Notes: a model not told the origin generated them from the sequence alone. A stretch of 64,000 nucleotides of DNA from Myxococcota bacterium (GCA_963674735.2 CAXXQS010000001.1:1152001-1216000), one strand, 5' to 3'. Counted from the stretch's first letter, positions 1 to 64,000 are shown. Program-made: numbers and translations.

Positions 1-1
1 C

Positions 2-424
2 GATGGTGATGATCCAGACGGCGACTCGCCTGTTGATGGCGATGAGCCGGTGAATTGCGATGGAGCCTGTGCGCCTATCGATACCCCGTTCTGTCTCGAT
101 ACCGGCCGGTTGTGCGAGTGTCGGCAGTTGGCATGGGGTGCGACCGACTGCAATCTATATTGTCTTGAACAGGGTATGGCGAATGCGGGGTGTTCATTCC
201 ATCCGGGCCTGCAAAAAGACGTCTGCCTCTGCCGTGAGCTTGATCCGGACCCGACGGACGGCGATACCCCGGACAATTCCGATGGGGACGATACGGACGA
301 TGAACCGAAAGGTTTCGGTGTCGACAGCGGAAGCGGTTGCCAGGGAAGCAACGGAGTTTCGGCGCTGGCGCTGATGATCCTGATGCTGTTTGTCGGGCTG
401 AAACGTCAACGCAGGAAGAATTAG
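2..424 (+). CDS. 3' part of a secreted Cys/Asp-rich surface protein with MYXO-CTERM-like C-terminal anchor (5' end outside window)
   Basis: Frame open from position 2 (DGDDPDGDSPVDGDEP...), Cys-rich module, DGD repeats, then SGSGC + hydrophobic helix + KRQRRKN stop. Confidence 0.75.
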   Translation, partial: DGDDPDGDSPVDGDEPVNCDGACAPIDTPFCLDTGRLCECRQLAWGATDCNLYCLEQGMANAGCSFHPGLQKDVCLCRELDPDPTDGDTPDNSDGDDTDDEPKGFGVDSGSGCQGSNGVSALALMILMLFVGLKRQRRKN

Positions 425-449
425 GTCCGCAAACAATCGATGTTATTTT

Positions 450-478
450 GCCCGCACTTGGTTTGCGGGCTTTTTTTT
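450..478 (+). terminator. Rho-independent terminator
   Basis: GCCCGCA-cttggtt-TGCGGGC hairpin followed by T8. Confidence 0.8.
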
Positions 479-501
479 CACGGGAAGAGCGGGGTGCGGG
501 C

Positions 502-1416
502 GTGGATTTCAGGAGGCGAGAAAAACAGCCGGTCGGAATCGCGCTGCTGGTTGCCGTATTGGCGGTCTCCTTTGCCGCCATTTTCTTTCGGAAATCGGCA
601 CCGACGCCTCCCATGGCGCAAGCGAGTGTGCGTTTGGCGGTTGCGGCTTGCGTGCTGTTACCCGCCACACTCAAAGCTTGGCGTGACGGTCGTTTGAACG
701 CTCCTGTCGTATGGTCCGCCGTCTTGGCTGGAATCTTGTATGGCTTGCATTTCGGTGCCTGGGTCACCTCCTTGTCCTATACCAGCGTCGCCGCTTCGGT
801 AACGCTGGTCACCACCACGCCCATCGTTTTAGGGGGAATGGCCTTGCTTACCGGCCGCGATCGCCCCGATGGACGGTTGTGGATGGCGATCGGCATGGGA
901 TTATGCGGCATGTTGCTGATCGGCTGGCATGACTGGAATTTGTCGAAAGTCGCTCTTTTCGGCGACGGCTTGGCTTTGCTCGGGATGTTGGCGGTGGCCG
1001 GTTACATGACCGTCGTTCGGCGACTGGGCGATGATTATCCCATCTGGGCCTTTTCAGGAATCGCAACAGCGGTGGGGGCCGTTTTATTATCGACCGCGAC
1101 CGTGGTCACAGGACAATCCGTGCTGCCTGTCTCGCTGGAATCGTTTTTCTACTTGGTTTTAGCCGCTTTGGTTCCGCAGTTGATCGGTCATACTTTGCTT
1201 ACCTGGTCTTTGCGTTATGCGACTCCGACTCTGGTGGCGATGGCGGTTGTTGGCGAGCCTGCGGGGTCCACCTTGCTTGCCTGGCTGTGGCTGGGGGAGG
1301 GGGTTGCACCTCGGGTTGCGATTGGCTGCGGTGTGACCTTGTTCGGGGTCGTCTGGGCGACATTGAATCGTGGTAGATTGACGAATAAGTTCGGTAGTAT
1401 CACGACTGACGGGTAG
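502..1416 (+). CDS. DMT/EamA family transporter
   Basis: About 10 hydrophobic segments, SVAASVTLV and GEPAGS motifs typical of EamA repeats; GTG 502 chosen because it lies after the terminator. Confidence 0.85.
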   Translation: MDFRRREKQPVGIALLVAVLAVSFAAIFFRKSAPTPPMAQASVRLAVAACVLLPATLKAWRDGRLNAPVVWSAVLAGILYGLHFGAWVTSLSYTSVAASVTLVTTTPIVLGGMALLTGRDRPDGRLWMAIGMGLCGMLLIGWHDWNLSKVALFGDGLALLGMLAVAGYMTVVRRLGDDYPIWAFSGIATAVGAVLLSTATVVTGQSVLPVSLESFFYLVLAALVPQLIGHTLLTWSLRYATPTLVAMAVVGEPAGSTLLAWLWLGEGVAPRVAIGCGVTLFGVVWATLNRGRLTNKFGSITTDG

Positions 1417-1506
1417 CGAACCTCTCTCTAAAAACCAACTAACATACCGATAATACAAAACAAATATAAATATTTGGTCTGTCTTGCAAAAAAAACGAGT
1501 TCGCGC

Positions 1507-1556
1507 TTGACAAACGTTCGTTTAATCGTATACTCGAAAAATATAAACGATCGTTT
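1507..1556 (+). promoter_or_regulatory. Sigma70 promoter overlapped by two TetR-type palindromic operators
   Basis: TTGACA-N16-TATACT (1507-1534); AAACGTTCGTTT (1512-1523) and AAACGATCGTTT (1545-1556). Confidence 0.7.
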
Positions 1557-1585
1557 TAATCGGTCGTATGATTGTGGAGGTCGCA

Positions 1586-3079
1586 ATGAGGAGCGGGAGA
1601 TTCGATAAAAGGCAAACGGTCAAAGGACTTCTCTATATCTTTTTCGTTGGTACATGCTGCTTATGTCCGGCCCTCGCTTGGGCGGGGTTGTTTGATGATG
1701 CGGTCAGCGGTGAGGCGGACGCGGGAGAATCGATTGACGACACGGACGGAAGCCAGCCGGCCGATACGGGTTTTCGTGCGAGCGCAGGTGGTTTCAACTT
1801 CGAACTCAACGGCTATGTACGCGGCGATCTTTACTTGGGAAAAGTACCGGACCAGAGCGACGGTGAGGTGAAGAGCGGCTACGGCGAAACCAGCCTGGAA
1901 CTGAGAGTCCGCAAAAATCCGTATGGAGATGCCTATAGCCAACTGCGTTTGTGGAGTGGATATCAGAGTGACCAACGGGAAGTCCGGGTCGATTTGCGCG
2001 AGGCTTACGTCAATCTCTACGTCGGTCCCTTCGATTTTCGTTTGGGTCATCAGATCATTGCCTGGGGGCGTGCCGATGGCATCAATCCCACCAACAACCT
2101 CACGCCTCGCGATATGCGGGTGAAATCGCCGAACGAAGACGATTCACGCCTGGCCAATCTCGCTTTGCGAAGCTTCGTCAATCTGCAGCCGTTTCGAATC
2201 GAGCTTGTTTGGTTGCCTCTCTACATGGAATCCACCTTACCGGCCTTGATTTTGCCTGACGCGGTTTCGATGCGCGACGCGGATTATCCCAACGCCGATC
2301 TTTCCAATGGGACTTTCGCAGGACGCTTGCACCTCGAACTCCCCGAAGTGGAGATGTCGGTATCGTACTTATTCGGCCATGCCCCGCAACCGGGATTGGA
2401 ATTTCGCGAGTTGCTCATCGACGATAACGGTCCGAGCGTGCAGGTCGGGTTTCGGGCGTATCAACAGCAGGTGATCGGTTATGACTTTGCGGCGCCGATC
2501 GAGGATTGGTTCGGTCTACGGGGTGAAATCGCCTATCGGCGGCCCTGGCAGAACTGGAACAACGATTACGTTCCCCAGCCGGATCTGCAGTACGTGGTCG
2601 GTTTCGATAAGGAATTCGTAACGGCCGATTCCGGTGACGTCTCGATTATTTTGCAGTACATCGGACGTTATGTCTTTGATTGGGAGAAAAAAGCGGGTAG
2701 CGAGATGCTGAGTTCGATGGAAGAACTGCCGCCGCCGGAAGTCTTGCTTGCGCTTCAGGATCAGGTGCAAGCCGAAGCGGCAAAGGAAATACAGGCGAGA
2801 AACCAGATGATCATGAGCCAGCAGTACGAGCTCCAGCACAGCGCCATGATGCGGCTGGCGTGGAATACTCTTCACGACACGTTGGACCTTGAGTTGATGG
2901 CGATGGTCAACATCACATCGCATGAAACGCTTTTACGCCCGAAAATCTCCTACGACATTACCGATGCCTTCGCTTTTACGGTGGGTGGGGAGATTTATCT
3001 GGGCAAAGACGAGACGCTCTACGGCATGATCGATGAACAACAGAGTGCGGGTTATACGGAATTGAAAATCTCCTTCTAG
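1586..3079 (+). CDS. Outer-membrane beta-barrel protein (DUF1302-like)
   Basis: Signal peptide, LREAYV..LG.QIIAWGRADG motif, C-terminal ELKISF, context with RND and LolA-like genes. Confidence 0.7.
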   Translation: MRSGRFDKRQTVKGLLYIFFVGTCCLCPALAWAGLFDDAVSGEADAGESIDDTDGSQPADTGFRASAGGFNFELNGYVRGDLYLGKVPDQSDGEVKSGYGETSLELRVRKNPYGDAYSQLRLWSGYQSDQREVRVDLREAYVNLYVGPFDFRLGHQIIAWGRADGINPTNNLTPRDMRVKSPNEDDSRLANLALRSFVNLQPFRIELVWLPLYMESTLPALILPDAVSMRDADYPNADLSNGTFAGRLHLELPEVEMSVSYLFGHAPQPGLEFRELLIDDNGPSVQVGFRAYQQQVIGYDFAAPIEDWFGLRGEIAYRRPWQNWNNDYVPQPDLQYVVGFDKEFVTADSGDVSIILQYIGRYVFDWEKKAGSEMLSSMEELPPPEVLLALQDQVQAEAAKEIQARNQMIMSQQYELQHSAMMRLAWNTLHDTLDLELMAMVNITSHETLLRPKISYDITDAFAFTVGGEIYLGKDETLYGMIDEQQSAGYTELKISF

Positions 3080-3103
3080 TCGATTGTTGAAACAGGAGTT
3101 GAT

Positions 3104-3757
3104 ATGTCGTCTCATACGGATGATCACAAATTGGAACCGCGTCAGCGCATCATCGAAGCGGCCACCCGCTTGTTTGCGCGAAAAGGCTATTCCGCAACCA
3201 GCATGAGAGAGTTGGCTCAGGAAGCGGACGTGAATTTGGCCATGATGAATTACTACTATGGGTCCAAACAAGGGATTCTGGAGTTCATTATGGAGCAATT
3301 TTTCAGCGGCTATACGAACATGGCCAAAGAAGCTTTCCATTCGGAAGGAGCGATCGAGGAAAAGCTCGAACGATTTGTCCATATGATTGTGATGTTTTTC
3401 AAAGAAAATCGGGATACGGTTCGGGTCGCCATGATGGAATTCCCGGTAGACATCCCCGAAATCGCCGAGTTCAAAGCGACGTTCATCCGACGCCTGATCG
3501 CCGAGATCGGGATGGTTGAAGTCCTCGTGGAAAACGGTGTAACCATCCGGCCGGACATCATCGGACCGGCCATCATTTCAAGCATCGGCTCTCATTTCCT
3601 GTTGCGACCCGTGATCGAACGGGTGTTCGAGCAGAACTATGACGATGACTTCTATGAGCAATACGCCAAGGATCTTTCGCGATTTATTATCAACGGTTTG
3701 CTTGGGAGAATGACGCTTTCTTCGGAAAAACGTACCGAGAATGAGGTGAAAAAATGA
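3104..3757 (+). CDS. TetR/AcrR family regulator
   Basis: RIIEAATRLFARKGYSATSMRELA..A.VN..MMNYYYGSK HTH. Confidence 0.95.
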   Translation: MSSHTDDHKLEPRQRIIEAATRLFARKGYSATSMRELAQEADVNLAMMNYYYGSKQGILEFIMEQFFSGYTNMAKEAFHSEGAIEEKLERFVHMIVMFFKENRDTVRVAMMEFPVDIPEIAEFKATFIRRLIAEIGMVEVLVENGVTIRPDIIGPAIISSIGSHFLLRPVIERVFEQNYDDDFYEQYAKDLSRFIINGLLGRMTLSSEKRTENEVKK

Positions 3758-6060
3758 GCGGTCGACTTTCGGAAATCGTAGTTCGTTATCCGTGGATGTT
3801 TATTCTGCTATTTGTTGGGATCAGCGTCTTTTTCGGCTTCCAACTGCCGAAGGCGGAAGTCGATCCGGATGTTAAAAACCAGCTCCCGGCGGATTATCCG
3901 GCGCGTCTCCATATCGATACTCTGGAAGACATGTTCGGAGGTTCCGAAATGGTGATGCTGGTCATCACCGCCGACGATGTCCTGGCCGCCGATACCTTGA
4001 AGCGGGTCAAGCAGATCAGCAAAAAGATCGATCGACTGAAGCTGGTAGACCGCACGCTGAGTTTGTTCGAGTTGAAGGATATTCGCGGGGAAGGCGGCGA
4101 AATGCTGGTGGATCCCGCGGTCAAGCGCATTCCGAAAACCGACCAGGCGCGGGAGAAGCTGCGAGCCCAGATCATGGATAATGACCTCGTTTATGGAAAC
4201 GTTGTCTCCACCGACTGGAAGGCGACGGCCGTAATCGGTCTTCTGAAAGACGGGACGTCGGACACCGAAGTCATCGGGCTGACGCGGCAAATCATTGCCG
4301 ACACGCCCGGGGCCGAGCCGGTTTACATTGCCGGTATGCCTTATGTGCGCGTCAACCTGAATAAGGATATCAAGGGCGACTTGCGAAAGTTCCTCCCTGT
4401 CGGTTTGCTGATTATGCTGATATTTCTGTTTCTCGCGTTTCGTCAATTGCGCGGTGTGCTGTTACCGTTTCTCATGACCATTATGGCGGTTGTTGTGGCG
4501 ATGGGGTTGATTCCCTTGTTCGGCTGGAAAATCCAAATGGTGACCGTCATCCTGCCGGTTATTCTGATTGCGGTCGCGAATGATTACGGAATTCACCTCA
4601 TTGCCCGCTATCAGGAGGAAAATGTCCCCGGAAACACGTTGACCAAGCAAGATTTGGCCAAGCGCGTCGTGGATGCGCTGGGAAAACCGGTTCTGGCGGC
4701 CGGAATCACCACGATTGTCGGTTTGATGTGTTTGCTCACGCATATCATCACCCCGGCTCAGGAACTGGGTATTCTATCCTCGTTGGGAGTGGCCTTTGCC
4801 CTGTCGGGCAGCATCATGTTCATCCCGGCGATCCTGGCCGTGTTGCCCAAGGCGAAGCCTCTGAAAAACATGTCTCATGCCGGCATCGAATCCGGCGGGA
4901 CCAAGGTTTCGTTGTTGGAGCGCTTTCTCAAGAAAACCTCCCGAGCCGTCGTGGCGCATCCCAAGAAGATCATTGTCGGAACGCTTGTGTCGGTGGCGTT
5001 GGTCTCGACCGGCATCTGGCAGGTCGTGATCGATACCAATCCGGTAAATTATTATCCGCTCGATTCGCCGGTGTCCAAGGCATCCTTGCTGGCGGATAAA
5101 TACTTCGGCGGTTCGACCACCTTGAATATCACCGCCAAGGGCGACATGAAGGATCCGGTTGTGCTGAAACAGATCGATGCGTTGGAGCAACATCTGTTGT
5201 CGTTACCCAATGTCGATCAAACCAGCAGCCTGCCGAAAGTCATTCGGCGCATGAACAAGGTGATGAACGATAACAATAAAGCCTTCGACACCATTCCCGA
5301 GCAGCGCCGTACCGTGGCGGAGTATCTGCTGCTTTATTCCATGAGCGGCGATCCGGACGATTTCGACCGCATGGTGGATTTCAATTACGAAAACGCCCAA
5401 CTTACGGCGCGGATCAACAAAATCAGCACTCAGGAAATCGCCCAGGTCGTTGCGGAAACCGAACGCTATATCCAGGAAAACGGCGGACCCTTCCAGTTGA
5501 TTACGGGGTTTGCGGCCTTCTTCTCGGACATGATCGATGAAATTGTCAAAGGCCAGATGATCAGCCTGTTGCTATCGATCGTTCTGATTGCGTTGACGGT
5601 GATGATCCTCTTCCGTTCGGTCGTCGCCGGTTTGATGGCGTCGATCCCGCTAGGCTTGGCCATGCCGCTTTTGTTCGGCATCATGGGATACTTCCACGTC
5701 GAGTTGAATATCGCGACCGCGATGCTGTCCTCCATCATGATCGGGGTCGGCGTGGACTACACCATTCACTATCTCTGGCGCTATCGCGATGAACGTCGCG
5801 CCGGGCAGGAACCGGTAGCGGCCGTGACAACCACCCTGATGACCACCGGACGCGGCATTATCTTCAATGCCTTATCCGTTGTCATCGGATTCGCCGTGCT
5901 CATGGCGTCGAGCTTTCTTCCGATCCGTTTTTTCGGTATCCTGGTTGTCATCTCCGTCGGGGCTTGTCTGTTCGGTGCACTGGTTCTGCTTCCGGCGATC
6001 TGCCTGGTTTTTCGTCCGAAATACCTGGAACCTCTTGAAAACGTCGTTGAAAAAGGCTGA
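3754..6060 (+). CDS. MMPL/RND family lipid transporter
   Basis: Two-repeat RND topology with NDYGIH and GVDYTIH motifs. Confidence 0.9.
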   Translation: MSGRLSEIVVRYPWMFILLFVGISVFFGFQLPKAEVDPDVKNQLPADYPARLHIDTLEDMFGGSEMVMLVITADDVLAADTLKRVKQISKKIDRLKLVDRTLSLFELKDIRGEGGEMLVDPAVKRIPKTDQAREKLRAQIMDNDLVYGNVVSTDWKATAVIGLLKDGTSDTEVIGLTRQIIADTPGAEPVYIAGMPYVRVNLNKDIKGDLRKFLPVGLLIMLIFLFLAFRQLRGVLLPFLMTIMAVVVAMGLIPLFGWKIQMVTVILPVILIAVANDYGIHLIARYQEENVPGNTLTKQDLAKRVVDALGKPVLAAGITTIVGLMCLLTHIITPAQELGILSSLGVAFALSGSIMFIPAILAVLPKAKPLKNMSHAGIESGGTKVSLLERFLKKTSRAVVAHPKKIIVGTLVSVALVSTGIWQVVIDTNPVNYYPLDSPVSKASLLADKYFGGSTTLNITAKGDMKDPVVLKQIDALEQHLLSLPNVDQTSSLPKVIRRMNKVMNDNNKAFDTIPEQRRTVAEYLLLYSMSGDPDDFDRMVDFNYENAQLTARINKISTQEIAQVVAETERYIQENGGPFQLITGFAAFFSDMIDEIVKGQMISLLLSIVLIALTVMILFRSVVAGLMASIPLGLAMPLLFGIMGYFHVELNIATAMLSSIMIGVGVDYTIHYLWRYRDERRAGQEPVAAVTTTLMTTGRGIIFNALSVVIGFAVLMASSFLPIRFFGILVVISVGACLFGALVLLPAICLVFRPKYLEPLENVVEKG

Positions 6061-6098
6061 AAGAATAGGGGATATTGGTATCCCGAAAGGAGGCGACT

Positions 6099-6944
6099 AT
6101 GTGGAAGATATACGTGAAATATGTTGTGGCTTTTGCCGTATTGGGAGTGGTGGCCTGGTATTGGCCGGTCTGTGCGCAGGCTCAGGCCACTAAAGCGACC
6201 CCGGTTGTGGACAAAGAACTTAGTGCCGATCAGATTATCGATAAAGCTCAGGAAAACCGTAAATTGGACGGCGCGGAGAGCCTCCAGACGCTCACGATTT
6301 ACAACGAGAAAGGCGATAAGCGGGTTCGGCGTATGGCGGGCGTTTCAAAACTTTATGACAACGGCGATACCGAAAAACGCCTGATGCGCTTTACCCATCC
6401 GGCCGATGTGAAGGGAACCGGTCTTTTAACCTACGATTACGAGAAGAAAGATGACGATATCTGGCTGTTTTTACCGTCGTTGCGCAAGACGCGCCGTATC
6501 GTGTCGAGCGAAAAGTCCAAAAGCTTCATGGGATCGGAATTCAGTTATGCCGACATGACGCCTCCGCCGGTTGAGGATTTCGTTCACAAAAAGCAGAAAG
6601 TGGAAACCGTTGACGGTGTGGTTTGTTGGGTTGTGGAGTCGACGGCGAGAAGTGAGGATATCGCCGAAGAAAACGGCTATCTCAAGCGTGTGAGTTGGAT
6701 CGGACAGGCTGATTTCGTCGTTCGAAAAGCGGTCTACAACGATTTGGATGGTGAATTGCTGAAAGTCTTGACGACGAAAAACATCAAAGAAATCGATACC
6801 AAACGGCATCGTTTCCGGCCGCTTTACATGGAAATGAACAACAAACAAAACGGGCGAAAATCGGTATTCGAAACCAATCAGATCGAAATCCAGGAAGGGG
6901 TGAAAGACGATTATTTCACTACCCGTTATCTGGAACGACAGTAG
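6099..6944 (+). CDS. Outer-membrane lipoprotein-sorting (LolA-like) protein
   Basis: F..PADVKGTGLL, DD.WLFLPSLRKTRRI, SFMGSEFSYAD motifs; AGGAGG RBS. Confidence 0.9.
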   Translation: MWKIYVKYVVAFAVLGVVAWYWPVCAQAQATKATPVVDKELSADQIIDKAQENRKLDGAESLQTLTIYNEKGDKRVRRMAGVSKLYDNGDTEKRLMRFTHPADVKGTGLLTYDYEKKDDDIWLFLPSLRKTRRIVSSEKSKSFMGSEFSYADMTPPPVEDFVHKKQKVETVDGVVCWVVESTARSEDIAEENGYLKRVSWIGQADFVVRKAVYNDLDGELLKVLTTKNIKEIDTKRHRFRPLYMEMNNKQNGRKSVFETNQIEIQEGVKDDYFTTRYLERQ

Positions 6945-6956
6945 CCACGATCTTCT

Positions 6957-6993
6957 AACCCGGCGAAATCCTTGCGGGGTTTCGTCGGGTTTT
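6957..6993 (+). terminator. Probable Rho-independent terminator
   Basis: AACCCGGCGAAATCC-ttgcg-GGGTTTCGTCGGGTT hairpin with T run. Confidence 0.6.
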
Positions 6994-7169
6994 GCATCCC
7001 AACGAATCCTGCTGCAAAGTCGAAATACTTCCTGAAAATTCCCTCCTATTTCCCTTTCAACACGGTTTTAAGTTGTCGATAAATGCCTAAAAAGCCTGTG
7101 AATACAGGTGGATATCGCGAGGACGGCTAGGGTGGACATAATCATTCGTTTGCCTGTTTCATTTTAATA

Positions 7170-7224
7170 TTGACAGCCGGGAAACGGTACCGTAAGATCT
7201 GAAAACTAACTGGGCGGTCGGTTA
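7170..7224 (+). promoter_or_regulatory. Sigma70 promoter and putative operator of the GRE operon
   Basis: TTGACA-N17-TAAGAT (7170-7198); imperfect palindrome TAACTGGGCGGTCGGTTA (7207-7224) just before the tetR start. Confidence 0.6.
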
Positions 7225-7228
7225 AATT

Positions 7229-7843
7229 GTGAGCGAGGTTCAGGTGACAGCCAAAGAAAAAATTATCGAAGCGGCGGACCATCTTTTCGGAAAATTGGGT
7301 TTCGATGCGGCTTCGACACGCGAAATAGCGGAGATGTCGGGTGTTAACAAAGCCCTGATCCATTACCATTTCAAAAACAAGGATGGGTTGCTGGAAGCCC
7401 TGCTGGATCGATATTATCAGAAGCTCGCGATGCTGATCGAGACGAGTTTCCTGGATGAGGGTGACCTGAAAAAGCGACTGCTGCACATGGTCGACATCTA
7501 CATGGATTTTCTCGAGCAGAATCGAAATTTCGGTCGAATCGTCCAGCGCGAGGCCGCCGGTGGGCAACACATGGACCGCATCGAGAAAAATATGGTGCCT
7601 CTTTTCGAGTTGGGAAGCCGCGTTTTGAAAGACTCTTTTCCGGCGGCGCAAAAAGGTGAACTCGCCGCCGAACAGATGATGCTCAGTGCCTACGGCGCCA
7701 TCATCATTCATTTCATCTATGGCGATATGTTGGGACGGCTGGTCAAAAGCGATCCCCGTTCCCCCAAAGTCTTTAAAGCCAGGAAAAAACACATTCATCG
7801 CTTGATAGGAATCATGCTCGATTCGATGGATGCCGAACCCTGA
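7229..7843 (+). CDS. TetR/AcrR family regulator
   Basis: KIIEAADHLF...GFDAASTREIA..SGVNKALIHYHFKNK HTH. Confidence 0.95.
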   Translation: MSEVQVTAKEKIIEAADHLFGKLGFDAASTREIAEMSGVNKALIHYHFKNKDGLLEALLDRYYQKLAMLIETSFLDEGDLKKRLLHMVDIYMDFLEQNRNFGRIVQREAAGGQHMDRIEKNMVPLFELGSRVLKDSFPAAQKGELAAEQMMLSAYGAIIIHFIYGDMLGRLVKSDPRSPKVFKARKKHIHRLIGIMLDSMDAEP

Positions 7844-7861
7844 AAACAAGCGAGGTGAGTC

Positions 7862-10459
7862 ATGGTATCACACGCCAATTCGCAGACTGTGGTCTCGGAA
7901 GCAAGCCGGATTCGGAATATCCGGCACCGTTGCCAGAGCGGCGATGCCATGATTTCCATCGAGCGCGCCCGTTACTACACGGAAAGCTGGGAAGCGACGG
8001 CCGGGCAGGGGCTGTCGAATGCAATGCGAGTCGCCATGGCGATGAAGCACGTTTATGCAAACATGACGCTCTACCTGGACCCGGATGATCGCATCGCAGG
8101 CAATTGGACCGAATATTTCCTCGGCATTCCGATCGATATCGAGCGGGGTGTGTTCAATCAGGTGTTGAAATCGGAAATCAAGAAGAGTTCGATGATCCGC
8201 TTTCGCCTGAAATCCATGGGCAAGGGCTTGATTTACATGTTGAGAAAGGGCGCATTACCGCGCTTTCTGAAGAACCAGCGAATCGTCAAGGCGGCGGGAA
8301 CGCAACCGCTCAACATGGATTTTAAAACCATGGGCGAACGCGAGATCAATCCGTATCAAATCGAGAAAGCCGATCGGGATGAACTGCTGACCCGTATTTT
8401 GCCGAAATGGGAGGGACGGACGCTGGTCGATCAACTCGAACGGGAGATGCATGAATCCGGACTTTATTCCAAGGATATGCACGACTTTGCGGTTGCGTTA
8501 CCCGGCAATACCTCGCGCCAGGTCATGATGCTTTCCACCTGCGCTACCATCGCCACTTATCAGGGCCATGTCATTCTGGACTTCGACCGGGTGCTTGAAG
8601 TGGGCCTGACAGGCATGCTGCAGGAGCTGCGTTCCAGGCGAAAAGACGCTACGTTGAGCGAGAGTCAGAAAGATTTTCTGGATTCCCAGCTTGTGTGCCT
8701 CGAAGGTGTGAGCTTGTTCTGCAAACGTCTGGCCGAGCGCATCGAGACCGAAATCGAACACGAATCCGACGACGGCAGGCGGCGCGAGTTGGAAACCATG
8801 TGTTCGATCTGCCGCAAGGTCCCCATGGAACCGGCGGGCTGTTTTCGCGAAGCCGTTCAATCACTGTGGAGCATCAAAACGGCGGTGGAGCTGGCGCATC
8901 CCGTCAACCTGCATTGCTTCGGGCGTCTCGATCAAAGTCTGTACCCTTACTATGCCAAAGACTTGGAGGTCGGAGCGATCACCGAGGATCAGGCCTTGTG
9001 GTTGCTCGAAGAACTGCTACTCAAGATTATGTCGCAGAACATTCGCCCCGAGTCGAACATCTTAGGTAACTTCTATCATCGATTTTTAGGTTCTTCTCCG
9101 GTCACCATCGGGGGAACCGCCTTGGATGGCACGGATCAAACCAACGAATTGACCTACCTGTTTGCACGGGCGGCCCATGAATCGCGGGCTATTACCAATG
9201 TCTCGGTGCGAGTCGGAAAGAACACACCACCCCAGCTTTTGACAACCCTCGCCGAATATCTGAAGAACGGAACCTCCAGTTTCTCGCTGTTTAACGACGA
9301 AATAAATATCGAAGCGATGCGCAAGCGTGGGTTCTCGGAAGAGGATGCCTGTAACTACGCCATCATGGGTTGTGTCGAAGCGACCTGCCCCGGTAAGACG
9401 GGAAGCATGAGCGCCAACGCCTTACAGTTGAACCGCTTGCTCGACATCACTCTGCGCAATGGCGATTCCGCCATTCTGGCGGGTCTGATTCGAAACGAAG
9501 GCTTGAAAACGGGTGTCGCCGACGACTTCGCCACCTTCGAGCAATTCCTCGCTGCCCTTTATCGGCAGGCGGACCACTTTATCAAGAAAATCGTCGACGG
9601 GTCGAACCTGCGTGACCGGGTCTTTGCCGAACATCTGCCCGCTCCCTACATCTCAGCTTTTATCGACGGCTGCCTGGACTCCGGAAAGGATGTCACGCAG
9701 GGTGGGGCGGTTTACGATCTGGCCGGGATTTCGATGATCAACTCCATCGCCAATTTCGTCGATTCCCTCTACACCATTCAAAACCTGGTTTTCGAGCGGA
9801 AAAAGATCACGCTTAGCCAATTGGTGAACGCACTCGACGAAAATTTTGTCGGCTACGAAGACATCCACGCGGACATCCTGAAGCTTTCCGGGAAATGGGG
9901 TAACGGCGATCCCAAGGTGGACAAACTGGCCTCGGAGGTCATGAAACAGTTGTTCTCCTATACCTACCGGCACCGCACCAGTCGCAACGGCCCCTTCACC
10001 GTCTACGTTATCAGCATGATCACTCACACGATCGATGGGCGACTGTCCATTGCCAGCCTGGATGGCCGCAAGGCCGCCGTACCTTACGCTGCCAGTTGCA
10101 ACCCCTACAATGTCGAACGAGGGGGTGTCACCGCGGCGTTACGATCCGTGGCGTCATTGCCCTTTGAAGACGTGATGGGGTGTGCGGTGAATATGAAGTT
10201 TCATCCAAGCGCCATCGGAGAGAAGCCCGAGACGCGCGACAAGTGGGCCGCGTTGATTCGCACTTATTTCGCGTTGGGCGGCTCACAGATGCAACCGTCC
10301 TGTGTTTCGACGGAAACGCTCAAGGCGGCGCAACAGTCACCGGACCAGTACCGCGATCTGATCATCAAGGTCGGGGGGTATAGCACTTATTTTGTGGATT
10401 TGGGATGCGAGATTCAGCAGGAAATCATCGAGCGTACCGAACATGCCGGTGCGGCATGA
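7862..10459 (+). CDS. Glycyl radical enzyme (PFL-like superfamily, eliminase-type Cys loop), substrate unknown
   Basis: ISIERARYYTES N-terminus, GRLDQ.LYPYY, Cys loop MGCVE, Gly loop IIKVGGYS, C-terminal EIIERT. Confidence 0.92.
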   Translation: MVSHANSQTVVSEASRIRNIRHRCQSGDAMISIERARYYTESWEATAGQGLSNAMRVAMAMKHVYANMTLYLDPDDRIAGNWTEYFLGIPIDIERGVFNQVLKSEIKKSSMIRFRLKSMGKGLIYMLRKGALPRFLKNQRIVKAAGTQPLNMDFKTMGEREINPYQIEKADRDELLTRILPKWEGRTLVDQLEREMHESGLYSKDMHDFAVALPGNTSRQVMMLSTCATIATYQGHVILDFDRVLEVGLTGMLQELRSRRKDATLSESQKDFLDSQLVCLEGVSLFCKRLAERIETEIEHESDDGRRRELETMCSICRKVPMEPAGCFREAVQSLWSIKTAVELAHPVNLHCFGRLDQSLYPYYAKDLEVGAITEDQALWLLEELLLKIMSQNIRPESNILGNFYHRFLGSSPVTIGGTALDGTDQTNELTYLFARAAHESRAITNVSVRVGKNTPPQLLTTLAEYLKNGTSSFSLFNDEINIEAMRKRGFSEEDACNYAIMGCVEATCPGKTGSMSANALQLNRLLDITLRNGDSAILAGLIRNEGLKTGVADDFATFEQFLAALYRQADHFIKKIVDGSNLRDRVFAEHLPAPYISAFIDGCLDSGKDVTQGGAVYDLAGISMINSIANFVDSLYTIQNLVFERKKITLSQLVNALDENFVGYEDIHADILKLSGKWGNGDPKVDKLASEVMKQLFSYTYRHRTSRNGPFTVYVISMITHTIDGRLSIASLDGRKAAVPYAASCNPYNVERGGVTAALRSVASLPFEDVMGCAVNMKFHPSAIGEKPETRDKWAALIRTYFALGGSQMQPSCVSTETLKAAQQSPDQYRDLIIKVGGYSTYFVDLGCEIQQEIIERTEHAGAA

Positions 10460-11364
10460 GCCGTGGACGGATCTTCGATATTCAGACCAATGCCGTCTAC
10501 GATGGTCCCGGTATCCGCACGGTTGTGTTTTTCAAAGGTTGTCCGCTTCGTTGCGCGTGGTGCCACAACCCGGAATCCCAGTCGGCTCCGATTTCGATTG
10601 CGTGGATACGGAGCAAGTGCCGCCAATGCGGAATCTGCCTTTCGGTCTGCGACCAAGGTGCACGGCTTTGTCTGGGCGATTCGATAATTCGAAATGAGGC
10701 TCTTTGTACGTGCTGCGGGAACTGTGTGGAAAGTTGTCCCTCAGGTGCCGTGGCGTGGATTGGCGAAGAGATCGACGCAGAAGAACTGGCGAAAAAAGCC
10801 TTGCTCGACCGTCCTTTTTTCGAGCATTCCGGCGGCGGTGTGACGTTGAGCGGGGGCGAGCCGACGCAGCAACCCGAGTTCATGTTCGATCTCGTTCGGC
10901 GTATCAAGAAGGCGGGCGTCCACGTTGCCCTTGAAACCTGCGGATATTTTAGCGATGAGATGATGACGCATATTCTCGAAGAGGTGGACCTTGTTTTGTT
11001 CGATTTCAAGCATATCGACGATGGCAAACATCGGGAAGCGGTGGGAGTCGGTAATGCGCCTATCATTGAGAACATGATACGGGCGGTTCATTGGCCGGGC
11101 GATAAGATCCGGTTCAGGATCCCGGTGATTCCCGGGTTCAACGCCGATTCGGAAAGTTCGACGGCCATGGCGCGTTTCCTGGACGAAATCGGATATCGCG
11201 GCCAGGTCGATCTGATGGCCTATCACAACTATGCCGGATCGAAGTACGACAAAATCGGGAGAGCGGCCGACTTCGTCGATTTGGGATCGTTGAGTGAACT
11301 GCAAAAATCGGTTGTCGAGGAGAGTTTCAGGAATTGGAATCTTATTCCAGTTTGGGGAGGTTAG
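10456..11364 (+). CDS. Glycyl-radical activating enzyme (radical SAM with ferredoxin insert)
   Basis: DGPGIRTVVFFKGCPLRCAWCHNPE; two CxxCxxCxxxC motifs; GGVTLSGGEP; ATGA overlap with the GRE. Confidence 0.95.
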   Translation: MSRGRIFDIQTNAVYDGPGIRTVVFFKGCPLRCAWCHNPESQSAPISIAWIRSKCRQCGICLSVCDQGARLCLGDSIIRNEALCTCCGNCVESCPSGAVAWIGEEIDAEELAKKALLDRPFFEHSGGGVTLSGGEPTQQPEFMFDLVRRIKKAGVHVALETCGYFSDEMMTHILEEVDLVLFDFKHIDDGKHREAVGVGNAPIIENMIRAVHWPGDKIRFRIPVIPGFNADSESSTAMARFLDEIGYRGQVDLMAYHNYAGSKYDKIGRAADFVDLGSLSELQKSVVEESFRNWNLIPVWGG

Positions 11365-11365
11365 G

Positions 11366-13201
11366 ATGGGGGAGATGGAATCGATGGATCGAAAACGCAC
11401 GGTCCTTGTCATCGGTGCGGACGGTTTGCTCGGGAGTCATTTGGTTCGAGCCTTGCAGGTTCAACAGTATCGCGTTCGTGTTTTCAAACAGCCTGGCAGT
11501 TCGTCGCCGACATTAGACGAACTCGACTTGGAAATCTTCGAGGGGGATCTGCTTGACGAGGGGGATTCTCTCGCGGAGGCCATGCAGGGGTGTGATACCG
11601 TTTTTCACTTGGCTGCGATCACCGATCTGTGGGCGGATGAGAAAAAGGTTTGGCAAGTCAACTACGATGGCACGCGAAACGTGCTCGATGCCTGTCTGGC
11701 GGCCCATATCAGGCGCTTGATTTTCACCGGTTCCGCAAGCTCGTTTCAGTTCGGTTCGATGGATCGTCCGGGGGATGAGCGCAATTCATTTGCGCCCGAA
11801 TATCGCGGTATCGCGTATATGGAGTCGAAACACAAGGCCATGGAGTTGGTCTTGGACTATGCCGAGTCCAAAGGCTTGGATGCGCTGGTGGTTGCACCGA
11901 CCTTCATGTTGGGCGATCTCGACTGGCGGCCGAGTTCGGGCGAATTGATTCGCCAGTTTATCGCGCGCGGCATGCGGGTCACCTCGCCGGGAGGACGCAA
12001 CTTCGCTCACGTAAGCGATGTCGCCCAGGCGATGGTCAATGCGATCGACAAAGGCAAGAGCGGCGAATGCTACATTCTGGGCGGAGAAAATCTGCGCTAT
12101 CTGGATTTCTTTACCAAGGTGGCCGCCATCGCCGGGTGTGAACCGCCAAAGCGCGTGATCCCGAAAGTCGCCTTGCAGATTGCGGGTCTGATTGGATCGC
12201 TCATCGGAAAACTGACCGGCCGCCGGGTCGCGTTAAATCGCACGTTGGCCAAGCTATCCTTGATGGGTACCTATTACAGCTCGGAAAAGGCGATCCGCGA
12301 ACTGGATATGCCGCAAACGCCGATTGAAAGCGGTATCGAAAAAACGATTAAAAGCCTGTTGAGTTACCGACATATATACGCGGAGGAATCCGCAGCTTTT
12401 AAAGGGAAGGTGGCGCTCATTACCGGTGCGTCGCGCGGGGTCGGGTTTTCGGTCGCACGTGAACTGGTCAAGCGCGGCGCGAAGGTCGTTCTGAGTGCCC
12501 GAGGTGAAAGGCGTCTGCTCGATTCCAGAGATAAGCTGGAACGTCTCGGAGGTGACGTGGCGGCCGTAACCGGTGATGTGGGCAAGTGGGACGATGCCCG
12601 GCGCATGGTTGAGGTCGCCCACGACCGATTCGGCAAAATCGATATTCTGGTGAATAACGCCGGGATTTCGATGCGGGGGAAATTTCACGAGCTTTCGCCC
12701 GAAGTCTGTACCGACACCATCACCACCAACCTGCTGGGGAGCGTTTATCTAACGAAAGCCGCTATCGACGACATCCGCGAGACGAAAGGCCATGTCGTTT
12801 TCGTCTCCAGCATCGCCGGTTTGTTCGGGCTGCCGGGAGCCTCGACGTATTGCGCATCCAAGGCCGCCTTGACGGGCTTGAGCGAATCGCTGCGTCTGGA
12901 ACTGATTCCGGAGGGGGTTCACTCGGGGGTGGTCTATCTCGGCTTCACCGAACACGATCCCGAAAAAACGATTTTGGCTGCGGACGGAACCGGGGTGCGT
13001 CCCGACCGCCCCGCGCACCACACGCAAGTCTTCGCTGCCTCACTGATCGTGGATATGCTGGTGAAACGGAAACGTCGCATCATCATGACGCCTGCCGGAG
13101 TGTTGGGTGGGTTGGTTTACCGGTTTTCTCCCGGTTTCGTCGAGTGGGCGATTCTAAAGGCACAGTCCATGCAAATTGGGACTTTTAAAAAATTTTCATA
13201 A
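11366..13201 (+). CDS. Fusion: extended SDR (3-beta-HSD/HpnA-like epimerase-dehydratase) + classical SDR
   Basis: N domain GADGLLGS and YMESK; C domain TGASRGVG, NNAG, YCASK. Confidence 0.88.
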   Translation: MGEMESMDRKRTVLVIGADGLLGSHLVRALQVQQYRVRVFKQPGSSSPTLDELDLEIFEGDLLDEGDSLAEAMQGCDTVFHLAAITDLWADEKKVWQVNYDGTRNVLDACLAAHIRRLIFTGSASSFQFGSMDRPGDERNSFAPEYRGIAYMESKHKAMELVLDYAESKGLDALVVAPTFMLGDLDWRPSSGELIRQFIARGMRVTSPGGRNFAHVSDVAQAMVNAIDKGKSGECYILGGENLRYLDFFTKVAAIAGCEPPKRVIPKVALQIAGLIGSLIGKLTGRRVALNRTLAKLSLMGTYYSSEKAIRELDMPQTPIESGIEKTIKSLLSYRHIYAEESAAFKGKVALITGASRGVGFSVARELVKRGAKVVLSARGERRLLDSRDKLERLGGDVAAVTGDVGKWDDARRMVEVAHDRFGKIDILVNNAGISMRGKFHELSPEVCTDTITTNLLGSVYLTKAAIDDIRETKGHVVFVSSIAGLFGLPGASTYCASKAALTGLSESLRLELIPEGVHSGVVYLGFTEHDPEKTILAADGTGVRPDRPAHHTQVFAASLIVDMLVKRKRRIIMTPAGVLGGLVYRFSPGFVEWAILKAQSMQIGTFKKFS

Positions 13202-13222
13202 CGTTCAACACAGGAGAGCAAG

Positions 13223-13987
13223 ATGGGATTTGTCAAAACGAAGGAAGAATTGGACAAGTATTTCGCGCTAGGCGTGCGCAAATTCAGTGGCGCTCAAATG
13301 ATGGGGGTGATGTTCTCGGCACCGGCCGACGTGACCGCCGCGCTGTTACCGGCACCCTTGGAGCAGGCGGATATGCCGGGCGGTTTGATCTTCATCGCGC
13401 AATACCCGGAAACCAACCTCGGTGAAGGTTACCACGAGGCGGCGTTGTTCATCCGCTGCAAATACAAGGGAGAAGCGGGGGCGTATTGCCTCTCCATGCC
13501 CATCGACAACGAAGCCCGCATGCATAACGGGCGCGACATCTTCGGCTTCCCCAAGAAAATGGCCAACATTCAGTTCGAGAAAAACGGCAACAAATTGAAA
13601 GGGTCTGTTGAGCGCAACGGTATTCGGTTTATCGAGATCGATATCGAACTTTCAGGTTCCCTCCCCGAACTGCCGCCGACCGGTCCCACCTATCTGTTCA
13701 AGGCCATGCCGAAAATCGACTTGACGCCGGGATTCGACGGCCCGGTTTTTCTGGTGCAGCAGAAAACCGACGTCAAGCTGCAAAGCCTTGAAATCGGAAC
13801 CGCCGATGTGAAGTTGACTCCTTCGGAGTCCGATCCGTGGGCGGAAATCGAAGGATTGGCGCCCATGATGGCGTTCTATATCGTCAGCGATAACACCATG
13901 ATGCCTGGAAAGATTCTGGAAGAAGTGAACCCGGAAAGTTTCCTTCCCCATTACTACAAGATGACGGATTTCTCGGCCGGGAAGTAA
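13223..13987 (+). CDS. Acetoacetate decarboxylase family protein
   Basis: YHEAAL and GRDIFGFPKK (Schiff-base Lys) motifs. Confidence 0.88.
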   Translation: MGFVKTKEELDKYFALGVRKFSGAQMMGVMFSAPADVTAALLPAPLEQADMPGGLIFIAQYPETNLGEGYHEAALFIRCKYKGEAGAYCLSMPIDNEARMHNGRDIFGFPKKMANIQFEKNGNKLKGSVERNGIRFIEIDIELSGSLPELPPTGPTYLFKAMPKIDLTPGFDGPVFLVQQKTDVKLQSLEIGTADVKLTPSESDPWAEIEGLAPMMAFYIVSDNTMMPGKILEEVNPESFLPHYYKMTDFSAGK

Positions 13988-13999
13988 AGGAGGACGACC

Positions 14000-15202
14000 A
14001 TGATCGATTTCAGTCTTTCGGAAACCCAGGATCAATTCGTCAAAACCGCGCGGGATTTCGGTAAAAATGTCTTGCAACCGGCGGAAATCGAATTGGATAA
14101 GATGGCCGATGCCGAGGCGGCATTTCATTCGGAAACGTTTCGAAACCTGCTGGCGCAAGCCTTCGAACTCGGTTTTCACAAAATGGGGATGAAAGAGGAG
14201 TTCGGGGGGCTGGGGCTGGATGCCAATACCACCGGCCTGATCTGGGAGGAGCTGGCCCGTTACGGCGCAGGATTTACCGCCTCCCTGATGGCGGGCTCCG
14301 TCGTTCCGGCCCTGATCGCCTTTCTGGCCCCCGGCAACAAGGAGTTGCTCGACCGCTACGTCACGCCGTATTGCGAAGACACGACCGGGCAGACCATCAC
14401 CGCCTGGGGGAGCAGCGAGCCGGATGTGGGATCGGACGGAAAGAACTACTACACGGAGTCGGTGAAGCACAAAACATCCGCGACAAAAACGGAAACCGGA
14501 TTCGTCATCAACGGGGCGAAATCGAATTTCATCAGCAACGGTTCCATCGCCAAGGATTACATCGTCTTCGCCTGCCTGCAACCCGAACTCGGCATTCGCG
14601 GGTCGGGGGCGTTCATCGTGCCCGGTGATGCGCCCGGCATGACGCGCGGGAAGACGGTCGATCGCATCGGCATGCGCGCCTTGAATCAAGCTCCCATCTA
14701 TTTCGACGATCTGGAGATCCCGGAAAGTCACCTGATCTTTCCTCCCGGCGACGCCTATCCGATGCTGCATCATTCCATCATGACGGTCGGCAATCTCGGG
14801 ACCGGCTACCTGGCTTTGGGATTGATGCGGGCGGCCTACGAGGAAGCCTTGGCTTATTCCAAGGAGCGAGTCCAGTGGGGGAGGCCAATCAAAGAGCATC
14901 AGCTTGTCACCAAAAAGCTGTTCGATATCCAGGCCTCGATCTCGGCGTGTCGAGCCTTGCTTTGGCGGGGAAGTTGGCACTGTAAAAACAATTTTCCCGG
15001 CGATCTCGTAACCAGCGTCAGCGCGAAAGTCTTAACCACCGAGCAGGCGGTCAAGCACACCGCTGAAATGGTGCAGGTTTTGGGCGGCTACGGCATAACC
15101 AAAGACTACAAACTCGAAAAATACATGCGTGATGCGCCCCTGTTGCAGATCATGGACGGCACCAACGATACCTTGATGATGGAAGCGGCAACGCTGCTTT
15201 AA
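14000..15202 (+). CDS. Acyl-CoA dehydrogenase family protein
   Basis: SEPDVGSD, INGAKSNFISNG, RVQWGRPI, QVLGGYG, EKYMRDA motifs. Confidence 0.92.
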   Translation: MIDFSLSETQDQFVKTARDFGKNVLQPAEIELDKMADAEAAFHSETFRNLLAQAFELGFHKMGMKEEFGGLGLDANTTGLIWEELARYGAGFTASLMAGSVVPALIAFLAPGNKELLDRYVTPYCEDTTGQTITAWGSSEPDVGSDGKNYYTESVKHKTSATKTETGFVINGAKSNFISNGSIAKDYIVFACLQPELGIRGSGAFIVPGDAPGMTRGKTVDRIGMRALNQAPIYFDDLEIPESHLIFPPGDAYPMLHHSIMTVGNLGTGYLALGLMRAAYEEALAYSKERVQWGRPIKEHQLVTKKLFDIQASISACRALLWRGSWHCKNNFPGDLVTSVSAKVLTTEQAVKHTAEMVQVLGGYGITKDYKLEKYMRDAPLLQIMDGTNDTLMMEAATLL

Positions 15203-15210
15203 GGAGCAAA

Positions 15211-16053
15211 ATGGAGCACGCGTTTATATACGGGATCATGCTCGGCATGCTGGGCGCCTTGATGATGAATATCGGAAAGGGCGTTCAGAAACAGTACGTG
15301 CACATCTTTCTGGCGGGCCGGGGCTTTTTGCGAGCGGAGCATCGGAGAACCTTGGTTCTCTGGTCGCTCGGCTTTCTGGTGACCGCCAGTTCTATTTTTC
15401 CCTATACGCTGGCCTTGAAGATGACAAAGTCTCCCGCCTGTATTTCGGCCATGACCGGCATCGGTTTGACCGGCCTCGGACTCTATGCCGTTTGGGTGAT
15501 CGGCGAAAAGCTGAGCCGTCGCGACTTGTTCGGAATGGGGCTGATTGTCGTCGGCACCTCGCTTTTGGGTTATCTGGGGGGCGATCAAGCGGCGAACGTT
15601 CGGCAGTTGGTCGATACGAGGCTGGCCTTGGCAGGCTTTTCCATCGTCGTGGTCGCGGCCGGTATCTGTCTGTTATCGAAACGCCTCCCGCGTATTCATG
15701 GTATCGCCTTCGGTTCCGCGGCCGGAATGGCCATCGGACTCTCCATCTTTCTGGGCGATGCGGCTTTGGTCAAGGCCGGGGGCTCGCTGACCGGGCAATT
15801 GTCCAATCCCTATCCCTACATCGCGCTGGCGTCCGCCGCTTCGGCGACCGTTATCACGCAGGTCGGGTTTTTGAAAAGCCGCGCCATCGAGGTGGTATCG
15901 GCAGTCAACTCGGCGGCGATTCTCACTCCTTTGGTCTTGGAACTGATCGTCTACGGCTCGATTCCCGACTTTAAAAGACTGCTTCTGATAGCGTTGATCC
16001 TGACGGGTGTGATAGTCTTGTCCGGCGGAGCCGCCTCCCGAATTCCTTCCTGA
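15211..16053 (+). CDS. Polytopic membrane protein, DMT-like
   Basis: About 9 TM segments; GKGVQK and GEKLSRRD motifs. Confidence 0.6.
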   Translation: MEHAFIYGIMLGMLGALMMNIGKGVQKQYVHIFLAGRGFLRAEHRRTLVLWSLGFLVTASSIFPYTLALKMTKSPACISAMTGIGLTGLGLYAVWVIGEKLSRRDLFGMGLIVVGTSLLGYLGGDQAANVRQLVDTRLALAGFSIVVVAAGICLLSKRLPRIHGIAFGSAAGMAIGLSIFLGDAALVKAGGSLTGQLSNPYPYIALASAASATVITQVGFLKSRAIEVVSAVNSAAILTPLVLELIVYGSIPDFKRLLLIALILTGVIVLSGGAASRIPS

Positions 16054-16076
16054 GAAGTCCGATGGAGTGTGCTTGA

Positions 16077-16829
16077 ATGATAATCGGTTTTCATCTTGAA
16101 TTTATGGCGCTGATGGGCATCGTCGCGCTGGGCTGTCTGGTGGGGGCCGCGACGGGCTTCGGGAGCTCGACGATCATCATGACCCTTGCGGTGCTTCTGT
16201 TTCCGATCAAGGCGATCGTGGCGGTGATCATTCCGCTGAACGTCGTGATCTGCCTTTACTTGGTTCTAAAATATCGCGACGGCATCGACGCGCGCCTATT
16301 GTTTTTGCGCATCGTTCCCCTCACCGTGCTCGGCATGCCCCTGGGCTTGCTTATCTTCGAACTGGCCGACACCAACCGCATGAAGCCATTCTTTGGTGCA
16401 TTTGTGATTCTGCTCTCGATATTCGAGCTGTGGCGCAGCAGACAAAACACGGATGGCCCGCGACCGTCACCCAAGCTTGCCTCGTCTGCTTTTTGGCTTG
16501 TTACCGGCGGCGTCATTCAGGGTTTGTGGGTAACCGGCGGACCCCTGGTGGCGTACTGGGCCAGCCGAGCCATCGACAACAAGCACGAGTTTCGCAGCAC
16601 CTTAAGCGCGCTTTGGTTGATTCTGAACGTGATTCTGCTGGTCAGCCACGGTGTGACGGGAACCATCGACTTGGGAACGGCCAAGGTCAGCCTGGCGCTC
16701 ATACCTGCCTTGATGCTGGGGATTGCGCTGGGCGAGCGTATCCATCATTATCTGCCTGAACGTTCCTTCAAAATGTTGGTGTATATCGTTCTGCTCTTTT
16801 CCGGTACGGCGATTCTGCTCAGTGATTGA
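16077..16829 (+). CDS. TauE/SafE (TSUP) family exporter
   Basis: GAATGFG, GMPLG, GGPLV and FRSTL motifs; about 8 TM. Confidence 0.85.
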   Translation: MIIGFHLEFMALMGIVALGCLVGAATGFGSSTIIMTLAVLLFPIKAIVAVIIPLNVVICLYLVLKYRDGIDARLLFLRIVPLTVLGMPLGLLIFELADTNRMKPFFGAFVILLSIFELWRSRQNTDGPRPSPKLASSAFWLVTGGVIQGLWVTGGPLVAYWASRAIDNKHEFRSTLSALWLILNVILLVSHGVTGTIDLGTAKVSLALIPALMLGIALGERIHHYLPERSFKMLVYIVLLFSGTAILLSD

Positions 16830-16898
16830 AGAATTCTGCCGATAGCTATCAATCCGATCCGTTCTAAAGTCTGTCGGGCGCGAGCCGGTAGCCCAAAC

Positions 16899-16929
16899 GA
16901 AAAACGGCCGGGACTCATCGCCCCGGCCG
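16899..16929 (-). terminator. Terminator between convergent tauE and prxU
   Basis: CGGCCGGG-N-CCCGGCCG hairpin preceded on + by an A run (U tail on -). Confidence 0.65.
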
Positions 16930-16969
16930 AAATCTGAATGAGGCCGACGCGCTGCGCCGACCGATCTAT

Positions 16970-17689
16970 TTATTCAGTCGGTTTCCAAACCTTCCACACT
17001 TTGCCAACCAACTCGGGGCCGACCTTCAATACCGGTTGTCCGGGCTCCCAACCGGCCGGGCAAACCTCGGCACCGGCGGTTGCACGCACATGCTGGAACG
17101 CCTGAAGCTGGCGAATCGACTCATCGACCTTGCGGCCGACAGGCGGAGTCAGGATTTCGATGGCCTGCACCACGCCGTCCGGATCGATGATGAAGCGACC
17201 GCGCACGTCCACGCCTCCGGCTTCATCGTAAATGCCGTAGACGGAGCCGATACGGCCACCCGCATCCGAGAGCATAGGGAAGGGGAATCCGCCCTTCACC
17301 ATCTTGCTCAGTTCATCTTCGTTCCAGATTTTGTGCACGAAACGGCTGTCCGTGCTGCACGCGAGAACTTGTACGCCCAGTTTGTTGAAGACTTCGGCCT
17401 TGCCGGCGACCGCCGACAGTTCCGTGGGTCAAACAAAGGTGAAGTCACCGGGGTAAAAGCATAGGAATACCCATTTCCCCTTGTAATCCGACAGTTTGAC
17501 TGTTTTGAAGCCACCCTGATGAAAGGCCGATGCCTCAAAATCAGGTGCTTCCTTGCCTACCATTACTTGCATGGCAGTGCCTCCCTTTTCATTAGATGTA
17601 TCATCCGTTTTCATCTCGTCCGGTTTCGCTGCGGCCGAAATCGGCCCCTTGGCCGGTTGGACACAGCCTTCCGGCTGCTTGCTGGCCAT
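16970..17689 (-). CDS. prxU: Selenocysteine-containing peroxiredoxin (AhpC/PrxU type), TGA at 17429-17431 read as Sec
   Basis: ORFs 17429-17689 and 16970-17338 share a frame; readthrough gives [18 protein letters not shown] with TGA at the peroxidatic Cys position, and EVCPAGW as resolving motif. Confidence 0.9.
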
Positions 17690-17739
17690 TTGCCCTCCTT
17701 TCTCTTGAAAAAGAGATATGTAAAAGAAACTCCCACATC

Positions 17740-17768
17740 ATGATAACGAGAGTGAAAAGCGGATGCAA
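17740..17768 (-). promoter_or_regulatory. Putative sigma70 promoter of prxU
   Basis: TTGCAT-N17-TATCAT on the minus strand. Confidence 0.5.
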
Positions 17769-17859
17769 TGGTGAAGTTGAAAGAAATTAAAAGGATTACA
17801 AATTCAGGAATTGGGAGTCGGGCTTAGGAATGGGGGGTTGTTTTTGTTACCAATCCCGT

Positions 17860-17928
17860 GTTGGAGCACACCTCCGGCGGGCTCCGGGCCTAGCGTATCT
17901 GAAGAGTGGGTCGGAGATCGGCCCCAAC
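17860..17928. repeat. Dispersed structured intergenic repeat, copy 1
   Basis: 17860-17895 matches the reverse complement of 35208-35243 at 29/36 positions; both are followed by an AGTGG-hairpin-CCA segment. Confidence 0.55.
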
Positions 17929-17945
17929 CTTGGAACGGCTCGTTT

Positions 17946-18332
17946 TTAGTGATTGGCCGCTTCTTTATCGGATTCTGCTCCGTTTTCCGGTACGTAAACC
18001 ACTTCGCCGCTGGGAAGACGATAGGCGATACCGAGTCGTTGGCCGTTCCCGCCGATTTCTTCTTCGGTCATGCGGTAGCGATCGATTTTGACGCCTTTTT
18101 TCATGATGATTTCCATGTCGGGTTTTCCGGCATTTTTGATGATCGTGATATCTTCGGGCGAATTTAACAGCTCCGGGACGCTCAACGCCGTGAACATGGC
18201 CAGAATCAAAGCCACCGCGAAGACCATGGCGACGTCGAAGAGGTTGGCTACGGCTCCCAAGGGATCGTCCTCCGATTGTTCGAGCAGGCGTTTATAGCGG
18301 GGCCGGGTGTTTGGGTGTGATAAACGGCTCAT
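17946..18332 (-). CDS. DUF2149 family protein
   Basis: DPLGAVANLFDVAMVFAVAL and G.AYRL..GEVVYVPE motifs. Confidence 0.9.
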   Translation of the reverse strand: MSRLSHPNTRPRYKRLLEQSEDDPLGAVANLFDVAMVFAVALILAMFTALSVPELLNSPEDITIIKNAGKPDMEIIMKKGVKIDRYRMTEEEIGGNGQRLGIAYRLPSGEVVYVPENGAESDKEAANH

Positions 18333-18949
18333 GATTGTGCGGCCTCCACGACAGTCGAAATCATGCTTTCCGCCTCGTCGATATCCTTTGCATACCAATA
18401 CTGCCGGTTGATCAGCATCACGTAAAACAAGGCGCCCACCAGCAGCCCGGCAACCGTGGTGCTGAACGCGATGATCAAATCGTTCGACATCACCGTCAGG
18501 TTGCCTTGCGAAATGTTCATCAGCGCCGGACCCATGGGAATCAGCGTGCCCATCAGACCGAGAACCGGCCCGATGCGCAAGCCGATGCGCAGGCGCGACC
18601 AGCGGCGGGCCGCTTCGAATTCCAACTCGTGCAGCAGGCGTTCGTAGTGGACCGTCCGCAAGGGTTGTGTTGGTGACCGTAGCGAAACAGCCCGTGACTT
18701 GACCAACTCCGGCGCGTGGGGGCCGGTCAGAAGGTCGAGCAACTCCTTTTCATCCACCTTTTCGCCAAGCGCGAAGGCCGAGACGCAGGATTGCCAGTCG
18801 CCATGTCGGTGTCGTCGTTCGAACCATTCCCGCAGGAACGCGCCGATTTCGAACAAGGCCCAGATCAAAGCCAATAAAACCCCCAGCACGACGGGAGCCT
18901 TGAGCGCAACCGTAATGCTGTACAGGATGGCGATGGCGAGATCAATCAT
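18329..18949 (-). CDS. MotA/TolQ/ExbB proton channel family protein
   Basis: RIGPVLGLMGTLIPMGPAL...IAFSTTVAGL. Confidence 0.9.
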   Translation of the reverse strand: MIDLAIAILYSITVALKAPVVLGVLLALIWALFEIGAFLREWFERRHRHGDWQSCVSAFALGEKVDEKELLDLLTGPHAPELVKSRAVSLRSPTQPLRTVHYERLLHELEFEAARRWSRLRIGLRIGPVLGLMGTLIPMGPALMNISQGNLTVMSNDLIIAFSTTVAGLLVGALFYVMLINRQYWYAKDIDEAESMISTVVEAAQS

Positions 18950-21900
18950 GATGGATGTGTCCTTGTTTTCTGCTGCGGCGGCTACGCGCAAGGAAACCGG
19001 CCAATATGATCAGACAAGCCAATCCGATCACCCCAACCAGCGTGTAATCGTTTTGCCTATCCGCGTTGGGCTTGGGATCGTCGGCTTTCTTGTCGAGCCG
19101 TTTGCCTGCGATGGGTTCGTGTCCCGGTTCGGCGGGATCGCTGGGAGTGGTGAGCTCCGCCGATTTCTCCCGATATTGCTTGAGCAGGGCATCCATCTCC
19201 GGGGTTTTCGGCGCGGACAGCGTCTCGTCGATAAAGGTCTCCAGTTTGTCGTTTCCGCCTTCGCGTACTCCGCTGGAACGCCCATGTTTGACCACGGATT
19301 CGGCATAGGCGGCCGTGATTTCCAGCCGTGTGGCGTCGTCCGCTTTCCAGAAATCTTTGCGGATGGTTTCCAGCAGGGTGACGGAAAGCTTTTGGAAGGC
19401 GTGGGGGTTGGTGGTGTCGAACCAGTGCCGCAGGCCGAGTTGATGGCGGTCGCGCAGGTAAACATCCGTAAGGTCGTTCCAGTTTGAATCGGCGATGCTG
19501 TCCTCGCGCATGATCTCCCAGCCCATAAGGTTGTCGATGTTTTTGGCGATGATATTGCCGCCCGCGTATCCCTCCTTTTGCATGCCTGCGATCCACTTGG
19601 GATTGGTTAGACGGGCACGGAAGTCTTTTTGCACCACCGCCCCCGAATCGACGATCTGCGCCTCGTCCGTATCGCGCACGTCGACGAATAAATAGTCCGG
19701 CTCTTTTCCGGTGAGATGCTTGATCGCCAGCGACAAGGTGCCGTCCACCCACCAGGCGAACTTGTTCGACAAAACGAAATCGCGGTTATCGTACCAGCTT
19801 TTCAGAATCAGATCGGTTCCCTGGATGGTCGAATCAAAGGCTTCGGGAGCCATATCGCCCCACGCCCCTTGTGTGTAAACGTGCTTCGAGTTTTGCAGGT
19901 AGACGTCCAGCAGGTCTTCGCGGTTTTCCCATTCGCCGGAGCGTTCGGTGAGATAGAAAAACCAGTTGTGAGCGTCGAGGATTTCATCCGGCTCCGCGCC
20001 GTACATGCGCGCCTTTGAAAGGGTTTGCGCCTTGGGAGAGGAGAAGCCTTTGGCTTCAAGCGCTTTGCGGGTGGCCTGGCTGTTTTGGTAGACGCGATTG
20101 TCCTTTTCGTTCAGGGACGCCACCAGGCGAATGGCTTTGTCTAAAAGCTTCATCAAAGACGGCAGCTCGTCGCGGTAGATACTGCGCGCCGACAGAAACA
20201 CATCGATGCGCGGACGGCCGAGTTCGGCTGCGGGAATCAGTTCCACGTCGCGCACGCGGTTCTTGGCGTCCCATGCCGGACGCACGCCGATCAGGTAGAG
20301 AATCTGCGATTCGATGATACCGAAATCGCTGTACGCGGCAAAGGGCACCAGGCTGAACGCGATTTTGCCGGGGTAGCGGCCCTTGGTGTCCAGCTCGTTT
20401 TGCAGATAATCCCGAATCAATTTCGTGCCCAGTTCCCAGGATGCGCGCGAGGGCAGCTCTTCCGGGTTCATCACGTACATGTTGCGGCCGGTGGGCACGA
20501 CGGACGGATTGCGCTCCGGGTTGCCCGAGGGCCCCGGCTCGATGAACTTCCCCTCCAAAGCCTCTAAAATACCGTCGATTTCCGGCGGCTGCTCAACAGT
20601 CCCGCATTCATTTCGACGGCGATCTGGAGGCTTTCCGCCACCTTTTGCGGAAGAGCGCCCTGCGGCAGATGCCCCCCGCAAGCCTTGACCGCGTCGGATG
20701 CCGACAAACCCTGCTTCAGCATCAGGGTCAGGATTTCCTTGCCTTTCTGCTTGAGGAAGGCGTCGTCGGGCGTGGGATTCTCAGGGGTTACGAACAGCGG
20801 CGCGGCGGTTTTCAGAAAGCGTTTTCCCATGCTGTAAACGAGGTAGGGAATGCGCAGATCATCGGCGGGCGGCTGACCCAGTACATGCATGCTGGCAGGG
20901 ATCAATTCGTTGCCCAGGTCGTGCAGATGCTTGGCGATCCGCTCGATCTCCGCCTCACCGAGCAAGGCTCCCGGGGCGAGTTGCAGATCCAGATCGCGAT
21001 CGAGTTTGCAGGCTTCCACTTGCCGGGTGACCGATTCGGCGAATTTCTTTTTCAAGGCCCCCGCGTCGAGTGCCTGGTACTTGTTGATCGAGGATTCCAG
21101 GTTCAGAAGCTCGTCCGACAGGCCCGCTTCCATCAGCGGAGGCGGCAGGAAATCAACGGTAACCGCTCGCGCCCGGCGTTTGCAGGGTAGAATTTCGGAG
21201 GTGTTGCTGGAGAGCCAGGGGTTGATGTTGGGCAGATCGCCGATAAGAATATCGCTCCAGTCGGCGCGCGAGAGCACCGCCTGCTTGCCCGGAAACAACC
21301 ACTCCGAGCCGTGCGAGCCGAAATGCACCAGGGCATCGGGTTTGAACGCATTCTGCAGCCAGAAATAGGTGGCCAGGTAGTGATGGGTGGGCGGCAGCAG
21401 GCTTTCGTCGGGGTCTTCCACTTTCAGCGAGGCGCTGATGGTTTCGCCCTTGGGAGGCTGGGTCAGCAAAACCGCGTTTCCCAGATCGAGCTTCGGCAGC
21501 ACCAGGAAGCGTTTGCCTTTGTGGGTCCACACCATGAATTCGCCGGGAACCGCGCCCCATTGCTTGACGACTTCCTTGCGTCGCCACTCGGGCACCTGTT
21601 CTTCGAACCAGGTTCGATACTGCTTTTCCGGTACCAGTATCGCATGCCCGCTACGGGCCAGTTTGTCGAGCGAACCCGGTTCCCAGGAGCCCATCTGGCG
21701 GCCATGATCCACGAGGCGGGCGATGAGGTCTTCCTCATTGGCGGGAATGTCTTTCAGCGTATAGCCCGTCTTTTGCAGCGCGTCGAGAAGGGCCAGCATG
21801 CTGCGCGGCGCATTGAGATTGTGCGCCGGACCGCTCATCAACCCGGCTTTGTCCGCTTCTCGATCGTAGGTGACGAGCGCGAGTTTCTTTTCTGCGGCCG

Positions 21901-22993
21901 GTATGCGCGACAACGCAATCCAGGCCTGGGCACGTCCGACGATGCGCCGAATGCGGTCGGGAATGGGCAGGATTTCCTCGCCGCCGTCGCCCCCGGATTC
22001 CGTGCCTCCGGCGGTGAGGCATTCGGTCGCGCCCTTCAATTCGGAGGAGGCGATTTGGTGGAACTGGGACGACTTGACCATGCCGGTCTGGTTGCTTTTG
22101 CGCCATTGATCGATGGATTCATGGGTGAACCAGAGCGCGTGCAACCGCGGGACACCAAGCTTTTTCCAGAAATCGGGGGTTTCCCGCGTGTGGGAGGTCA
22201 TGATGACCAGGTCGGGTTTGAATTCCGTGAGCCGTTTGGTGAACCCGGCATCGTCGGCCACCAGGCAAAGCGCCAGCATGCCGCGTTTTTCCAGCTCCCG
22301 CATCAGTGCATCGATCACTTTGGGTTGATGAAACAACACGTGGTGTCGCCACGAACCCAAGGCGACGCGCGGGGCCTGTCGGGTGTCCCAACCGTCTTTT
22401 GCCGCTCGTTCGAGAAAGTCCGGGATGTGGGCCAGCTGTGGGTATTTCGGGTGATACATCTTGATCGACGGCCCAGATCCCGGCGGCGAGACCACCCCAC
22501 TACGCCCCAGGTGGGTGATCAGGGTGTAACGGAGCATGTCCCGCATCGACTCTTTGGAAAGCCCGTAATAGGCGGCCATTTTGGGGTCGGTGTGGATATT
22601 TTCTTTGCCCACCCAGTCGGTCCAGGCCTCGCAGATCGGCGCCGGACCCACACAAAACACCTTGAGGTCGCTGTTTTTCGTCCGGGCGGCCTTCAGGCTC
22701 TGTTTGTATTGTTCTTTCAGATCCGGCGTGGCGAAAGACGTGATGATGACGTCGTAAGCGGCGAGGTCCGGCAGAGGCTCGCGTCTGAAACGCTCGGGCT
22801 TGAGCGACGTGACGGTTACATTCAACTCGTTTTCATAGGCCGACAGCGCCTGAACCGCGCCGCCCGCCATCCCGATGATGCCGAACGACACGGTCTTTTC
22901 TGCGGGAGTCTGGGCGGGGGCGGAAGGCGGAAACAGAAACAAAGCCAGGACAAAGAGCGTTACGGACAGAGTGGCTGTGTGGATCCATCGCAT
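18942..22993 (-). pseudogene. cobN: CobN/HmuS-like chelatase with signal peptide and C-terminal TM, interrupted by a 1-nt frameshift near 20580
   Basis: N part: PPTHHYLA.Y, HFGSHGSEW, CKRR; C part: PGPSGNP.RNP.VVPTGRN, RPRIDV, NPKWI; the frames switch at AGC AGC CGC CG GAA ATC. Confidence 0.85.
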
Positions 22994-23054
22994 GAGGTAT
23001 TCCTAAGTGGGAGCGTAAATAATGTTTCGCTTCCTCGACAAAACCCATTGTTCG

Positions 23055-25244
23055 CTAGAAGTTCAGCGCAACCGATCCGTTGACCAGGATACCCGGCGAT
23101 TCGGACGGCACATTGGGCACGCTGTATACGTCGTACTTCGTGTTGAGCATGTTTTCGAAGCTCAGTTTCCAATTGATCATATCGATTACGGAGCCGCTCA
23201 CGCCCAGATCGAGCGAAATGTAATCGTGCATTTTCGTGGCCTGGGTGTTGACCAGATCCGTGAACCGCTCGCCCTCATAGCGGGCGCTCAGATCGATGGC
23301 GATCCATTTCAGGTATTGGAATTGCACACCGAGACGGCCGCGATGCTGCGGCTCGAAGGGCAGGTGATTGTCTTCGATGGTCGGATCGGCTTCGTCCTTG
23401 ACGATCGTCGAATGATTGAAGGTGTAACCGCCGTACAAGGTCCACATCTTGTTGATATCGTAGCGCAACTCGCCGTCGAGCCCCATCACCTGAACGTCGG
23501 TTATGTTGTCCATTCGATTCACATTGACGTCGATGGTGCGTGAGCCGATGAAGTCTTGGCCACGGGTGTAATAGCCGGTTACGCGTCCGAGGAAGTTGTG
23601 CAAAATCCATTGATCCAGGCCGACTTCCGCCGACCACGCGCTTTCCGGGTCGAGTTTCGGGTTGCTGTAGAGCAGCATCGGACCACGGGTGAAAACGGTG
23701 TACAACTCGAACAGGGTCGGGGCGGCGAAGGAACGTCCGACGGAGGCGCGCAGAGTGGTCAAATCGGCGTAGCGGTACACAAAGGCCAGCTTGGGATTGA
23801 TGGCCACCCAGGAACGGTCCTGATACGTTTCATCCACCGGCGCATAAGGGCCGGGGCTCGTATCGGAGCTTTCGCCGTCACCGCTTCTGAAATAATCGAC
23901 GCGCAAGCCGGGAGTCAGCAGAATCGTGTGTTCATCGATATGGAAATCCATTTCGTCCTGGGCGAAAAGCGAGGCGCTTAAATTGTTGCCTTTCGCTTTC
24001 CCTTTGCGCTCGACCAGATCGTATTCGTTGTGTTTGTCCATCGTCGAATAGGCCGAGTCGATGCCGACGGTCAGGGTGTTGAAGTCGGCGACCTTGAAGT
24101 CCACCTTGAAAAGCTGGCCGAATTTCTTCGATTCGTCGAATTCGGTGTGATCGTGCAGGGTGTAGTCCGGCCGCGCGCCCAGGTCGACTTCGCGCCACAG
24201 AAAATGTCCGTAGAGGGTGGCGGTCAGATCGATGCGGTTGCCCATCTCCCGTTCGTAGGTCAAGTTGGTGGTCAGAGTGGTGTTGTTCTGGTTGTCGGTT
24301 TGAATGCCTCGGCTGAAGTCTTCGTTGACGAAGCTCAACCCGAGGGTGAGCGTGGAGCGGTCGTCCGGCATCACGTAGGCTTTACCGAAAAGGCTGAGGT
24401 CGGTACGCGCGTTTTTCACGTGATAGGCTTCGGGCTCTTTGGCTTGAATATAACCTTTTGTTTTGTACAGGTTTGCGCCGAGCGAGTAGCCGCCTTTTTC
24501 AAACATGCCCGCCTGCAGCAAGGTGGCGGTGTAGGTGTCCAGGCTGCCGTAACCGCCCTTCAACGTGGTTTCGTTTTCCGTTCGTGGTTTGTGGGAAATC
24601 AGATTGATTACGCCCCCCATCGCACCGGAGCCGTACAAAGCCGACATGGGACCGCGAACGATTTCGATCCGTTCCAGTGCTTCCGGCGGCATCAGCGACC
24701 AGTTGACCGCGCCGGTGACGCCGTCGTTCACCGGGACGCCGTCCAACAAGATCAGGGTGCGTTTTTGCTCGTGGATCCCGCGCAGTGTGATGTCGCGGCC
24801 GGGACCGCACTCGGCTACATGCTGGCGGGAATAAGAAATGCTGGGGATGCGCTTGAGAAAATCATCCACCGTTTTTTCGGGGGCTTGTTGCAGCTCGTCT
24901 TTGCCGATGACCGTCACCATGGCCGGAGCGTCTTTCCAGGAGGACTTGCGGCGATTGGCCGTCACCACGATTTCGTCCAGGGCGGCGCTGCTGTCCGGTT
25001 GCGCGGCGGACGGTTCGCTGCTTTCCGGGTCGGTCGCCTGCTCGGCTGGCTCGGAAGCTGCAGCGGGCGGGTCAATCGCGGTATCGCTCGATGCCGTCTG
25101 CGGCGCTACATCAGCGGAAGTGGCCGGGACCACCGGTGTCGATGGGGTATCGGTATCCGCTTCCTGTGCGCCAAGGGTGTAAGGAGCCATGAAAAGGATG
25201 AGTAAAATAAGAACCGGTCTTAAAGGGCTGAACGTGTGATACAT
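23055..25244 (-). CDS. TonB-dependent receptor
   Basis: TonB box EIVVTANR, plug RIEIVRGPMSALYGSGAMGGVIN, C-terminal Phe. Confidence 0.95.
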   Translation of the reverse strand: MYHTFSPLRPVLILLILFMAPYTLGAQEADTDTPSTPVVPATSADVAPQTASSDTAIDPPAAASEPAEQATDPESSEPSAAQPDSSAALDEIVVTANRRKSSWKDAPAMVTVIGKDELQQAPEKTVDDFLKRIPSISYSRQHVAECGPGRDITLRGIHEQKRTLILLDGVPVNDGVTGAVNWSLMPPEALERIEIVRGPMSALYGSGAMGGVINLISHKPRTENETTLKGGYGSLDTYTATLLQAGMFEKGGYSLGANLYKTKGYIQAKEPEAYHVKNARTDLSLFGKAYVMPDDRSTLTLGLSFVNEDFSRGIQTDNQNNTTLTTNLTYEREMGNRIDLTATLYGHFLWREVDLGARPDYTLHDHTEFDESKKFGQLFKVDFKVADFNTLTVGIDSAYSTMDKHNEYDLVERKGKAKGNNLSASLFAQDEMDFHIDEHTILLTPGLRVDYFRSGDGESSDTSPGPYAPVDETYQDRSWVAINPKLAFVYRYADLTTLRASVGRSFAAPTLFELYTVFTRGPMLLYSNPKLDPESAWSAEVGLDQWILHNFLGRVTGYYTRGQDFIGSRTIDVNVNRMDNITDVQVMGLDGELRYDINKMWTLYGGYTFNHSTIVKDEADPTIEDNHLPFEPQHRGRLGVQFQYLKWIAIDLSARYEGERFTDLVNTQATKMHDYISLDLGVSGSVIDMINWKLSFENMLNTKYDVYSVPNVPSESPGILVNGSVALNF

Positions 25245-25539
25245 CTTACATTCTCTTTTCTTGAAAATGATGCGAAGGGCGTGATTACTACCTAAAAAGC
25301 GGCTTACATTCGTTTACCCGGAGAGCAATAGTCAGAAATCGACCGATTGTCCAATTAATATTTCTTAAGTATTTCGCCTGGAATATTCTGGAAAGGGGTA
25401 TTGAAAAACGGAAAGGCAAGAAAATCGATCAGGTTCGGATTCGGCCTTGACACGGTGGTGAAAACCCTATAGATATGCTCGGCCGTGAAGGCGGCCAGTG
25501 CGGGACGGTGCGGCGGGAATTTTCATGCAGGAGACGAAA

Positions 25540-26376
25540 ATGGCAACTTGGATGATTCTCAAACGCGGAACGGCCATTTTGCTGGGGACGGCCCTGATCG
25601 GCTTCGGCATCAATTACTTAAACATCGCCAATAACCTGGCGGAAGGCGGCGTGACGGGGCTGAGCATTTTGATCAAGCTCGCGCTCAACGTCAATCCCGG
25701 CCTATCGGTGATCCTCATCAATATTCCCTTGTTCGTGCTGGGATATATGTTTCTGGGCGCGCGCGATATGGCCTGGACCATCTACGGGACGCTGTGCTTG
25801 TCGGGGGCTTTGTGGCTGTTCGACGGTTACCGCCTGCCGATGGACGATCTGCTGCTGACCGCCGCTTACGCCGGAGCCTGCATGGGGCTTGGGTTGGGCG
25901 TCATCTTCAGAAACGGCGGAACCACCGGTGGCGTCGATATCATTGCACGGATCGTCAACAAGCGTTTCGGGATCGGCATGGGCGTGTCGATGTTTTACGC
26001 CGATCTCGTGGTGATGGGGATTTCGCTGATCTATCTCACGCAGGCGCAAGTCATGTATACTCTTGTAGCCGTCTTTATCGGCGCGCGCGTGGTCGACGTG
26101 GTGCAGCAGGGGGCCTATCGCGCGAAGGCGGTGACGGTCGTGAGCGAATGCGAAGAGAAAATTGCCGAAGGCATCATGAAGGAATTGAATCGGGGTGTGA
26201 CGATCATGAAAAGTATGGGCGGCTACACCCGGAAAGAACGCGGATTTTTATATGTCGTGTGTTCGCGCAGTCAGATCGTGCGCGTAAAAAACCTCATATA
26301 CGAACGCGATCCGCGTGCCTTCGTCACCGTAACCGACGTGCACGAGGTGATCGGCGAGGGGTTCCGACGAGCCTGA
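25540..26376 (+). CDS. YitT family membrane protein (with DUF2179)
   Basis: GGVTG, NIPLF, GGTTGGVDIIA, RGVT...GGYT, DPRAFVTV.DV.EVIGEGF. Confidence 0.92.
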   Translation: MATWMILKRGTAILLGTALIGFGINYLNIANNLAEGGVTGLSILIKLALNVNPGLSVILINIPLFVLGYMFLGARDMAWTIYGTLCLSGALWLFDGYRLPMDDLLLTAAYAGACMGLGLGVIFRNGGTTGGVDIIARIVNKRFGIGMGVSMFYADLVVMGISLIYLTQAQVMYTLVAVFIGARVVDVVQQGAYRAKAVTVVSECEEKIAEGIMKELNRGVTIMKSMGGYTRKERGFLYVVCSRSQIVRVKNLIYERDPRAFVTVTDVHEVIGEGFRRA

Positions 26377-27000
26377 AAATGGTCCCAAAATGGGTGAAAA
26401 TACCGGGTAGTGACCTTGTAACCTTCCGGAATAACTCCGTAATACGCGAATTCACGCGCTTCCGCGCCGCTCGTCTCAGTAACGTCTTGCTGGAATCTGC
26501 AATAAAATAATGATATCAAGGAGATAGGACTCCTAAATAGGGAGTCCTAACAAGTCGTAATAGTATAATATACTGACTATAGCAATTGCGCGGACCTCGA
26601 ATCGCTTTTCGGCCGAGCGGCATCGCAACCCGGACATGTTTTTCCGGCTCGCTCTGTGCGCTTCAACTAGCTGAAGTTACGAGTGAAAATCGTTTCGACT
26701 GGTTTGGACAGACCGTTTGGCGTGTCGGGTCGAGGTCGGAAAGAGGAGGCGGATCGCTCACCTGCGTGTGACGTATTACGGCAAGTATACTATTCCCATC
26801 TGAAAATCACCTCCCGGAAAATGATGGGGCGAAAAAACGTAATGATTTCGCGAAAAGACCCGCGAGCGCATCGAGCGTATCGAGCGCATGGAGCGACCGG
26901 ATCGCGTTCGAGCGAAAGAAGAGACATCGAGCGCATCGAGCGTATCGAGACGCGTCGGAAGAGGGGAGCAGTCGTTCGGGTTTGCGTGACATAAACGAAG

Positions 27001-27028
27001 AAAGGGCCCCCCGGATGGGAGGCCCTTT
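27001..27028 (-). terminator. Terminator of the 27051-27578 lipoprotein gene
   Basis: AAAGGGCCCCCC-ggat-GGGAGGCCCTTT hairpin. Confidence 0.7.
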
Positions 27029-27050
27029 GAGTGCCGGATTGGCTCGACTG

Positions 27051-27578
27051 TTAGTCGATGGTCAGCATGCATTTCTGTGCATCGGTGTCACAGGAAGCGG
27101 TGCGGGCGGGTTTGTCGGGATCGTCGCAGGTCTCGAGGCCGTCGCAGTCGTCGTCGCTCGTGCAATCGATCTCGGCGCAGGCGCCGTATTTGACGGTGTT
27201 CATCTCGTAGGTGCCGGCACAATCCTGGTTGAAGTCGCCGTCCATGCAGACGTCGGCCACTTCGAGGGAGCAGAACGCTTCGCCTTCATCGTCGCCGCAC
27301 ATCGAGATGCCGAGGCAGTCCGCGTCTTCGACGCATTCCGGCTCGTCGCCGTCAGGATCGTCGCCATCGGGATCGTCGCCGTCAGGATCGTCGCCATCGG
27401 CCGCTTCGGCAACACAAACGTCTTCTTCGTTGCACATCAGGCCGTCGTTGCAGGTGCCGTCTTCGAGGCACGCGCCGCCTTCGGCACCGGCTTCGATTTC
27501 TTCATCGTCGTCGCCGCAGGCAACCAGAAGAACCATCGTCGCCAACAGAGCCATCATGATCAAAAGTGCTTTCTTCAT
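27051..27578 (-). CDS. Cys-rich acidic lipoprotein with DGDDP repeats
   Basis: Lipobox LVAC, (DGDDP)x3, many Cys; AAGGAG RBS. Confidence 0.8.
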   Translation of the reverse strand: MKKALLIMMALLATMVLLVACGDDDEEIEAGAEGGACLEDGTCNDGLMCNEEDVCVAEAADGDDPDGDDPDGDDPDGDEPECVEDADCLGISMCGDDEGEAFCSLEVADVCMDGDFNQDCAGTYEMNTVKYGACAEIDCTSDDDCDGLETCDDPDKPARTASCDTDAQKCMLTID

Positions 27579-27826
27579 CGTTTCTTTCTCCTTTGCTGAA
27601 TACAATGTGCCAAAACTTGGTTTTCAACACCCCTCGTCTCAAACCAAAAACCCAGTAGCCGAAAATGCACCTTGATTCCCGCGATTCTTGAAAATCGGGG
27701 GAAAGGTTTTATTCCCTACATCCGTAACCTATTTGGTTGTCGATATATTTTCAGTTTCTCGCCAATGCGAGAGTCCGTGAAGTCATGATTCCAAAACCGG
27801 CGATCGTCTTCCGAAATTCCCGAAAA

Positions 27827-28858
27827 CTAAGGCCGGTGGTCGGTTTTCAAAGACCCTTCGTCGGAACGTTCATGCTCGAGTTGCTCAATACGTTGCCGCG
27901 AAGCCGCGTCTTGGGTCAAATTAATATTGACCCCCTCCTCCTGTAAAAATCGTCTAACTACCAGCTCATCGATATTTAATAGCCTTTGGAGCAAAATGTC
28001 AAGACTTTTCAGAATATTTTCCACGCGTTCGCCCGATCCGCCGAGCCGTTCGGCGAGGGGCAAAAGACGATCCAGGGCTTGATCGAGTTTCGCGTAAGTG
28101 GCCGGAATCTTTTCGATTGTGCCGATGGGTACCGCTTGCGCGATCCGGTCGAGACGTTTCAGGGTGGCGTCGGCCTGGGCCAGCAGCGCCGGGGCGCGTT
28201 TGGAGGCCGTGAGGCTCAAATCGTCGAGCCTTGACGCGATGCGTCCAAGGCGCGCTTCGTTACCGGCAATCAGCCGGTTGGTCTGGCCGAGCAATTCGTC
28301 GGTGCGGTCGATGATGCGTTCGAGGGTTTCGCGTTTGTTGCCGCCGGTTTCGTTGAGCGTTTTCAAGAGTGTTTCGAGTTCGCCCAAAACCGCCTGCAGC
28401 TTGGGCGCCATGGGGTCGAGCTGCTCGAAAAAGGGACGCAACGCGGCGAAGACTTCGTCCATTTCCACCGGCGTTTCGGTGAGCGTGAGGCGTTCGCCGC
28501 CGACCAGCAGCGGAGCTTCGGGGCTTTGCGGAACCAGCTCGACGTATTTTTCGCCCAAAAGATTCTTGGCGCGGATGCGCACGCGGGCGTCTTGGCGCAG
28601 GCCCGCTTCCGATTGAATGCTCATCGCCACCACGGCGCGATTGTGCTCGACGCGGATGGTCTCCACCATGCCGATGGGCACGCCCGCCACCATGACGTAA
28701 TTGTCGGGGACCAGCCCGGAGGCGGACGCGAAAACCGCTTCCACCTCGATATGGCGCGCGGCGCTGCGACCGCCCACCGCGTGGTACATATAGATCAACA
28801 GGCCGACCACCAGCAGGAAAAACAGGCCGAGCCAGACTTCGTTACGAAAGCGTTTCAT
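27827..28858 (-). CDS. MlaD/MCE family protein
   Basis: N-terminal TM, ASGL....V..AGVPIG.V, LLGEKYVEL.P, helical tail. Confidence 0.9.
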   Translation of the reverse strand: MKRFRNEVWLGLFFLLVVGLLIYMYHAVGGRSAARHIEVEAVFASASGLVPDNYVMVAGVPIGMVETIRVEHNRAVVAMSIQSEAGLRQDARVRIRAKNLLGEKYVELVPQSPEAPLLVGGERLTLTETPVEMDEVFAALRPFFEQLDPMAPKLQAVLGELETLLKTLNETGGNKRETLERIIDRTDELLGQTNRLIAGNEARLGRIASRLDDLSLTASKRAPALLAQADATLKRLDRIAQAVPIGTIEKIPATYAKLDQALDRLLPLAERLGGSGERVENILKSLDILLQRLLNIDELVVRRFLQEEGVNINLTQDAASRQRIEQLEHERSDEGSLKTDHRP

Positions 28859-28946
28859 CGCCGTGTGTCCCTTATCACTCACCAAAGGCAGTCAGCTTAC
28901 GAAGTCCCGCGCCGGATGACAAGGTTTTTATGAGGGGGGGATTTTG

Positions 28947-28989
28947 CCCTCTCCTTGGGGAGAGGGTCCGCGACAGCGGATGGGTGAGG
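28947..28989. repeat. REP-like palindrome
   Basis: CCCTCTCC-ttgg-GGAGAGGG...GGGTGAGG. Confidence 0.55.
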
Positions 28990-29134
28990 TTTTTTAATGG
29001 ATTACTTCTTGCTCAAATTGGCGTGACGATTGTTTTGGCATATGAGGCGGGTGACCGTGGCACCCCCTTGTTTCGTTCGGCCTTTAAAGACCGGCCACCC
29101 GACCAACTACTGACGTATACTGCGCCTGATCGTG

Positions 29135-30694
29135 CTATTGAGGAGAATATTTACAACAGCGAAACCCTATAAGGTTAATTGCTGTTTTTAGCCCCATACT
29201 TCCCAAAGATCCCGTTTCTTGACTGCAATCAAGATCTGAAGGAGAATCGAGTCTCCAATCTCCACCTGCCGTATATGCGTTTAAATATTGATCGTATTCG
29301 TACAACCATTCCTCAATATTTCCTGACATGTCGAATACGCCAAAGTCGGAGTAGCATCCATTCATCAAGCCAGTCTGAGTCGGGGCATCTACACCAGCTA
29401 AATCAGAAGCTATTTCATCGTAGCAAATACCTGGAATGAGATCGTTTCCATAAGGAAAAGTATAGTTTTGCGGTCCCACACAAGCCGCATCCCAGTCATT
29501 TTTAGCACAAAGGCTTTTACCTGAGTTCTCGCAGGCTTTGTTTGCCTGATACCAGGTGATAAAACGAGAGGGAATAACACCAACCTCAGAACAAGCGTAA
29601 ACCGGAGTGCTTTGGGGAGCATATTCGCTTTCATCGTCTGTAGGACAACCAGCCAGCACAGTTTTACTTGTATTTAATTTCATGTAAAAACAGATTTCAT
29701 CTTCCAAGCAGCTCACGCAATTACCGAAACCGCTCGGGTAGTCGTCTTCGTTTTGTCCGTAAATCGTACCCGTGCAATCGGCATTGGCCCGAACGGTTGC
29801 TTCGTAGCGGTCGATGCAGAAACTTCCGTTCACCGGCACCATCTCGGGGTGGTTCCAACAGTTGGCTATCGATGGCTCCCCCTCCTGATAGTCGTAATCC
29901 ACCGTGTCGCGCTCCGGCCATTCTTCTTCGTCCAGATCGCCATCCACGACGCCGACACACTGATGGAATGCTACGCACTCCGTTTCATCGCCGCAGATTA
30001 GAAGACTTTCCGCTGGTGGTGTATTCTGGCAATCACTGAAACAAAAACTATAAACAACATCATCACAGGTTTCAAACATCCGGCAAAGGCGCTCGCAACG
30101 AGCTTCTGTAGAATCGGGATCCTGATCCGGTCCATCGCCGTCGAGGATTGCATCCACACACTGGCCATAACTGGCGCAGTCTTCGTGCTCGGCGCAGTCA
30201 GTTACTTCCTTCGGGAGGTTGAGAGTCTGGCACATGTTCATGCAATCGCCGAGCGTCCCCGAGTCGTCGGGGTAACACTCCAGGTACTTTTCGCAGAACG
30301 GCAGGCATCGGCCTGAATATTCGATATCCATGTCACCGTCGGGCGTGTCGCCGTCGGGCGTGTCGCCATCTGTGGTGTCACCATCTGGCTTATCGCCGTC
30401 GGTATCGATCGCTTTACAGGCATTGATATAGCATACTTGTCCATCTGGGCAGCGCCGGAATTCCGCCCAGCCCGAAGCATCAGATTTGCAGATTTCGACC
30501 ACCAGGTCGTCGCCCGGACGGCAGCGCAGCGCTTCCGGCTCGCAAATCCCGCTGCCGCCGTCGGTTTTGTCCTGATCGCCGTCGATTATGTCGCCATCTC
30601 CCGCTGAATCATCAGAGGACTCGTTGCAACCGATCATTCCGACAGCCAGAAACAGAAGAAGAATCAATGTCAGATGTCTTTTATGCTTTACCAT
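29135..30694 (-). CDS. Cys-rich lipoprotein with C-terminal FGE-sulfatase (C-type lectin fold) domain, copy A
   Basis: Lipobox MIGC, DGD linkers, FCIDRYEA, FPYGN, GVFDMSGNIEEW, GFRCC. Confidence 0.88.
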   Translation of the reverse strand: MVKHKRHLTLILLLFLAVGMIGCNESSDDSAGDGDIIDGDQDKTDGGSGICEPEALRCRPGDDLVVEICKSDASGWAEFRRCPDGQVCYINACKAIDTDGDKPDGDTTDGDTPDGDTPDGDMDIEYSGRCLPFCEKYLECYPDDSGTLGDCMNMCQTLNLPKEVTDCAEHEDCASYGQCVDAILDGDGPDQDPDSTEARCERLCRMFETCDDVVYSFCFSDCQNTPPAESLLICGDETECVAFHQCVGVVDGDLDEEEWPERDTVDYDYQEGEPSIANCWNHPEMVPVNGSFCIDRYEATVRANADCTGTIYGQNEDDYPSGFGNCVSCLEDEICFYMKLNTSKTVLAGCPTDDESEYAPQSTPVYACSEVGVIPSRFITWYQANKACENSGKSLCAKNDWDAACVGPQNYTFPYGNDLIPGICYDEIASDLAGVDAPTQTGLMNGCYSDFGVFDMSGNIEEWLYEYDQYLNAYTAGGDWRLDSPSDLDCSQETGSLGSMGLKTAINLIGFRCCKYSPQ

Positions 30695-30991
30695 GTCAGT
30701 CTGTTCCCCAATTATCCAACGAATACCAGCCTTCATCGTCTACATCGTATCCGTCGACGATGATCGTGCAAAACCCAGGCTGTAATGTGTCGGTAATAAT
30801 TTCCTCAACTTGCGCTTTCCCGCTTGGCGGGTTTTCGTGTTTATCTGTCCCCTGAATTGTATCCTATTTCTTACAAGTCTGCATGGCCATGTTTCGCATC
30901 ACGAAACAAGACCGTGGTACGTCCTTGTTTCGTTCGGCCTTTAAAGACCGGCCGCCCGACCAACTACTGACGTATACTGCGCCTGATCGTG

Positions 30992-32581
30992 CTATTGAGG
31001 AGAATATTTACAACATCTGAAACCAGTCAGATCTGTTGCCGCTTTAAGACTATTACTAATTAATCCTCCAGTATCTCCGCTACAGTCAAAAGAGGTTGTA
31101 GTATCAATCTGCCAATAGCCTCCTATGGCATAAGCACGAAGGTATTCGTTATATTCAAGCAACCATTCCTGAACATTTCCTGACATGTCGAATATTCCAT
31201 AGTCGGAGTAACATCCACTCATTACGCCCGTTTGTGTTGGAGCGTTGATTCCACTCGCATCGGAAGCTGTTTCGTCGTAGCAAAGCCCAGAGATAAAGTT
31301 GTTGCCGTAGGGGAAAACAAGGTTTTGAGGTCCCATGCAGGCAGCTTCCCAATCGCTGCGCGCACAAAGGCTTTTACCTGAATTTTCGCAGGCTTTGTTT
31401 GCCTGATACCAGGTGATGAACCGCGAGGGAAGCACACCAGCCTCGGAACAGGCATATAGAGGCGTGCTCTGCGGGGCGTATTCGCTTGCATCGTCGGTTG
31501 CACAACCGGCAACTCCTCCCGCCTTGCCGTTTTTTTCCCATTCATAACAAATTTCATCTTCCAGGCAGCTCACGCAATTGCCGAAACCGCTCGGGTAGTC
31601 ATCCTCGTTTTGTCCGTAAATCGTACCCGTGCAATCGGCATTGGCCCGCACGGTGGCCTCGTAGCGGTCGATGCAGAAGCTTCCGTTCACCGGCACCATC
31701 TCGGGATGATTCCAGCAGTTGGCCACCGAAGCTTCACCATCCTGATATTCATAATCGACCATCTCGCGTTCGGGCCATTCTTCTTCGTCCAGATCGCCAT
31801 CCACAATTCCAACGCACTGATTGAACGCTGAACACTCCGTTTCATCGCCGCAGATAAGTAAACTTTCGGCTGGTGGGGTTTGGAGGCAGTCGTCGTAGCA
31901 GATGCCGTAAACAACATCATCACAGGTTTCAAACATCCGGCAGAAGCGCTCGCAACGAGCTTCCGTCGAATCGGGATCCTGATCCGGTCCATCGCCGTCG
32001 AGGATTGCATCCACACACTGGCCATAACTGGCGCAGTCTTCGTGCTCGGCGCAGTCAGTTACTTCCTTCGGGAGGTTGAGAGTCTGGCACATGTTCATGC
32101 AATCGCCGAGCGTCCCCGAGTCGTCGGGATAACATTCCAGGTACTTTTCGCAGAACGGCAGGCATCGGCCTGAATATTCGATATCCATGTCGCCGTCGGG
32201 CGTGTCGCCGTCGGGCGTGTCGCCGTCGGGCGTGTCGCCGTCGGGCGTGTCTCCATCTGTGGTGTCACCATCTGGCTTATCGCCGTCGGTATCAATCGCT
32301 TTACAGGCGTTGATATAGCATACTTGTCCATCTGGGCAGCGCCGGAATTCCGCCCAGCCCGAAGCATCCGATTTGCAGATTTCGACCACCAGGTCGTCGC
32401 CCGGACGACAGCGCAGCGCTTCCGGCTCGCAAATCCCGCTGCCGCCATCGGTCTTGTCCTGATCGCCGTCGATTATGTCGCCATCTCCCGCTGAATCATC
32501 AGAGGACTCGTTGCAACCGATCATTCCGATAAGCAGGAGAAGAAAAAACGCCAATGCCAGATGTTTTTTATGCTTTAACAT
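30992..32581 (-). CDS. Cys-rich lipoprotein with C-terminal FGE-sulfatase domain, copy B
   Basis: Same architecture with two extra DGDTP units; GIFDMSGNVQEW, GFRCC. Confidence 0.88.
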   Translation of the reverse strand: MLKHKKHLALAFFLLLLIGMIGCNESSDDSAGDGDIIDGDQDKTDGGSGICEPEALRCRPGDDLVVEICKSDASGWAEFRRCPDGQVCYINACKAIDTDGDKPDGDTTDGDTPDGDTPDGDTPDGDTPDGDMDIEYSGRCLPFCEKYLECYPDDSGTLGDCMNMCQTLNLPKEVTDCAEHEDCASYGQCVDAILDGDGPDQDPDSTEARCERFCRMFETCDDVVYGICYDDCLQTPPAESLLICGDETECSAFNQCVGIVDGDLDEEEWPEREMVDYEYQDGEASVANCWNHPEMVPVNGSFCIDRYEATVRANADCTGTIYGQNEDDYPSGFGNCVSCLEDEICYEWEKNGKAGGVAGCATDDASEYAPQSTPLYACSEAGVLPSRFITWYQANKACENSGKSLCARSDWEAACMGPQNLVFPYGNNFISGLCYDETASDASGINAPTQTGVMSGCYSDYGIFDMSGNVQEWLLEYNEYLRAYAIGGYWQIDTTTSFDCSGDTGGLISNSLKAATDLTGFRCCKYSPQ

Positions 32582-33104
32582 GTCAGTCTGTTCCCCAATT
32601 ATCCAACGAATACCAGCCTTCATCGTCTACATCATATCCGTCGACGATGATCGTGCAAAACCCAGGCTGTAATGTGTCGGTAATAATTTCCTCAACTTGC
32701 GCTTTCCCGCTTGGCGGGTTGTCGTGTTTATCTGTCCCCTGAATTGTATCCTATTTCTTACAAGTCTGCATGGCCATGTTTCCCATCACGAAACAAGACC
32801 GTGGCACGCCCTTGTTTCGTTCGGCCTTTAAAGACCGGCCACCCGACTGCCGGAGCCGCGCGCCAACATGGGACCTCTCCCATGGCCACCTCACCCGGAC
32901 GCGAACCCTGCCGCAGGAGTGCAGTTCCATCGACAATCATATGAGAATCCTAATTCGAAAGTCGCGACCCGGCTCCGACGCGTGGACATTTGCAAACCGC
33001 ATAACTTGTGCTATGTTTGGGCTTCATATTGTTGAACGACGTCAACGTGACACTCGAACAACTTCGCTTTTGCGAAAATGAAATTTCAATCAAAGGAAAC
33101 ACGA

Positions 33105-33641
33105 ATGTCGATCATCAGCTTCGGTGAGTACAGCGACGAGCATGGCTACCATGTGCTCGATGAACGGATCATGAGGGGAAGCGCCGGGATTATGCTGTTG
33201 CTGGGTTCAATCGCTTCCATCAATGGATTTATCCTGAGAAACTTCGCCATCATTCCCTATTTTGCGGGTTTCTTGGTGCTGAACTTTTCAATCGGGATCT
33301 TCATCAATCCCAAATTCGCGCCAACGGTATTCATCTCCAGATTGTTTCACTTCAGACAGAATGTTTTGCCCATCGGCGCGATTCAGAAAAAATTCGCCTG
33401 GAGTCTGGGCTTGGGTCTATCTACGGCGATCTTCGCGATGTCATTTCCCTTGCTGACCGACCCCACATGGTTCGAACCCGTCTGCATGTTGTGCCTGATT
33501 TGTTTGTTATTTCTGTATCTTGAAACCGCCTTCGGCATCTGCGTTGGTTGCCAATTGTACTTTCTCGGAATTTATCTGAAACTCATCAAAAAGCCGGAAA
33601 TCACCCCGAACTGTATGGGCAATTCCTGCAGAACTGATTGA
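33105..33641 (+). CDS. DUF4395 family membrane protein
   Basis: ER..R..AG, QKKFAWSLG, LETAFGICVGC.LY motifs. Confidence 0.85.
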   Translation: MSIISFGEYSDEHGYHVLDERIMRGSAGIMLLLGSIASINGFILRNFAIIPYFAGFLVLNFSIGIFINPKFAPTVFISRLFHFRQNVLPIGAIQKKFAWSLGLGLSTAIFAMSFPLLTDPTWFEPVCMLCLICLLFLYLETAFGICVGCQLYFLGIYLKLIKKPEITPNCMGNSCRTD

Positions 33642-33693
33642 GCAAGAAGGCCGGGAAAAAATCACCCGATCTTGCTGTTAAACGGGTTGTACG

Positions 33694-35013
33694 CTACTCA
33701 ACTCGTTCCGGGACACCGCGAATCAGCCTCTTGACAAGCAGAATGAACACACCTGTCAAGGCTAGATTGAGGGCCAAAGACAGCATCGCTACCGTTACGA
33801 TTGGACCGCCGATGCCATAACTGAGGCTTAAAACAAGAATGCCCGCTCCAACTTCACCGCGTGGCCACATCCCGATTGCTACGCCTAGCCTGTGTCGCCA
33901 GTGCGCCTCCTGGCGATAGCAGAAAGCCGGGAACATTTTTCCCAGATTGCTGATGATCGTGACGATCAACACGTGCATTAGAATCATCCCCCACGACATT
34001 CCAGGCTGACTCGCCGTAACAGTGGTTTGATAGCGTGCTTCCGAACTTCCTCCGTGAATCTCCGGGAAATCGACGGCAGTGGAAGGAGCCGCAGCATGTA
34101 GGATTTCGTTGCTGGGTGCTGGATGTTGTGCATCATCGTTAGCAAAAATAGCTGGCATACTCAACCCGACCAAGACCATAAAGACCGCCGATACTAGGGT
34201 TGCTGCGGCTTGTTCAACCGGGCGTTCCAGGATTGTATGCAACTCATGCTCAACACTTTCAGCCTCTTCCGTTTTCGACATATGCCGGGGTCTTCCGATG
34301 CATCCAAGTACGAAGGCGGGCAGCAGGACTTCGATATGAATCGGGACGGATGGATCAACGATTTTACTGCCTGCATACAGCAGTTCGCTTATCCCGACGA
34401 TTATCGCCGAATATGCCAGCACCCATCCCCAGGTCACCGGGATGCGAACTCGATGAAGCCAGATATAGGCCGAAGTGAGAAAAACCACCATAACCACGAC
34501 AATCAAGCCCAATTGCCAAGCAAGACCCACCATAAGCATTTTTAGTGGAATCATAAGCAAGACGGTGTCGAGATCATCGAAAATAGCAAGGATGCGTGCT
34601 TTTTTGAATAGCCATGTCGCCCCAAGTCCGGCCGCGGCCAGCATGCTGAATAAAACACCGGCGGAGGTTGGAGCGGCGAAGCGCCCCGCCAAAAGCGTTT
34701 CTGTCCAGGCATCGAAATTTGACCATACATCAGGAGGGAGCATAACAAACACAAAATAGCCGGTAACGAAAATCCAGGGGAACGAAGCTGCGGTGAAGGC
34801 GACGACGTAATCCCAGCCATATTTACTCAATTGCGACTTGTCGATATGAAACTCGAAGCCGACGTGGATCATGATAAAGGCGAGTCCGATCATTGTCGCC
34901 ATACGGATCAATGTTGCGAACGTGTCGTAGTTCTCTCCGAATAGGGAAGGCAGGATCTGCGAAAGGGCCAGACCGGCAAATAGCAATACGGAATACAGAA
35001 ATACTTTCTTCAT
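33694..35013 (-). CDS. Cation:proton antiporter (CPA-type Na+/H+ exchanger)
   Basis: APTSAG, AIFDDLD, GKM and MWPRGEVG motifs; about 12 TM. Confidence 0.85.
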   Translation of the reverse strand: MKKVFLYSVLLFAGLALSQILPSLFGENYDTFATLIRMATMIGLAFIMIHVGFEFHIDKSQLSKYGWDYVVAFTAASFPWIFVTGYFVFVMLPPDVWSNFDAWTETLLAGRFAAPTSAGVLFSMLAAAGLGATWLFKKARILAIFDDLDTVLLMIPLKMLMVGLAWQLGLIVVVMVVFLTSAYIWLHRVRIPVTWGWVLAYSAIIVGISELLYAGSKIVDPSVPIHIEVLLPAFVLGCIGRPRHMSKTEEAESVEHELHTILERPVEQAAATLVSAVFMVLVGLSMPAIFANDDAQHPAPSNEILHAAAPSTAVDFPEIHGGSSEARYQTTVTASQPGMSWGMILMHVLIVTIISNLGKMFPAFCYRQEAHWRHRLGVAIGMWPRGEVGAGILVLSLSYGIGGPIVTVAMLSLALNLALTGVFILLVKRLIRGVPERVE

Positions 35014-35172
35014 GATCGCATTCCCCTATTTTATCCATTATTTACTGAAATTATAGCACCTTGCTTCACTTATCGCGATTGAAAAAGCCGGAAACTTGTC
35101 GGGGAGTTGAAGAAAAACGATAGGGCAATGACTGAACTCTCACGACTGGCGGCGCTGATCAGTCCTGGGGTG

Positions 35173-35243
35173 CTATGGGACAAGCGAAGTTTGTTCCACT
35201 GGAAAAGCGCTAAGCCCGGAGCCCGACGGAGACGCGCTACGAC
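35173..35243. repeat. Dispersed structured intergenic repeat, copy 2
   Basis: Reverse-complement match to 17860-17895 plus adjacent hairpin TGGGACAA-N7-TTGTTCCA. Confidence 0.5.
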
Positions 35244-35441
35244 TTTGTAATCCCTCGATACGGCTTGCGTGGCAACCCGACTCGGAATGACCCGGCTCCG
35301 ACGCAAAAGGGGAAACAACGAGCGAAAGAATCCGTTTCACCGCTAACCCTGAGTGATTGCGCGAAGCGGAATCGAATCGAAGGGTCAGACGTCGAAAAAA
35401 AACGTGTTCCAACGTAGAGGGAGGCCATTTGTCGATGGGGA

Positions 35442-36020
35442 TCAGATCCGCAGTTCGGCCGTGACGACGCTCTGGAAGTGGAAGGAGCCGTTGATGTCGT
35501 GGTTGCCGAAGAACTGAGGCGCAATCGAGGTTTCGAGCCCCAGATAGAAGAAATCGAGGATGCGGAAGACCACCCCGGCGTCGGGTTCGACGATCATCGA
35601 ATGGGTGCTGTAGAGGGTGTCGATTTCGCGGTCCAGTTCGGTACGCACCCAACCCACCGAAAGCCCCACATAGGGCTGCACCCAGTCATCGAGGAAGGTA
35701 TAGCGAAACGCGCCAAGCAACGAGAACTGGCTGTAAATACCCTGCAAATCGTTACCGTCGCCGTCGTAGAGACTCAGGCGACCTTTCAGCAGCAAGTGCC
35801 AGCCGGGCGCGACGCGGTAGCCGCTCATCAAGCGGGCCGAGCCCCCGTGGCGGATGGCGTCCTCACCGTTGACATACAGGAAGCCGTAGCCCGGCGCGGC
35901 GGAGAAGGTCCAGTCGCGCGGGTCGGTGTCGTCCCAGATCGGATCGTAGTCCTGCGCCCAAGCCTGACCGGCCAAGCCGGAGAGCATGAGAAGGATAAGC
36001 ATAAGGTGGCAAAATCGCAT
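35442..36020 (-). CDS. Small outer-membrane beta-barrel protein
   Basis: Signal peptide AQAWA, alternating beta strands, FRY.F...VQPYVG motif. Confidence 0.7.
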   Translation of the reverse strand: MRFCHLMLILLMLSGLAGQAWAQDYDPIWDDTDPRDWTFSAAPGYGFLYVNGEDAIRHGGSARLMSGYRVAPGWHLLLKGRLSLYDGDGNDLQGIYSQFSLLGAFRYTFLDDWVQPYVGLSVGWVRTELDREIDTLYSTHSMIVEPDAGVVFRILDFFYLGLETSIAPQFFGNHDINGSFHFQSVVTAELRI

Positions 36021-36101
36021 ACAAAACCGTCCTTTACGAATCCAGTGAGGTCTTGGATATAGCAGAAAGTGAGTCTGAACACAAGCCGATTTTGTCAGCG
36101 C

Positions 36102-36131
36102 TTGACGCGCCGTCGTTGCAAGGGCTACAAT
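36102..36131 (+). promoter_or_regulatory. Putative sigma70 promoter of the ECF operon
   Basis: TTGACG-N18-TACAAT. Confidence 0.45.
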
Positions 36132-36258
36132 GCCCCGATCATGGGCCGGACATCCGCTGCGGGTGGCAATGTCAAGTAACGAAAAACACGCGCTTTCGGC
36201 CGGTTCCGGTGAATAATCTCACCGGCGCTCTGTCGAATGTCTTAACTGGGCGTTTTGT

Positions 36259-36855
36259 GTGATGGATCTGAAGGAAAGAGAGCTGATTCAACGCTGCCGG
36301 GACGGGGACCGGCGCGCCTTCGAGATTCTGGTGAAACGCTACCAGCGGCGGGTCTTTGGCATCGCATTCGGCATCGTGCGCGACACGGAAGAGGCGGCCG
36401 ACGTGGCCCAGGAGGCGTTTTATCGGGCCTATAAAAACATTGCGGGTTTCAAGGGAAACAGCTCGTTTTATACCTGGATCTACCGGATCACCGTCAACCT
36501 GGCTTTCGATCTCGCCAAGCGTCGCGCCCGTACCCAGACCGTCGAGCATGATGAAATGCGGCGCGGAAACGAAGAGCAGAGCGATTGGCGCGCGCTGCAA
36601 CCGGATGTCGAAAATCCCGATCGCGCGTTGGTCTCGAAAGAACTGGCCGAGCGTGTATCGGAAGCCATGGCGCGGCTTTCGGAGACCCATCGGGCCGTTT
36701 TGGTCCTCCGAGAGATTGAAGGGCTCACCTATGAAGAGATTGCGCGGGTGATGAACAGCAGTCAGGGGACCGTGATGTCGCGGTTGTTTCACGCACGCAA
36801 GAATATGCAAAAGATGTTGCACGGCTATTTACGGAACGGAGGCGGAGACGCATGA
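36259..36855 (+). CDS. ECF RNA polymerase sigma factor (RpoE-like)
   Basis: AFEILVKRYQ, DVAQEAF, SFYTWIYRI.VN, LREIEGLTYEEIA, GTVMSRLFHAR. Confidence 0.95.
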   Translation: MMDLKERELIQRCRDGDRRAFEILVKRYQRRVFGIAFGIVRDTEEAADVAQEAFYRAYKNIAGFKGNSSFYTWIYRITVNLAFDLAKRRARTQTVEHDEMRRGNEEQSDWRALQPDVENPDRALVSKELAERVSEAMARLSETHRAVLVLREIEGLTYEEIARVMNSSQGTVMSRLFHARKNMQKMLHGYLRNGGGDA

Positions 36856-37340
36856 GTTTCGATGCATCCGACAAGCGAAACACGTTGCAGCGCTACCACG
36901 ACGGCGAACTGGATCCGCAGAGCGTCCACGAATTGGAGCGCCTGCTGGCTCGGGATTCCGAGTTGAAAGACGAACTGGAGCGCCTCGAAAAGCTGCGCGA
37001 GGGATTGCGGCGCGATTCGGAAACCGCCCTGGAAGCCTTCCACGAACCCAACTTCACCGCCAATCTGATGCAACGCCTCGACGCGGAACCGGTGTCCGGC
37101 TGGTCGCGTTTACGTGCCGCGCTGAATCTGAAAGGCCTTGTGGCGGCGGGCGGATTGGTGGGCTTGACGTTGGTCGCCATGGCGATTTTCGGAGGGGATT
37201 TCGGGGACAAACGGCCTGCCATCGGCGAAAATCCCAATGATTGTGTGGTGGATCGCATCGAAAACGTCCGTTCCACCTCGGTGGTGTTTGAAACGAAGAG
37301 CGATGAAGAACCGGTAACCGTGATCTGGGTTTACGAGTAG
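36852..37340 (+). CDS. Membrane anti-sigma factor
   Basis: LQRYHDGEL N-terminus, one TM, VIWV C-terminus; ATGA-coupled to the ECF sigma. Confidence 0.75.
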   Translation: MSFDASDKRNTLQRYHDGELDPQSVHELERLLARDSELKDELERLEKLREGLRRDSETALEAFHEPNFTANLMQRLDAEPVSGWSRLRAALNLKGLVAAGGLVGLTLVAMAIFGGDFGDKRPAIGENPNDCVVDRIENVRSTSVVFETKSDEEPVTVIWVYE

Positions 37341-37354
37341 CAAGGGCGCATGGA

Positions 37355-37822
37355 ATGAACCGCGGAAGTTTTTACAACTTGATGATCATTCTGACGGGCG
37401 TCCTGCTGTGGACGACCGGGTTTGAGTCTGTGGCGCTTGCCGACGACAGCCGCCATCCGGTTGTCACCGAGGTGCAGGTCATCTACGCATCGAAACAGGG
37501 ACACGAGGTGGACCCGAAAATCGGCGACGTACAAAAGCGTCTGGCCGATCTGTTCGACTTCAGCACCTACCGTCTGTTGGGCAATCACCATCAAAACGGT
37601 CATTACGGCAAGGCGGTGAGCGTCGACCTGCCCGGCGAGCGGCGGCTTACCCTCAAACCGCTGGGTAAAGACGACGACCGGCGCATCCGCCTGCATGCCG
37701 AAATCGCCGACCTGATCAATACCGAACTGCGCCTGAAAGACGGCGGCATGATGATTCTCGGTGGGCCGCGTTACGACAAAGGCGTGCTTATTCTAGTGAT
37801 TACTGTCACGGAAAAAAGCTGA
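37355..37822 (+). CDS. Exported hypothetical protein
   Basis: Signal peptide, F..YRLL and LGGP motifs, in the ECF operon. Confidence 0.7.
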   Translation: MNRGSFYNLMIILTGVLLWTTGFESVALADDSRHPVVTEVQVIYASKQGHEVDPKIGDVQKRLADLFDFSTYRLLGNHHQNGHYGKAVSVDLPGERRLTLKPLGKDDDRRIRLHAEIADLINTELRLKDGGMMILGGPRYDKGVLILVITVTEKS

Positions 37823-37922
37823 TCTCCCACCTATTTTCCGTAAATCGTCACAAATCGGCGAATTCTGCGAAAAACACGCCTGTACACCTTGCCGTTCGGC
37901 GCGAGGCGGGTACAATGACGCC

Positions 37923-38504
37923 ATGACGACACGCATCCTTTCATCTCGTCTCTTATCGGCGGCCCTGCTGGGTGGCCTGCTGCTTTTGTGCGCGCGTCCC
38001 TGGCTGGGCGACCGGGCGGTTGCCCGACCCGCCGGTCCGGCTCCCTTGGAACGTCTGCGTGTGGAGGGATTAAGCGGTTCGTGGCCCGTGGAAGGACAGG
38101 CGCCTTTGAGTTTTCAGGCCGAGCGAGGCGAGACGCAGCCCGGCGAAGAACGTTGGCTGCTACAGGGGATTTCCATTCGCTGGGAATCGTCCGCTCTGGG
38201 ACGTATCGACCTGCAGGCCGAAAGCGCCGACTGGCAGCGCGAAAGCGGGGACATCCGCCTGAGCGGCCGTCCGACCTTCACCTTCGCGCAAGGTGGGCGT
38301 TTGGCCGGTGACGACCTGAACTTGTTTTTGAATCCACGACGGTGGCGGCTGAAAGGCAACGTGCGCGGGCGCATCGGAACGCTTGAACTGGTCGGTCGGC
38401 AGGTGGAGGGCGGATTGGATACCGAGACCTTTACCGTGCTTGAGCCACGGGTGCAAGTGAACATCGAGGCAGATAACACGGGCGAAAGGACCGAAGCACC
38501 ATGA
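37923..38504 (+). CDS. LptC-like LPS export protein
   Basis: N-terminal TM plus beta-jellyroll-like repeats, directly upstream of lptA/lptB. Confidence 0.6.
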   Translation: MTTRILSSRLLSAALLGGLLLLCARPWLGDRAVARPAGPAPLERLRVEGLSGSWPVEGQAPLSFQAERGETQPGEERWLLQGISIRWESSALGRIDLQAESADWQRESGDIRLSGRPTFTFAQGGRLAGDDLNLFLNPRRWRLKGNVRGRIGTLELVGRQVEGGLDTETFTVLEPRVQVNIEADNTGERTEAP

Positions 38505-39061
38505 CGCGATTTCCCCATGCCGAAACACCTAAGCTGAAGGCGCTGGTTTGGCTGTGCGCCTTGGGTTTTCTGCTCGGCGGGTTAGACGGCTGGGCCGCTG
38601 AGACGCCGGTCGGGTTTCGTTGGAATGCCGATCTGCCGCTGGAAGTGCGCGCCGATACACTCGAAATTGCGCAGGCGGGCGAGCGGGTGGTCTTTCACGG
38701 ACAGGTGCGCGCCGTGCAGCCCGATGTGCGGCTGGCCTGCGATACGCTGACGATCCGCGCCAACGATCGAGGAAATATCCAAGCATTGACGGCCGAGGGA
38801 AGGGTGGTGCTCACGCGCGCCGAGTGGCGAGCCGAGGCGTCCAAGGCCGATTACGATCACCAGGCCCAAACGCTCACGCTAACCGGTGCGCCGCGGGTCC
38901 ATTATCGCGGCAACCGCCTTCAGGGAAACCGCATTGTCGTGCATCTGACCGATGGCCGCGTAACGGTGGAGCAGGCCAAAGGACAGTGGCGCTTGGACGA
39001 ATCAACAGTCGAACCCAGTGGTTCACCCGTGACGCCAGCGGCCGCGTCCGGGAAGCCGTGA
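38501..39061 (+). CDS. lptA: LPS transport periplasmic protein LptA
   Basis: PLEVRAD.L, F.GQV...Q, A.KADYD, LTGAPRV, GNRIVV. Confidence 0.85.
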   Translation: MTRFPHAETPKLKALVWLCALGFLLGGLDGWAAETPVGFRWNADLPLEVRADTLEIAQAGERVVFHGQVRAVQPDVRLACDTLTIRANDRGNIQALTAEGRVVLTRAEWRAEASKADYDHQAQTLTLTGAPRVHYRGNRLQGNRIVVHLTDGRVTVEQAKGQWRLDESTVEPSGSPVTPAAASGKP

Positions 39062-39068
39062 GGCCGAT

Positions 39069-39911
39069 ATGTCCGTTTCAACGATTCCGATCGCTCCAGC
39101 ATCCCCCGCTCCCTGCCTGATATGCCGGGATCTTCATTTCACCTATGGTCGTCGTCCCATTTTAGACGGGCTGTCGTTGCAGGTTCCAAAGGCTTCCATC
39201 GTCGGCTTGCTCGGCTCAAACGGTGCTGGAAAAACCACGTGTATTCAAATTGTTGCCGGATTGCGGCAAGCCTCCTTAGGGTCGGTGGAAGCGTTTGGAC
39301 GAACGCTCGACGGCTTGTCGTTATCCCGGCGGGCTCGATTGGGACTGGGCTATCTGCCGCAGGAACCGGCCCTGTTTCGGCGGCTGAGCGTCGCCGATAA
39401 CCTGAAGTTGGTTCTGGAGGAATTCGGCTGGCCCAAAGACGAGCGTGACGATCGGCGGCAGGCGTTGTTGGCGCGTTTCGGTCTGGAACACCTGCGGGAT
39501 CAAATCGCCGGAAGCCTGTCCGGTGGAGAGCGGCGTCAACTGGAAATCGCGCGCACCATGGCCACCGATCCGCGCCTGATTCTGGTCGATGAGCCGTTTA
39601 CCGGGGTCGATCCGCTGGGTATTCGTCGTTTACAGGACGAATTGCGTCGTCTGGCCGATGACGGAGTGGCAATTTTGCTGACGGACCATAACGTTCGAGA
39701 AACGTTGAAGATATGCGATTTCGCTGTCATTTTGGACGGCGGCCGGGTGCTCTGCGACGGTCCTCCCGAGGCCGTGGCGCAGCATCCTCAGGCGCGTCGT
39801 TGTTACCTCGGACCGGATTTTACGTTGGACAGTCCGTCTGCATATGCTAAAATAATGCCAACAAGCGAAGATGAGGGCTTGGAAAGTAAAAGAAAGGACG
39901 ATTCGGGGTAA
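39069..39911 (+). CDS. lptB: LPS export ABC ATPase LptB
   Basis: GSNGAGKTT, GYLPQE, LSGGERR.LEIAR, DEPF.GVDP, TDHNVRETL. Confidence 0.95.
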   Translation: MSVSTIPIAPASPAPCLICRDLHFTYGRRPILDGLSLQVPKASIVGLLGSNGAGKTTCIQIVAGLRQASLGSVEAFGRTLDGLSLSRRARLGLGYLPQEPALFRRLSVADNLKLVLEEFGWPKDERDDRRQALLARFGLEHLRDQIAGSLSGGERRQLEIARTMATDPRLILVDEPFTGVDPLGIRRLQDELRRLADDGVAILLTDHNVRETLKICDFAVILDGGRVLCDGPPEAVAQHPQARRCYLGPDFTLDSPSAYAKIMPTSEDEGLESKRKDDSG

Positions 39912-39914
39912 TAT

Positions 39915-41408
39915 ATGGCGTTGAAGCTTGAACTCAACATGAAGCTAAGTCAGCAGTTGGTGATGACACCCCAACTGCAAATGGCGATCAAGCTTTTGCA
40001 GATGACCCAGATGGAATTAAACCAGATGGTGGCAAACGAACTGGTTGAAAATCCCACCCTGGACGAAAACGAAGACGAAAATTACATCCCCGACCCACCG
40101 ACGGTCGATAACGAGGGCAACGGCCAGGAACAGGCCCAGCCGGTGAGCGATCTGGGTGACAGCGATCAAATCGTGGCCCACGATTTGCAAAAGACATTGG
40201 ATGAGGCGCAGCCCAAGCAGCCCGAGATGGATTGGGACAACTACTTCGAAAGCTACATCGATGGACCATCCGACATCATGCCGCGCGATACCGGTGGCGA
40301 AGACCGGCCCGGTTTCGAAGAGTTTTACGCCAAAGAGTCCACCTTATATGACTATCTGATGTGGCAGCTCAAATTCTCGACCTTGCCGCGTGATTTGCAG
40401 GACGTAGGCGAGGAAATCATCGGAAACATCAACGACGATGGTTACATGGCCGATATCGGCTTGGAAGATCTGGCTCACCAGATGGAACGTCCCCTGAAGG
40501 AAATCGAACGGGTCCATCAGGTGGTTTTACGCTTCGATCCTCTGGGAATCGGGGCGCGTGATTTGCGTGAAGCGCTTTTCGTACAGTCGCGATTCGGTGA
40601 AAACCGCCATGCTCTGGCTAGCCAGATGATCGAAAAGCATTGGAATCTGGTTGCCAAACGCAATATTCCCCGCTTGGTGCAAACGCTGAAAGTAAGCCGT
40701 GCCGAGGTGGAAGAGGCCATGCGTGCCATCACCCGTCTCGACCCCAAGCCCGGCGCAAAGTATTCAAACGGACGCGCGGAGTACATCACTCCCGACATCT
40801 ACGTTTACAAAATCGGCGACGATTACACCATCGTGCTTAACGAAGACGGCCTGCCGCGACTGCGCGTCAATCAGTACTATCAGCGCGCCCTGCAGGATAA
40901 AAGCAGTCCGACTGAAACGCGCGATTACATCAAGGGTAAGTTGCGGTCGGCTTCCTGGCTGATTCGCTCCATTCAGCAGCGCCAACGCACCATTTACAAG
41001 GTGGCGGAGTCGATTATCAGCAAACAGCGTGAGTTTCTGGATGAAGGCGTCGATCGGCTCAAGCCGATGGTGCTCAGAGACGTAGCCGAGGATATCGGCA
41101 TGCACGAGTGCACGGTCAGTCGTGTCACCACCAACAAATACATGCATACCCCGCAGGGGATTTTCGAACTCAAATATTTCTTCAATAGCGGTATCGTCAA
41201 CAGCGAAGGCGAAGGAATCGCCTCAGAGACGATCCGTACCAAAATCCGCCAGCTTGTTGAAAAAGAAGAACCGCGCAAGCCGCTGTCCGATCAGAAACTG
41301 GTTAGCCTGCTCAAGGCTGACGGCGTGGATGTCGCTCGGCGTACCGTGGCTAAATACCGAGAATCAATGGGTATATTGTCTTCTTCAGGCCGGCGAAAGA
41401 CATTTTGA
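39915..41408 (+). CDS. rpoN: RNA polymerase sigma-54
   Basis: MTPQLQMAIKLLQ N-terminus, RpoN box ARRTVAKYRE. Confidence 0.98.
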   Translation: MALKLELNMKLSQQLVMTPQLQMAIKLLQMTQMELNQMVANELVENPTLDENEDENYIPDPPTVDNEGNGQEQAQPVSDLGDSDQIVAHDLQKTLDEAQPKQPEMDWDNYFESYIDGPSDIMPRDTGGEDRPGFEEFYAKESTLYDYLMWQLKFSTLPRDLQDVGEEIIGNINDDGYMADIGLEDLAHQMERPLKEIERVHQVVLRFDPLGIGARDLREALFVQSRFGENRHALASQMIEKHWNLVAKRNIPRLVQTLKVSRAEVEEAMRAITRLDPKPGAKYSNGRAEYITPDIYVYKIGDDYTIVLNEDGLPRLRVNQYYQRALQDKSSPTETRDYIKGKLRSASWLIRSIQQRQRTIYKVAESIISKQREFLDEGVDRLKPMVLRDVAEDIGMHECTVSRVTTNKYMHTPQGIFELKYFFNSGIVNSEGEGIASETIRTKIRQLVEKEEPRKPLSDQKLVSLLKADGVDVARRTVAKYRESMGILSSSGRRKTF

Positions 41409-41423
41409 AAGCGAGGCCGCGAA

Positions 41424-41885
41424 ATGCCTGTCACGATAAAGGATTTGCTCGATACGGCGACGATCGACGCAAACCTGGAATCGTCTTCGAAAACGGAAGT
41501 CATCGAGGTGCTGAGCCGTCTGTTGGTGGCGGCGCACCCGTTCCTGGATGCGGTGGATGTCGCTAAAAGGATTCAAAAACGCGAACAACTCGGTAGTACC
41601 GGTATCGGTGGCGGCGTTGCCATTCCGCATTGCAAAGCGCCGGGCCTCGACCGGGTGGTTTGTTGTTTCGGACGGAGCGTCAAGGGCATCGATTTCGAGT
41701 CGGTCGACGGCAAACCGGCCCACCTGTTCTTTCTGCTGGTCGCACCCGAAGACGCGGCGGGCACTCACCTGGAAGCGTTGAAAACCATTTCCATGTTGTG
41801 CCACCAACCCGCTTTTATCGAGCGGGTGATGGCGGCGGAAGATGCCGAAGGCATTTTCGAAGTCATGAAAGCGGAAAGCCCATAA
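41424..41885 (+). CDS. ptsN: PTS EIIA (Ntr/Fru type)
   Basis: REQLGSTGIGGGVAIPH, DFESVDGKP. Confidence 0.9.
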   Translation: MPVTIKDLLDTATIDANLESSSKTEVIEVLSRLLVAAHPFLDAVDVAKRIQKREQLGSTGIGGGVAIPHCKAPGLDRVVCCFGRSVKGIDFESVDGKPAHLFFLLVAPEDAAGTHLEALKTISMLCHQPAFIERVMAAEDAEGIFEVMKAESP

Positions 41886-41906
41886 AAGAATAGTGAAGGA
41901 GCGGCC

Positions 41907-42875
41907 ATGATCCTGCTGACGGTCGGAGACCTGCTGGAGATCAAGGATCAGCCCATGGGGCTGAAGCTGCTGGCGGGTGATGCCGGTCTGGGTCGTCGTA
42001 TCAGCCAATACCGTATTCAGAAATCCGGTCTGACGCTGACGGGGTTGTACGAGAACGTCCACGAAGGGCGTATTCAACTTCTCGGCCAGAACGAAATGGA
42101 CTACCTGGATTCACTCCCCGCCCTGCGCCAGAAGGAAGTGTTGAAGGGCGTGGCCGGCAAAGGGGTTCCCTGCTTCATCGTCACTCGCGGACTCAAACCG
42201 CCTGCGGCCCTGCTGGAGCTGGCCGAGGAAGAGGGAATTCCTGTTTTGCAGAGCGACGAGATTTCGTCCGCTTTCATCATTCAGCTTCATCATTTCCTTG
42301 AATTCAACCTGGCCGCCTCGACCACCGTGCACGGTGTTTTCATGGACGTGCTCGGGGTCGGCGTGCTGATTATCGGCATCAGCGGCGTGGGTAAAAGCGA
42401 ATGTGCTTTGGAACTGTTGTTGAAGGGGCACAAACTGGTAGCCGATGATGTGGTCCAGGTCCGTCGCGCCCATGCCAACGTCTTGTGGGGGAGCTGTTCC
42501 CCGGTGGTGCAGCATCACATGGAAGTGCGCGGGCTGGGTATTCTCAATGTCGCCGCTTTGTTCGGTGTGACGGCCGTGCGCGAACGCAAACGCATCGAGG
42601 TCGTGTTGGAATTGGTGGAATGGGACGGCTCGGTCGAGTACGATCGCCTGGGCCTGGAACACAAAACCTATACGATTCTCGACATCGAGGTGCCGCTGTT
42701 GACGGTGCCTGTCTCTCAAGGGCGGAATACGGCAGCCATTGTGGAAGTGGCCGCCCGCAACTTCCTTTTGCAGGAAAAGGGAATCGACACGGCCTTGAGC
42801 TTTCAGAAGAAAATCAATGCCGATCTGATCCGCAAACGATTGCGAGGCAACCCAGTCGATCGCGAAAAGAACTGA
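41907..42875 (+). CDS. hprK: HPr kinase/phosphorylase
   Basis: HGV, GISGVGKSECALEL, LVADD, EVRGLGI, GRN.A.IVE.AARN. Confidence 0.97.
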   Translation: MILLTVGDLLEIKDQPMGLKLLAGDAGLGRRISQYRIQKSGLTLTGLYENVHEGRIQLLGQNEMDYLDSLPALRQKEVLKGVAGKGVPCFIVTRGLKPPAALLELAEEEGIPVLQSDEISSAFIIQLHHFLEFNLAASTTVHGVFMDVLGVGVLIIGISGVGKSECALELLLKGHKLVADDVVQVRRAHANVLWGSCSPVVQHHMEVRGLGILNVAALFGVTAVRERKRIEVVLELVEWDGSVEYDRLGLEHKTYTILDIEVPLLTVPVSQGRNTAAIVEVAARNFLLQEKGIDTALSFQKKINADLIRKRLRGNPVDREKN

Positions 42876-42893
42876 ACCCGAGGGGAGGGCGAC

Positions 42894-43751
42894 GTGCGCA
42901 TTATCATCGTGACGGGATTGTCGGGAGCCGGAAAGACCACCGCGATCCGGGCCTTTGAAGATCGTGGTCTCTTTTGTATCGACAATCCGCCGGTGACGCT
43001 CATCCCGGATCTGATCAAATCGATGGATAGCGCCGACAACCCGGTCGATACCGTCGTTTTGGGAATCGATACGCGTGAATTGAGCTTTCTGGCCGATTAC
43101 GGCCGGGTAGCTCTCTCGCTTAAAGAGGCGGGGCATCGCCTGGAAATCGTGTTCCTCGAAGCGCGCGACGAAATCCTGATTCGTCGTTTCTCGGAAACGC
43201 GGCGGCGGCATCCCCTGGCGGGAGTGGATATTCGTGTGGCCTTGGAGCGTGAGAAAGAGTTGTTGAGTCCTTTACGGGCGCAAGCGACGACCTTGATCGA
43301 TACCTCAACGATGACGGTGCATGAACTCAAACACCGGGTGCAGACCTTCGAAGACGCTGCCTCCGACAAGCGCACGTTGTCGGTGACGCTTATGAGCTTT
43401 GGTTTTAAGTACGGTGTTCCGCTCGAAGCCGATCTGGTGTTCGATGCGCGGTTTCTTCCGAACCCTTATTTCATCGAAAATCTGAAGCCGAAAACGGGCC
43501 TGGACGATGAGGTTTTCGACTATGTAATGGGGTTCGAGGAAAGCGGCAAATTATTGGATCACTTGGAAAGCTTGTTGATGTTTTCCCTGCCGCTTTTCGA
43601 GCGCGAGGGTAAAACCTATCTGACGGTGGCGGTCGGCTGTACCGGCGGCAAGCACCGCTCGATCTCGATGGTGGAAGCGCTCAACGCCTTTTTCAAAGAA
43701 AAAATGCCGGACTATCTGGTTTTTGTTCGTCACCGGGATATCACCCGTTAA
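42894..43751 (+). CDS. rapZ: RNase adapter RapZ
   Basis: TGLSGAGK, RRFSETRRRHPL, SFGFKYG, RFLPNP, GCTGGKHRS. Confidence 0.97.
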   Translation: MRIIIVTGLSGAGKTTAIRAFEDRGLFCIDNPPVTLIPDLIKSMDSADNPVDTVVLGIDTRELSFLADYGRVALSLKEAGHRLEIVFLEARDEILIRRFSETRRRHPLAGVDIRVALEREKELLSPLRAQATTLIDTSTMTVHELKHRVQTFEDAASDKRTLSVTLMSFGFKYGVPLEADLVFDARFLPNPYFIENLKPKTGLDDEVFDYVMGFEESGKLLDHLESLLMFSLPLFEREGKTYLTVAVGCTGGKHRSISMVEALNAFFKEKMPDYLVFVRHRDITR

Positions 43752-43778
43752 GTGGCGTTAAATGGACGGTGAAGCTGA

Positions 43779-44498
43779 ATGATCGGTATTTTGTTGATTA
43801 CACACAACAATCTCGGGGAAATCCTGTTGCAGAACGCGCAGCAGATCGTGGGCGCGCAGCCTCAGATTCGAGCAGTCTCGCAGCGGCCCGGCTCCAGCTT
43901 TCAGGTGTTGTACAACCGGGTCGGCCGTGAAATCGCCGAGTTGGATGGGGGGCAAGGGGTGCTGCTGATGGTGGACATCTTCGGCGGTACGCCCTCCAAT
44001 GTCGCGCAGGGCTTCGTCGAAGAGCGTCGCCACGCCATGATCACCGGGTTGAATATGGCGATGCTGTTGAAAGTGCTGGAGTCCGACCGCCAAAACCTTT
44101 CGATTGGAGAACTGGCCCGGGTCGCATCGGTGTCGGCCAAGAACAGCATCAAAATCCATGCCGGTCCGGCCTGTGAATTGGCGGAGCAACCCGAAGCGGC
44201 TTCGGACGATGAATCGCTGGGCCATATCGAGGAAGCGCAGATCGATGTGGAAGTGATGAACGCACTGGGGTTACATGCCTCGTCGAGTGCGAAGCTGGTG
44301 AAGGTCGCCAGCCGTTTCAAGGCAGAGATCTTTTTGGCGAACGAGGAGATGGAAGTCAATACCAAATCGATTATGGGCGTTTTGATGCTGGGAGCCGCCA
44401 AGGGGACACGCTTGACTTTGCGGGCCGTCGGAGACGATGCCAGGATGGCTTTGAAGAGTATCGGTGAATTGTTTAAAAGTAAGTTTGGTGAAGAGTAG
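43779..44498 (+). CDS. Fusion PTS EIIA(Man)-HPr
   Basis: ITH and VDIFGGTP (EIIA-Man), then NALGLHA and KSIMGVLML (HPr) in one ORF. Confidence 0.88.
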   Translation: MIGILLITHNNLGEILLQNAQQIVGAQPQIRAVSQRPGSSFQVLYNRVGREIAELDGGQGVLLMVDIFGGTPSNVAQGFVEERRHAMITGLNMAMLLKVLESDRQNLSIGELARVASVSAKNSIKIHAGPACELAEQPEAASDDESLGHIEEAQIDVEVMNALGLHASSSAKLVKVASRFKAEIFLANEEMEVNTKSIMGVLMLGAAKGTRLTLRAVGDDARMALKSIGELFKSKFGEE

Positions 44499-44507
44499 CA
44501 GGGGAGA

Positions 44508-46289
44508 ATGTCATTGAGCACGGAAAAGTCTGAAAAAGGCGTCATCCTGCATGGCATCGGCGTTTCACCTGGCATTCGGATCGGCCGGGTCGAAGCGATC
44601 GAATACGAAAAGCTGAAAGTCCCTTGGAGCGAACTGGCCGGAGAACAGGTCGAGTTGGAGGCGGCGCGCTACGATCAGGCTGTGACGCGGGCCATCGACC
44701 AGTTGGAACGACAAAAACGGCGAGTCAATCGTCACAGCAGCGAGGAACACTACTTCATTCTGGAAGCCCACCAGTACATGTTGAAGGATGATATGTTGGC
44801 GGCCGAGCCGTCGAAACTGATTCGTGACCATCACTTCAATGCGGAATGGGCGCTCAAAATCACTCTGGAACGGCTGAACGATAATTTTTCCCGGATGGAT
44901 GGCGAGATGGCGCGCAAGCGCATCACCGATCTGGCGGATGTCGGTAGGCGGGTGATGGAGAATCTGATGGGTGTGCGCCGCCGCGCGCTAAACGACATCC
45001 GGGCCGACTCGATTCTGGTGGCCCATACGATTACACCCGGCGATGCGACGCATTTCTATTCCCATCCGGTACGCGGATTCGCGTTGGAAGTCGGCGGAAA
45101 AGCGAGTCATATCGCGATTGTGGCTCGTTCGATGGAGATCCCGGCGGTGCTCGGACTGGAAAATCTGCTTACCGTGGCCAAGCAGGGCGATTGGCTGGTG
45201 ATCGATGGCTCACGCGGGCTGGTCGTTGTAAACCCGGACGCGGAGCAGCTCGATCGTTATCGCAAGAAGGAAGCCAGTTACGACGATTGGAACGAACGTC
45301 TGCACGTCAACCGTGACCTCCCGGCCGTTACCCAGGACGGCGTTCGTATTGTGCTGAAGGGTAACATCGAATCCGTGGAAGAAACGCCCACGTTGGCCGA
45401 GCATGGGGCGGAAGGGGTGGGGTTGTTCCGCACGGAATTCATGTACATGGATCGGACTCGTCCCCCCACCGAAGATGAGCATTACGCCTATTACAGACGT
45501 CTGGTGGAATCCTGCGACTGCGGGCCGGTGACCATCCGCACCATGGATATCGGAAGCGACAAATATCCGGCCTACTGGCCATACGTCGACGAGGCCAATC
45601 CGGCGCTCGGTTGCCGGGCTATTCGGGGCATTGCCCGCGATCGCCAGTTTTTCGTCGATCAGATCCGCGCCATCTATCGGGCCGGTGTGCATGGAGATGT
45701 CAAGCTGCTGCTGCCGTTCATTTCGGGGGTTGCCGAGGTGGATGACGTTAAAGTGTTACTTGAGGATGTGCTGAAAAACATGCGTGAAGAAGGGGCTGAG
45801 TTCAATCCGGATATTCCTCTGGGAGTGATGATCGAATTGCCCTCGGCCGCTATCGTTTCCGACCATCTGGCTACACGAGTCGATTACTTCTCCATTGGCA
45901 CGAATGATTTGATTCAGTACACGCTGGCGGTGGATCGGGATGCCGATCAACTTTCCACTCTATACAATCCCCTGCATCCCGCGATCTTGCGGATGATCAA
46001 GATGACCTGCGACCATGCCGCGCGGGTTCCGATCCCGGTGGCGCTTTGCGGCGAGATGGCGTCGGAGATGGAATACACCTTGCTGCTTTTAGGACTAGGT
46101 TTGCGTGAGCTGGATATGCCGGCCTCGGCCATTCCGTCGGTCAAGGAGATCATCCGGGCCTCGACCTTGGCCGAAGCGCGCGAACTGGCCGAACGAGCGT
46201 TGCTTTGCCAAACCGCCGACGAAGTGGAGGACGTGGTGTTCCCCTATATGGCCCACCGCTTCCCGTCTTTCTTCGAAGACATCGATTGA
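44508..46289 (+). CDS. ptsI: PEP-protein phosphotransferase enzyme I
   Basis: SHIAIVARS, GLFRTEF, NPALG.R, FSIGTNDLIQY, CGEMA. Confidence 0.96.
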   Translation: MSLSTEKSEKGVILHGIGVSPGIRIGRVEAIEYEKLKVPWSELAGEQVELEAARYDQAVTRAIDQLERQKRRVNRHSSEEHYFILEAHQYMLKDDMLAAEPSKLIRDHHFNAEWALKITLERLNDNFSRMDGEMARKRITDLADVGRRVMENLMGVRRRALNDIRADSILVAHTITPGDATHFYSHPVRGFALEVGGKASHIAIVARSMEIPAVLGLENLLTVAKQGDWLVIDGSRGLVVVNPDAEQLDRYRKKEASYDDWNERLHVNRDLPAVTQDGVRIVLKGNIESVEETPTLAEHGAEGVGLFRTEFMYMDRTRPPTEDEHYAYYRRLVESCDCGPVTIRTMDIGSDKYPAYWPYVDEANPALGCRAIRGIARDRQFFVDQIRAIYRAGVHGDVKLLLPFISGVAEVDDVKVLLEDVLKNMREEGAEFNPDIPLGVMIELPSAAIVSDHLATRVDYFSIGTNDLIQYTLAVDRDADQLSTLYNPLHPAILRMIKMTCDHAARVPIPVALCGEMASEMEYTLLLLGLGLRELDMPASAIPSVKEIIRASTLAEARELAERALLCQTADEVEDVVFPYMAHRFPSFFEDID

Positions 46290-46578
46290 TTCAGACGAAA
46301 TATGGGTGAGCGGATGTCCGTCCCCGCGTGTTTCGGCACGTCTGTCAACCTATGACGTTCAGGGGTTGGATGGAGCTGTTTGTGTATGCATATGAGACGT
46401 GTTTATGCGTGTAGGGTTAGCTGTTTACAAGTTTTACTACTTGATTTTTGATCTAATTAATGTATGCTATACGACCATAATCGATAGCCGCAGCAAAGCT
46501 CGGCAGCCACTTTATTACGGGGGAATGTCAGCGAAAACAGGTGTGTTTTCGTTTTGTGTTGATGTTTAACGGAGGATT

Positions 46579-49179
46579 GTGAGTGTTATGGACGCTTCTA
46601 GTTGGGTTGTTCTGAAGTTCGGCGGTACAAGTGTTTCATCCAGAGAGCGATGGGAAACCATTCGGGATATCGTACAGGATCATATTGAAAACGGACGACG
46701 GCCCTTTGTCGTTTGTTCGGCTTTATCCGGTGTTTCAGATGAGCTGGAAAGCCTGTTACAGGGCGTTATCGAGGGGAGTCACGAGGCGATTTTAGCTGAT
46801 ATCCGTCAACGCCATCTCGATTTGGCCGTTCAGTTGGGGGTTCAGCCTGAAAGTACCTTGCTTCCGCATTTCGAGCAGCTTTCGCGCCTCGTGATGGGAG
46901 CCTCACTGATTCAGGAAGTGAGCCCGCGTTTGCATGCCAAGGTGATGGCCTATGGCGAATTGTTGTCGACGAGTCTGGGGGCGGCGTTTCTCAATTGTTG
47001 CGGGTTGAATGTAGACTGGATCGATGCGCGTGAACATCTGGTTTCGGATAGCCGGAAACTGACACGCGCGCTTCAGCGTTATCTATCGGCGCATTGCCAG
47101 TTCACGCCGGACGACGTCATGCAAAAAGATATGGCAAGTCGTTCCGCTAACTGCATTCTCACGCAGGGTTTTATCGCCTCCGATCCCAACGGCGATACGG
47201 TTCTTTTAGGACGCGGCGGGTCGGATACGTCGGCCGCTTATTTTGCCGCCAAGCTTCAGGCGGAACGTTGCGAGATCTGGACGGATGTCGCCGGTATCTT
47301 CTCGGCCAACCCGCGCATGGTTCCCGAGCCGTTTCTGCTGAAAAGGCTGGATTACGATGAGGCCCAGGAAATCACCAGTTCGGGAGCGCAGGTGTTGCAT
47401 CCGCGTTGCCTGGACCCGGTGAAACAGTATCACATTCCTCTGCATATCCGCTGTACGCTCAACCCGAAGTTGGAAAGCACGGTGATCGGCGACTTCGACA
47501 GCTCCGACGAGGCACGTGTCAAAGTGATCGCGGCCAAGTCCGGGGTTACGTTGATTTCAATGGAAACCATGGGAATGTGGCAGGAAGTGGGTTTTCTGGC
47601 GCGGGTGTTCGACAAATTCAGCGAGCATCGTTTGAGTGTTGATCTGGTTTCCACCTCCCAGTCCAACGTTACGGCGTCCCTCGATCAGGTGGCCAATGCA
47701 CTGGATCCCGCCAGTATCGAGGCCTTACTTGAAGATTTGCAGGAGGTCTGTGCCGCGCGCGTGATCGGGCCCTGTGCGGCCATCTCGCTGGTGGGGCGCA
47801 ACATCCGCAGTATCATGCACGAACTGGGTCCGGCGCTGAAGGTTTTCGGCGAGCACAAAATCCATCTGGTATCCCAGGCCGCCAACGATCTCAACCTGAC
47901 GTTCGTGGTGGGCGAAGACCAGGCGCAGCGGCTGGTTCGTGAGCTGCATGCGCTGTTGGTGCAGAAAAAGCTGGAGGCTCCCAAGGAAAACCAAACCGAA
48001 GAACGCGAGATGGAGGATGATGAGGTTTCCGGTGCGCACGTTTGGTGGCGGAAACGGGCCGATGAGCTGCTGGATATGGCTCGGGACGAAAGCCCGCTGT
48101 TTGTCTACGATGAGGAAACGCTCGATGAGGCTGCAGAGTCCTTGTTGGCGATGTCCAATGTCGAACGGATCTTTTATGCCATCAAAGCCAACGCTCACCC
48201 GGATATTCTGAGCCGTTTTTACCATGCCGGGATCGGTTTCGAATGCGTTTCACCGGGCGAACTCGATCATATCGTTCGACTTTTTCCCGATCTTAAGGGG
48301 CAATCCGAACGTATGCTGTTTACACCGAATTTCGCTTCGGGTGAGGAATATCGGCACGGCTTCGAGCTGGGGGCATCGGTAACCCTGGACAATCTCTATC
48401 CTTTGGAAGCTTGGCCGAACCTGTTCAAGGGGCGGGAAATCTTTGTTCGCATCGATCCGGGGAAGGGTCGCGGTCATCACAAACACGTGAAGACCGCCGG
48501 GGAGCATTCCAAATTCGGCATTCTGCCTACCCAGATTCCGCGCTTGCTGGACGCGGTGAAAAAGGCCGATGCGCGTATCGTCGGTTTGCATGCGCATACC
48601 GGCAGCGGCATTTTAACCTATGACGCCTGGATCGATACCGCTCGTTTCTTCACCTCGTTGCTTGAACAGCTTCCCGATGTCCGTCATATGGATCTGGGGG
48701 GCGGCTTGGGGATTCCCGAACGGCCGGGGCAGCCGGTTTTGGATACGGTTGCAATCAACGAAAGTCTGAGACCGATTCGGCTGGCTTATCCCGAGGTGGC
48801 GATCTGGCTTGAGCCTGGACGGTATCTGGTGGCGCGTGCCGGGGTGTTGCTGGCCAAGGTAACCCAGGTTAAGGAAAAACGTGAGACGGCTTTTGTGGGA
48901 ATCGATGTCGGGATGAACACCTTGATTCGCCCGGCTCTATACGGAGCTTATCATCGAATCGTGAATCTCAGTCGCCTGGATGACACGCGTCGCGAAACGG
49001 TCAACGTGGTCGGGCCAATATGTGAAACGGGTGATACGCTCGGATATAATCGTGCCCTCGCGCCGTCCCAGGAAGGGGATATTTTGCTCATCGCCACTGC
49101 CGGTGCATATGGGCGCGTCATGAGTTCCAGTTACAATATGCGTCCCCCGGCTGCGGAAAAAATGCTGGCGCGACGTTAG
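46579..49179 (+). CDS. Bifunctional aspartate kinase / diaminopimelate decarboxylase (LysC-LysA fusion)
   Basis: KFGGTSV, LGRGGSDTSA, ACT domains; YAIKAN, SKFG, EPGRYLVA, GPICETGD, GAYG. Confidence 0.95.
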   Translation: MSVMDASSWVVLKFGGTSVSSRERWETIRDIVQDHIENGRRPFVVCSALSGVSDELESLLQGVIEGSHEAILADIRQRHLDLAVQLGVQPESTLLPHFEQLSRLVMGASLIQEVSPRLHAKVMAYGELLSTSLGAAFLNCCGLNVDWIDAREHLVSDSRKLTRALQRYLSAHCQFTPDDVMQKDMASRSANCILTQGFIASDPNGDTVLLGRGGSDTSAAYFAAKLQAERCEIWTDVAGIFSANPRMVPEPFLLKRLDYDEAQEITSSGAQVLHPRCLDPVKQYHIPLHIRCTLNPKLESTVIGDFDSSDEARVKVIAAKSGVTLISMETMGMWQEVGFLARVFDKFSEHRLSVDLVSTSQSNVTASLDQVANALDPASIEALLEDLQEVCAARVIGPCAAISLVGRNIRSIMHELGPALKVFGEHKIHLVSQAANDLNLTFVVGEDQAQRLVRELHALLVQKKLEAPKENQTEEREMEDDEVSGAHVWWRKRADELLDMARDESPLFVYDEETLDEAAESLLAMSNVERIFYAIKANAHPDILSRFYHAGIGFECVSPGELDHIVRLFPDLKGQSERMLFTPNFASGEEYRHGFELGASVTLDNLYPLEAWPNLFKGREIFVRIDPGKGRGHHKHVKTAGEHSKFGILPTQIPRLLDAVKKADARIVGLHAHTGSGILTYDAWIDTARFFTSLLEQLPDVRHMDLGGGLGIPERPGQPVLDTVAINESLRPIRLAYPEVAIWLEPGRYLVARAGVLLAKVTQVKEKRETAFVGIDVGMNTLIRPALYGAYHRIVNLSRLDDTRRETVNVVGPICETGDTLGYNRALAPSQEGDILLIATAGAYGRVMSSSYNMRPPAAEKMLARR

Positions 49180-49474
49180 CCCATAAGTGATGGAAAATAG
49201 AACAGAATCAGGGCTGTGAGTGTTCCGTTTCCGAGAGGACGGACGGTGCTCGACTCTGTTTGCATGTTGCCGGGAAGGTCTTCTTCCCGGCTTTTTCATC
49301 TGTAGCTGCTTCTCAAATAAAATATCTTCGGATTATCGGATTGTGTTTGTGTGTTTTGACTGGCATAATGTCCCCGGGAAAAGGTAGTAAAACAATTTGT
49401 ATCATCGTTTCGCATGTTAGGGTGATTGTATGTAGGCAATCATCTTTTTGTGCGGCTGCTTTTCGAGGGCTAAC

Positions 49475-52327
49475 GTGGCGAACGTCTTGGTTGTCGATGA
49501 TGAGCGAGGAATGCGCACAACTCTGCAGCGTTTTCTTCAAAACGACGGACATGAAACGCAAACCGCTGAGGATGCCGTTCAAGCGTTGAAGTTGATGGAT
49601 GAAACCGTTTTTGACGTGGTGGTTTCCGATATTATTCTTCCGAAAATCAGCGGTGTTCAACTCTTGCAGATGATTCGGGAGCGAGGGGAGAACGTCAAGG
49701 TTCTGTTAATTACCGGAGAGCCCACCACCGGAACGGCCGTCGAAGCCGTCCGCGCCGGGGCGTTCGATTATCTGGCAAAACCGGTTTCGGGACGTGATAT
49801 ATGCCGGGTGGTCAATGCCGCTTCCAAGATCAAGCAACTCGAAGATCAAAACGAAAACTACCAGAAACATCTTGAGAAACTGGTGGAGGAACGAACTCAG
49901 CAGATTCGCCGATATTCCGAGCGGTTGACGCATATCGCGATGGATACCAAATTGTTTGGGATCAGCAAGACGGTCGATCATCTGGCAGAACGGGTGATGA
50001 CGCTTCTATCTGAAAACGTGGGGACAAAAGGAGGAGGCCTGTTTCTGAAGGAGGGGAATTGCCTGCGTCTCGTATACGCTATCGATGCGGGGCATCAGAA
50101 AAATGTCATTCCCTATCCGCCACCCGCACAGACGATTCTGCATCATGTTTGTGAAGAGGGCAAAACCCTGATCTACGACGACATCGACCAACTTGAAGAC
50201 GTCTGTCCTTCCGGGTGGTCCGGGTATCGGAACGGATCCGCCATGGCCATTCCACTGGTCGATTCCCGAAAAGACTTTTGTGGGGTGGTGACGTTACACA
50301 ATAAAATCGATCCTCCCTTCACGGCTCAGGATGCCGAACTGGGAGATATCATCATTTCTCACAGTATCGAAGCAATCAAAGTGATCAAGTTGAACCATTC
50401 GTTGAAAATTTCGGAAGATAAATACCGAAAAATCAGCGATGAAAGCCTAACCGGCATATTTATCCAAAAAGACTCGAAAGTCGTATATGTCAATCCCAGG
50501 TTGGGATATATGCTGGAGTGTGCTCCGGAGGAAATACCCAGCCTGATTGGAACGTCATTTCTCGATTTTATTTATGAAAGCGATCGTGCACTTGTCGAGA
50601 AACGTTCACGTGAACGCCTTGCTGGATTGGCTGTCCCGGCCAATTACGAAATTCGTATGCGCAGCCGTTCCGGTCGCAAAATCTGGTGCGAACTTCTGGC
50701 CTCCGTTATCGAGCACGAGGGACAACCGGCCATCATGGGGCATTTGATCGACATAACGGATCGGAAAGAGACGGAAGACGCGCTGATCCGAAGCAAGGAA
50801 CGTTATCGTTCCTTGATAGAGAACGCCCCGTTGGGCATTATCTCTGCCGATTTTAATGGAAACATTCTGAGTATCAATCCCGCCCTGCTGCAGATTTTGG
50901 GAAGCCCGTCGAGAGAGGCCGCGAGTCAGATCAATATGCTTACGTTCCCGAATCTGGTGGAGTCGGGTGTTTCGGCCGATATCCGTAAATGTCTGGATAC
51001 CGGTCTCTCTTTCGTTTCGGAGCATGGCTATCGATCTAAATGGGGGAAAGAATCCTGCTTGCGTTACCACATCCGGGCACAGCACGATAGCGTTGGAAAC
51101 ATCAGCGGTGTCTTGGCCATGGTTGAGGATATCTCCGATGCGGTTGCGGCGGAAGAAGAACGCAAAAAGCTGACGGCCCAGTTACAGCAGGCCCAGAAAA
51201 TGGAGGCCATCGGACGTTTGGCGGGTGGAATCGCGCATGATTTCAATAACCTGCTGACTGGCATCACCGGAAATGTGTCGCTCGCTATGTTGGATCTCGC
51301 TACTGAAGATCCCATGCAGGAGGCGCTGGATGAAATTCAGGAAGCCGCTTCGAATGCGGCCGGGTTGACACGCCAGTTACTCGCTTTTTCGCGCAAGCAG
51401 ATTATGGAAATGAAAAGCGTCAATCTGAACGACCTGGTACAAAACCTGTTTCGTATGATGCAGCGCTTGATCGGTGAACATATTGAAATTCGAATGGAAC
51501 TGGTTGACGATATCCCGAGTATTAAAGCGGATCCGGTGCAGATCGAACAGATCATCATCAACCTTGCCGTTAACGCACGCGATGCCATGCCTGAGGGCGG
51601 GAAACTGTTATTCAAAACCGAAGTGGAAACCATTGTTGATTCCAGCGAAAGCGAAGATGAGCGCAATCAGTTAACCCCAGGGTGCTATGTGGTTTTCAGT
51701 GTGACGGATACGGGTTGCGGTATCGATCTGAATCTACAGCCTCATATTTTTGAGCCGTTTTTCACGACCAAAGAGAAGGGCGAGGGAACCGGGCTTGGGC
51801 TTTCGACGGTATACGGGATTGTGAAGCAGCATAACGGTGCGGTTCGCCTGAAATCTGATTTAGGTGAAGGCTCTTCCTTTCGTATTTATATTCCCGCCAC
51901 GGAAGGAAAAACGGAACACAAGGCAAGTGCGAACAAACCCGAGAATATGCCGCACGGCAATGAAACCATTCTCATGGTTGAAGACGAACGTGTCGTGCGA
52001 GATATGACTCAGAAACTACTGACACGCATGGGGTACGACGTTCACTCCGCAAGCAATGGTTTGGATGCGCTGGCTCTGATCAAAAAAAATTCCCATGTAT
52101 TTGACCTGCTCCTAACCGATGTGGTGATGCCGGAAATGAACGGACGTGAGTTGGCGGAAAAAGCACGGGAATTGATCCCCGATGTGAAGGTCATATTCAC
52201 TTCCGGATACACCGACGACATGATTCTGCAGCACAAGGTTTTTGAAGAATCGGTTGACTTCATCGGCAAGCCTTACTCCCCTCTCGAAATGACGCGAAAA
52301 ATCCGCTCGGTATTAGACCGTAAATAA
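49475..52327 (+). CDS. Hybrid sensor kinase REC-GAF-PAS-PAS-HisKA-HATPase-REC
   Basis: LVVDDE; AGGIAHDFNNLL; NARDAM; GTGLGLS; LLTDVVMP. Confidence 0.93.
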   Translation: MANVLVVDDERGMRTTLQRFLQNDGHETQTAEDAVQALKLMDETVFDVVVSDIILPKISGVQLLQMIRERGENVKVLLITGEPTTGTAVEAVRAGAFDYLAKPVSGRDICRVVNAASKIKQLEDQNENYQKHLEKLVEERTQQIRRYSERLTHIAMDTKLFGISKTVDHLAERVMTLLSENVGTKGGGLFLKEGNCLRLVYAIDAGHQKNVIPYPPPAQTILHHVCEEGKTLIYDDIDQLEDVCPSGWSGYRNGSAMAIPLVDSRKDFCGVVTLHNKIDPPFTAQDAELGDIIISHSIEAIKVIKLNHSLKISEDKYRKISDESLTGIFIQKDSKVVYVNPRLGYMLECAPEEIPSLIGTSFLDFIYESDRALVEKRSRERLAGLAVPANYEIRMRSRSGRKIWCELLASVIEHEGQPAIMGHLIDITDRKETEDALIRSKERYRSLIENAPLGIISADFNGNILSINPALLQILGSPSREAASQINMLTFPNLVESGVSADIRKCLDTGLSFVSEHGYRSKWGKESCLRYHIRAQHDSVGNISGVLAMVEDISDAVAAEEERKKLTAQLQQAQKMEAIGRLAGGIAHDFNNLLTGITGNVSLAMLDLATEDPMQEALDEIQEAASNAAGLTRQLLAFSRKQIMEMKSVNLNDLVQNLFRMMQRLIGEHIEIRMELVDDIPSIKADPVQIEQIIINLAVNARDAMPEGGKLLFKTEVETIVDSSESEDERNQLTPGCYVVFSVTDTGCGIDLNLQPHIFEPFFTTKEKGEGTGLGLSTVYGIVKQHNGAVRLKSDLGEGSSFRIYIPATEGKTEHKASANKPENMPHGNETILMVEDERVVRDMTQKLLTRMGYDVHSASNGLDALALIKKNSHVFDLLLTDVVMPEMNGRELAEKARELIPDVKVIFTSGYTDDMILQHKVFEESVDFIGKPYSPLEMTRKIRSVLDRK

Positions 52328-52416
52328 ACGACGAAAAACCTTGCCATCAGGGCATAGGCGCGTTTCAATAGTCGGCCGTCACCGCATCGGTAACGGAAAC
52401 CGGACAGGTAGGTTCA

Positions 52417-53346
52417 ATGATAGAGTTTGAAAATCGTTTGAGCAAACGCTGGCGACATCTGAAAAAATGGGCGCGACGTACACATGCCGAGGCTTTTCGC
52501 GTATATGATCGGGATATCCCGGGCTTTCCTTTCTTTGTGGATTGCTATGGTGATGCCGCCGTCGTGCAGATTTGGGCTCGTTCCTCTGAAACGGAAGAGA
52601 AGGAACGCATTTCCGAAGATGAGGTGGTGGCAGTTGTGGCGCGTGTGATGGAAATTTCTCCGCAACACGTCTTTTTAAAAACGCGCCAACGTCAGAAGGG
52701 GGCGAGTCAGTACGAACGTTTGGCCCGGCAAAGTGTGGAGCGCTGCGTTAAAGAGGGCGATCTGCAATTTATCGTCAATCTTTCGGATTATGTCGATACG
52801 GGCCTGTTTTTGGACCATCGTCCGACCCGCCGGATCGTTCGTGATATGGCGGCCGATTTGCGTATTCTAAATACATTCGCGTACACCGGCTCGTTTTCCG
52901 TTGCGGCGCTGGCCGGAGGAGCCAAGCAGGTTACCACCCTGGATATGTCGAATACATACCTGAACTGGACTCTGCGAAATCTGCAATTAAATCAGCTCGA
53001 TGAAGCACGGCACCGGTTTGTGCGAGAAGATGCCATGGTATGGCTTGGAAAACAAAAGCAATCTGCCGATTACGATTTGATCATTCTCGATCCGCCGTCG
53101 TTTTCCAACTCGAAACGCATGCGCGAAAGTTTCGATATTCAGCGCGATCACGCCGAGCTGATCCGACGGACGCTACGGCTGCTGAGACCGGGAGGAAAAT
53201 TGTTGTTTTCGGCCAACCGGCGACGTTTTCGCCTGGACCCCATGCTTGCGGAAATCGCCAACATAACCGATATTACCAAGCAAACGACTCCCGAAGACTT
53301 CAAACGGCGTCCGCCGCATGTGGCCTGGTGGATCGAAATCGCTTGA
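52417..53346 (+). CDS. SAM-dependent rRNA methyltransferase, RlmK-like (C half of RlmKL)
   Basis: FENRL.K, YDRDIP, DTGLFLDHR, FAYTGSFSV, LDPPSFSNSKRM. Confidence 0.88.
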   Translation: MIEFENRLSKRWRHLKKWARRTHAEAFRVYDRDIPGFPFFVDCYGDAAVVQIWARSSETEEKERISEDEVVAVVARVMEISPQHVFLKTRQRQKGASQYERLARQSVERCVKEGDLQFIVNLSDYVDTGLFLDHRPTRRIVRDMAADLRILNTFAYTGSFSVAALAGGAKQVTTLDMSNTYLNWTLRNLQLNQLDEARHRFVREDAMVWLGKQKQSADYDLIILDPPSFSNSKRMRESFDIQRDHAELIRRTLRLLRPGGKLLFSANRRRFRLDPMLAEIANITDITKQTTPEDFKRRPPHVAWWIEIA

Positions 53347-53648
53347 GGCACATTTCTTCTGGCAACGGCACCGAGAGGAATTCTGAGAAATGTGTGAGGA
53401 AAGATTAGAAGCCGATATGTGGTTCCAATGTTAAATATTCTTAATCGGTCATGGTGTTGCTCGTGAAATATCGCTAACCAAGTGAGAACTTACATCAAAG
53501 AAAAATAAAAAATTACAAAAACACGCTTGACTTGTTGCTATCTATTTGGTAGCTTGCCTTAAATTATCGTCAATGTGTGGGGCGCAACTTTCTTGTCTTT
53601 CTTGTGTTTCGAGTAAGTAATAGATACACGGGTTGATGGAGGGATGTA

Positions 53649-54017
53649 ATGACCGTCGCCGCAATTGTTGTTGACAATTCAATTCCGGTTGTCGGCTTCA
53701 CTGAGAAAGCCCTGAAACGTTTGGGTTATCAGGTTTCGGCCGCCAACGACGGAGAAGAAGCGGTCATGCTCTGCGAGGAGCATCGTAATCGCTTCCAATT
53801 GGTTGTGGCCGATGTGTTTCGTTCGGGGCGCGACCATCGGGCCATGATCGCGCGCATGCGACATACGCAGCCGGGGATGAAGGTTCTTTATACCTCGGGA
53901 GTTTCGGCGGATGTCTTGCATGAATATGGAGTGAGTCTAGGGGAGGACGAGCTTCTGGAAAAGCCGTTCACGTTGCAAGACCTAAATCAGAAGTTGTCCA
54001 AAATTCACAATAGCTGA
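53649..54017 (+). CDS. Single-domain response regulator
   Basis: LVVADV, YTSG, EKPF receiver motifs. Confidence 0.8.
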   Translation: MTVAAIVVDNSIPVVGFTEKALKRLGYQVSAANDGEEAVMLCEEHRNRFQLVVADVFRSGRDHRAMIARMRHTQPGMKVLYTSGVSADVLHEYGVSLGEDELLEKPFTLQDLNQKLSKIHNS

Positions 54018-54100
54018 TTTCTTTCCCCGGATTGCAGATCGAACGAATCTATACCTTGCCCCGTAGTAGGGAAGGCCTGGATAAGAGTCAATAACCGAGG

Positions 54101-54442
54101 TCAGTTAAATCGAATGCGGGCGTGCTCTTCGCACAGGCTGCGAACCTCCAGCGCCCGCACCTGCTTCCAACGTCGTTCGTCCATATAGCAGTAAAAAGCG
54201 GCCGTGTACCCCGGTCGAATCACGGTTGTTCCAACCGGGGTAATCCCATCAAGCCGCTCGTTGCCCGCCTCTGTTTCAAGCTGAAATCCGCCGTCGATTT
54301 TCAGATCGCGATCCGTGTGGTTGGTCAGACGGATTTCCAGGTTTTGATCCATCATTTTCAGGCCGCAGCAGGTCTTGAACGCCAGGACGTCTTCGACATC
54401 GGAATTCATCTGCACCTGGATAACCAGGGATTTCTCACCCAT
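54101..54442 (-). CDS. Hypothetical protein, last gene of the thiolase operon
   Basis: Start overlaps the thiolase stop; FKTCCG and AFYC.MDE motifs. Confidence 0.65.
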   Translation of the reverse strand: MGEKSLVIQVQMNSDVEDVLAFKTCCGLKMMDQNLEIRLTNHTDRDLKIDGGFQLETEAGNERLDGITPVGTTVIRPGYTAAFYCYMDERRWKQVRALEVRSLCEEHARIRFN

Positions 54443-55646
54443 CGTATTGGCCGATGATCGAAATGCTGCAGACGTTCATGAATGGAAATCCGCCCAGGTT
54501 GTGGGTCAATCCGTAACGCGGATTTTCGAGCTGACGTTCTCCGGCGCGTCCCTGGAACTGCAGATACATCTCGTAGATCATGCGCAGCCCCGAGGCTCCG
54601 ATGGGATGGCCGAAACATTTCAAACCGCCATCCACCTGGCAGGGAACACCGCCTCCGCGTAAATCGTAAAAGCCATCCATGATGTCGTTTACAGCGTGCC
54701 CGCGTTCGGAAATATGCAGGTCTTCATAGGTAACCAACTCGGTGATGGAGAAGCAATCGTGCAGTTCCATCATGCTGATTTCACGGCGCGGATCGGTGAT
54801 GCCGGCTTCTTTGTAGGCGCGCTCGCTGCATTTGTCGGTGGTCATGAAGTGCGAGCCGTCCCACTCGTTGTAACCCATTTCCTCACCGTTTGAGAGTGCC
54901 AGCTGCAAGGCTTTGACCGTAATCGGGTTTTTGATCCCCATTTCGCGTGCTTTTTCGACGGTGGTGACGATGGCGCAGGCCGAGCCGTCGCTGACCCCAC
55001 AGCAGTCGAACAATCCCAGCGGGTGGGCAATGATGGGAGCAGCCATGACTTGTTCTTCGGTGACGGCTTTGCGCAGATGCGCTTTCGGATTCAGAACGCC
55101 GTTGGCATGGCTTTTCGCCGAAATGTGGGCCATGGCGCGTTTGATGTCCTGATCTTTGACTTTGTGCTTGGCCGAGTAAGCCGAGGCCAACTGAGCGAAG
55201 GCTCCAGGGGCCGAAAGATTGGGATACCACAGCCAGTTGAGCGAGCCCGCGCCCGATCCCGGATTGGGCAGGCCGCCGTATCCGGTGTCCTTCAATTTCT
55301 CTACACCAAGCGCCAAGGCGACATCGTAAGCACCTGATGCTACCGCGTAAACCGCACCGCGAAAAGCTTCGGTGCCGCTGGCGCAATAGTTTTCAAGCCG
55401 TGTACCAGCGATGAATGGCAGGCGCAACGCGCGTGAAAAACCCAGCGCGCTTTTCCCGATGCTGATCTCTTCCATACAGACGCTGAACCATCCCGCTTCG
55501 ATGTCGTCGCGGTCAATCTTGGCGTCTTCCAAAGCTTCGACAAAAGCTTCCACCATCAGATTTTCCGGCCCGGCATCCCATCGCTCGCCGAAACGTGTGC
55601 AGCCCATACCGATGATCGCCACCTTGTCTCGAATTCCCGTGGCCAT
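54435..55646 (-). CDS. Thiolase, SCP-x/acetyl-CoA acetyltransferase type
   Basis: ENYCASG, CGVSDG, ELHDCFS, GGLKCFGHPIGASG, HNLGG; AGGAGG RBS before ATG 55646. Confidence 0.93.
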   Translation of the reverse strand: MATGIRDKVAIIGMGCTRFGERWDAGPENLMVEAFVEALEDAKIDRDDIEAGWFSVCMEEISIGKSALGFSRALRLPFIAGTRLENYCASGTEAFRGAVYAVASGAYDVALALGVEKLKDTGYGGLPNPGSGAGSLNWLWYPNLSAPGAFAQLASAYSAKHKVKDQDIKRAMAHISAKSHANGVLNPKAHLRKAVTEEQVMAAPIIAHPLGLFDCCGVSDGSACAIVTTVEKAREMGIKNPITVKALQLALSNGEEMGYNEWDGSHFMTTDKCSERAYKEAGITDPRREISMMELHDCFSITELVTYEDLHISERGHAVNDIMDGFYDLRGGGVPCQVDGGLKCFGHPIGASGLRMIYEMYLQFQGRAGERQLENPRYGLTHNLGGFPFMNVCSISIIGQYDG

Positions 55647-55651
55647 TGTTT

Positions 55652-58600
55652 TCCTCCTTAGAATTTGAAGAGTTTGGCGATGAGTTGGGATTTCATGAGG
55701 TCGCCTGCGATTTTGAGTTTTCCTGACGTGTAGGCGGTCATGGGATTTAGTTTTCCGGCGGTCATATCGAGGAAGTCCTGTGCGCTCATGGCCAGGGTGG
55801 TGGTGGGGTTGGGGTGTTTTCCTTTTTCGACGGTGAGGGTCTGGTCTTTGACGGCGACGAACCATTGTCCGCCGTTGTCGCCTGCGAGATCGTACTGGAA
55901 GACGGCGTCGATACCGGCGGCTTTGTCTTTTTGGAAGACGTTCGGCATTTGGGCGAAGATATCGGCGGCGGAGGCCGCGTCGGCGTTTTTAGCGGTCTGC
56001 GGGGCGTCGCCGGTGGAGGCAGCCATCATGGGGGCCATAGCGGCGGTCAAGTTCGGGTATTCTTCGGCGTTCTCCATGGTGGCGATGCGGCTGTACTGGT
56101 CGCGCACCTGTTCGGGTGTAGGGGCGGTATCCGCCGTTCCGAGCATGGCTCCCGGTCCGGTGACGATGGCGGAGCGGGAGAAGTATCCGCCGCCGGCGTT
56201 GAGGATTTCACCGGAATGGCTGCAGTCCTCCGAGCAGAAGTACAAAACTGCCGGGGCGACGTTCTCCGGCTCGAGCCGGGCCAGCAGGTCGGGCGGCAGA
56301 AGGCCTTCGGTCAGGCGCGTGGCGGCGATGGGGGCGACGGTGTTGATGTGGATGTCGTAGCGCGCGCCTTCCTGTTTGAGGGTATTCATGAAGCCGATGA
56401 GGCCCATTTTGGCGGCGCTGTAGTTGGCCTGGCCGAAGTTTCCGAAGAGTCCGGCGGCGCTGGTGGTAAGCACGATGCGGCCGTATTTCTGTTCTCGCAT
56501 GTGGGCGAAGGCGGGCTGGGTGACGTAATAGGCGGCGTCGAGATGGACGCCCAGAACGGCTTTCCAGTCGCTTTCGGCCATTTTCATGAAGGATTTGTCG
56601 CGCAGGATTCCGGCGTTGTTGATGAGGATATCGAGGCGTCCGAAGGCGTCGATGGCGGCTTTGACGATGGCTTCGCCGCCTTCTTTGCTTGCAACGGAGT
56701 CGTAGTTGGCGACGGCCTGTCCGTCGAAGGCGCGGATTTCCTCGACGACCTTGTCGGCGGCGCGGCTGGAGGTGCCTGAGCCGTCGGCGGCACCGCCCAG
56801 ATCGTTGACCACCACCTTCGCGCCGCGTCGCGCCAGCTCAAGCGCATACGCGCGCCCCAAGCCCGCCCCGGCCCCCGTCACCACCGCCACACGGTCGGTG
56901 AAGTCCTGGTCCGGGCCGACTTGCAGCGCGGCCTGCGCTGCGTCGATCGGGGAGGCTTTCCAGAAATACCCGGTAAACCCGCGTTCCGAATCGGTGTAAC
57001 GTTTGCGGAATACCATTTCGACCGGCTGACCGACGAATACATCATCCACCTTGCAATCGGTGAAATCGGCCATGAGACGCCCCCCTTGAGGGAACTCTAC
57101 CATTCCGTAGACGCTCGGCGGATCGACCGAGACGGCCAGCAGATCGCCGGTGAAGCTTTTGACACGGGCGGGAGCGTCGGCGAACTCGCAGTCATCTTGA
57201 GTGTATACCGCGTTGCAAGACGGATTGACGCAGATGTCCATCTTGGGGAACTGGCGTGTTCCGCATTCACGACAGACTCCGCCCACAAAGCCGAGCAGCA
57301 TTTTCCGTTCACGCCATAAAGTCGACATGGCGGTTTGCGTGGGAGCTTCGGCACGAATGCCCATTTCGGTTTGAATCATGTCTCGGAATTTGAGGAATTT
57401 CTGGTAGTTGTCGCATTCTTCTTTTCGTTCGAGCGACCCGCGAATGCCCATGCGAGGTGCCAGTCGTTTAATCGCGTCGGTGGCGCGGAAGAGCAGGGCA
57501 TCGGCTCCCTGGCCGAAACCGACCAGTAGCACCGTCTCGCCAGGGCGCAGGTCGGGTAGAACCTGACCCAACATCACGAGCGGATGAGCCGCACCGGTTT
57601 CGCCGCAGACCTCATGCAGGTTGTCCTCCACACGATCCAGGTTGAAACCGATTTTCTTGGCGATTTTGCGGTGTTCGGCCTTAAAAAAACAGGGATAGAC
57701 CACGTGATCAATCTCAGCTGGGGCAATCGAAAGCTTTTTACACAGTCCTTCAACCGCTTGAGGGATGATTTTGCCGTAGCCTTCATCCCGCACCCAGCGT
57801 TCTTCCCACATGTAGTCGATGTCTTTTTTCGTGCCGCGGTAGTGATCGACGAAATCATGCGCCACCGAAAAACTGCCAAGGTATTCGGCAATAACGTTTT
57901 CCGTTCCGACGGTCACGGCCGCCGCGCCGTCGCCGAACCATAACTCGTAGAAATAGGCTGACTTGGACATGCGGCGATCCGACGCCACAACCATCATATT
58001 ATTTCGTTCACCGGATTTCACGGCATCCAGTGCTCCAATGAGTGCGCTGGTGCCGCAACGCAAGGTCGTTCCGTGGTCCTGGGTGAGGATTTCATCTTTC
58101 AGATTGCAACAGGCCTTCACCATTCCTGCGCAACTACGGTCGCTGAAAGGCAGAGTGGTCGAGCACAAAAGCAAGCCGTCGATGGTTTGTTTGTCCATGC
58201 CGCGCAACGTGTCGCGCGCAGCCGCTACCGCCATGGTCAGGGCATCTTCGTCCCAATTGCAAAAGGAACGCTCGCCCTGGGCGACCATCACGATTGCGGG
58301 AGCGAACCAGCCCATATTCTGTACGACACTCATGCGGTTGAGACGCAGGCGCGGGATGTAGCCGCCGTAGGAGGTCAGTCCGATCATGTTCAAGTCCTCC
58401 TTAGAATTTGAAGAGTTTGGCGATGAGTTGGGATTTCATGAGGTCGCCTGCGATTTTGAGTTTTCCTGACGTGTAGGCGGTCATGGGATTTAGTTTTCCG
58501 GCGGTCATATCGAGGAAGTCCTGTGCGCTCATGGCCAGGGTGGTGGTGGGGTTGGGGTGTTTTCCTTTTTCGACGGTGAGGGTCTGGTCTTTGACGGCGA

Positions 58601-59646
58601 CGAACCATTGTCCGCCGTTGTCGCCTGCGAGATCGTACTGGAAGACGGCGTCGATACCGGCGGCTTTGTCTTTTTGGAAGACGTTCGGCATTTGGGCGAA
58701 GATATCGGCGGCGGAGGCCGCGTCGGCGTTTTTAGCGGTCTGCGGGGCGTCGCCGGTGGAGGCGGCCATCATGGGGGCCATGGCGGCGGTCAAGTTGGGG
58801 TATTCTTCGGCGTTCTCCATGGTGGCGATGCGGCTGTACTGGTCGCGCACCTGTTCGGGGGTGGGGGCGGTATCCGCCGTTCCGAGCATGGCTCCCGGTC
58901 CGGTGACGATGGCGGAGCGGGAGAAGTATCCGCCGCCGGCGTTGAGGATTTCGCCGGAATGGCTGCAGTCTTCCGAGCAGAAGTACAAAACCGCCGGGGC
59001 GACGTTCTCCGGTTCGAGTCGGGCCAGCAGGTCGGGCGGCAGAAGGCCTTCGGTCAGGCGCGTGGCGGCGATGGGGGCGACGGTGTTGATGTGGATGTCG
59101 TAGCGCGCGCCTTCCTGTTTGAGGGTATTCATGAAGCCGATGAGGCCCATTTTGGCAGCGCTGTAGTTGGCCTGGCCGAAGTTCCCGAAGAGTCCGGCGG
59201 CGCTGGTGGTAAGCACGATGCGGCCGTATTTCTGTTCTCGCATGTGGGCGAAGGCGGGCTGGGTGACGTAATAGGCGGCGTCGAGATGGACGCCCAGAAC
59301 GGCTTTCCAGTCGCTTTCGGTCATTTTCATGAAGGATTTGTCGCGCAGGATTCCGGCGTTGTTGATGAGGATATCGAGGCGTCCGAAGGCATCGATGGCG
59401 GCTTTGACGATGGCTTCGCCGCCTTCTTTGCTTGCAACGGAGTCGTAGTTGGCGACGGCCTGTCCGTCGAAGGCGCGGATTTCCTCGACGACCTTATCGG
59501 CGGCGCGGCTGGAGGTGCCCGAGCCGTCGGCGGCACCGCCCAGATCGTTGACCACCACCTTCGCGCCGCGTCGCGCCAGCTCAAGCGCATACGCGCGCCC
59601 CAAGCCCGCCCCGGCCCCCGTCACCACCGCCACACGGTCGGTGAAG
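55652..59646. repeat. 1252-bp near-identical direct repeat (55652-56903 and 58395-59646)
   Basis: Constant offset of 2743; scattered substitutions, nearly all synonymous. Confidence 0.95.
55658..58387 (-). CDS. Four-domain fusion: HMG-CoA-synthase-like + Zn-ribbon/OB (DUF35) + MFE-2-type SDR + SCP2
   Basis: GGYIPRLRL, DEDALTMAV, GDGAAA; CxxC...CxxxxC and YFWKA; TGAGAGLG, NNAGILRD, NYSAAK; AYTSGKLKIAGD. Confidence 0.9.
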   Translation of the reverse strand: MIGLTSYGGYIPRLRLNRMSVVQNMGWFAPAIVMVAQGERSFCNWDEDALTMAVAAARDTLRGMDKQTIDGLLLCSTTLPFSDRSCAGMVKACCNLKDEILTQDHGTTLRCGTSALIGALDAVKSGERNNMMVVASDRRMSKSAYFYELWFGDGAAAVTVGTENVIAEYLGSFSVAHDFVDHYRGTKKDIDYMWEERWVRDEGYGKIIPQAVEGLCKKLSIAPAEIDHVVYPCFFKAEHRKIAKKIGFNLDRVEDNLHEVCGETGAAHPLVMLGQVLPDLRPGETVLLVGFGQGADALLFRATDAIKRLAPRMGIRGSLERKEECDNYQKFLKFRDMIQTEMGIRAEAPTQTAMSTLWRERKMLLGFVGGVCRECGTRQFPKMDICVNPSCNAVYTQDDCEFADAPARVKSFTGDLLAVSVDPPSVYGMVEFPQGGRLMADFTDCKVDDVFVGQPVEMVFRKRYTDSERGFTGYFWKASPIDAAQAALQVGPDQDFTDRVAVVTGAGAGLGRAYALELARRGAKVVVNDLGGAADGSGTSSRAADKVVEEIRAFDGQAVANYDSVASKEGGEAIVKAAIDAFGRLDILINNAGILRDKSFMKMAESDWKAVLGVHLDAAYYVTQPAFAHMREQKYGRIVLTTSAAGLFGNFGQANYSAAKMGLIGFMNTLKQEGARYDIHINTVAPIAATRLTEGLLPPDLLARLEPENVAPAVLYFCSEDCSHSGEILNAGGGYFSRSAIVTGPGAMLGTADTAPTPEQVRDQYSRIATMENAEEYPNLTAAMAPMMAASTGDAPQTAKNADAASAADIFAQMPNVFQKDKAAGIDAVFQYDLAGDNGGQWFVAVKDQTLTVEKGKHPNPTTTLAMSAQDFLDMTAGKLNPMTAYTSGKLKIAGDLMKSQLIAKLFKF

Positions 59647-59687
59647 AGGATTTGACCTTTCGCATTCTCCGACGACAACGACGCCAT
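58401..59687 (-). CDS. MFE-2-type 3-hydroxyacyl-CoA dehydrogenase (SDR) + SCP2
   Basis: Nearly identical to the C-terminal 415 aa of the neighbouring fusion; AAGGAGG RBS before ATG 59687. Confidence 0.9.
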   Translation of the reverse strand: MASLSSENAKGQILFTDRVAVVTGAGAGLGRAYALELARRGAKVVVNDLGGAADGSGTSSRAADKVVEEIRAFDGQAVANYDSVASKEGGEAIVKAAIDAFGRLDILINNAGILRDKSFMKMTESDWKAVLGVHLDAAYYVTQPAFAHMREQKYGRIVLTTSAAGLFGNFGQANYSAAKMGLIGFMNTLKQEGARYDIHINTVAPIAATRLTEGLLPPDLLARLEPENVAPAVLYFCSEDCSHSGEILNAGGGYFSRSAIVTGPGAMLGTADTAPTPEQVRDQYSRIATMENAEEYPNLTAAMAPMMAASTGDAPQTAKNADAASAADIFAQMPNVFQKDKAAGIDAVFQYDLAGDNGGQWFVAVKDQTLTVEKGKHPNPTTTLAMSAQDFLDMTAGKLNPMTAYTSGKLKIAGDLMKSQLIAKLFKF

Positions 59688-59933
59688 GTCGACCTCCTTG
59701 AGTGTATGGATCGCAGAACAACCCCTGTAAGGAACATCCCCGGTCGAATCGGACGTGGAGCATGAACGCGCTTCCGAAAATGGAACGCCCGAGACATTAT
59801 TATATTTGGAAACTGACCGCATTGTAGTCATTGAGCGGATTCATGTCAACGATCGCCGAGAAATATTGACGATTCCTGCTTTCACGGCTAATCTTCAGCC
59901 TGAAATGAGTTGGTTTTCCAATGAGGTAAAGCG

Positions 59934-62801
59934 ATGAAGTTGAAAAAGTTGTTTGCGATGCTGTGCTTGGTCGTTCTGCTACCGATTATCACTATCGGGT
60001 GCTCATCTACCTCCGAAGAGTCATCCTCGGATGGCGATGCGGACAATCCTGAAGGTGAAACGACTTTTACGCCTCCGTCGGCTTGGACCGTGCTTATTTC
60101 CGAGAGCGCTCCCTGGCCGGTACGAGCTGTTGCCGATGATGTGGTGGGTTATTTCAATGACATGGGGCTGGAAACCGAGTTGCAAGCCACCGACGTCGCA
60201 CCCGATTGCGAAAATGGCAAGGGCGTGGTGGTTTTTGTCGGGGATGGCTTGGGCGATGCGACTTTCGAAGGTGATGCGACCGATCAGACCTTTCGCATTT
60301 GGGAAACCCGTTGTGGTGATGGCGTGAAGGTGGAGTTGTCGGGTGGTGGACTGCTGGGGCGTCAGTATGCCGGGTATGAATGGCTGCATGCGCTGGGACT
60401 GCGCTTTTTTCACCCGGAAGAGGAGTATGTTCCTGACGCGCCGGTTTGGCCCGTTGATCTTCTCCAGCGACAGCACACTCCCGCGTTTAAATGGCGCAGC
60501 ACCAGTTTGCATCTCACTCATCCGCTGGAATTGGGCGATGTATTCAGCCTGAAGAACGAAGACTATCTGCAAGACGCCCTGAATTATATCGACTGGCAAA
60601 TCAAGAACGGGGCGTCCTATGGGCATGGTGGTGTCGCCATCTCCGATAACGACCATTACGGGCACGAACGCGGCTTTTTCAGGAGTGCCGGTATTACGTT
60701 GTACAACACCCAACAGGGGAGCAAACCGCTGATCGACCCGGACGACCCACGCAGCCCCGAGCAGCAGATCACCGATGCCATCGATGAAAAGATGGGGGAT
60801 GATCCCGACAACTATCCGGAGTTCTTCAGCTTCAGCTTTAATCCAACCGAATTTACGGAGATGGAAGATACGGTTGTCGTGGAGCAGATGACGCTGATTG
60901 CCAATTACATGGCCCAGCATTATCCGGATGTCGAACTACAGACAACCAATCACGGGACGGCAGGCGAGCCTACCCCCAATTACGGGGTGCGTTACTTCGA
61001 TCTGCCGAAATTCGCTCCCGACAATCTAGGGGTGAAAATCCATACTTTGATGTTCTACGATCTTTTCCGCCCTGCGCCGGTCTATGGTAATGAGAACTTC
61101 AATTATTTCTATGATTTCATGGAAGAAGAGTACCAAACACGCAAGCTCTGGTATTTCCCCGAAGCGGCCTGGTGGCTGACCTTCGATAACCAGGTGCCGT
61201 TGTATCTGCCGATCACCATCGAGGCGCGCGACCGCGACATACAGGGGATCAAGCATATGCTCGACGGCAAGCTTGAAGGTCATCGAACCTTCGGGTCCGG
61301 GCACGAATGGGGATATTGGCAAAACGAATACTGCCCCTTCCGCATGGCGATGGATACCGACTATCGCTATACCGATTGCCTGCACGATATGACGAGCCCG
61401 ATGGGCGAAGCGGCTGCGACAGTCCAGAAGGTGATGGAAGACTTGATTATTCAGCAGGAAAACGAGTTTATCTATGGGGATATTCTGCGCTACCTCGTTG
61501 GCGTCGATCCCGAAACGGAGGCGGCTTTGCAGGTGGGTATCGAATTCCATCCCATGCCTCCGACACCGGCCCAGATCATGAAATGGGAAGCGGCGGATAT
61601 CGAGGCTTTCCAGACGGGCCCGGCCAAGCAACTACAGGATATGGACGACAACTACGCGGCGTTGGTCGAGCGTTTGAACGCCGTGGCAGAGCAGGTGCCC
61701 GAAAAGGGCTTGCCGTGGTTCAACGAAATCCTGGACGGCGTGGAAATAACCGGGCTGCGCGCGCGTCATCAACTTCAGGCTTACTCGGCCCTGGCAACCT
61801 ACAGACAGTCGCAGCTTGAACTCTCGGCCGATTTGGATCAACAGGCGAAAGACCTGTTCGACCAAGCGAAGGCGACCACCGCCGACGCCCTGGTGGTGAT
61901 CGAGCGGCGCGAGCAGGGATTCCGTTATCAACCCTTGGAGCGCGCCATCGGTGGGGGTGAGGACTGCGACAGCGACGATAACTGGTCCACCTACAACTTC
62001 CGCGTGCACTGCCGCACCCATACCGCTTATTACTGGAATCGCATCGATAAACTGGTTGAGAACGAGTTGTTCGCTACCGACAAGGCCGTGTCGATTCCCG
62101 ATACGCTGTTGACCCTGGATCAACCCCTGGTGGTATCGATTCTCGATCCGGCGCTTAGCAACGTGCAAGTCGATTTCGGTGACGGCGCAAGCGAAGGCGG
62201 CAGCGAATTCAGCCACAGCTATGCGGCAACGGGCGTTTATCCGTTGACGATCACCGGTGAAAATGGCGGTCAGGCCTTTGAGTTCGAAACGCGGATTGCG
62301 GTTGTCACCGAGGAAAAACGGACCGGTTTTTCCGGCAAGGTTATCAGCCCGGAAGGTATGGATCTCGTGGAGTCGGTGATGCCGGGTGTGGTGTTCGGGT
62401 TTGCGGGCGATAACACCCCGATCCTGGGATTTACGGCGGATTCGGATGGCAATATTCTGCCGGATCAGTTTGTCGAGCTGGTGGCTGGCGACGCGGAACG
62501 GTCGTTTGATGGAACCATCGATCTGATGAATGTGCCGATCATCAGCAAGTCGGATGCCGCGATTCTATCTTACATTGTTGTGGCCAACGGAAGCGCCGAG
62601 CAAGACGATGCTGCGCAGCCCTTGGCGGTGGCGGGCGAGATGTCCATCGAGTCCATCGTGCAGGCCGTGGTGGTGGTCGGGGGCGGGGCTTTCGATGAAG
62701 AAGGCTCACGCAACCTGGTCGCCAGCACTTTGGGATATACCCCGGATACGCTTCCGGCCACGGTGCCGTTCCAGATCGATTATACGGTGCAAGCCGACTA
62801 G
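59934..62801 (+). CDS. Large acidic lipoprotein, possibly glycoside-hydrolase-like fold plus PKD domain
   Basis: Lipobox TIGC; G.QYAGYEWL..LG.RFFHP N-domain; VDFGDG..HSY...G.Y PKD motif. Confidence 0.65.
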   Translation: MKLKKLFAMLCLVVLLPIITIGCSSTSEESSSDGDADNPEGETTFTPPSAWTVLISESAPWPVRAVADDVVGYFNDMGLETELQATDVAPDCENGKGVVVFVGDGLGDATFEGDATDQTFRIWETRCGDGVKVELSGGGLLGRQYAGYEWLHALGLRFFHPEEEYVPDAPVWPVDLLQRQHTPAFKWRSTSLHLTHPLELGDVFSLKNEDYLQDALNYIDWQIKNGASYGHGGVAISDNDHYGHERGFFRSAGITLYNTQQGSKPLIDPDDPRSPEQQITDAIDEKMGDDPDNYPEFFSFSFNPTEFTEMEDTVVVEQMTLIANYMAQHYPDVELQTTNHGTAGEPTPNYGVRYFDLPKFAPDNLGVKIHTLMFYDLFRPAPVYGNENFNYFYDFMEEEYQTRKLWYFPEAAWWLTFDNQVPLYLPITIEARDRDIQGIKHMLDGKLEGHRTFGSGHEWGYWQNEYCPFRMAMDTDYRYTDCLHDMTSPMGEAAATVQKVMEDLIIQQENEFIYGDILRYLVGVDPETEAALQVGIEFHPMPPTPAQIMKWEAADIEAFQTGPAKQLQDMDDNYAALVERLNAVAEQVPEKGLPWFNEILDGVEITGLRARHQLQAYSALATYRQSQLELSADLDQQAKDLFDQAKATTADALVVIERREQGFRYQPLERAIGGGEDCDSDDNWSTYNFRVHCRTHTAYYWNRIDKLVENELFATDKAVSIPDTLLTLDQPLVVSILDPALSNVQVDFGDGASEGGSEFSHSYAATGVYPLTITGENGGQAFEFETRIAVVTEEKRTGFSGKVISPEGMDLVESVMPGVVFGFAGDNTPILGFTADSDGNILPDQFVELVAGDAERSFDGTIDLMNVPIISKSDAAILSYIVVANGSAEQDDAAQPLAVAGEMSIESIVQAVVVVGGGAFDEEGSRNLVASTLGYTPDTLPATVPFQIDYTVQAD

Positions 62802-64000
62802 GCGGAAATCGCTTCGGTGCATTCGCTGAGCAATCCTCCCAGGCGGTCGCAATGCTTTTGCGGGGAGAGAATGATCAGAATATCGTTTACGCTTAGTTGG
62901 TCGTCGGGCGAGGGGTTATCGATCAGTGTCTCGCCGCGCTGAACGGCCAGGACGGTGACGCCGAAGCGCTTGCGGAAATTCGCTTCTCGTAAGCTCTTGT
63001 TTGCTATCGCGGAATCCGCTTCGATACGAAGAGTGAGGATTTCCAAATCGCGAATGGAAACCGGAAGATCGGACAAACGGGTGGGATTCACCGAAAGTTG
63101 TCGGAACATCTGGTAGGCGTCCGAGCGGGCGCTGGAAATGAAGGTTTCGATTTCGTTTCGTGGAATGAGGAATCGTTGGAGCACCCGGCTCAGGATTTCG
63201 ATCGAGGTTTCGTACTCTTCCGGGATCACGACGTCCGCCCCCAACTCGATCAGAGGCGCCGTTTCTGGCACGAAACGAGAACGTGAAATGACGAACAGAG
63301 CCGGGTTGGCCTGCTTGGCGGTGAATACGATCTGCCGGGTCGCAGTCGCGTCCGGTACGGCCACAGCCATCACGCGTGCATCACGCACGCGCGCTTCTTC
63401 CAATACAAGCGGATTTCCGGCATCCCCGAAAAAGATCGGTTCCCCCAATTTTCGCTCGCGGCGCACCGTCTCCGGATTCATTTCAATTATGACGTAAGGG
63501 ATGTTGAAGGATTTTGCGGCTTTGACGAGGTTTCGGCCATTCAATCCCAATCCCACTACGATGACATGGCCGTTCAGGTCGTGGTCGAGCGTTTCAGGGG
63601 TCTGAGGCAGTTGGGTGGACAAACGTCGGAAGCCGGGCATGTTCGCCAGACCTTCGGAAAGCGGTTTTCCCACGATCAGCCACAGGGGGGTAACAGCCAT
63701 GGTGATGATGGATACGGATAAAAACAGTTGATAGGTTCCGTGGCTCAGCAGATCGTAATGCAAACCGACGGCCGCCAGGACGAACGCGAATTCGCCGACC
63801 TGGTTTAGCGCCAGGGCGCTACGGCTAGCCACGCGAACCGGATAACCGAGAACCAGCCCGGTCAGGAATATTGCGGTAAATTTGGCGATGAGCAGTCCGG
63901 CTGTCACTCCGAGAATCAGCGGTACGTGATGAATGACATAGCTCATGTCGAGCAACATCCCGATCGAAATGAAAAAGAAACTGAGAAACAAGTCTCGGAA
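62798..64000 (-). CDS. KefC-like CPA2 cation:proton antiporter with TrkA-N and TrkA-C domains (5' end outside window)
   Basis: FF.SIGM, QVGEFAFVL, VVGLGLNG, FGDA, GVTVLAVQRG. Confidence 0.92.
   Translation of the reverse strand, partial: FRDLFLSFFFISIGMLLDMSYVIHHVPLILGVTAGLLIAKFTAIFLTGLVLGYPVRVASRSALALNQVGEFAFVLAAVGLHYDLLSHGTYQLFLSVSIITMAVTPLWLIVGKPLSEGLANMPGFRRLSTQLPQTPETLDHDLNGHVIVVGLGLNGRNLVKAAKSFNIPYVIIEMNPETVRRERKLGEPIFFGDAGNPLVLEEARVRDARVMAVAVPDATATRQIVFTAKQANPALFVISRSRFVPETAPLIELGADVVIPEEYETSIEILSRVLQRFLIPRNEIETFISSARSDAYQMFRQLSVNPTRLSDLPVSIRDLEILTLRIEADSAIANKSLREANFRKRFGVTVLAVQRGETLIDNPSPDDQLSVNDILIILSPQKHCDRLGGLLSECTEAISA

Follow-up and report, generated by a model that had tools for sequence, protein, structure and literature searches.

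The two adjacent operons at positions 1507 to 16829 of the window, the 64,000-nucleotide stretch of a Myxococcota genome analysed here, are separate and unrelated units that lie side by side. The first is best explained as a self-regulated AmeABD-like HAE3 cassette, predicted to handle some hydrophobic compound, and the second as an autoregulated catabolic operon centred on an oxygen-sensitive glycyl radical enzyme (GRE) of an uncharacterised clade. Our preferred account of this enzyme, tentative and somewhat short of an even chance, is that it would act at the membrane as a radical C-O eliminase on the polyol moiety of a bulky amphiphile and would feed a Schiff-base enzyme. Whatever its substrate, the clade marks an undescribed anaerobic pathway; it occurs widely among uncultured anaerobes, with fixed, unusual partners, non-canonical ADC-fold and ACAD-fold enzymes. 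A first-pass annotation had joined both operons into one lipid pathway: its unassigned eliminase-type GRE and the retained SDR, ADC and ACAD partners stood, and its RND/LolA link, sulfonate release and acyl-CoA steps did not.

All 13 named genes are real, intact and on the + strand. Operon 1 encodes, in order, a DUF1302-like outer-membrane protein, a TetR regulator, an MMPL/HAE3-type RND transporter and a LolA_like protein; the eight genes of operon 2 encode a TetR regulator, the GRE, its activase, a fused SDR, ADC-family and ACAD-family proteins, a DMT-like membrane protein and TauE. The gene calls thus agree with the description of two co-directional TetR-linked operons, the second tightly spaced. 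Indeed, the intergenic gaps in operon 2 do not exceed 23 bp, which leaves no room for a small-subunit or shell gene, and none was present among the 16 ORFs scanned at the locus, as the annotation had stated for BMC shell and small accessory subunit genes. Four starts were corrected, with ribosome-binding sites seen, to their most likely positions: the SDR at 11366, the outer-membrane protein at 1586, LolA at 6099, and the activase at the ATG at 10456, in an ATGA overlap with the GRE stop. A public contig covers 1200-17200 with zero differences and no assembly break; as the window itself may derive from this contig, it is not independent support.

Operon 1 is preceded by a sigma-70-like promoter (1507-1534, within 1507..1556, +) with two palindromes, AAACG(T/A)TCGTTT, at 1512 and 1545, which constitute a candidate operator for TetR regulator 1. 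Both are retained upstream of the orthologue in G003, and look-alikes were seen by eye in G006, G008 and G009. Sigma-70-like promoters were predicted here and at 7170-7198, among a regional total of 7 sites that is at chance level (8.9 ± 2.9). The AmeA-like outer-membrane protein (1586..3079, +; Pfam DUF1302, E 1.4e-9) has orthologues at 42-51% identity in six relatives. It is followed by the cassette regulator, TetR 1 (3104..3757, +; 30% identical to TetR 2 over 104 residues), the RND transporter (3754..6060, +; 12 predicted membrane helices), whose best model, TIGR00921, gives 299 bits, below the cut-off of 352, and the AmeB-like LolA_like periplasmic protein (6099..6944, +; PF17131, E 2e-57). 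A terminator-like hairpin at about 6957..6994 (+), with 16 pairs followed by U's (-25.1 kcal/mol; z -4.5, reached by 0 of 200 shuffles), closes the operon; a stricter terminator scan missed it. The same grouping of DUF1302, LolA-like and HAE3-type RND proteins occurs in AmeABCD of Castellaniella defragrans and in Pseudomonas DUF1302/DUF1329/RND cassettes; unlike AmeABCD, the four-gene operon 1 has no AmeC/BNR gene and its TetR gene is internal.

The annotation had proposed that this cassette imports a lipid (sterol or hopanoid polyol, sphingoid base or sulfonolipid) that the GRE cleaves ahead of acyl-CoA steps. Here the two operons do lie next to each other in the same direction, three other genomes (G004, G006, G009) contain both units, and cassettes of a related kind are important when bacteria grow on hydrophobic substrates (PMC6394551; 10.1101/2020.07.04.188060). 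However, retention of the RND and LolA neighbours by GRE homologs had been set in advance as the test of this link, and the outer-membrane protein/MMPL/LolA cassette lies near 0 of 98 other GRE-family loci, and near 0 of the 35 for which 7 kb or more of upstream sequence is available. In these three relatives the units occupy separate sites (2.3 Mb apart in G004, 72 kb in G006), and the cassette also occurs in G002, G003, G008 and G012, where the GRE was not found. The operon 1 promoter is devoid of the GRE-operon operator (matrix score -0.9), which led us to reject a shared regulon; a separate pattern search on this point was composed after the site had been seen and is not independent. The cassette is thus independent of the GRE pathway, being found beside none of the 98 loci, free-standing in relatives, and equipped with its own operator and terminator-like hairpin. 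Furthermore, the only tested relative of the cassette was interpreted as an exporter (PMC6394551), and the missing sulfonate anchor and non-canonical ACAD motifs described below also count against this proposal as a whole, which we regard as very improbable. A misleading clue is thereby removed: the adjoining transporter should not steer the choice of GRE substrates.

The GRE (7862..10459, +; 865 aa) belongs to an isolated clade with at least 119 relatives at 60-69% identity; a 12-locus sister branch was separated by hand on the basis of the tree and an Asp loop. Metagenome relatives are the best 80 of 193; one sequence at 28% identity (L014) was left out as distant, and the G004 stretch was omitted to prevent double-counting of one locus. 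Grouping at 85% identity gave 76 groups, an approximate count since G268 was grouped, and treed, on a wrong reading frame. The distribution is patchy: within the phylum, the clade occurs in 7 of 401 genomes in a scan that scored at most two candidates per genome, and 15 genomes had distant GREs only. An orphan GRE paralogue on contig C3, 33% identical, is present in all four GRE-bearing genomes of one comparison; an obligate partnership with it was rejected, as G268, G348 and G350 gave one match each within those two candidates. A search of titles and abstract openings in a mostly open-access collection found no paper that describes the clade.

The region 7170..7225 (+) holds the GRE operon promoter (7170-7198) and a conserved 20-bp palindromic operator (7206-7225). 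With a matrix derived from 17 sites outside the window, this operator scores 25.5, against 15.5 for the next best site in the genome and 14.5 for the best in 2 Mb of shuffled DNA, so that it is the sole strong site in the genome. TetR regulator 2 (7229..7843, +), encoded near 23 of 41 main-branch loci, is presumed to autorepress the operon, and a single-site TetR operator offers a direct route to the inducer.

The GRE has the features of the PFL-like superfamily (PF02901 and PF01228, catalytic Cys, C-terminal Gly loop, activase), and it scores below all NCBIfam curated cut-offs (bits/cut-off: HypD 399/1100, CutC 371/1050, HpsG 419/1000, HpfG 386/1000, indoleacetate decarboxylase 260/1100, hydroxyphenylacetate decarboxylase 220/1150, PFL 99/994, TIGR01774 453/678). 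It is at most 28% identical to the solved GREs listed in the fold search, where glycerol and propanediol dehydratases are the best structural matches (TM 0.82-0.84), and its description as unassigned and eliminase-type is upheld. The annotated GCVE loop with its single Cys lies at G503-C504-V505-E506, and Gly839 in an unusual K-V-G-G-Y loop. Cys504, Gly839 and His236 are each conserved in 120 of 120 proteins, and position 506 is Glu in 117 and Asp in 3; His236 aligns to His166 of propanediol dehydratase, the position of glycerol dehydratase His164. The C-x-E motif is a feature of GRE 1,2-eliminases and isomerases, and what Glu435 and His164 do in glycerol dehydratase has been described (PMC13450708). 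In the mechanism that we propose, the enzyme would be activated on Gly839 and Cys504 would abstract a hydrogen from the carbinol carbon; Glu506 would deprotonate the carbinol hydroxyl and His236 would protonate the adjacent leaving oxygen, with loss of water or an alcohol and formation of a carbonyl.

Two positions suggest a pocket wider than in solved eliminases. Ser411 (119 of 120) aligns to a Trp of IseG/HpsG, and Ala520 (Ala in 113, Gly in 7 of 120) to a Tyr of HypD, aromatics which we take to line the substrate pocket; with small residues in their place, the pocket might accept the glycerol- or sugar-type polyol end of a bulky amphiphile. Many invariant polar residues, including Arg395, Arg407, Ser218, Gln220 and Asn627, suggest a polar or anionic ligand. 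The C-S lyases IslA, IseG and HpsG share the C-x-E loop and the fold, and hold the sulfonate with two Arg and one Gln (PMC13450708). In an alignment to 6lon, this HpsG Arg/Gln/Arg anchor (183/187/672) falls on Thr232/His236/Tyr715; with TauE near only 12 of 41 loci, the idea of a sulfonolipid substrate releasing sulfite was dropped.

The GRE also carries a family-specific 46-residue insert (residues 107-152; 8180..8317, +), modelled as two helices (pLDDT about 80-90). This hairpin is present in 80 of the 80 loci covering the region, with a net charge of +12 here and +5 to +13 across the 120 proteins; the remainder of the window GRE carries -21. The anchors on either side lie 103 residues apart, whereas the median is 53 among outside representatives, of which 121 of 129 had both anchors; only this count was used from the outside alignment, whose pocket statistics were discarded as it is too gapped in loops. 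The hairpin is a candidate membrane anchor or channel gate, and in our preferred reading would dock the GRE on the inner membrane face. Its hydrophobic moment (0.27-0.29) is not above that of other helices, the score being driven by charge. Indoleacetate and 4-hydroxyphenylacetate decarboxylases, with soluble substrates, have a 41-46-residue extension, likewise N-terminal to the barrel and by the mouth of the substrate channel, read as a gate (PMC13598205); the likeness is one of length and position. The hairpin offers a direct test of whether a GRE can work at a membrane.

The activase (10456..11364, +), a radical SAM enzyme with a ferredoxin-type insert (TIGR02494, 314 bits, cut-off 174), is near 26 of 41 loci; in G006 and G009 it is encoded at a different genomic site. 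Most main-branch loci retain the annotated SDR, ADC and ACAD neighbours: of 41, the two SDRs are present in 37 and 38, the ADC-fold protein in 35 and the ACAD-fold protein in 34. The fused SDRs (11366..13201, +), frequently split in relatives, comprise an extended domain, whose nearest curated model is HpnA (244 of 368 bits), and a classical one (PRK06181, 214 of 215 bits). Neither has an acidic residue after its second strand, a feature that goes with NADP(H) preference. This suggests a reductive direction, and the operon might instead be biosynthetic, GRE dehydration and NADPH-dependent reductions deoxygenating a lipid or glycan of the cell itself, a membrane substrate that the basic hairpin would suit. 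We consider this improbable: the patchy spread, the dedicated TetR with a single operator and the two transporters are typical of inducible catabolism. Squalene-hopene cyclase was not found in five of five genomes tested (90-96% complete), and on this ground the tailoring of endogenous hopanoids was rejected.

The ADC-fold protein (13223..13987, +) has the Schiff-base Lys111 in a P-K-K motif (35 of 35) and Glu72, with a family score of 62 of 150 bits. The canonical Arg, which presumably binds the carboxylate, and the second Glu align to Ala24 and Phe57; judged by this score and these residues, it is not a canonical acetoacetate decarboxylase. We propose that it would hold the carbonyl product as a Lys111 Schiff base and split it by retro-aldol cleavage or beta-elimination. 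The ACAD-fold flavoprotein (14000..15202, +) carries Asp386 where the catalytic Glu would be expected and T-V-G-N/S in place of D-x-x-R in 29 of 29 relatives, and is devoid of the helix-G Arg that, we assume, binds CoA; the genome's other ACADs keep this Arg in 8 of 8 cases and the Glu in 6 of 8, with Asp in 0 of 8. It is thus probably CoA-independent, and no recurrent CoA ligase, hydratase or thiolase was found in the GRE cluster; the suggested acyl-CoA steps lose their basis. Together with the two SDRs, the flavoprotein would adjust the redox state of the pieces.

Other genes are accessory. The DMT-like protein (15211..16053, +; no Pfam match; EamA/NIPA-like by language-model features, score 0.95) is near 15 of 41 loci, and the TauE/SafE-family transporter (16077..16829, +) has relatives near its 12 loci that are in some cases 26-31% identical; such proteins usually move small solutes. 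An exported START/SRPBCC-like protein occurs in 6 of 98 main-branch loci (5 groups), an SCP2 gene at one, and an Ntn-hydrolase lipoprotein near 6 of 98 (3 groups). The latter matches acid ceramidase/NAAA weakly (E 0.02-0.4), and a ceramidase link was set aside and kept as a hint. Near 14 of 98 loci there is a methyltransferase-like URO-D protein with an N-terminal domain that bears a weak resemblance to a C-glycoside deglycosidase subunit; in 3 a corrinoid protein is also present. With this partner the URO-D protein could demethylate methoxy groups, as expected if lignin or plant phenolics supplied the substrate in the form of an aryl-glycerol or beta-aryl ether, from which the GRE would eliminate the C2 oxygen as water or aryloxide before an ADC-fold retro-aldol step gave an aromatic aldehyde. 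An aryl ring could be accommodated where the pocket aromatics are absent, the extended SDR has weak matches to flavonoid and cinnamoyl reductases, and the best solved matches of an FAD oxidoreductase near 6 of 98 loci include 4-phenol oxidases. These last matches are limited to the shared FAD domain, though; four of five GRE-bearing genomes have the heme-pathway URO-D alone, and the anaerobic ring-opening hydrolase TIGR03200 is above cut-off in only one of the five, not the window's own (G000). We hold an aromatic substrate to be improbable as well.

A more serious alternative comes from the sister branch. Its GREs, 49-56% identical, have the same hairpin and the same His236, Asn349, Arg395 and Arg407, and sit among FGGY kinases, cupin isomerases, aldolases and MFS sugar transporters. 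For this reason we rate a soluble substrate of the sugar or polyol type nearly as likely as an amphiphile: it is possible, if doubtful, that the GRE works in solution and either dehydrates a sugar, polyol, sugar acid or O-methyl glycoside or isomerises it by ring opening, the compound entering via DMT/TauE, with the ADC-fold protein cleaving the deoxy-keto or deoxy-aldo product and the hairpin serving as channel gate or assembly surface. The decarboxylase extensions and the sugar isomerases discussed below are precedents, and the URO-D/deglycosidase-like and corrinoid proteins would fit. Against this, the sister-branch Cys loop has Asp in 12 of 12, other pocket residues differ, and the SDR/ADC/ACAD partners accompany 0 of 12; no sugar kinase or sugar transporter recurs among main-branch neighbours, and the START-like and SCP2 neighbours and the HpnA-like SDR point to hydrophobic ligands. 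Sister-branch GREs are themselves paired with class I Schiff-base aldolases (DeoC, KDPG, DHDPS-type), an arrangement that supports the idea of the ADC-fold partner as aldolase-like.

The amphiphile reading thus draws on the basic hairpin, the wider pocket and the lipid-binding accessory genes that accompany a minority of loci; it is weakened by the hairpin of the sugar-gene sister branch, the decarboxylase gates, the ordinary hydrophobic moment, the invariant polar residues, the URO-D neighbours and the small-solute type of DMT and TauE. A more specific version, which we think unlikely, has the membrane-docked GRE begin the oxygen-free breakdown of ether or polyol lipids: an alkyl-glyceryl ether diol (or lipid-linked sugar) would give a beta-alkoxy aldehyde, from which the ADC-fold protein would free a long-chain alcohol via its Schiff base, the CoA-independent ACAD-fold protein and the SDRs processing the C3 piece and the alcohol. 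If true, this would be an anaerobic ether-lipid cleavage route in uncultured anaerobes of several phyla. A 2026 GRE review counts six C-O, one C-N and three C-S eliminases and three isomerases, with small soluble substrates; 'membrane' and 'ether' never occur in it, and 'lipid' in two references only (PMC13450708).

Among known systems, B12-independent glycerol dehydratase (1r8w) and GRE 1,2-propanediol dehydratase (5i2a/5i2g, 9rco) share with the GRE the fold, the C-x-E loop, the first-strand His and an adjacent activase. The GRE differs from these dehydratases, at 26-28% identity, by small residues in place of two aromatics, an N-terminal region longer by about 50 residues, the K-V-G-G-Y glycyl loop and the SDR/ADC/ACAD partners; moreover, the His-Ser pair of propanediol dehydratase, presumably its diol-binding residues, aligns to Asn349-Leu350. 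The sugar isomerases YbiW and PflD are 25-26% identical to the GRE, whose main-branch operon is without a kinase or PTS gene. They cleave a C-O bond beside a carbinol and pass the product to an aldolase (PMC13450708), a hand-over that parallels the GRE sister branch.

The 13 genes named in the first-pass annotation are all present, undamaged and in one direction. Operon 1 (1586-6944, plus strand) is a four-gene transporter cassette encoding a DUF1302-like outer-membrane protein, a TetR regulator, an MMPL/HAE3-type RND protein and a LolA-like protein. Operon 2 (7229-16829, plus strand) has eight genes, encoding a second TetR, the glycyl radical enzyme (GRE), an activase, a fused extended and classical SDR, an ADC-fold protein, an ACAD-fold protein, a DMT-like protein and TauE. 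The 284 bp between the two contain a terminator-like hairpin (z -4.5) and a second promoter. The GRE operon holds up as a genuine, conserved unit. L005, a Myxococcota bacterium locus with the highest GRE identity among the named loci (69%), has its eight genes in the same order. In the literature searched, mostly at title and abstract level, we found no description of it.

Several observations concern the surroundings. An EamA-family transporter gene adjoins operon 1 upstream (337-1416; its true start is probably downstream of the listed TTG), and the minus strand at 16970-25244 carries peroxiredoxin, DUF2149 and MotA/ExbB genes together with a putative TonB-receptor-like ORF; two long minus-strand ORFs (22993-20564 and 20681-18942) resemble a cobaltochelatase-type protein split in two, this label and the TonB one being assigned by inspection of the sequence. 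In L005, an FAD oxidoreductase gene lies immediately upstream of the operon, together with an SCP2 gene. Its 69% orthologue in the genome of the window (G000; 5.26 Mb in three contigs) lies about 500 kb from the GRE (L194:9035-10453; contig C1:1662037-1663452).

Among 21 further upstream regions, 17 have a 20-bp palindrome ahead of the TetR 2 orthologue (at least 13/20 matches). In three of the four regions devoid of it the TetR gene is internal to the operon, and in two of those three the palindrome is found at the operon start. From these 17 sites, the window's own left out, an operator matrix was built; with it, the sole strong site in the genome was at 7206-7225 of the window, scoring 25.5 (next site 15.5; shuffled maximum 14.5). 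The operon 1 promoter scored -0.9 with this matrix; the palindrome of operon 1 is another one, found at 1512 and 1545.

The expectation that GRE homologs retain their neighbours held for the enzymes but not for the transporter. The comparison set was 98 further loci: 13 genomic, the best 80 of 193 metagenomic and 5 from related genomes. Among the 41 loci with a window-type GRE and at least 6 kb downstream, a classical SDR was nearby in 38, an extended SDR in 37, the ADC-fold protein in 35 and the ACAD-fold protein in 34, followed by activase (26), TetR (23), DMT (15) and TauE (12). Gene order was frequently reshuffled, and in two genomes (G006 and G009) the activase and extended SDR are encoded elsewhere. 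The outer-membrane protein, MMPL and LolA genes were beside none of the 98 GRE loci, nor any of the 35 whose upstream sequence reaches 7 kb or more; the MMPL query was sensitive enough for this, since it picks up paralogues of 20-26% identity in its own genome, the outer-membrane protein query being less sensitive.

Operon 1 is a module of its own, and the proposed link between this transporter and the GRE was not borne out. MMPL orthologues (53-61% identity) occur in 7 of 40 relatives, and the order outer-membrane protein, (TetR), MMPL, LolA is conserved in six of the eight stretches fetched, none of which contains a GRE. The cassette lies 2.3 Mb from the GRE in G004 and 72 kb from it in G006, and no window-type GRE was found in four genomes with an MMPL orthologue (G002, G003, G008 and G012; 86-94% complete). 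The cassette shares its DUF1302, LolA-like and HAE3 composition with the AmeABCD type, whose deletion reportedly reduced monoterpene tolerance and was interpreted as loss of efflux (PMC6394551); import is therefore not established for the cassette itself. Homologues in Pseudomonas putida are reported to influence growth on fatty esters (10.1101/2020.07.04.188060).

The GRE itself matches 12 NCBIfam families, in each case below the cut-off. Its structure model (pLDDT 89.5) found glycerol and propanediol dehydratases as top matches (TM 0.82-0.84, identity 26-28%). Among 8000 candidates scored from 5.8 billion proteins, 513 matched with E <=1e-50, the closest 119 being 60-69% identical; when 1.84 billion representatives were searched with a profile, full-length matches scored 1408 and 1004 bits before a drop to 589. 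By record title or source name, the sources include Myxococcota, Hydrogenedentota, Phycisphaerae, Actinomycetota, Desulfobacterales, Gemmatimonadota and Nitrospirales, and 7 of 401 genomes sampled from the phylum carry the GRE.

Further GREs lie in the genomes and loci compared. An orphan paralogue, 33% identical to the window GRE (in L015:6496-14110; G000 contig C3, ~98.5-106.1 kb), has no activase within the 20 kb fetched. It is transcribed divergently from a paralogue (57%) of the extended SDR and adjoins an Ntn-hydrolase lipoprotein and an unannotated partner, a pair flanking the window-type GRE in 6/98 loci. A single activase was found in G009 at E 1e-30, so activases may be shared among GREs. 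A 1111-residue ORF (L018:8002-11334; G000 contig C1, ~880-883 kb) is an activase-GRE fusion. Three low-GC loci (L119, L122 and L109; 0.34-0.37) carry, with an FAD oxidoreductase, a tandem second GRE of another unstudied clade, 57-60% identical to a GRE in G017; L119 additionally has a CCG-domain protein, a methyltransferase and a corrinoid protein.

Judged from their sequences, the ADC-fold and ACAD-fold partners are non-canonical. The former keeps the Schiff-base Lys (35/35) but reaches only 62 of the 150 bits of the family cut-off, and two functional residues of genuine acetoacetate decarboxylase are missing from it. The latter has Asp at the position of the butyryl-CoA dehydrogenase catalytic Glu and T-V-G-N/S where that enzyme has D-G-G-R, both in 29/29 relatives. 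The Arg of this motif, which we take to be a CoA ester ligand, is present in every one of the eight other genomic ACADs that could be aligned. One member of the fold that works independently of CoA, with Asp as base, is nitroalkane oxidase; our literature search on CoA-independent Asp-type members found no paper. CoA ligases occur in only three groups of loci (clustered at 85% identity), at varying positions. Neither these motifs nor the scattered ligases support the acyl-CoA steps first proposed. The two SDR domains both appear to be of NADP(H) type.

Solved GREs lack an equivalent of residues 107-152 of the GRE: three alignments show some 50 additional residues here, lying between the parts that align. 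This insert is present in all 80 loci covering the region; the anchor-to-anchor distance is 103 residues in the family, whereas 121 outside representatives have a median of 53 (at least one anchor was missing in 8 of 129; six had at least 75). It is modelled as two helices (108-128 and 132-145) with a net charge of +5 to +13 in 120 proteins, the remainder of the window GRE being at -21. Scored for lipid binding with a discriminant formula, the top 15 windows of 18 residues all begin at residues 100-129, though charge produces the score and the hydrophobic moment is ordinary. Two GRE decarboxylases are reported to carry an extension of similar length in broadly the same N-terminal region, located where small subunits block the substrate channel (PMC13598205). 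By this analogy the insert may lie at the mouth of the channel and either anchor the enzyme to the membrane or simply gate the channel.

The substrate clues point in two directions. On the hydrophobic side are an exported START/SRPBCC-like protein (6 loci, 5 groups), the SCP2 gene (one locus), the Ntn-hydrolase lipoprotein and its partner (3 groups), an HpnA-like SDR and the basic hairpin. We tentatively favour a membrane-side C-O eliminase acting on the polyol part of an amphiphile. A soluble sugar or polyol derivative, which we hold only slightly less probable, would suit the sister branch (12 loci, GRE 49-56% identical, Asp in the Cys loop), which retains the hairpin amid FGGY kinases, cupins, DeoC/KDPG/DHDPS-type aldolases and MFS transporters, and has none of the SDR, ADC and ACAD partners. 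It would also suit a methyltransferase-like protein of URO-D fold whose N-terminal domain weakly resembles a deglycosidase subunit (E 7e-5 to 1e-3); this protein is near 14 loci, three of which also have a corrinoid protein. A lysine Schiff-base enzyme partners the GRE in both branches, which fits a beta-oxygenated carbonyl as product. An aromatic substrate is disfavoured, since a ring-opening hydrolase is absent from four of five genomes tested, and any other reading, taken singly, is improbable. In L001 (8393-9916) the URO-D-fold protein is fused to an N-terminal domain matching Pfam HMG-CoA_red_N and, weakly, DUF6379/C-glycoside deglycosidase beta subunit structures. In L123 and L138, two sister-branch GREs lie in tandem with one activase in common; genes for an Fe-alcohol dehydrogenase and an FGGY kinase follow, joined in L123 by one for a DeoC aldolase.

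The active site was compared with known GREs by alignment. In HpsG the sulfonate is reported to be anchored by Arg183, Gln187 and Arg672 (PMC13450708). The window GRE has Thr232, His236 and Tyr715 at the aligned positions, so that a sulfonate lyase, as earlier envisaged from TauE, is unlikely by alignment. Arg395 and Arg407 are invariant and might be anion ligands. Ser411 stands opposite a Trp of IseG and HpsG (the propanediol dehydratase alignment is ambiguous by one residue here, Gly410 or Ser411) and Ala520 opposite a Tyr of HypD, aromatics that we assume to line the pocket. Cys504 and Gly839 are invariant (n=120), Glu506 is conserved in 117/120 and His236, which aligns with His166 of propanediol dehydratase, in 120/120. 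In the source cited for HpsG, the C-x-E motif is a shared trait of GRE eliminases and isomerases, and His164 of glycerol dehydratase gives a proton to the departing hydroxyl (PMC13450708).
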